A stretch of DNA of 64,000 nucleotides from Macrostomum lignano (GCA_002269645.1 NIVC01003438.1:33616-97615), one strand, 5' to 3'; shown: positions 1-64,000, counted from the first letter of the stretch. Program-made: numbers and translations. Notes: generated from the letters alone by a model not told the origin.

Positions 1-66
1 GGGTGAGGGAGTGGACTGTATCCGTTATCAATATTTATGCTTGAGTTAACAGGTAAAACTCGCACT

Positions 67-686
67 TGAAATCTCGCCTTCGACTCTCCCTTGACATCTC
101 GCCTTAGACTCGCCTTTGGCATCTCGCCTTAGACTCGCCCTTGGTATCTTGCCTTAGACTCGCCCTTGACATCTCGCCTTAGACTCGCCCTTGGTACCTT
201 GCCTTAGAATCTCCCTTGACATCTCGCCTTAGAATCGCCCTTGACATCTCGCCTTAGACTCGCCCTTGGTATCTTGCCCTAGAAGCGCCCTTGACACCTT
301 GCCTTAGAATCGTCCTTAACATCTCGCCCTAGAATTGCCCTTGACACCTCGACTTAGAATGGCCCTTGACATCTCGCCTTAGAATCTCCCTTGACATCTC
401 GCCTTAGAATCGTCCTTGACATCTAGCCCTAGAATCGCCCTTGATACCTCGTCTTAGAATGGCCCTTGACATCTCGCCTTAGAATCGCCCTTGACATCTC
501 GCCTTATACTCGCCCTTGACATCTCGCCTTAGAATCGCCATTGACATCTCGCCTTAAACTCGCCCTTGACATATCGCCTTAGAATCGCCATTGACATCTC
601 GCCTTAGACTCGCACTTGACATCTCGCCTTAGAATCGCCATTGACATCATCCCCTTACAATGACCCTTGACATCCCGCCTTAGAAT
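67..686. repeat. 25-bp minisatellite (ttgacatctcgccttagactcgccc)
   Basis: Units recur at 91, 116, 141, 166 and onward. Confidence 0.95.
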
Positions 687-1659
687 TCGTCTATCTGAGT
701 TAATGAGTCCCGGGAGTTTCAGATTACTTGTTAGTTGTTACTTTTTCAGACTCTGTTTTTTTATGTCAGACAGGCAGTGCGCTGGGGGGGGGGGTCTCAG
801 CCCATACCCGGGTTGTAAATATTGATTAATAATAATTGTGCTTCCCTTTCTTGGCACGGCAGGATATTTAGTTATGGGGAGAAAGGGGAGCAGCTTTCCA
901 CCCAAGCTGGGCTGTTAGGGGTGCATATTTTAGCACTGTTTCCAGCTCTGCTCCCCACCCGGTCTCTCCCTCCCTCTCGGTGCAGTCCCAGTGCAAGCTA
1001 TTCAACGCCAAGGCGCCACTTCCTGATCATTATGCGAAAGATTAAGTTCCTTGGTTTATTAGAAATCCAGCAAGTCTGTAGAAGTGCTTTGAAATTGCTT
1101 TACAGAAATTTTAGATCTCTCTTCTTCTGCCTTTCTCCCTGCCTGAGGTAACTACTTGCCTACAAGCCAACTGACAACCGCCTTAGCAACCACAAGTTAG
1201 GAATTACGTAATCATAAACTCTCGAATCTGTCTTCACAATCCAAAAGCCTTTCAAAGCGCCTGTCAACAAATTTCTCATATTGATGAAACACAAAGTGTC
1301 CATGGCTTCCTGTAGCAGAATGTGAAAAGCTTGTTTTGTGTCTGTCTGCATTTCGATTGGAGGTTGGCTGTTGTCGCTGACCTCAACTGACCTCGATGTA
1401 GCAGTTGCCGCTTTTTCCATTATTGGCATTTTGTGATCGGCGCACAGATGGCAATGGTGTTGCTTTTTCTGGCCAGATGTTTGGGGGGAAGCAAAGGAAA
1501 ACTTTGTTTGGCAGGAAATCTTGAAGATTGCTGTGAGAATTTTTTTGCCTGCATTGAATTTCTTTGTGTTGCGGTGCCTTCCTTCCACCACTAAATGGCC
1601 CTAATAGAGCTCAGCAACCTTAGTACAGGTGAGGGACTTGAGTTTTTGCCTTGCTTTGC

Positions 1660-2190
1660 CTTTTCTCCAGCTCTATCTATATCTAATCTCATCTCCCTGG
1701 CTTCTCCCCCTCCCGCTCTAACTATATCTAATCTCACTTCCCTCTCTTCTCCGTCTCCCGCTCTATCTATATCTAATCTCACGTCCCTCTCTTCTCCTCT
1801 CCCACTCTATCTATATCTAATCTCACGTCCCTCTCTTCTCCTCTCCCACTCTATCTATATCTAATCTCACTTCCCTCTCTTCTCCGTCTCCCGCTCTATA
1901 TATATCTAATCTCACGTCCCTCTCTTCTCCGTCTCCCGCTCTATATATATCTAATCTCACGTCCCTCTCTTCTCCTCTCCCACTCTATCTATATCTAATC
2001 TCACGTCCCTCTCTTCTCCTCTCCCACTCTATCTATATCTAATCTCACTTCCCTCTCTTCTCCGTCTCCCGCTCTATATATATCTAATCTCACTTCCCCC
2101 TATTCTCCCTTTTCTGCTCTATCTATATCTATCTCATCCTCTTCTACCCCTCCTGCTCTATCTATATCTAATCTCACTTCCCTCTACCAC
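1660..2190. repeat. 44-bp pyrimidine-rich minisatellite
   Basis: Unit tctatctatatctaatctcacgtccctctcttctcctctcccac. Confidence 0.9.
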
Positions 2191-2885
2191 TTCAAATCCA
2201 TCTAATCCAATTAATTCAAGATACTTCAAGAACCTCCCAGGATTTTCTACTGCCAGCTAGCTGTGTGCCAACCGATATCAAACTTTTCTTTATAAGATAA
2301 TGATTTTGATGAAGCATTTCGTTCATTAGCAACAACCCATGAGCTGTCCGTCTTTGGTAGGGGCGGGGGTCATTTCAGGTAGTTTTTTCCTGCCAGACTG
2401 ATTAACCGCGCGCTCTGAAAAGATAAGCTGAATCATGCTGCACCCAAGCCTGCCCCTCGGACTGTTGCAGCCGGTTCAAATATCAGCATATCCGATATGA
2501 TCAAGTTGGAATTGCTTTTACATGTTGAATCACCCCAGCCCACCCTGAGGGAGGGGAGTATTTTCCTCGAATGTGGATGATGATGATGCTGGAGGCAGGC
2601 CGTTCCGTTTGATTGGGGGCTCGCCGCCCTCCACATCGATAAGAGTTGCTGGGCCTGATGCGCAGGTAGGTACTGTATATTGATGAGGCTTTGGCTAGCG
2701 GATTCTGCACAATTAGATTCGCTTAATCTCGCTGTTTCTTGATTAATATGCCCCGAAAAACTGCCGAACTGGGAGGGATTGCAAACTTACCTCGGAGGTT
2801 TGTAGCAGTTTTTTATTGCTTTCTGAACTGCAGCTCTGCGATGCTTTCAGAAGAAGCAGCAGAAACCCAGAAATCTTTCCCAAGC

Positions 2886-3810
2886 TTGTGACTCATGAGC
2901 TTGTGACTTATGATCTTGCGACTTTATGAGCTTGTGACTTTATGAGCTTGAGGCTTTATGAGCTTGTGACTTTATGAGCTTGTGACTTTATGAGCTTGTG
3001 ACTTATGAGCTTGTGACTTTATGAGCTTGTGACTTATGAGCTTGTGATTTATGAGCTTGTGACTTATGAGCTTGCGACTTTATGAGCTTGTGACTTTATG
3101 AGCTTGTGACTTTATGAGCTTGTGACTTTATGAGCTTGTGATTTATGAGCTTGTGATTTATGAGCTTGTGACTTATGAGCTTGTGACTTATGAGCTTGCG
3201 ACTTTATGAGCTTGTGACTTTATGAGCTTGTGACTTTATAAGCTTGTGACTTTATGAGCTTGTGGTTTTATGAGCTTGTGGTTTTATGAGCTTGACTTTA
3301 TGATCTTGTGACTATATGAGCTTGTGACTTTATGAGCTTGTGACTTTATGAGCTTGTGGTTTTATGAGCTTGTGGTTTTATGAGCTTGACTTTATGATCT
3401 TGTGACTTTATGATCTTGTGACTATATGAGCTTGTGACTTCATGAGCTTGTGACTTTATGAGCTTGTGGTTTTATGAGCTTGTGGTTTTATGAGCTTGAC
3501 TTTATGATCTTGTGACTTTATGATCTTGTGACTATATGAGCTTGTGACTTCATGAGCTTGTGACTTTATGATCTTGTGACTTTATGATCTTGTGACCATA
3601 TGATCTTGTGACTTTATGATCTTGTGACTTGATGATCTTGTGACTATATGAGCTTGTGACTTCATGAGCTTGTGACTTTATGATCTTGTGACTTTATGAT
3701 CTTGTGACCATATGATCTTGTGACTTTATGATCTTGTGACCATATGATCTTGTGACTTTATGATCTTGTGACTTGATGATCTTGTGACTATATGAGCTTG
3801 TGACTTCATA
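2886..3810. repeat. 15-16-bp minisatellite (actttatgagcttgtg)
   Basis: Direct tandem copies. Confidence 0.95.
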
Positions 3811-4359
3811 AGATTGTAATTTAATCAATATACTGAACTTTTGGCTTCATAATTTCAAAGATTCGCCAGCTTAAAACTGTACGAACCTGAAGCTTTACGC
3901 ATTTTTTATTATTCAAATAATCTTTCTCGCAGCAGCTCAACGATTATTCTTTCGTTGCAATTTCGAGCAATTTTCTTTCAGGTGCTGGTTTCTCTGCATT
4001 CAAAGCAAATTTTGTAACTGTCTACCTTCTGTGTGTCTCACGGTCCAATTCATTGTCAGTCTCGTCTTTAGAAGGCAAAAAATGTGAAGTGCGCTGTTGA
4101 CCTGCTCAAATAAATAACTTGAATAAATAAAAACCACAATTTTATCATTTGCAGGTGCAGCCCTCTTATAGCCGCCTTTTAATTAAGTTGCATATAGAAC
4201 TTATGCAACATTATTGCATAATTTTCTCTTAGATAAACTTCAGATGAATCTACAATGTTTAAATGCGTTTAATTTAACTGCAATGAATGTCTGTAGCTTT
4301 AAAAAGTTCGTGAAATATTCCATTATAAATTATTTAACTGTAGGCTATATGATCTCTGT

Positions 4360-4800
4360 TCATCTCTCTCTCTCTACCTCTCAGCCTCTCCTACGATTTC
4401 TCACTCTACTTCTCAGCTTCTCCATGATTTCTCACTCTACTTCTCAGCTTCTCCATGATTTCTCACTCTATCTCTCAACCTCTCAATGTTTTCTTAATCT
4501 ACTTCTCAGCCTATCTATGATTTCTCATTCTACCTCTCAGCCTATCTATGATTTCTCATTCTACCTCTCAGCCTATCTATGATTTCTCATTCTACCTCTC
4601 AGCCTATCTATGATTTCTTAATCTACTTCTCAGCCTATCTATGATTTCTCATTCTACCTCTCAGCCTATCTATGATTTCTCATTCTACCTCTCAGCCTAT
4701 CTATGATTTCTCATTCTACCTCTCAGCCTATCTATGATTTCTCATTCTACCTTTCAGTCAGCCTATCTATGATTTCTCACTCTACTTCTCAGCCTCTACC
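4360..4800. repeat. 31-bp minisatellite (tctcattctacctctcagcctatctatgatt)
   Basis: Direct tandem copies. Confidence 0.9.
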
Positions 4801-5744
4801 CATCTCTCGCTCAGCCTAGCATTTTATTGATATCTACGCTCATAGCTGTTTCCCGGTCGCTGATTACTTATCTGCATTTCAAACGGCATTTCTTAGTCTC
4901 CCCTGCAGCTAATCCACTGTTTAGCATTAATCCCACCAGTGCAGCCCGGAAATCCCCAATGAAAAGGAAAATCTCAGCTTTAACAATGTCTGATCCTATT
5001 TAACAGACAGTTTCTCCATCACTGTGCCTCATCTATCACATTTGGGCAACTGCCTGCCTCTGGGATTTTGCACCTCGCGCTGCCTTCCACCAAGCTTTTT
5101 TAGACTCCGATATGCGCGCTGACGTTGGTTCGCATTCTGGGGCGGGATTTTATTCCCCTAATTCCCTTGCCTTGGCCCTCTTAGCTCAGTCTGACGCCTC
5201 GCCTGCCTCTTTCCTCCTTATATTCTGCCCTGGCAGCTGACTGGGAGAGGATTCTGGGCGCCGCCATCTCTCTCTCGCATTGGTGACTTCCATGCCCTCT
5301 ATGGAGGCTGTATACTATTTTTTCCTCTTTCCCAATCTGCGATGTACTTTTGTAGAAGCCCAGTTTTCTAAGGATCCGATGGAGCGCGCTTTGTTGGTTT
5401 TTGGCTTCTGCCTTTCGAAACTTATTATATTGTGCTGCTTGCAGGATGAAGGAAGCTGGATGATGGACGGTATTTATCCATGAAGCTGGGGCTCTGCAGT
5501 CTCCAGTTACACGACTGTTCCATTTTCGGCTGCTTAAACTGGGGCATCGAGCTGATTTCTAAGAAATATTTTCAAGGCCCTTTTTAGCCTTTTTTAGTTT
5601 GAACACAGGTGACTGCTGAGGGAACATGCAGTCTCACTAAATTCTGTTCATTTAATTGGAATTTTCTCTCAACTATTTATCTCAGTAGTGAATATCTCAA
5701 ATCCCAAATGTCTACAGCCTGTATTGGAGTCTCCTATCCTTTCT

Positions 5745-6800
5745 AGGAATCACCCAATTCCATTCCAGGAATCACCCAATTCCATTCCAGGAATCACCCA
5801 ATTTCATTCCAGGAATTACCCAATTCCATTCCAGGAATTACCCAATTCCATTCCAGGAATAACCCAATTCCATTCCAAGAATCACCCAATTCCATTCCAG
5901 GAATCACCCAATTCCATTCCAGGAATCACCCAATTCCATTCCAGGAATGACCCAATTCCATTCCAGGAATCACCCAATTCCATTCCAGGAATCACCCAGT
6001 TCCATTCCAGGAATCACCCAGTTCCATTCCAGGAATCACCCAATTCCATTTCAGGAATCACCCAGTTCCATTCCAGGAATCACCCAGTTCCATTCCAGGA
6101 ATCATCCAATTCCATTCCAGGAATCACCCAGTTCCATTCCAGGAATCACCCAGTTCCATTCCAGGAATCATCCAATTCCATTCCAGGAATCACCCAGTTC
6201 CATTCCAGGAATCACCCAATTCCATTCCAGGAATCACCCAATTCCATTTCAGGAATCACCCAGTTCCATTCCAGGAATCACCCAATTCCATTCCAGGAAT
6301 CACCCAGTTCCATTTCAGGAATCACCCAGTTCCATTCCAGGAATCACACAGTTCCATTCTAGGAATCACCCAATTCCATTCCAGGAATCACCCAATTCCA
6401 TTCCAGGAATGACCCAATTCCATTCCAGGAATCACCCAGTTCCATTCCAGGAATCACCCAATTCCATTCCAGGAATCACCCAGTTCCATTCCAGGAATCA
6501 CCCAGTTCCATTCCAGGAATCACCCAATTCCATTTCAGGAATCACCCAGTTCCATTCCAGGAATCACCCAGTTCCATTCCAGGAATCATCCAATTCCATT
6601 CCAGGAATCACCCAATTCCATTTCAGGAATCACCCAGTTCCATTCCAGGAATCACCCAGTTCCATTCCAGGAATCATCCAATTCCATTCCAGGAATCATC
6701 CAGTTCCATTCCAGGAATCACCCAATTCCATTCCAGGAATGCCCGAATTCCATTCCAGGATTCCTGGAATTCCTTGAATTTCTGGAATTCCTGGAATCTT
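5745..6800. repeat. 22-bp minisatellite (ccattccaggaatcacccaatt)
   Basis: Direct tandem copies; source of the spurious ORFs 5688-6777. Confidence 0.95.
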
Positions 6801-6865
6801 ATTCTTTCTGGTAATTCCGCCTGCCCCAGATTAATACTCTCTTAATCTCCATCCCCATTGTGCAG

Positions 6866-9800
6866 AGAGCGTCACGGAAGTGTCCCAATCAGAGCCGGGC
6901 ACTTTCTACGGCCTGTTCTCCCTGCAGAACTCGCCGTCGCCCGCTGGTCACAGCGCCCTCTGTCGGTTCACCCTGGCGGAGGCGGAGGCCCTGATCGGCA
7001 GCTCAAACTTCATCCAGCTGGAGCAGTCGGGCCTGCTGTCCTACACTGCCAAGCGGCTGTCCCGAGCCGCCTATGCCGCAGCCTCCGGCCGGCCTCGGCC
7101 CACCCTGTGCGAGTGGACTCCCGAGGAGGCCAGGCAGTTGAAGCTGAGCAATCTCAAAGTTGAGCACACGGCACCGCTGATGGCCAGGCCGCTGATATCC
7201 AACAGTTTGGTCACCTTTGACGCCGCGCCGATCGGCCAAGGCGGAGTCGCTTCGCTGTGTCGGGTGGCCGAGACCGAGCAGGGAGATGTGCTGGCGGTTG
7301 GGACAGGTGCGGCTGGGTGGCATCTGCTTGTTGCTATGCGAGATCTGCTTGTTGCTATGCGAGATCTGCTTGTTGCTATGCGAGATCTGCTTGTTGCTAT
7401 GCGAGATCTGCTTGTTGCTATGCGAGATCTGCTTGTTGCTATGCGAGATCTGCTTGTTGCTATGCGAGATCTGCTTTTTTCTATGCGGGATCTGATAGTT
7501 GCTATGTCATGTGGGATCTGGTAGTTGCTATGCGGGATATGGTAGTTTGCTATGGGGGATCTGGTAGTTGCTATGCGGATCTGGTAGTTGCTATGCGGGA
7601 TCTGGTAGTTGCTATGTGGGATATGGTAGTTGCTATGTGGGATATGGTAGTTGCTATGCGAGATGTAGTAGTTGCTATGCGAGTTGTAGCAGTTGCTATG
7701 CGAGATGTAGTAGTTGCTATGCGAGATGTAGTAGTTGCTATGCGAGATGTAATAGTTGCCATGCGAGATGTAGTAGTTGCTATGCCAGATGTAGTAGTTG
7801 CTATGCGAGGTGTAGTAGTTGCTATTCGAGATGTCAGTAGTCGCTATGCCAGATGTAGTAGTTGCTATGCGAGATGCGGTAAATGCTAAACTGGATCTGG
7901 TTTTTGCTAGGCTGAGGGTCCGGTATTTCTTTGTGTAAAATGTAAGTTTCTCTGCAGAATTACTGTTTGGAACAATCGGTACAAGGCGATATTCAGTTCT
8001 GTTTAATTACACAGAATCGCTCACGTATTTTTTGCGTCTGAACTGCTACTTCAGGCAGAAAGCATTCGCTAGACAGTTTAGATCGAAAAGATCATTGCTA
8101 ACTTATTCATATCTTCTGCTACTTTTAACTCTATCAGTTATCCATATAGTTGTGCCATGCCTGAGGCGCGTGTGCAAACAAAGTATCTGTTTTTGCGTGG
8201 CTTCTTTGAAGGGAGCTTCATGCGGGGGAGTGACGACACTCGGATGGCGCAGTGGCTACAGTTGAGGCCTAAGAGATCGAATGACTGCTTGCTTGGGTCT
8301 GGCTTGCTTCTTTCTGCTTGGCTGCGTCCTTGCTTTTTGCGCACAGCTTGTCACAGTGTGCGACTGTCTGTCTCTCTGAGTGTCTCTCAGTCTCTCTGAG
8401 TGTCTCTCAGTCTCTCTGAGTGTCTCTCAGTCTCTCTGAGTCTCTCTCAGTCTCTCTGAGTCTCTCTCAGTCTCTCTGAGTGTCTCTCAGTCTCTCTGAG
8501 TGTCTCTCAGTCTCTCTGAGTCTCTCTCAGTCTCTCTGAGTGTCTCTCAGTCTCTCTGAGTGTCTCTCAGTCTCTCTGAGTGTCTCTCAGTCTCTCTGAG
8601 TGTCTCTCAGTCTCTCTGAGTCTCTCTCAGTCTCTCTGAGTCTCTCTCAGTCTCTCTGAGTGTCTCTCAGTCTCTCTCAGTCTCTCTGAGTGTCTCTCAG
8701 TCTCTCTGAGTGTCTCTCAGTCTCTCTCAGTCTCTCTGAGTGTCTCTCAGTCTCTCTGAGTCTCTCTCAGTCTCTCTGAGTCTCTCTCAGTCTCTCTGAG
8801 TGTCTCTCAGTCTCTCTGAGTCTCTCTCAGTCTCTCTGAGTGTCTCTCAGTCTCTCTGAGTGTCTCTCAGTCTCTCTGAGTCTCTCTCAGTCTCTCTGAG
8901 TCTCTCTCAGTCTCTCTGAGTGTCTCTCAGTCTCTCTCAGTCTCTCTGAGTGTCTCTCAGTCTCTCTGAGTGTCTCTCAGTCTCTCTCAGTCTCTCTGAG
9001 TGTCTCTCAGTCTCTCTGAGTGTCTCTCAGTCTCTCTCAGTCTCTCTGAGTCTCTCTCAGTCTCTCTGAGTGTCTCTCAGTCTCTCTGAGTGTCTCTCAG
9101 TCTCTCTGAGTCTCTCTCAGTCTCTCTGAGTGTCTCTCAGTCTCTCTGAGTCTCTCTCAGTCTCTCTGAGTGTCTCTCAGTCTCTCTGAGTCTCTCTCAG
9201 TCTCTCTGAGTGTCTCTCAGTCTCTCTGAGTGTCTCTCAGTCTCTCTGAGTGTCTCTCAGTCTCTCTCAGTCTCTCTGAGTGTCTCTCAGTCTCTCTGAG
9301 TGTCTCTCAGTCTCTGAGTGTTTCTCAGTCTCTCTGAGTGTCTCTCCGTCTCTCTGAGTGTCTCTTAGTCTCTCTGAGTGTCTCTCAGTCTCTCTGAGTC
9401 TCTCTCCGTCTCTGAGTGTCTCTCCGTCTTTCAAAAATGCATCGTGTTTATTTTTGTTTTGTCATAATGATTCGTCTCAAACTATTCTTCCAGATTCCGG
9501 CTCCCTCATCAAGTTTTTTGTCCCAGCAGCATCATCATCAGCATCATCAGCAGCATCATCAGCAGGTGCAGCAGCATCATCAGCAGCTGTAGCAGCGCAG
9601 GCGCACCAAATCGAAACCCTCCAGCTGTTCCCTCCGGGCAGCGGTGCCCGCATTGACAGTCTGTCCGCCCGTGCTGGTCGTCTGTTTGCCGTCTCGGACA
9701 GCGTGGGCGCCGCCGTGTGGCTGGCCGAGTCGCGCTGCAATCGGCAGGCCGGCTGTGTGGCCTGCGTGTCGCTGCGGGACCCCCGCTGCAGCTGGCGGTT

Positions 9801-11364
9801 GGACCTGCGGGAGTGCGCGTTTGCTGCGGAGCCTGAGGGGTGAGCAGCGATTGGGGCTTGGCGTTCACCGTGACTTTAGAAGGAGGCGTTCAACGTGACT
9901 TTAGAAGGAGGCGTTCACCGTGACTTTAGAAGGAGGCGTTCACTGACTTTAGGATGCGTTCACCGTGACTTTAGAATGCGTTTGTTCATTTTGACTTAAA
10001 AAGGCGTTCACCGTATCTGCAGTGATCTTAGATGCATTCACTGAGTTTTAAAGGCATTCACAGGCGGTCAAATGTGAATAATAGGCGACTATGCGAGATT
10101 TCACAGTGATGGATTACCGCTGGAATCTCATTAAAGCTTCAAAGCTCTTCACTTTCCAGTCTGACCAACGCGTCCTCCGGGCATCACAGCGGCTGCCCCA
10201 TCAGCTCAAGAGACCTGAACAGCCGTGAGTTGCATTCAGAATATGCTATTATCATTAGTACACCTGCACTTTTACCTCTCCCCAATGCTCTGCCGGCTTT
10301 TAACTGCTGCAGGCCTGCCATCGCTCGCTCCACCAACGCGGGGGGCCTCGCAGACCTCGGCGCTGCCGCCCCTCCTTGGAGCGTCTGGCGGCAGCCTGAC
10401 CGACTCTGCGTCACTCGCGGCAGCAATGAACTCCGACGGAGTCAGCGGAGTCCCAGTCGGCAAATTCGTGGCCGCCCTCATCGCCCTGTGCCTGCTCTGC
10501 TTCTCTGTCGGCTTCTTCTTGGGCTGCTTTGTCCGGCGCCGGCGCAACGTGCGGCGGGATGTCGGCAGAGGCGGCGCTGAGGGCAGCGCAGCGGAGAGGG
10601 AGAAGTGCATCGGCGAGGTTCCGGCCAACTGCCACGGTGCTGCGGCTGCTGCGGCTGCAGGTGAGACTGAAGGACTTGCTGGGTCTGAGGTTGTCCGGTT
10701 CTTTCAGGTTCAGGGCTAATGTCAGGGCCAGGGCCAGGGCCAGGGCCAGGGCTAGGGCTAGGGCTATTGTCAGGGATATTGTCAGGGCTAGGGTCAGGAC
10801 TAAAGAGTCAGGGCTAGTGTCAGAGCTAAAGCTAGGGTCAGGGCTAGGGTCAGAACTAAAGCTAGGGTCAGGACTATAGAGTCAGGGCTAGGGTCAGGAC
10901 TAGGGTCAGGGCTAGTGTCAGAGCTAGTGTCAGAGCTAAAGCTAGGGTCAGGGCTAAAGCTAGTGTCAGGGCTAAAGCTAGTGTCAGGGCTAAAGCTAGT
11001 GTCAGGGCTTTCCTCAGCAGTTGAGCGCCCGTCCTCTCACCCGCCATTTTTCCCCACCGCAGGCGACGTGCCGCTGCGGCTCCGCCGGTCCCAGCACGGA
11101 GAGCGCGGCCACCAGGCGGTGTCAAACGAGTACACGGAGCACCCGCCGCAGGCAGTGGCCTCTTACGCCACCCCGCCAGCGGTCCCAGCCGTGATGAGGA
11201 TCGTCAGCAGCCACTCGTCGGCTCTGGACAGCTATCAGAGCTGCAGCGCCGATGTGCCCGCCATCGATGATGTTGACGAGGACGAGGAAGAGAACTCCGG
11301 GATGCACACTCGGCGCGGTCAGCCGATCGGAGACCATCGAGACAATGACTGGAGACACATCTAG
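6866..11364 (+). CDS. Transmembrane semaphorin (class 1/6-like: Sema-PSI-TM-cytoplasmic tail), 5' part outside window
   Basis: Exons 6866-7306, 9494-9839, 10160-10224, 10313-10660 and 11063-11364 have AG/GT ends and compatible phases (1,2,1,1). Sema motif TFYGLFS...SALCRFTLAE; PSI motif CNRQAGCVACVSLRDPRCSW...C; TM FVAALIALCLLCFSVGFFLGCFV followed by RRRR; stop at 11364. Confidence 0.85.
7321..7875. repeat. 21-bp minisatellite in semaphorin intron (gagatgtagtagttgctatgc)
   Basis: Direct tandem copies starting just after the donor at 7307. Confidence 0.95.
8370..9430. repeat. 20-bp satellite (tctctcagtctctctgagtg)
   Basis: Direct tandem copies. Confidence 0.95.
9861..9980. repeat. 25-bp short tandem repeat (gcgttcaccgtgactttagaaggag)
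   Basis: About 5 decaying copies. Confidence 0.85.
10705..11010. repeat. Telomere-like hexamer array (tcaggg/ctaggg/ccaggg) in semaphorin intron
   Basis: 6-bp period of xxAGGG variants. Confidence 0.9.
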
Positions 11365-12084
11365 ATGGCGCGCTTTTCTTGGTCACTGTTGGCCAACTGG
11401 TGCATAAGAAGCGAATCCCCAATCCCCAATCTACTGTCTGCTTTGCTAATTTTATCGCTCACGAGTTGCTTCTTGCCTTGCAATCAAAATTAATATTTCA
11501 AAGCCTTGGAGAATTTTTTACTGCAGCTGTCCTGCAACAGCTGATCTGCTTTTAGCTGATGAGCTACTCATAGTAGGTCAAAAACAATATTGACGAATAG
11601 ACAGATTTTTAATCATTTTTTCCGTGCTAATCATACTACTTGCTTACGTTGCTGCTAGATACTAGTATATCAGATTTTTTTCTGTGCAATCCGATTCTTG
11701 ACTGAAATTTGTTAATTAAACCTTATTTTTTAAACGCGATTCTCCGTTAAACTTTTTTATGTTTAAAAAGCACAATCAAAAGTTTAGGACCAAATTGTTT
11801 AATTTAGCATAAACTGTTTATCGGTCAATATTTTTTTAATATTTTTTCTTATAAATGTATTTTTATATAATGTGAGTATTCACCATATCTACTACTGGTA
11901 GTTAAGGTTTAAATAGTAGCAAGTATTTCTAATAATGAATAAATTGCCAGCTTGTGATTCTGGGCTTTTTCTCTATTAAAGAGATCAGAAGAGAGAAAAT
12001 ATTATAATTCTTATATATTATACTTTTCACTATTTTCACCTGACTCGCTATCGGGCTGAAGGGAAGAAGAACATTCATATTCAG

Positions 12085-12417
12085 GTGTCGAAAAACAGTG
12101 TCTTCAATGCTGACAGAGCTCGGTCAGTGCTCACCACTCATAAAAAGCTGCAGCGCAATAACGAGCCACCAGATGCTCAGAAGTGGATGTCCAGGCTGTG
12201 GCCTGCGTTGGACTTCTGCGGGGCTGTGAAGCTGGTTTCGGTCATAGACTATCGGACCAGCGACCTGGCTTACAAGGCCAGTCCAGGCTCTCTGGCCATC
12301 GATGTGGGCTATCACGTCTACACGAGCTACGGAGTCATGGGGCAGTCATTCAGGATTGACAAGAGGCGGACTTGGCGTATTGAAAAGCCTGTTCAGCACA
12401 TTCTTTTGTTTGGGTAG
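12085..12417 (+). CDS. Orphan coding-like terminal exon, product unidentified
   Basis: 110-codon GC-rich open frame in AT-rich surroundings, preceded by tcatattcag acceptor (phase 0). No recognisable motif and no upstream partner exon found. Confidence 0.3.
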   Translation: MSKNSVFNADRARSVLTTHKKLQRNNEPPDAQKWMSRLWPALDFCGAVKLVSVIDYRTSDLAYKASPGSLAIDVGYHVYTSYGVMGQSFRIDKRRTWRIEKPVQHILLFG

Positions 12418-14506
12418 ACGGAATGCAATATACCAATATACCAAACTACACCGTGTGTCAGGTCTGTATTCCATAATTTCCTGAGTTAAAATAGGAAATT
12501 ATGATAGAAATAAGTAATACGTACTGAGCAACATGTTCTACTTTTTCCATATTATCCATATTCCAGAAAAAGGAAAGGAATAGATTTTACTTCCATTTTG
12601 CCAGAAGTCTCCATTTGTCAGCTCCACTCTGAAACCGGTGGTCAACTTTTCTCAGATCTCAGCCCCAAGTGACGCAATTCCGACATGCACGCGACCGCCG
12701 TTCCCGTCTCAAATTACAGTTCTGCACTGACAGTAATCTACTGATAGTATAGTAATGCCACAAGCATATACTGGTGTAACTGGCCTTACTACTGCAATAG
12801 TTTTCGAACATTTGTTTTTTGAACCCGACATTTTTTTAATGCTAAACTATTTCACCCAAGACGCCAAGAACGAGGATGTACGACTGATCAGCTTTAGCAC
12901 TGCCTAGAGTTGTCGCGGGCTCTCGGTGGTTGGGCACTGAGCTTTGGAATTTTTCGTGCAGCGTTTCTTCAATGCAGTTCACGATCTGCTTTCCCATTGT
13001 CTCGCTCTCACTCTGTGCCAAGCTTTTGTTTTGTTGCTCATCCCAGCAGCCTATACTCGTGAAACCATGGAAAGCACCACCTCTCTCTCTTGTCTCTCGT
13101 GTATCTCCCACGGACCACTTGGTATCTCCCAGACGTATCCCTAAACGTCTGATCGCGTACCTCCAGCTGTAGTTCCGAAGTGCTCATCAAGTAGTCACCA
13201 AGCAACCAATCCGGTTTGTTTTGAGATGCGCAGGTTTTTCAGCGGCGATTGAACTTAAAGTTTAGAACAAATTTATTGTTTAAATATTTTCTATTAACTA
13301 TACGAGCGTATTGAACTTTAAATTAAATCAATCACAGTCAGAAAATTTACGGAAACAATAAATAATATAAAATATAGATAATTAAATAGGGTTAAGGCAG
13401 ATCAACTTGAGTATAGATATCGCTTGAGCTGAAGAGCAAAAAAACAAAAACTGCGTTTGCGGCGCAAAGAGGGAGCAAAAATCGAATAAATAATCCAGAA
13501 AAGCACGTACAGGTATCGGGTTCGTCTTTGATCTGAATTGGAAATCCTGTAAAGATAAAAAATTAGCGGCTAAATTATCTGAGACCATCAGAACGGTCTG
13601 ATATAAAGAGGGCACGGCAACACAAAACACGGCACAGAAAAATTTCGGCTGCTTGGATAAACTGGAGTAGTGCTTCAGCAACAAAATGATAGTTTGTCAA
13701 AGGCAAAACATCTCGATTACAAAGCTTTAGACAATTTTTCTGGCTACTGGGCACCAGAGCGAAACAGGCTCTGCCTACCAATTGTAGCTACATGGTCACT
13801 ATACGCTGTTCGATATCATTCAATTCAGCCACTTGTTAATTTTTCACCCCAAAGAAACCAGCGGTCAACATTTCTCAGATCTCAGCCCCTAGTGACGCAA
13901 TTGACACCACTCACGCGGTTCTCCTCTCAACTGTGGGTGATGCAATTGGCGTCACATGGAGAATTTAATCACAGAAAGGTTTTGCTTCACAAATCAAAGC
14001 ATCATTTTACCTTCAATTTCATTCGAACTGGAATTCACTTTATTAGACAATCGGAAGCCCAACTTCGACACTTATAGCTCTGTAAATGTAAATCTTCATT
14101 CATTTTAGAAAAGCCACTTTTCAATATGAACTCCAATTCATATCGGACAATCTGTTGACGCAACTTATATAAACTCTGATTCACTTTCAATTTTGTCTTT
14201 TTTGTGCGTTAGAGTTTTTCAGAGCCAACAACTTATAGGCTTTCTTCCTAATAGAAATTTGTGTCTGCTGTCGATATTGAAAACGAGTTTGTCCAGAATG
14301 AATAGAGATTTACATGTACAGAGCTATAAGTGTCGAAGTTAAGCTTCCGATTGTCTAAAATAAATTGTAGTTCGAAGGAAATTGAATGTAAAATGGTGTC
14401 ATGTACTCTCAGTTCTCAGACTTTATAAACTTGTTCTGGGTGGAAACTCTAACATGTTGCTGAGTGTACATATACATAGCGTCTCAGAAACCGCTAAAAA
14501 AATTGT

Positions 14507-15502
14507 TCAGAAGCCTCTAAGCTTGTGAGCTCTTTCCGGATCGAAGCTGACTTGGCGTGAAAGCTGGTCAACTTTCTGCGGAACAACACGATACAGGCTG
14601 TTTCTCATCCAAACAGGGTTCCTCTGCAAGTGGTCGCTCACATTTGTCATGATAGTACTGAGGTCGAGCTCACGGAAGTTTTTCTCGATGAAATCGCAAA
14701 CAGTCTGCACGTACAGCGAACCCGTGTTGATGCTTCTAAAGGCGACTGAGCCTGGACTGTTGGCGTAGCAGACCATAAAGTCGCTCTCTGGGGTACAGAC
14801 TGTGAGGTTGTACCTTGATTCTTCTCGCGAATAGGAAGCAAAAGTTCGATCCTGGCGGCTTCCGCGACCGGCCTGAATGAAGAACACCTTTGGCTTTCCT
14901 TCTAGGCTTCGGCAGACAGAGGTCTGTGATGCGATGGTAGTGGCGGTAAAGTCTTCAGCCTTTCAATAGTGAATTCCAGTCTAGTCCAGACTTTTGCAAA
15001 TGCGAGAAACCAATTCTTTTTCAGACAATATTACATTTTGTTTCAATATCATACTCGTACATTTCTATACGGAGCTATTTGAATAACCCTATTATTGCAT
15101 ATATCTAGATAACCATAATAGAAGCTAAGCATGTATTTTTGGCTTACCTGAAACCTTTCGGTCACTTTTCGAATTTCGTAGGGACACCCGTCCCTACCGT
15201 AGATGCAGTCGTGGCTGCCGTGCGCCATCAGGAAGCAGACAAAGCTGCCGTGCTTGGCAAGGTCTCGTGACTTTTTAATCTCACTGAGGAAATCATCCAA
15301 CTGCTCAGTAGTAAGGTCTTTTTTTATCTTGACGATGAAGCGCAGCCTCTCGAATACCCGTTTCGCTTGTTCAACATCACGATCAGAACCCTTACGCTCT
15401 GTGATACTGAATGTGATGTCACTTCCGGACTCGTACTTGCTGATGTTGATGATCAGGCAGTAGCCTTGCGGGTCCGTCACTGGATAGAAATCTCCCTCGA
15501 GC
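14507..15502 (-). CDS. Caspase (peptidase C14) domain exons of paralog A
   Basis: Exon 15502-15148 contains the catalytic His motif MAHG. Exon 14923-14507 contains KPKVFFIQAGRG (GGT at 14869-14867) and the p10 motifs SDFMVCYAN and TGSLYVQ. Confidence 0.92.
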
Positions 15503-18500
15503 CTGGAATGCAGCAGACGCTCAATATACTCGTAATTTTTTATACTGACAACAAAAACATAAATTATGTAGTAGCACCTTGGTGGTTGATGTCGAACTAT
15601 TTTGGCTCGCATAGCTCCGCTGAAGTTTCTAAAAAGTTTTTTTTCATTGTCAAAGGGAAATTCATTTGAACTATTCAATGAGTGAATATTTGTTAGCAGT
15701 TTTCACTGGACAAATAAAGTAACATCGACTCACGGATCTGCTTCCTCCGCTGTATCATCTCTTGGTTCCTCCGAATGGTCCGTGACAATTTTTCGCCTGA
15801 AATGGTCAAAAAACTTTGTAGTCTATTAGCTATGCTTGCAGAAGCTGTGTGTGATGTAGCTGTGTGCTGTAGCTGTGTGCTGTAGCTGTGTGCTGTAGCT
15901 GTGTGCTGTAGCTGTGTGCTGTAGCTGTGTGCTGTAGCTGTGTGCTGTAGCTGTGTGCTGTAGCTGTGTGTGCTGTAGCTGTGTGCTGTAGCTGTGTGTG
16001 CTGTATCTGTGTGCTGTAGCTGTGTGTGCTGTAGCTGTGTGCTGTAGCTGTGTGCTGTAGCTGTGTGCTGTAGCTGTGTGCTGTAGCTGTGTGTGCTGTA
16101 GCTGTGTGTGCTATAGCTGTGTGCTGTAGCTGTGTGTGCTGTAGATGCGTGTTGTAGCTGTGTGCTGTAGCTGTGTATGCTGTAGCTGTGTGTCCTGAAG
16201 GAACTCACGGCAGTGCCAGAGGCTCGTTGAAGTAAACCTTGCCTTCGTAACTAAAATTGCAGAGTGGAGTCTGAAGTCAGGGGAATTGAGGGTGAGCACC
16301 CTTGCTCCATGCTTCATTCTATGTTTTATCAATCTTCACTCTGTTCAACTGCCGAGCTTGCAACGTTCCAATTCTTTACCGTTGAAGTGATCTTAATTTA
16401 AGCATGTTATGCCCAATGTTATTTTTTAGTCTAATGCGAACTTCAGAAGGTTTTTCTATCAGGAAAGTACAGCACATGCTTGTGCACCAGTAAAGATCCT
16501 ATTGCGTGAAGCGAACACCAATGAAATGCGTTATAGAAATCATATATATACTAGCGTTCAGTGAGAATGAAGCCTCTCTCCAGTTTTTCCCGGTTCTCGG
16601 CTCTCCGCCTCTTTGCCTCCTCAACTGCTCCGCTAGCTTGCCCCAACAATCGGGCCTGAACTCTAATATCCCGATTTAACAGAGATAAATCCGGACAAAC
16701 GTCAATTCGTGCAACAATATCGATAAGTAGCCTGTGGCTCCATTTTCACTGAATTGCTTAACAAATTTGCGTAATTGCGTGATCAATATCCTATTAGGAA
16801 TTGCTACTAACATTGATTAGTAATAAACATCTTGTTGAAGGTTAGAGATCGAGAGAAACAAATCGAACCTCCGACTTATTTGATTCAACAGCAACATCAA
16901 CGATCATAGTCATCGTCAGAGGGGCACACCCCCGCAACACATTATTCTAAAACATTTGACCGTAATAATACAGAAAAGTACAACAAAAACTGCCCCATTT
17001 TACGAGCGTAAGTTAAAACTATTTTTTTCACAGCAAAATGCTTGCTGCGCTGGTGTCTCACCATAGACCGTATATTCCATGGGCCACTCACTATTAAAAC
17101 TACTCGTATGTAAAAATTAAACCACTTTAAAGCTCACTTTCAGGGATTTATTGACATAGATTTTATTTTGCGGGATTTAATCGATCACTTTCCCGGGCAT
17201 ATTGCAAGGATTATTGTATGTATGTAAATAAGCGAGCTTCTCTCTTCTCTTCCTTCGTGACTCGAGACATTTCTTAATGAAATTTCGTCTATGGTAAGAA
17301 TGTGGGGGCTTCGCCTCTACACCCCAGCAGGGGCTTCGCCCCCACACCCCCATCCCCAACTTCAACCATAGACATACAAGTACCCCGAAAAAAGCTAGAA
17401 AAATCTTTAGGCCGACCACAGTCGCTGAAAGTTTAAGTTCAGTAGCTGAGGGACATAGAAAGTATTTTTGCAATGGAGAAGAAATATAAATTTATTTCAG
17501 TTGCACGAAGATACAGAAACTTCACAACCGCTAAAAAGACTGCCGTATATGAAAGTAAGTGAAAAAATTTGACACTTTTCTGTAAAAGCGGCAAACCTTT
17601 TAGGCAGACTTGAATATGCCTCTGCTTCTGCCACGGCTTCTTGGAAACTCAGAACTTTGTGGTCCTTGACGATGAGTTTTCCGATGACAGCTTGGTTGCC
17701 GAGACAGCAGTTTAGGTCACGCAAGCGCTAATCTTTAATCAAGAACTAACAGAAGCCTTTAGTTGTTGGCACCATGATCTCACGCAGGGCCGTCTGGAGG
17801 TCATTGAACGACTTGCTTCCAGGTTTGTCTGGCCGCCGCGCTATCTGCCGATTTTTCGTATAGAGCCGGCGACAGTCGCAGCAGCAAGACTTGAGCTCGT
17901 GCGGCTGGATCCCAGTTGAACAATGCGGCTCCAATCTCAAAGCCAACGATCCAAATTGGCCGTCTCCTCGAGTCTTCCAACCTCAGACATGCCCGACGTT
18001 GGACTCCACTTTGGGTGACGCTCTGGTTATCACTCGGAGTTGCTCGTGACTGGGGGCTGCTTGAAGACACTGCTCCATTGCGGCTTGCAGAAATTGTAGC
18101 CGAATTGGTTCTTGCCTGTCCAAAAGACTTTGTTGGATCCCCTGCTGTCTTGGCTGGCTCCTTGCTCATTGCGTCAGGTTAGAATCGCTGCGACGCCAAT
18201 ACTACTACTGAGGCTGTGTTTATTTGAGTTGCAGCTCGCAGCCGATAAACTACGTATTTTTCTGCTCAGCCGTAGGCCGTGCTCCAGAGCTTTCTATCTT
18301 AATAAATTAGCTTCTAAATTAGTATGAGCATAGTAAACTTCCAACTAAGAAAAATACATTAGCCTGTGTTCTGAATTTTTATGTATGGCCAAGCTACTAC
18401 AAAAATGTGAAAAATGCCCACTCAGAGCAACTGCAGTCAGCTGCTCAATATTCAATCATAATTTACAGCACATATAGTTTTCATACATACATTCTCAGAC

Positions 18501-20484
18501 ATTCTCATTCTCAGTCGCCATGAAAACTCACCCACGCAGCAGCTCAGCCAGTCTCCAGTTTCTCTTTTGTGTGGCCAAGGCTAGCGCAGTCCTATACTTA
18601 TTGTTCTTCAGGCTCCAATCCGCCCCTGAGTCCAGCAGAACCTGACTGACGTGCTGGGGCGCCCAGCAGGTTACTGCCTGTATGAGGGGTGTGTATTCAC
18701 ACTGATTCCTCGCATTGGCGGAGGCTCCGGCAGCCAGCAGAGCGGAAGCTGCGGCAGAATTGCCATCTTTGACTGCATGATGCAAACAACTGTCAGCAGC
18801 AGTATTCGCACAGGTGGGATCACCAAGCTCCACCAGCTGCTTCCACAGAGCCTCATCACTCCTCCAAGCTTCGTTCATCGCAATATAACCCCGTCTGTCA
18901 TAAGCATCCATCTCCACCAGCTTCATCCGATCCTCAGCATTGAGCTGAGCTACGCCCATCAACGCGGTGAGACCCAAAAAGTCAGGCAGGTCGCAGCTGT
19001 CGCGGGTCGCTGCTCGTCGCAGTCCCGCCAAGTCGCGCGCGTTCACCAGCCGCTGCAGCTTCTGTCGATCCGCCTCCTCCTGCAAAGACGAACGGAAACT
19101 TTGAGCACAGCTACTCAGCTGCTGCAACATCAGCACCGCAGATTCCACTCACCTGAGCTGTCAGACCGGAGATAGTGCCATATTCATCCACAACTAGCCG
19201 CATCTCCCTGCAACAGCAAAAATGAGCAGCGATGCGAATATGCAATTTTCTAAAATATGACAATTCCGATTGACAAAAAATTTACTTTAATAAGGTCTAG
19301 ATAATTTTTCATGATAAATTTAGTAAATGGAAATTCCTACTTATCTGAGCTGCTTACAGATGGAGTTTCCAAGAGGACTGCAGCAGCTCTGCAACAATCA
19401 GCATTGGCGAGAGCGCATCCGACTTCTCACACGCAGCTCATTTTCCATTTCTGCAGCATTAGTTTCCTTCCATCTCACAATGTCTCACAAAGCACTCACG
19501 CACAGCCTCCCAGTTCTCCATCTGCAGCTCAACCCACACACTCTCACTGCACACCGAGGCCCTACAGCTTCCATTCTTGACTGAGATCAACCGGCACCCC
19601 ATTGGCTGGGAGGCAGCCAGCTTATCAAGCAGCGAACTGCTCACTCACCGCTTGATGTAGCTGGCCAGCTCTGAGTGGCCGCTGAGCCTCGCCAGTGCGG
19701 ACGCTGTCCAATCTTCGAGATCTTTCAGTCTGAGCAGCCGCGACCTCTTCGAGTTTCTGTGCTGTCTGCATTCATTGAACCTGTCCTGCCTCAGCAGGTG
19801 CAGCAGGTGCTTGGCGCATTTCCAGCTTCCAGTCCGCGCCGCCTCCATCAGCGGAGTGGCGCCGTTGTCATTCCGCAGCCACTTCGCATCGAACGACAGC
19901 AGCGTCAGCAGCCGCAGGTGGTCCCGCCGGGCTGCCAGGTGCGCAGCCGTGTTGCCGTTCGCGTCAGCTGCCTTGGGGATTGCGCCCAGCTCAAATAAGT
20001 ACAAGATGCACTTTTCAGTGTGCACGGGAGTCTCAGGAGCGTCGGCCACCAGCATGAGGACGGTCCGACGATCTGCATCAGCGCTGGTGACCAGCTGGCG
20101 CGTTGCCAGCCGCCGCACCTTGCCGAAGTCACCTTGGATGACGAGCTGGGCGAGAGTGTGGAGATCGGCTGGTGAGTCTCCGACGCTTTCCCGGTTGCTG
20201 GGGTCCGGCTTAGTGAGTTGCTGCAACTGCAATTAAAGCATCTCTAACCTAAGTGCAAATCTTAGCACTGAAGTATTTTAGGAGACTTGAATTTACGAGC
20301 GTATGAGCTACTGGAGTAGCTGAGAGATGACTAATTTATTACTAATTATTAGTTACTAATTACAGATTACTAGTCAATTTCAATAACTTCAACTTACCGC
20401 TCTGTCAGAGAACATGGTTATTTTTTCGCTTTCTGACGAAGTGCTTGACGTGCTCAAAGAGCTTGAACTTGAAGAGCTGGACAT
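14507..20484 (-). CDS. Ankyrin-ankyrin-caspase fusion, paralog A (745 aa), catalytically dead pseudo-caspase (QAGRG)
   Basis: Nine exons: 20484-20398, 20226-19649, 19207-19153, 19079-18532, 16250-16209, 15796-15734, 15670-15578, 15502-15148, 14923-14507. All are GT-AG with matching phases and total 2238 nt without a stop. About 8 ankyrin repeats, then a caspase (GYCLIIN, ERKGSDRD, FLMAHG, GKPKVFFIQAGRG, GSLYVQ). Exon 1 is the least certain. Confidence 0.85.
15845..16195. repeat. 11/13-bp repeat (tgtgtgctgtagc) in intron 5 of paralog A
   Basis: Direct tandem copies. Confidence 0.95.
17590..18170 (-). mobile_element. Degenerate LTR-retrotransposon gag-like remnant in intron 4 of paralog A
   Basis: Frameshifted peptides FEIGAALFNWDPAARAQVLLLRLSP and RLRDLNCCLGNQAVIGKLIVKDHKVLSFQEAVAEAEAY resemble Ty3/gypsy gag. 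This intron is 2.3 kb versus 0.4-0.6 kb in paralogs B and C. Confidence 0.5.
18532..20226 (-). CDS. Ankyrin-repeat exons of paralog A (578, 55 and 548 nt)
   Basis: Motifs GNTAAHLAA, GATPLMEAA, DSCLHHAV and EYTPLIQA. The ORF-track stops fall inside GTGAGT donors (19648, 18531), so these are internal exons. Confidence 0.9.
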
Positions 20485-21911
20485 GGCAAAGCGCAGGGTG
20501 CTTGTTGGCGCAGGATGGCTGGGAAGTTCGGCATTGGGGCGGGGCAGGGACCTCTGCGGCAGATTTTATTGCTTTGGCTGCTCGCGGAGGACTGGCTGAG
20601 CGGCTTTGCTGTTCATCTCTTGCATTGTACTGAAGACCAGATAGGCAGGCTGCACAGTGCGCAATACGATGCATATTTTATGCTGTGCTGTGAAACAATA
20701 ACTTCTCTTCTCATCTCACCCGTCTCTCTAATTAGCAACAGTCTTTCAAAAGCTGAGGTTAGCATTATCTAAAAATGGGCTTGCTGCCAGGACCATTAAA
20801 TAGACAATGGGCAGGTATCCAATGGGCCGTTGGAAATTTAATTTTCTTCACGAATGCCAGAATGTTTTTTGTAATATAAAACAACGAATGAACAAAATAC
20901 GCTCGTAGTAGCAATTATAACGGTTAGAATAAATCGGCTTCAACGAATTATCACTACAATCAATTTAAAGACGCCACAACCCTCCCACTCTCAATCTCCA
21001 TCTCGTAGGCTAAACGTTTGCATTTTTCTCAGCAGGTGGTACAGTATTCTGACCTGTCGATCCAAAAGGGTGGCCAACGCGAACATCTGATAAGTTGACC
21101 CTGCAACCAATGCATTCCAGGCATAAAAAAGTTCGATCGCTCAATCTCGATTGGCTATTGTCGATTTAGGCTGCCCATTGTCGAGATCAGTATCTTACCA
21201 AATGGTATGTAGGTGTGTCATCGCTATTGGCTTGATTTGTGGCATCCTGACCTGACTCCATATCCACAAAGAATTGTGTTGTGTCGTGTAACTTGACAGG
21301 CCAACTTCATTATAATTATTACGCTAATGTTTCTGGTATAACGTAAATGCTAATTATAGTATTAATATTATTCCTGTCATTTACTTATACTGCCACTTTA
21401 AGTAGAGTAGTTGATAAAGTACCTGTACAATTTATCACTAATCACGCTACATCTTTGGCTCTTGAATTTATCGATCGTGCAGTTTCTCTAGCGTGAATAA
21501 AATATCGATCATGTCGTTTTTCTAAAATGCTAAATACACTAAAGTCTAAAATATATATAAAGCAACTGTGCGCACCTAGAAATTTACTCTGCAACTCATC
21601 TGGAAACTTCAAGTCTCGGCTATACAACAAATTGCAGTTGAACGACAAATCAATTTCATCAATATCGACTAAATTTCCACGAGTAGAAAGTGGTTAAAAC
21701 CTGCTCCGGTTAGTTAGTTTTTGATGCCTTATCTGATTTTCCAACACTGCACATCTGTTTATATAGGCCTATGACATTTGAACTTTTACAAATCCTCTTG
21801 CTCTTTGAAATCTTTGCAGTTTGACGTGTGTATGCCGATGTCTATGGCCAGAAAGTCAGAGGTCACATATAACGGTCTCGAGGCGAGCGAGATGAGACTA
21901 TACCTTTTAGT

Positions 21912-22711
21912 TTTAACAATTTTTTTGGACATAAGTGAAGTTAATTTAGTCATTAGTCAGCTCAGTCCTAGAAAAGTCATAGACTATAGACTATAGACTA
22001 TATAGACCATAGACTATAGTTAAGAAATGAAATCGATTTAGTCAAGTGCCACGTATTTAAACCTTTCCATGACTTGATTTTAGTCAAAGTGAATTTTATT
22101 TAGTCATCATGGCGGCAGAGTTCATGGCTTGCAAAGTTTGGTTGCAGAATTCATGGCTGAACTGTCTGCATTGGTTGATGAGCCGTTCTGCCTTCTGTTT
22201 GACAATGCTCGTGCCCATTGGAATCCACCAGCCATGGAGGTAGAGCAAGAGTTCAAGCCTTTATCACCTTATTCTCCGTTTCTTGAGCGTGAACTGGAGG
22301 TCAGTATAGCAGCTGCCTCACTGCGAAGCCTGGCATCGTGAGAGCCTTCGATTCATACCCCGCTGCATTGCCACGAAAGACATCGAAGACATCGTTGATT
22401 GAGTCGAAAAGTGAAGCGTCGCAACAATAATTTGTTGTGTCTTGTGTTGTGTTGTGTTCGTTTGTGTTCTTCTCAAATCGAAAAAATAATTTAACGAACG
22501 AAAGAGGAAAATCGCCAACGACTAAATAAAATTCACTTTGACTTAATAAAAGTTACGAAAGACGGATTTAGAGAACCTTGACTAAATCGATTTCATTTCT
22601 TTACCATAGTCTATGGTAAACCCCGAGTGCTGACTACATCAAACTCACTTTTCTAGGACTGAGCTGGTTAATGACTAAATTAACTTCACTTATGTCCAAA
22701 AAATTGTTAAA
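21912..22711 (+). mobile_element. Non-autonomous IS630/Tc1-mariner derivative with long terminal inverted repeats
   Basis: About 21912-22105 is the reverse complement of about 22520-22711. The internal fragment at 22129-22290, LLFDNARAH...LSPYSPFL, matches the DDE_3 motif DNAxxH...LPPYSP. Confidence 0.75.
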
Positions 22712-23331
22712 TGGTAGTATATTACTGGTATCGACCAAATAAATGAAATAAATTCAGTTGAGAGGAAAGGAGAGGAGTTGTGCTCTTAGCTAGTGGCTAG
22801 CATTCAATATATATTATGACGATTGCTGTACATGAGTGCGCGTACATTAGGCCGTATGAATGACAAAAGCATTTGCTCATGAGAAAATTCTCAGCCTTTG
22901 AGCACGAGTATTTGCTTCGAATTGGGAATACTCTCCGAGTGCCAGCAAATTCTCAAAGAGGACATGAATAAATAAAATCCTCAAGCTCTAAGAATTTTCT
23001 TCGTGACCAAAGCAAATTCTCAGCCACTTTAAACCATAGACAAGACGTCTTTCCACTTGATTCTATTGAACCAAGCTTCGCCTCAGCCAATAAACGCATC
23101 CTCAGCCGCTTACGAGCAAAATAAATAAAATTAGTGGGGAATAACATATACAGACTGGCTTGCGAGATGGGAAACAGAAAGAGAAAGTGCAACTACGAGC
23201 TATAGTACACGCATCACACGTGAAAATAAATCGTTCTATGGAAAAGAAAGTCCGAGGATACGCTTTTATCAGGCAGGATTCGGCATGTACATGTACAATA
23301 TTTGCGCAACGGAAGTAGAAATAATATCAGG

Positions 23332-23603
23332 CAGTGGCGGATCCAGAGTTTCATTTTGGGGGGGGGGCGGTCCAAGTTTGGGGCGCCAACACAAGTGGAA
23401 GGGGCGCCAATTTTTAAGCTAGGGGGCGCAAAAAATGCGCGTAGGGGGGGGCGAAAAATCAAGCTTAGGAGCGCAAAAAATGCGTATAGGGGGCGAAAAA
23501 TCACGTTTAGGGGGCGAAAATTTAGGTTTTTGGGGGGCGCAATATGTTCGGTCAAGCTATTTGGGGGGGGGGGCGTCCCCCCCCCCCCCTATATCCGCCC
23601 CTG
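23332..23603. mobile_element. hAT-type MITE (272 bp)
   Basis: TIR CAGTGGCGGAT / ATCCGCCCCTG; perfect 8-bp target-site duplication ATATCAGG at 23324-23331 and 23604-23611. Confidence 0.85.
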
Positions 23604-23778
23604 ATATCAGGTACATGAAATTGACCAGAAAGAAATTTCTGTGCTTCATTTTATAATTATGAGTGATGTTTTGAGCTTCCTGCAGTGTCTGAACGGTTTC
23701 CATAGCTACTGGGAAAACACTTGGTACTTGGCAGTTTCTGTTGGGAGCGCGAGGTTTTCCAGCACGCGGTTCATTACG

Positions 23779-24304
23779 GACTGACTGACTGACTGACTGA
23801 CTGACTGACTGACTGACTGACTGACTGACTGACTGACTGACTGACTGACTGACTGACTGACTGACTGACTGACTGACTGACTGACTGACTGACTGACTGA
23901 CTGACTGACTGACTGACTGACTGACTGACTGACTGACTGACTGACTGACTGACTGTCTGACTGACTGACTGACTGACTCACTGACTGACTGACTGACTGA
24001 CTGACTGACTGACTGACTGACTGACTGACTGACTGACTGACTGACTGACTGACTGACTGACTGACTGACTTGAGTGAGTGGGTGACTGACTGACTGACTG
24101 ACTGACTGACTGACTGACTGACTGACTGACTGACTGACTGACTGACTGACTGACTGACTGACTGACTGACTGACTGACTGACTGACTGACTGACTGACTG
24201 ACTGACTGACTGACTGACTGACTGACTGACTGACTGACTGACTGACTGACTGACTGACTGACTGACTGACTGACTGACTGACTGACTGACTGACTGACTG
24301 ACTG
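23779..24304. repeat. (GACT)n microsatellite
   Basis: About 525 bp, nearly perfect. Confidence 0.98.
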
Positions 24305-24978
24305 AACTCTAATTTCTGAATAAAGCATGGAATGTTTAACAAATGCTATTGTGTTTGACAACAGAGTAAAATTCAAACAATTCATTTCTTTCTTAGATGG
24401 AATTTTAATGAATGTGAGTGAAAGAAAACCAAACAATTAATTCAATTAAATATTGATGAAAGAAGCTGACTCCGATCATGGAACATTTCAACAGAGTGAA
24501 TTCAATATTGAAAAGTCTTGCAATAACTTCGTAAATAATTTTACCATTTTTACTACAGCTGTCGAACGCAAGGTGAAGTGAAATTGGAAAAATCGAAAAC
24601 ATCGGAGTGCAATGGCGCTCAGTGGGCTGCTAAGGAAAGCAGAATTGGTTAACTTTATTATTAAGAAATTTATGTATATATTCTGGCTAAAATATGATTG
24701 AACTGTCAATTTGTTAGTAAAATCGCAATTCCCAACGAATTCGACAACAATGGAACTGCCATTATTATTTGCCTAGCAATTTCTCAGTGTTTTTATACTC
24801 TGAGCTCTGAGTTTCAAACGCACTCTGTGCTCTCGTGCTAATTCTCGATTTAGCTGAGAGTAAATTTGTGTCGGCAGTGTCGGTTGAAGAATTAAGTAAA
24901 AATATTCTTGAATTAAAAAACAATTATCTGATACCAGCTTATAAGTACGACAGTTTTCATTTTTCGTTTCAAAAATTC

Positions 24979-33532
<8,554 letters not shown>

Positions 33533-35960
33533 GCGCACACAGCTGCATTGAATTTCCGAGCTCCAAGGGGGCGGGGGGTTGGAAGGAATGACAGGAGTAG
33601 CTGGGGATAAAGTATCCATTGGAAAAATAACCCCAACCCCCCTCCCTCAAGATCGATACCAGTGTCTTGGAAGGCGCAATATTTTTAAAGCTATGAGAGT
33701 GGGTCTGACTGACTGGATAGAATAGAAGGACCTCCTAGTTTGCATTCCAGTAGTTTTTGCTGCAGCAGAGATACAGGACTTGCCCCCAAGGAGTTGGCAG
33801 GCGGAATGTTGTACAGTTTGTGCTTTAATCTTCTTTCTGTGCTCATCCGGCTGTCTGCTCACCATCAGCAGCCTGTTCAGCGATCGCTGGATGCTGGTTG
33901 AAGTGGCTCTGAAGGAGATTGACTACTAGTACACACCCTAACAATTCCCACGCCTTCACAATTCCTACAGAGTAGCAGAAGAAACCTCCAGCTGACAGCC
34001 GATCTGAACACTGTATACTGTATACGATTTCTTATCTGACAACTACCAGTAAGCAGTTGAGGTTGCTTGCTCTGTATTTCTGTATTAAATGCCTGCATAT
34101 TTTATTTTCCAACATATTGACACACGTAGAATCAATGCTTAACCATGCATTATGAATTAATAAGCAACGTACATGTGAGCTGCCTTTTAATAGTGGAGTG
34201 TGAGCTTTGCCAAATACCGTAAAATTAGGCCTTGGGCACTGCAGTGTCAGTAGTTATTAATCAAATCATTAATCGAATCTGTACCATGTCGTTCACAGCA
34301 TCTGAGAATGAACCGGGGAGGCAGTTAACATAAACTTGTCTTAGGCTGTGGAGTATTTACTTTCATGCCGTCTACTTTGAGTACAGCGCAAAGTAGATTA
34401 GCAGATTATTTCTACTTTCATTTTTTTACTTCCTTTTTGCATTTTCATTCAACAATACGCTCTTGTTTGATTTCCTAAATGTCTTTGCTTTCCATTTAGA
34501 GTTTTATACTTGAGTAACGTCGGAACGAGAATGAATTCAGACAATAAATGAAACAATACTACAGCCACAGTACTCTTACCTGCAAAAACCTGCTAAGGCA
34601 AGTTGGTCATCTATCTATCTTCCATCCGGAATGCTCCCATCAGTGTTTTTTTTCGCTATTGATTAGTACCCGAATTGGGGTATCAAGCATCTGAGTTGTA
34701 CCCCATTTTGGAGGAGTAATACCCCATGAAATTTCTAATTTTGCCTCTGTAGTTTACTGAATTCTTATAAAAATTGATTCTGGCGCAGTCAAATAACCTA
34801 ATCAAGACTATATTCAGAGTTAAAACACAGCTGCTAATGTTTGACTGCATTCTTGTGTCTTTCGTTGAAGGCTGAACAAGCTAGATTTCGAAATTTCAAG
34901 TAAGTTAGATGGCGTTGCAGTATCGCAATCTAATCTAAATCTAATTCCAATTAGATCAGTTTCCAATTCCAACCCTCTCTCACTTTTAGAGTTTTAGCCT
35001 GACAGTCTGACTCACCACACGAGTGGATATACCTTAGTACAAAGACCCATACCAGCCCAGTCAGAATTTTAATTGAACAGCAAAATTTTAGAAAAAAGCT
35101 TAACTTGTTTGAATTAAAGTCGAAAAAATAGTACCCCATTCTGGGGTATTAATGGGCAAAATAGTACCCCAAATCAGTTGACTAATACCCCATGGGGTAC
35201 TAATTGGGGTAAAAAAAAACCCTGGCTCCCATACTCAAGTCCGCCTTTCAATACTACAGCCACAGTACTGTTACCTGCAAAAACCTGCTAAGGCAAGTTG
35301 GTCATCTATCTATCTTCCATCCGGAATGCTCCCATACTCAAGTCCGCCTTTCTATCTGTTTCATTTGGCTCATGGAAGTCTGTTTTGTCAGGCAGTTCTT
35401 TACGTTTGGTAGCAAATACTCGTTACATGCAGCTCGTGTTTCGTTTAAATGTACTCATATATACGCATGTGAGCAGTCCTGCTCATCGGCTCACTTTTCC
35501 CTGTAATTTTTGTCTCCGTCTCTCGTATACATCTCAGGCGTACTGTAGCTATTGCCAACTGCTCATCAAAGAGTTACCAAGCAGAAAGCAATCTAATTTT
35601 GTCTGGATGAGCAGTATTTCAGTGGCGACAGAACTCAAACAAAATACTGGTTTATTATTTAAAAGCTTTTGATTAACTACTTTAGTTTAGAAGAATTAGT
35701 CACAGGGTTATAAACTTTACACGGAAACGAAAAATATCATAAAAATAAAATGAAACGATAATTGAGTACTTGAAGGTTAAGCAGATTGACTTGAGTAGAC
35801 ATCAGAGTCAAATAACCATTAGTCATATTCAGAAGGTAACACGATCGGTGTTTGAACAGCAGAAAAGTGTCCACATTTATCAATCAAGCTGCCAATACAA
35901 GTATATCAAATATTCCATCATTAAAGACAGCTCCGTGACATCGCCGCTACCTGAAGAAAC

Positions 35961-38900
35961 TCACAGCGGCTTCAAAGGCTCGTCGAAGAACTTCTTGTCT
36001 TCGTACCTGAAAAAAGAAGTGCAGAGTATAAACTCAGAGTGTGGATTTCAAATTGCAGAGTATAAACTCAGAGTGTGGATTTCAAATCACAGAGTGTAAA
36101 CTCAGAGTGTGGATTTCAAATCACAGAGTGTAAACTCAGAGTGTGGATTTCAAATCACAGAGTGTAAACTCAGAGTGTGGATTTCAAATTGCAGAGTATA
36201 AACTCAGAGTGTGGATTTCAAATCACAGAGTGTAAACTCAGAGTGTGGATTTCAAATCACAGAGTGTAAACTCAGAGTGTGGATTTCAAATTGCAGAGTG
36301 TAAACTCAGAGTGTGGATTTCAAATTGCAGAGTATAAACTCAGAGTGTGGATTTCAAATCACAGAGTGTAAACTCAGAGTGTGGATTTCAAATCACAGAG
36401 TGTAAACTCAGAGTGTGGATTTCAAATTGCAGAGTGTAAACTCAGAGTGTGGATTTCAAATTGCAGAGTATAAACTCAGAGTGTGGATTTCAAATTGCAC
36501 TATAGTTCTTACTGCCCATTTATACTACAAAAACTAAAAAATTCCACTCAGAGCAACAGCAGTCAGCTGCTCAAAATTCAATGATGAGCAATAATGCTTT
36601 TCAGCGATTTCGAGCATAGGTCAGAGAGACATTCTCAGTTGCCATGGAAACTCACCCACGCAGCAGCTCAGCCAGCTCGCTGTTTTCCGTCTGTGTGGCC
36701 AAATCCAGCGCAGTCATGCCGTCTCTGTCCTTCAGGCTCCAATCAGCCCCTGAGTCCAGCAGAACCCGACCGACTGCGGCGGCGGTGGCGGGGGGCGCAA
36801 AGATGGCTGCCAGCATGAGGGGAGTCAATTCACAGTATCCTCGATCGTTCCTGGCGTTGGCGGAGGCTCCGGCAGCCAGCAGAGCGGAGGCTGCGGCAGA
36901 ATTGCCACCGAAGCCTGCCCAGTGCAGGCAACTATCAGACCTTGAATCCACACAGGTGGGGTCACCCAGCTGCACCAGCTGCTTCCACAGAGCCTCATCA
37001 CTACACGAGCTGTTCAGAGCTGCCCACATCAACGCGTTGAGACCACATCTGTCAGGCAGATCGCAGCTGCCGCGGGTCGCCGCTCGCCGCAGCCTCGCCA
37101 AGTCACCCGCCTCGGCCAGCCGCTGCAGTTCCTTTCGATCCGCTTCCTCCTGCAAAAGCAAGCGGGAAATTTGAGCACAGCTGCTCAGCTGCAGCCGCAT
37201 CGGCACCGCAGATGCCGCTCACCTGGACTGTCAGGCCGGATAATGAGGCATTTTTTCCCACAACCAGCCGCATCTCCCTGTAACAGTAAAAATGAGCAGC
37301 GAATTCGCAATTTTCCATATCAGACAACTACGACTGCCAAAATAAAATTTAATTTAGTACGATACTAGCAATCTTCGCCCCCCGATGGGGGGCATCTAGA
37401 TAGAATCTCTGGCTCTCTATAAGTATCAAAAAGACGGCCAAATAAAGCCTTCACATAGACAATAGAAAAACTGCTCAAATGAAGTGCAATGCAAAAAGAA
37501 AACATCCCAGGACAGCAAGCAACCCCCCGATAGCAGGCACCCCAGATAGCAAGCATCCAATTGATAGCAATTATCTATCTTAAATAGCAAGCATCCACCA
37601 GACAATAAGTATCTAGTGCAACAATTTCCTTAGCTTTATAGTGGCTACTTTATGATTGGCATGACGCTTCTTTTTACGTTTGTAATTGTCTCCATTATGA
37701 CATGGTGGCTCTTTTATGTTTGACATGGTGGCACTTTAATGTCTGCAATGATGGCTCTTTAATGTCTGACATGGAGTCACTTATACGCTTGACATGGTGG
37801 CTCTTTAATGTTTGACATGGTGGCTCTTTAATGTTTGACATGGTGGCTCTTTAATGTTTGACATGGTGGCTCTTTAATGTCTGAAATGGAGTCATGTATA
37901 CGCTTGACATGGTGACTCGTTGATGTTTGACATAGTGGCTCTTTTATGTTCGACATGGTGGCTCTTTAATGTTTGTAATGATGGCTTTTTAGTGTTCACC
38001 ATGGTGGCTCTTTAATGTTCGACATGGTGGCTCTTTAATGTTCGACATGGCTCTTTAATGTTCGACATGGTGGCTCTTTAATGTTCGACATGATGGCTCT
38101 TTAATGTTCGACATGGTGGCTCTTTAATGTTCGACATGGTGGCTCTTTAATGTTTGACATGGTGGCTCTTTAATCTTTGACATGGTGGCTCTTTAATGTT
38201 AGACATGGAGTCACATATATGTTTGACATGGTGGCCTTTAATGTTTGAAATGATGCCACTTTTGTTTGACATTGTGCTTCTTTTATGTTTAGCATTTTGT
38301 GTTTTTAAGGTTTTTGAATAAAAAAATCTTTTTGCACTACTAAGATTCGAATTGAGGTCGCTGAATTAGCAGTCCAGTCTGTTCGCATCTAGGCTATCTC
38401 TTGTCGATTGGAGAACATGAATTGTGGCCCTTATAATTCAATTCTTATAGCAAATCGGTTAGAGGAGAAAGTTATAACATAATCAATTTCTCAGTCAGCC
38501 AGTATCAGTCTCAATTTAAGTTAGCAATATGGTTACGCAATTTAAATCAAGTCGTGTGTTCATTTCTTTGGCACTGTTTTCAACTTGCTGTGATGCAATC
38601 TTTATCAGAATTGAAATTCAGTCAGTCAGGTTTTTCTCTAGCATTCTTACAATGCATTTCAGGTCAAAAGAGCTGCTTGACCTTTGCAGAAAATCATGTT
38701 TTTCGAATATTTAATCCGTTTAATATTGATCAATTTCTTAGCCAAGATGCATGCACCATCCCAGGAAAATTTTGATCGAATGGTGCAAGTTTGAAGAGAA
38801 TCGGTTGAGCCATTCTCGAAAAAATCAATTACACGCACGCACGCACGCACAAATACAGCGCAAAATTAGTATATAGACTAGCCATTAGCCCCCCCGCTGG

Positions 38901-41900
38901 GGGGCCTTAGAAATGACACCAAGTGGTTTTTATTTTGGTCCAATGGTAACCATAATTACCATTTCCATTAATCAAAAATTACTTTTTCTCATTTTTGCAA
39001 AAACAAACTCAGCACCACTCACCTTAACAACACTTTTCCAAGATTAGCACTGCTCCTCAGATTAGCACTACTTCCCCCCAGATTAGCACCGCTCCTCAGA
39101 TTAGCAACGCTCCTCAGATTAGCACTATTCCCCCCAGATTAGCACCGCTCCTCAGATTAGCACTACTTCCCCCCAGATTAGCAACGCTCCTCAGATTAGC
39201 ACCGCTCCTCAGATAAGCACTACTTCCCCCCAGATTAGCACTGCTCCTCAGATTAGCAATGCTCCTCAGATTAGCACTACTTCCCCCTAGATTAGCACCC
39301 CTACCCCTAAATTAGCACTCCAGATTAGCAACGCTCCTCAGATTAGCACTACTTCCCCCAAGATTAGCACTACTTCCCCCCCCCAGATTTGCACTTCTCC
39401 CCCCAGATTAGCATCGCTCCTCAGATTAGCACTACTCCCGCCCAGATTAGCACCCCTACCCCTAAATTAGCACTCCACTCAGATTAGCAACACTTTGCCA
39501 AGACTTTGTCAGTAATGGTCTCTGAAAATTAGCGCATACAATAGACTTGCACTGCTGTAGAAGATTAATGCAGTCCCAGAATAATTAAATGAACATTTCG
39601 AAAAATCTGCGTCAATCTGCATTGGATGTGACATCAATGTTGTCACAAGTTATGGGGATAAATTTTCTACTTCAATGCAGACTCGAATTGCCCACCATCT
39701 GCTTTGCCTCTACAACGCGGCTATTTTCGAAGAGAAGCCTTTACTGCTCCCTTGAGAATTCTCATTCATCCCCCCAGCATTCTGCAGTTCTCCAAGCAAA
39801 TATTTGAATTTTTTAAGGTAAAATCCAAGGTCACTAAAATTTTAAGGTGAAGAATTTTGCAAGTTTAAAAAAAACGCGATCAAATTTGGTTGAGGCATTC
39901 AGTATTAAATGCGTTATTCACAAACAGACAAACAAAGGTAGGACTTTTAGTATATTAGAAAATTATATATTAGCACTATTTCCCCAGATTAGCACCACTC
40001 CCCGGATTAGCACCATTCCCCCAAAAGTAGCACCACTTCCTTAGATTAGCACTACTTCCTCCAGATTAGCACTTCTTCCCACAGAACTTACATCACTGAA
40101 AGTTCTGTGCTTCTTCCCCCAGATTAGCACCACTCCCCCAGATTAGCACTATTAGCACCTCTCCCCCAGATTAGCACTATTAGCACCACTCCCCAAAAAT
40201 TACCACCACTTCCCCGGATTAGCACCGCTCCCCAGATTAGTACCACTCCCCCAGATCAGCACCACCCCCAGATTAGCACCACTCCCCAAAAATTAGCACA
40301 GTTTTATACAAAATTAGCACCGCTCCCCCAGATTAGCACCGCTCCTCAGATTAGCATTACTGAGCCCCCAGACTCCCCCCCCAGATTAGCACCACTACCC
40401 CTAATAATTAGCACTCCGCTCAGATTAGCAACAATTTGCCAAGATTAGCACTACTCCTCCAGATTAGCAACAATTTGCCAAGATTAGCACTACTCCTCCA
40501 GATTAGCAACACTTTGCCAAGATTAGCACTACTCCTCCAGATTAGCAACACTTTGCCAAGATTAGCACTACTCCTCCAGATTAGCAACACTTTGCCAAGA
40601 TTAGCACTACTCCTCCAGATTAGCAACACTTTGCCAAGATTAGCACTACTCCTCCAGATTAGCAACACTTTGCCAAGATTAGCACTACTCCTCCAGATTA
40701 GCACCACTCTTCCAGATTAGTAATGCTCTCTGCAAATTAGCACATACAATAGATTGGCACTGATCTAAAAGATTAATGCAGTCCCAGAATAATATAGCTT
40801 TTTGCAGTTTATTTGGGCTTACGCGCATTTAATTTAATCCAAGATACATTTGCCAATGTAACAGAGCTTATTGTCTATGGTAGAAAGGCTGCCACAGCGG
40901 CATTTAATTTAGTCCAACAAGCATCAATTTAATCCAAATGCTTGTGAGCCAATGGCAAACTCTTGCCTTCTCGCAACCGCCTAAGGTTTGTTGCGCACCG
41001 CTGGAATGTCAGCGTCTGTACCAGCAATTTTCAGTCGCTTTTCCAGAGCTCTGCTGATAGTCCAAATCTGATAACCAACTGGAACTGTTCCTTCAACTGC
41101 GGCTGCATTTTCTGCTCCGTCAACAAAGGGTTCGTCTCAATTGCATTAAGTAGCAGTTGGAACTGAGTCTCTAGCAACTTGCCTTGGCGATTGCCACCTT
41201 TCACAGGCGACCTATGCCAGAAGTGGTTTCAACACGCTGATGGATGCTGTAAACCATCTTTCTTCTACAATATATTCAGCAACCTTGCAATGTCCTTTGG
41301 GTGTTCACCTCTGTTGATTGCTTTGACCACAAGCCAGTGGCATTCGTTCGACGACCTAGCATGGTTCACAATTATGGAGCTGATCTTGCTCCTCCGCAAC
41401 AGTTGCAAATGAAGCTATGGACCAAATTGATGCTTGTTGGACTAAATTAAGTGGCGCTGTGGCAGCCTTTCTACCATAGACAATAAGCTCATTTACTTAA
41501 GCATATCAATTTGGATTAAATTAAATGCACGTAAGCCCAAATGGGCTGCAAAAAGCTATATCATTCAATGAAAATTTCAAAATTTCAAAGTTATAGGTAT
41601 ACTTTTCAGCTTCAATGCAGACTCCGATTGCCGACCATCTGCTTTCGAAGAGAGGCTATTTTCGAAGAGAAGCCTATACTATTCCCTCAAGAATTTTCAT
41701 TCATCCCCAAGCATTCTGCAGTTCTCTCGGCTGGCTCCTCAGTCTCAGCAAACTTGCAATGATCCTTTCAACAATTTAAAACATTTCTCAGCATTTAGTA
41801 CGACTCATTAATCAGTGTTCGATACATATCGGCAGACTTTTGCACAACTCAGGATTTAGCTGTGCCTATGCCTTCAGCAGTTTAGCAGCATTGTCTGCAT

Positions 41901-44900
41901 TTTAGCACTTTCATACTTTAAATGGAGCTAGGCAACACCCATTGATGAGATCAGCCAGACTTGAAGCAGTTTTACAAATCAAATTTGCTTAGTGGCTTGT
42001 GCCGATTAGCAAAAATAATTCATTGCTTTACTTAATAAAAAAAAATTCCATCGCTATTAATCAATCAATATTAATTGAAAGATGTTCTAATTAGTCCATG
42101 CATAAGTTACAAATAAATATAAATTAATTCAAATTTAATTGTTCGCAGCGAGGTTGTCTCAAACCTGGGACCTTACACCTAGCCTAAACCTAGTGCCTAC
42201 ATGCGGCTACTCCGCCTATTGATGGAAAGGCGAGAAAATCAGCCATATAAGCTTCGACACTGCAGTCAAATACATAGCAGTGATGGGCTGCTCAGTGCGC
42301 AGGCAGAGCCAATGCACAGTTGAGTGAAATCTATAAATAGCAATTGTCTATGCAGTCCGCCAGTCAGCCAGGGTCAGAATGTACACACGCAGCCACTGAG
42401 CATTTTTTCCTCTCCCTTATTGCAGCCAGTATTGAGGCGTACACAGTGAACAGAGAAAAGTTGTGGCGCAATCTTAATTGGAATTGAAATTCAGTCACTG
42501 AGATTTTGACCTTTTCTAGCCTCCCATTGAAAGCATTAAAAAAACTCGTTTTTCGAATATTTAACCAACTTCTCATTCGAATTTTTCAATGCAATTACAC
42601 CTACACAATCTCACAAGAATTTGCAATTGAATGAAGCAAGTTTGAAAAAAATCGGTTCAGGCATTCAGGCTGTAGACTGGAATACCGGTCAGACAGACAG
42701 ACAAACCTTAGAGATTTAGTATATTGTGAAAAAAAAGTTTCATGATAGATTTAGTAAACAGAAACTAGCAATCTAGTGCGGCCCCCTTTGGGGCGCCCAA
42801 TAAGCAAGGAGCAAAAATAGTTCATGGAAAACAATTAATAAAGCACATTTTCTTAAGAACCAATTCCTTCTTCACTTTTAAAAATCACCTTATTTGTGTA
42901 AAATTGTCACGGACAAAGGTGTTTGCTATGAATCACTTTTTCTCTAAAATTAACAAACAGACAACAAAATATAGCTCCCTCTAAATAGAAAATATTCCCA
43001 AGACAGCAAGCATCCCCCAGATAGCAAGCATGAAGCATCACCCCAGATAGAAGCATCCATCCAGATCGCAAGCATCCTGCAGATAGCAAGCATCCCCCAG
43101 ATAGAAGCATCCACCCAGATAGCAAGCATTCTGCAGATAGCAAGCATCCCCCAGATATTGTTGAAGCATTCTGCAGATAGCAAGCATCCCCCAGATATTG
43201 TTGAAGCATTCTGCAGATAGCAAGCATCCCCCAGATATTGTTGAAGCATCCTGCAGATAGCAAGCACCACCCCAGATATTATAGAAGCATCCACCCAGAT
43301 AGCAAGCATCCTGCAGATAGCAAGAATCCCTAAATAGCAAGCATCCCTGGATAAAAAGAATCCCATACATGTAGCCAGTGCCCCCTCTCCCAAATAGCAA
43401 GTACCCCCCTCTAGAGCAAGCATCCTCCAGATAGCAAGCATCCACGAGACAGTAAGTAGCTAGTGCAAATGTTACCTCCGCTAATGCAATAACCGCTTTC
43501 TCAGGTTGTGCAACAATCCACGTCTCAGCGAGCGCAATAATCTCTTTTTTAGACAGCGCAATACTAGATCAATAGCCCTTTCTAATCTAGTGCAAAAATC
43601 TTTGGCTTATCAAGTGCAATATTCCTTGGTTTATCTGGTGCAATATTCCTTATTATCAAAGTGCAATAATCCTTGGTTTATTAAGTGCAGTAATCCTTGG
43701 CTTATCAAGCGCAGTAATCCTTGGTTTATCAAGCGCAATAATCCTTGGTTTATCAAGCTCAATAATCCTTGGTTTATCAAGCGCAGTAATCCATGGTTTA
43801 TCAAGTGCAGTAATCCTTGGTTTATCAAGTGCAATAATCCTTGGTTTATCAAGTGCAGTAATCCTTGGTTTATCAAGTGCAGTAATCCTTGGTTTATCAA
43901 GTGCAATAATCCTTGGTTTATCAAGTGCAATAATCCTTGGTTTATCAAGCGCAGTAATCCATGGTTTATCAAGCGCAGTAATCCTTGGTTTATCAAGCGC
44001 AATAATCCTTGGTTTATCAAGCTCAATAATCCTTGGTTTATCAAGCGCAGTAATCCTTGGTTTATCAAGCGCAATAATCCTTGGTTTATCAAGCTCAATA
44101 ATCCTTGGTTTATCAAGCTCAATAATCCTTGGTTTATCAAGCGCAGTAATCCTTGGTTTATCAAGCGCAGTAATCCTTGGTTTATCAAGCGCAGTAATCC
44201 TTGGTTTATCAAGCGCAGTAATCCTTGGTTTATCAAGTGCAATAATCCTTGGTTTATATCAAGTGCAATAATCCTTGGTTTATGAAGTGCAATAATCCTT
44301 GGTTTAGCAAGCGCCATAATCCAGGTCTTTTTAGTTAGTCGTGTAAAAAATGTTTTCAATAAAAAAATTATGCTACTTTTTTAATACACTCCTAAGATTC
44401 GAACCCAGGTCGCTGCATTAGCAGCCCAGTCTGTTCACGTGTAGGCTAGCTCTCATTGGAATTTATAGATGAATTTGTAGCACTTATAATTCAACACTCA
44501 CACCAAGTCAATTGAGTAAAAGTCACACGAAGCAGTTATGACATAATCTATTTCTTAGGCAAGTCAGTACCAGTCTCTATTAGAGTTAGCAATATGGTTA
44601 CGCAATATAAATGAAGTCTTGTGCTATGCTTCCACACTGCGTTTTCAATACTGTGACGCAATTCAGTTCAGTGTCAAAATTCAGCCAGTACAAAGACGAT
44701 AAATAAAAAGCCTAATGTGATGATGCAATCTATTTCAGAATCAGAATTTAACCAGTCAGTTTTTTCTCTAGCATTCTTACAATGCATTTCAAGTCGAAAG
44801 AGCTGCTTGACCTTTGCAAGAAAGCATGTTTTTCGAATATTTAATCCCTTTAGCATCAAGCAATTTCTTAGCCACGATGCATGTACCGTCACGGAAAAAT

Positions 44901-44958
44901 TTCTGATTGAACAGTGCATGTTCGAAGAAAATCGGTTGAGCCGTTTTTTTAAAGTCGA

Positions 44959-45023
<65 letters not shown>

Positions 45024-48000
45024 AATATACTGACAGACCATTTTTAGTATATAGACTAGCCATTTAGCCCCCCTCCGGGTGGCTTCTTAGCAATTTAGCG
45101 CTTGTCTACTATAAGCAAATTTGCACAGTTGCTGAGCAAATGCCACTTATGTCCAAGCAGTTCTACAGTAGCAAATCTCTAAGTAGTTTTACACCAATTT
45201 TACTGAGACTAAAAAAGCTCTAAAAAAGTTACATTTCTCAATGTTTGCAACTTTGAAACTTCAATTCATTTATAGCTCTTTTAGCATAATTCGTTATTTT
45301 ATTTCATGAGTTAGTCTTGTTATTAATAGCATTATTGATTGATTGAATTTAGCAATATAGCAATATTATTGAATTTTGCAATAATTGAGCGAAAAACCTG
45401 ACACGAGGACTACCATCAGATTTGCTCTACTCTCCCCAGTTTAGCATCACTCCCCCTGATTAGCAGCAATCCTCACCAGATTAGCCCTACTCCGTCAGGT
45501 TAGCACCACTCTCCCAGATTAGCACTTCGAAAAGATTAGCCCTACTCCCCCCTAATTAGTATTACTCCTCTCCAGATTAGCAATTCTCCTCTCGAGATTA
45601 GCACTATTCCTCCCAGATTAAGACTACTCCTCCAGATAAGCAATGCTCTTTTCATATTAGCCCCACGCCCCCCACCAATTAGCACTGCGCCCAGATAAAC
45701 ACTCTGCCGAGATTAACACTCTGCCCAGATTAGCACTACTTCCACAGATTAGCACCACTCCCAAACTGCCATTAGGCGGCTACTATTATCACCTCAGAAG
45801 TTGTCCTCACAGCAACCTGAGATTAACCTTTCTAATCCCAGAAAACAAACTCCAGTCATCTCTTAGCAGCCTGCATTTCCTCGAGATTAGCACCACTCCC
45901 TCAGATTAGCACCACTCCCCCAGATTAGCACCACTCCCTTAGATTAGCACTACTTCCCCAGATTAGCACTACTCTCCCCAGATTAGCACCACTCCCCCGG
46001 ATTAGCACCACTCCCTTAGATTAGCACTACTTCCCCAGATTAGCACTACTCTCCCCAGATCAGCACCACTCTCCCAGATTAGCCCCACTCCCTTAGATTA
46101 GCACTACTTCCCCCAGATTAGCACCACTCCCCAAAAATTAGCACCACTCCCCAAAAATTAGCACCACTCCCCAAAAATTAGCACCACTCCCCAAAAATTG
46201 GCACCACTCCCCAAAAATTAGCACCACTCCCCAAAAATTAGCACCACTCCCCAAAAATTAGCACCACTCCCCAAAAATTAGCACCACTCCCCAAAAATTA
46301 GCACACTCCCCAAAAATTAGCACCACTTCCCAAAAATTATCACCACTTCCCAAAAATTAGCACCACTCCCCAAAAATAAGCACACTCCCCAAAAATGAGC
46401 ACAAATTACCAAAAATTAGCACCGTTTTATTCAAAATTAGCACCGCTCCCCAGATTAGCACCGCTCCTCAGATTAGCATTACTGAGCCCCCAGACTTCCC
46501 CCCTGATTAGCACCACTACCCCTATATTAGCACTCCGCCCAGATTAGCAACACTTTGCCAAGATTAGCACTACTCCTCCAGATTAGCACCACTCACTACC
46601 CCTAAATTAGTAATGCTCTCTGCAAATTATCACATAGTCACAATAGATTGGCACTGCTCTAGAAGATTAATGCAGTCCCAGAATAATATCATTAAATGAA
46701 AATTTCAAAATTTCTAAATTACAGCTTCAGCTTTTCAGCCTCAATGCAGACTCCAATTGCCGACCATCTGCTTTGCCTCTACTACAGCTATTTTCGAAGA
46801 GAAGCCTATACTGTTTCCTTCAGAATTCTCATTCATCCCCAGCATTCTGCAGTTCTTCTCTCGGCTGGCTCCTCAGTCTCAGCAAACTCGCAATGATCCT
46901 TTCAACAACTAAATTTTTTCAGCATTTAGTACGACTCACTAATCAATATTCGATACATATCGGCAGAATTTTGCAGAACTCTGGATTTAGCAATGCCTTC
47001 AGCAGTTTAGCAGCATTGTCTGTAGTTTAGCAATTTCATACTTTAAATGGAGCTAGGCAACACCCATTGATGAGATCAGCAACACTCGAAGCAGTTTTAC
47101 AAATCAAATTTGCTTACTGGCTTGTGCCGATTAGCAAAAATAATGAATTGCTACTTAATAAAAAATGCTTCAATCGCTAATAGATGTAATCGAAAGATGT
47201 TCCAATTATTCGATGCATAAGTTACAAATAAAAATTAATTAATTCAAATTTAATTGTTTGCAGCGAGGTTGTCTCGAAACTGGGACCTTACGCCTAGCCT
47301 AAACCTAGTGCCTACAGTGCGGCTACTCCGCCTATTGATGGAAAGGCGAGAAAATCAGCCATAAACCTTCGGCACTGCAGTCAAATACATAGCAGTGATG
47401 GGCTGCTCAGTGCGCAGGCAGAGCCAATGCACAGTTGAGTGAAATCTATAAATAGCAATTGTCTATGCAGTCCGCCAGTCAGCCAGGGTCAGAATGTACA
47501 CACGCAGCCAGAATGTACACATGCTGCACTGAGCATTTTTCTCTCCCTTGCACACTGCAGCCAGTATTGAAACTTACACAGTGAAGAGAGAATTTATGGC
47601 GCAATGTCAATTGGAGTTTCAATTCAAGTTAAATAGAGTTTTCCTATCAGTTGGCACTGGCGCAATCATTAAAATTGGCTGTGAAGTTTTTTCACTGCGC
47701 GCAGGCTGATACAATTTGCATTAAAAAAGCCTATTTAAAACAGTTTTTCAAATCCAATTAGCATCCCTCTAGCATTAAAGCAGATATAAGAAATTTTAAC
47801 TGTCTTTTTTTCCAGACAATTTTAAATCTTTTGGCGAAAACGCGATCAAAATTGGTCAAGAATTGCACTCTCTAAAGCGTTACAGACAGACAAACAGACA
47901 AACAGACAAACAGAAAACAGACAAACAGACAAACAGACAAACAGACAAACAGAAAACAGACAAACAGACAAACAGATCTTAGCGATTTAGTATAGGTGGA

Positions 48001-60639: not shown

Positions 60640-60948
60640 TCAATAATGATTTATTAAACATGCCCTAATGGCCAGATGTGCAACCGACAGCTCAGCCGCA
60701 GCTATTGCGCGGCGCATCTGAAGGTTGCGTACGGCTGTTCAATCCAAGGACTGGGGGGGGGGGGTCGCCACACATACCCTCAATTACCCCAGCTAATGCT
60801 CGCACCCATTTTACAGCTGGGTGAACTGAAGCAATGCAGAGTTAGGTGTCTTGCTCAATGACACAAATTGTTCCGAGTGGGATCAGGAATCGAACCCCCG
60901 ACCTTCAGCCGTGAGTCCGACGCTGTAACCACTAGGCTACAACCCCAC
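60640..60948 (-). mobile_element. tRNA-derived CORE-type SINE, apparently full length
   Basis: tRNA-like head TAGCCTAGTGG...GGTTCGATTC, CORE-like TGTGTCATTGAGCAAGACACCTAAC...CAGCTGTAAAATGGG, and an AT-rich tail. Confidence 0.8.
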
Positions 60949-62019
60949 TCTTCAAATACACCAAACCGTTTAACTTCCACCTTTGCATAGCTCTGTGCCT
61001 GCTTGGAAATATTTCAAACAGGAAAAGGGGTCAGTTTATCCCCTAGACAAAGAATTCTGGAGCAATGCTGAGCTCTGCTCTTTCAAACAAGATCGGTGCT
61101 TTTTCGTTTTGGAAGACATCAAATGCAGTACAGAATTTCAGCTATTCAGGCTGACCGCATCTGCACAAACTCTGCCACTTTGCTTAACAAAAATGCTGCA
61201 TGAGCTGCTCTAAAACTGAGCCGTCTTTCAGAACAGAAAAAATATTTTTGCCACTAAATATAGAAACTGAAACACGCAGTGCAGAATGCTGCTTATAGAG
61301 GGGCATGGCAGCTGCGCACACTGCAGCAGCTCCAGATTCGAGTTTAAAGACAGACAATTGCATGCAGAAGAGAGTTAAATGAAGGGGCTGAAACACACGG
61401 GGGAGGTGCAGTGGAGGTGTAGAAGATAAAATTCGAATAGGAAAGAGTGGAGAAGAGGAGGAAGACTGAATGGCCTTGTTTTTGAAATGGAAAAATAATT
61501 CACTGATAAATTTAGAAACCGAAACACAGAGCGTCTGTAGGGGTGAGTTGAGGGTGAAAATAGACGATTGGTACAGACGGCTGTAATAAATATATAAAAT
61601 TGTCAAATCTTTACTTCACCTTCACCTTTAATTTACTTCAAATCCAGATAGAATGTCCAGATAAAATAGCCAGATAGAAGACTCTAAAATGAGGGCGCCA
61701 AAATGAGTGACTGAGGCGCAAAAACTAAATATTGACAAGCTCAATTTACAAAAATATGGGTAATTTTTTGCTTCGAACTGTTGGATTTGCATCGCCTCCG
61801 CCAAAAAATTCATGGCAACTTCCCTGCCGATGTTTTACGAGCGTACTGTTGGTATGAAGATTCTTATCAAAGATGACTTATTAAAGTCATCACTTCTTCA
61901 TTGCAGAAGACATTTTGAAAGAGGAGAGGATTCGGATTATGATTTTCATACTCTAGTCTAATATTCCTTCTGCTCAAGAAATTTTAGGCTGTCATAGTAA
62001 ATCAATAATAGTTGATTAC

Positions 62020-62156
62020 ATTTTACAGCTGGGTGAACTGAAGCAATGCAGAGTTGAGTATCTTGCTCAAGGAAACAAATTGTTCCAGTGAGATTGGGAC
62101 TCAAACCCTCGACCTTAAAGTCGTGAGTGTGACGCTCTAACAACTAGGCTAAAACC
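62020..62156 (-). mobile_element. Second, 3'-truncated copy of the CORE-type SINE
   Basis: Aligns by eye to 60790-60945. Confidence 0.75.
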
Positions 62157-64000
62157 TCATTAAATACACCAAACCGTTTAACTTTCACCTTTGCATAGCT
62201 CCGTGCCAGTTTGGAAACATTTCAAACAGGAAAAGGGGTCAGTTTATCCCCTAGAGAAAGAATTCTGGAGCAATGCTGAGCTCTGTTCTTTCAATCAAAT
62301 GCAGTACAGAATTTCAGCTATTCAGGCTGACCGCATCTGCACAAACTCTGCCACTTTGCTTAACAAAATATGCTGCATGAGCTGCTTTAAAACTTCAGAA
62401 CAGAAAATATATATTTGTCTGAATGGCCTTGTTTTCGAAATTGAAAAATAATTCTGTGATAAATCTAGAAACCGAAACACAGAGCGTCTGTAGGGGTGAG
62501 TTGCAGGTTGAGGTTTGAGGTTGCGGTGGAGGTGGGGGGAGAGAAAACTCCAGATAGAATGAGTCGAAAAGACGAGGGAGGCTGAATGGCCTTGTTTTCG
62601 AAACTGAAAAATAATTCACTGATAAATTTAGAAACCGAAACACAGAGCGTCTGTAGGGGTGAGTTGGGGGTGAAAATGGACGATTGGGCATAAACAGAAG
62701 GCATTAAAATTATTTAAATTCCCAAGTATTTACCACACTACTTATAGTATTAGTCGCAGTTCATTATTGATCAAATTTTGTAATTTTGTTTAACCTCTGA
62801 CTTGAAAAACATTACCCTGCATCTTGATAGATTATACCGATACGAGCTAGAATATCCAGATAGATTATCTAATAGAAACACAATCGGCTAAGGACTTCGT
62901 CACTCTGTCCAAATTCGGTTGTAGCCATAGACATGGATAGTGCTCGGCCTTCTTAAGCCCTCGATCGGTGGTAGTCCGTCAGGCCTAGGAGCAAAGAAAT
63001 CAATCACTTATTGAATACTCTGGCCTCTCAATTCTATCAGATGGTCTGCCCTCGGGCAGCTGAGATGTGGGCAAGCAGAACAGCACAGACCCTGTGGCTA
63101 AGAGAAGACAGCAAGAGACAACCAGCAGGGAGACTTTTAAAGGTAGAGATTAGCTAATCCGGAGATTTGGCTAACCCATGCCGCCACCAAACTGGCTCTA
63201 GAACTAATTTGCAAACTACAGCTGTTATAAGTGACACTGCTGGGACTGGATCGCTGTCCAATCTAAAGATTTAAGGGTCGCTAGCAAGTCTCTCTACACC
63301 GCTCAGTGTACTATTACATTATTGACTTCCCGTGAAAGTACATCTACATGCATTTTGACGCTTCTCCACGACTCTAGAGAACGCATAGCGCTGAATGGGG
63401 TTTTGCAATAGACAATTTTGACTGAAGAAAATCCGACTCGTGCGTTCTTAGATGACCTATCCCTCGACACATCCATCAGATGCCATCACCCACATAGTCT
63501 GCCCGAGATAGACCTCTTACACCAGTGGAGCTTCCTACTTCTGACTACGCTGGAGCACTCAGAGAGAGCAGCGCATCCAGTTAATGCAGACAAAATCCGT
63601 GCTCATTTCTAACTGAGTAGTTTCATTCTCCTCTCCGTATTTCACGCACTCATGGTTCGAGCCCTTTTGGAAATATCTCAAACAGGAGAATTCTATAGGC
63701 TTGCCAACATGAGAATTTGTGTCCTAAAACTATTTTACATGGCCCAGAGCAATGCCCATCTATTTTGGAAAGCGCTGTAGATTAAAACACAATGGATGAG
63801 CCAGTGCTTTTTCAAGGCCGAAAGAGCCTGTATATGCAATGCACAGTCTCTCTGCAAAACTCTGCCCTCACTTTTGTTCAACAATGGCATTAGAAATAGG
63901 CGAACTGAGCAAATGCTGGGGCAGCTGCATGGCTGAGTAATGAATTCAGGGTGCTCAAAACTCCACTCAGTTGTACGGGTGGCCAATTCGTATGGGCCCG

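Follow-up and report, generated by a model that had tools for sequence, protein, structure and literature searches.

The window analysed here is a stretch of 64,000 nucleotides from the free-living flatworm Macrostomum lignano (contig C3438, positions 33616-97615, Mlig_3_7 assembly); all positions given below without a contig are counted from its first letter. Its minus strand carries a nine-exon ankyrin-repeat caspase gene, hereafter A, annotated in GenBank as BOX15_Mlig016858g2 (P0001, 731 aa). The spliced and translated exons reproduce P0001 exactly, and all introns are GT-AG. Exons 1-4 (20484-20398, 20226-19649, 19207-19153 and 19079-18532), which match Ank_2 and related Pfam families, encode a Ser-rich N-terminus and two ankyrin-repeat blocks, i.e., the pro-domain, modelled mostly with pLDDT above 85. 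Three small linker exons follow (16250-16209, 15796-15734 and 15628-15578, from the same exact mapping and with GT-AG boundaries); the introns between them hold a tandem-repeat array, and the acidic linker that they encode is modelled with low pLDDT and is probably disordered. Exon 8 (15502-15148) encodes the p20 core, including Arg511 (15396-15394) and His569 of the catalytic dyad (15222-15220). Exon 9 (14507-14923 including the stop codon, with an AG acceptor; Pfam PF00656, E=1e-43) encodes the end of p20 with a QAGRG pentapeptide, a shortened inter-subunit linker and the p10 subunit. The caspase domain spans residues 476-731, and Ank_2 and Peptidase_C14 are combined in a single protein.

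Mlig_3_7 was annotated from transcripts assembled on the genome (StringTie/TACO) together with a de novo transcriptome, and not by ab initio prediction (PMC5730564), so the RNA behind the spliced nine-exon model comes from A or from its near-identical twin A' (see below). A simpler structure, in which the second ankyrin block (ANK2) is spliced straight onto the p20 exon at an acceptor further upstream, was superseded by this transcript-based model with its three extra small exons. A search for RNA-derived protein fragments across the p20/p10 exon junction of A retrieved a single unrelated paralog from M. lignano and no contigs derived from RNA, and a literature search with the identifier Mlig016858 was without result.

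Two further copies lie on the minus strand of the window. Paralog C has its p20 exon at 55495-55142 and its p10 exon at 54692-54267, with a QACRG pentapeptide, a REETD-EAPAPV linker and an in-frame TAG at 55315-55313; the upstream exons for the ankyrin pro-domain and linker (55574-59055, from the mapping of P0012) follow the same plan as in A, and GenBank annotates the gene in truncated form (P0012, 498 aa). The proteins of A and C are 84% identical in the first ankyrin block (ANK1), 61% in ANK2, 86% in p20 and 75% in p10. Copy B, found when the window was searched by blastn with the A locus, consists of ankyrin exons only (ANK1 at about 48032-49047, a micro-exon and ANK2 at about 36523-37359). 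Its exon groups are about 10.7 kb apart, with repeat-rich sequence between them, and its first ankyrin exon is 92% identical to that of A at the DNA level. A remnant caspase domain was sought for B, and tblastn of the caspase domain within the window matched A and C only.

Genome-wide, there are at least 148 caspase-exon matches and at least eight further close loci combining ankyrin repeats (ANK) and a caspase domain that have open QACRG caspase exons, as well as further family copies with stops. The original prediction described A as the only uninterrupted caspase copy. This holds within the window, where C has its TAG and B lacks caspase exons, but not across the genome, where intact QACRG copies are many and the duplicate of C on contig C1159 (G000:C1159:92646-93044) is open, with GAG (Glu) at the codon that is TAG in C. 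Since this duplicate is intact, and C is thus not generally broken, the repaired C that had been proposed for heterodimer assays is unnecessary. Copy D likewise has a twin on C1159, frameshifted just after QACRG, and an open copy on C1804; in duplicate pairs, one member is often disabled (TAG versus GAG in C, the frameshift in the twin of D).

The caspase genes have varied neighbours. In the minus-strand region 24979-31931, an ORF of 12 ankyrin repeats (30660-31931) lies upstream of a Mab-21/nucleotidyltransferase-like gene (palm-domain ORF at 29716-30132, Mab-21_C ORF at 24979-26523). The latter gene is split by an ORF for a piggyBac-type transposase (27457-29205; DDE_Tnp_1_7, E=9e-62), within an insertion at about 27114-29509 that is absent from the collinear block of C1804. 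On the plus strand, ORFs at 6835-9843 have weak matches to Sema (E=5e-7) and PSI (E=2e-4), and probably represent exons of a gene akin to semaphorins or plexins, upstream of the caspase cluster. Tandem-repeat arrays at 5613-6845, 7071-8006, 15693-16250, 23557-24436, 43485-44380, 55638-56820 and 59431-60461 give rise to spurious long ORFs in several frames; two of the seven sit in the homologous intron of A and C. Such arrays fit the repeat-rich genome of M. lignano (PMC5730564).

Gene A belongs to the caspases (peptidase family C14A): the p20/p10 fold is present, and phmmer against the PDB matches caspase-3 with E=5e-34. Every close homolog comes from M. lignano and has both ANK and Peptidase_C14 domains. 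In the 10 clusters checked out of the top 150 HMMER hits, the named relatives from outside Macrostomum are two caspase-8-like proteins (from a nemertean and a sponge), a mammalian caspase-10 and an unnamed mite protein, and no neodermatan sequence is named. The nearest named outside relatives of the protease domain are thus caspase-8/10-like, and the analogy with cFLIP, the Cys-less caspase-8 paralog invoked in the original prediction, is apt.

Flatworm ANK caspases have been placed beside the death-effector-domain (DED) caspases (Krasovec et al. 2024, PMC11463336), and they share with A an ankyrin pro-domain followed by a caspase domain and a DED/caspase-8-like affinity. The same study describes no Cys-less member among them, reports them from parasitic species only and states that they are restricted to parasitic flatworms and lacking in free-living ones. 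M. lignano is free-living, and its ANK-pro-domain caspases have expanded to three copies in the window (14507-20484, 36523-49047 and 54267-59055) and at least eight close loci elsewhere. Their abundance in a free-living flatworm bears on the view that they are an innovation of the parasitic ones. Two M. lignano proteins annotated with protein-kinase domains share parts of A: P0014 shares the ANK1 block (79% identity) and P0025 the caspase domain, a kinase-caspase combination noted in PMC11463336. This sharing suggests that pro-domain shuffling is frequent in the family.

The catalytic position of A departs from that of its relatives. The minus strand reads CAG GCC GGT CGC GGA (Q-A-G-R-G) at 14875-14861, and the GGT codon of Gly612 (14867-14869) aligns with Cys163 of human caspase-3. 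This codon is TGT in 10 of the 10 close paralogs examined, including C (CAG GCC TGT CGC GG(A/C)), and TGC in the more distant C894, which bears out the replacement described in the original prediction. The retention of the catalytic His and of the arginines of the S1 pocket, also predicted, is confirmed by alignment to caspase-3 structures: His569 (MAHG) corresponds to His121, Arg511 (TERKGSD) to Arg64, Gln610 to Gln161 and Arg656 (AFRS) to Arg207. By this alignment, the Arg/Gln/Arg set that recognises Asp in the S1 pocket is complete in A, while the His-Cys dyad is incomplete in both A and A', where His569 is kept and Cys is replaced by Gly612. A single T-to-G change has turned the nucleophile into Gly, so that A can neither act as a cysteine protease nor cleave substrates.

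The second change affects the inter-subunit linker. All 11 other paralogs carry RE(E/Q)TD-EA(P/G)APV in this region. The corresponding sequence is REESR-YN in A and REETR in A'; protein and codon alignments both show Arg in place of Asp, followed by a gap of six codons. In A, the Arg630 codon AGG (14813-14815, minus strand) stands in place of the Asp of the (E/Q)TD site and is directly followed by an 18-nt deletion relative to all paralogs. The claim that A lacks the Asp processing linker is therefore correct in that the linker is six residues shorter and the conserved subfamily cleavage site is gone from A and A', but it needs qualification, since two other linker Asp residues remain in A, at SRQD618 and PESD641.

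Elsewhere, the caspase domain has changed little. At positions that are invariant in the other 10 close paralogs, A and A' have 12 private differences, six of which stem from the single linker event. They correspond to seven private events: R45Q, V46A, L113V, C137G, D175R with the deletion, P189T and A205V. The presumably active lineages have 13 (D), 10 (C1780) and seven (C617) private changes, and A has five apart from Cys137Gly and the linker event. The private changes are thus few and focused on the nucleophile and the processing site, suggesting that the damage to A is targeted and not general. The stretch VVPQKVDQL, identical in A and most close paralogs, lies beyond the end of the caspase-3 alignment and is taken to be the β6 strand of the dimer interface. 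The AlphaFold model of A has the six-stranded caspase fold (mean pLDDT 73, ankyrin blocks above 85, disordered linker at 613-639), with a target TM of about 0.8 to caspases 3, 7, 8 and 9.

Both changes are found in a second copy of the gene. A' lies on a collinear contig (G000:C1804:42940-50222) and has nine exons, a frame of 731 codons, the same GGT codon and the same 18-nt linker deletion. It differs from A by 21 coding-site differences, 12 amino acids and its intron structure. In both copies, the frame is open over all 731 codons and the 16 splice sites are kept; no stop, frameshift or lost splice site was found in A or A', as opposed to the TAG of C. The UniProt entry P0002, an older model, is the A' sequence with QAGRG. 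The original prediction considered a single sequencing error unlikely, and the occurrence of the same Gly in A' and P0002, together with the deletion in A' on a separate contig, excludes such an error. As GGT is common to A and A', the Cys-to-Gly change predates the duplication that produced them.

The sequenced M. lignano line, DV1, has additional large chromosomes and 180 Mb of duplicated blocks that are at least 95% identical (PMC5730564). Over tens of kb, C1804 and the window align collinearly, with 88-99.6% identity, and the alignment of 13790-22197 with G000:C1804:42224-51928 is a mosaic: identity is 88-89% at 7.5-11 kb of the window, 96.9% in the caspase exons and 99.6% at 18.3-22.2 kb, where the ankyrin exons and the 5' end of A lie. 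Between A and A', identity is 99.6-100% in exons 1-4 and 94-99% in exons 5-9; intron 4 differs in length by about 1.2 kb. From this mosaic, part of the gene seems to have been converted or homogenised recently. The p20 exon of A resembles the C27/C1414 type and its p10 exon the type of C, and the tree of the paralogs may be distorted by gene conversion.

The evidence from substitution patterns that A is maintained is weak. We compared A and A' using Nei-Gojobori estimates and fitted a codon-likelihood branch model to 12 paralogs. Over the whole coding sequence, there are 8.5 synonymous and 12.5 nonsynonymous differences (ω=0.45; one-sided binomial p=0.038), and in the caspase exons six of each (ω=0.27). 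The branch model gave ω of 0.32 for the background, 0.68 for the stem of A and A' and 0.29 for their tips; in likelihood ratio tests, ω=1 is rejected for the tips (p=0.039) and not for the stem (p=0.48), and a model with three ω classes is not better than a single ω for these paralogs. In the clean noncoding sequence flanking the caspase exons, 1.7% of positions (19/1121) differ between A and A', and the dN of 1.0% is not significantly lower (Fisher p=0.30), so that taking the neighbouring noncoding DNA as the neutral reference removes the nominal significance of the dN/dS comparison. Only 3.5% of random substitutions in the coding sequence of A create a stop; neutral evolution along the entire stem would have left the frame open with P≈0.003, as opposed to P≈0.48 for both frames after the 21 changes that followed the duplication. 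This suggests that Cys was lost late on the stem, or that constraint continued after its loss. The dN/dS comparison suggested in the original prediction as a check on maintenance thus gives a divided answer, with tip ω of 0.27-0.45 (p≈0.04) on one side, and the lack of significance relative to noncoding DNA and a stem ω compatible with 1 on the other.

The genome contains other Cys-less caspases that are much older. We examined about 80 further caspase matches and 30 loci from the at least 148 matches; divergent copies escaped a strict pentapeptide pattern and were inspected through their longest open frames. Among the matches examined, A and A' are the only Cys-less member of the close subfamily. 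More distant Cys-less subfamilies, all with open frames, have the pentapeptides QAEKQ (four loci), QTEQQ (three loci), QAVQP/QAAQP (three loci, His also lost), QTHRD (two loci, His replaced by Cys) and QTSQK (two loci). They lie at G000:C6:623000-691000, C166:128000-200500, C1268:76000-79600, C1269:22700-28900, C1035:214800-215600 and C1680:29600-30400 (loci L040-L041 and L072-L090). Each of these genes occurs as a set of two to four nearly identical copies, and QSCRD copies lie in the same clusters. The QAEKQ and QTEQQ genes, 53% identical to each other, both have Glu where the Cys would be, with saturated dS, a dN of 0.38 and ω≈0.19; across the older Cys-less genes, between-clade ω is about 0.15-0.26. 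Judging from these rates, the QAEKQ/QTEQQ-type pseudo-caspases are clearly old and under purifying selection. The older Cys-less genes as a group share with A the genome, the fold and the loss of the nucleophile, but they belong to distant subfamilies (28-41% identity to domains of the QACRG, QSCRD or A type), several lack His, and they are long diverged and clearly maintained. That older dead caspase-fold proteins are under purifying selection makes a functional fate for A plausible, not proven.

We conclude that A is a genuine young pseudo-caspase, which arose by duplication within a large Macrostomum-specific family of caspase-8-like caspases with ankyrin pro-domains. By its sequence, it is a paralog of active-looking, initiator-type caspases that has lost the nucleophile and kept the fold and the recruitment domain. 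The reading towards which we lean, tentatively and as something a little short of probable, is that A is a pseudo-caspase of the regulator type. It would be recruited via the same ankyrin pro-domain as its active paralogs and, via a small-subunit interface that is unchanged, would pair with these paralogs as a partner that is neither catalytic nor processable. This pairing would raise or lower the activation of the paralogs, in the way that FLIP(L) modulates caspase-8 (PMC7586951). The unaltered VVPQKVDQL stretch is an indirect hint of such pairing. By analogy, such a cFLIP-like regulatory role is plausible but unproven.

Almost as likely, A is an incipient pseudogene that recently lost its Cys and its linker site in a redundant birth-and-death family, and is drifting without having acquired a stop or frameshift yet. 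The stem ω, which is compatible with 1, and the A/A' dN, which is not significantly below the flanking noncoding divergence, are consistent with such decay; the 21 substitutions since the split are so few that the open frames are nearly an even chance. Sister copies do decay (C has its TAG, the copy of D on C1159 is frameshifted and other copies have stops), and a genome with 180 Mb of near-identical duplicated blocks (PMC5730564) tolerates null copies. Against decay stand the tip ω values, which are nominally below 1, the intact frame and splice sites in two copies, and a model of A that derives from transcript assembly. Furthermore, A has no more changes at invariant positions than active-looking paralogs, those it has are focused on Cys and the linker, and older Cys-less caspases are demonstrably conserved in the same genome.

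It is unlikely that A acts as a non-catalytic protein without pairing with caspases, either as a trap or decoy that binds Asp peptides in its S1 pocket or as an ankyrin scaffold or sensor in a cluster of the innate-immune type. The retained Arg511, Gln610, Arg656 and His, the intact and confidently folded ankyrin blocks, and the neighbouring ankyrin-repeat and Mab-21/nucleotidyltransferase-like genes would suit such functions. However, private substitutions of A fall in stretches such as NPVWMRNSLYR, which we take to be loops of the substrate groove, and this argues against a conserved binding groove. Finally, that GGT is a sequencing or assembly error, or that A is still an active protease through another nucleophile, we regard as highly improbable. 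The codon and the 18-nt deletion recur in a contig with 21 coding differences and another intron structure, and the older UniProt model agrees; engineered procaspase-3 with this Cys replaced (QAARG, PDB 4jqy) is a standard dead enzyme, and the pentapeptide of A offers no alternative Cys.

A can be compared with FLIP(L) (CFLAR; PMC7586951), a pseudo-caspase of vertebrates and paralog of caspase-8/10. Both proteins are duplicates of an initiator caspase of the caspase-8 type that keep a recruitment pro-domain and a protease-like fold, lack the catalytic Cys and lie in a cluster with active paralogs; the action as a non-catalytic dimer partner is proposed for A by analogy with FLIP(L). They differ in several respects. 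The pro-domain of FLIP(L) consists of tandem DEDs, whereas that of A consists of ankyrin repeats, with no DED detected. In FLIP(L), Arg315 stands in place of the dyad His and Tyr in place of the catalytic Cys; in A, the His is retained and the Cys is replaced by Gly. Caspase-8 still cuts FLIP(L) between the two subunits, but A no longer has the linker Asp site conserved in its subfamily. FLIP is an ancient gene conserved throughout the vertebrates, whereas A is of very recent origin and unproven as a maintained gene. The ankyrin pro-domain, the retained His and the Gly in place of Tyr rule out that A is an ortholog of CFLAR.

Lineage-specific inactive duplicates that modulate a paralogous active caspase are also found in other animals, namely CASPS18 in Aedes aegypti, and CSP-3 and CSP-2 in Caenorhabditis elegans. 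They have short pro-domains or none, CSP-3 lacks the large subunit, and their roles as enhancers or inhibitors were shown experimentally, whereas the role of A is predicted by analogy.

Few pseudo-caspases are known and they have mostly been studied in vertebrates (FLIP), and A would be a very young natural one. An intact sister copy lies next to it, and the genome also has older Cys-less relatives whose conservation is clear. As RNAi and transgenesis work in M. lignano, the change from protease paralog to regulator could be tested in this organism. If A is merely decaying, it represents an ordinary step in a birth-and-death gene family. Its interest is raised somewhat by the previously unreported expansion of ANK caspases and by the series of older Cys-less caspases. 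More broadly, though we consider this rather doubtful at present, M. lignano may repeatedly make and keep Cys-less caspases within a very large lineage-specific expansion that involves ankyrin, kinase and other pro-domains, with A and A' as the youngest case, seen shortly after the switch when only the nucleophile and the processing site have gone, and with FLIP-like regulation arising independently and convergently on an ankyrin-recruited caspase-8-like system. If so, the genome would offer a natural time series of the birth of pseudoenzymes, in a phylum that is reported to have lost FADD.
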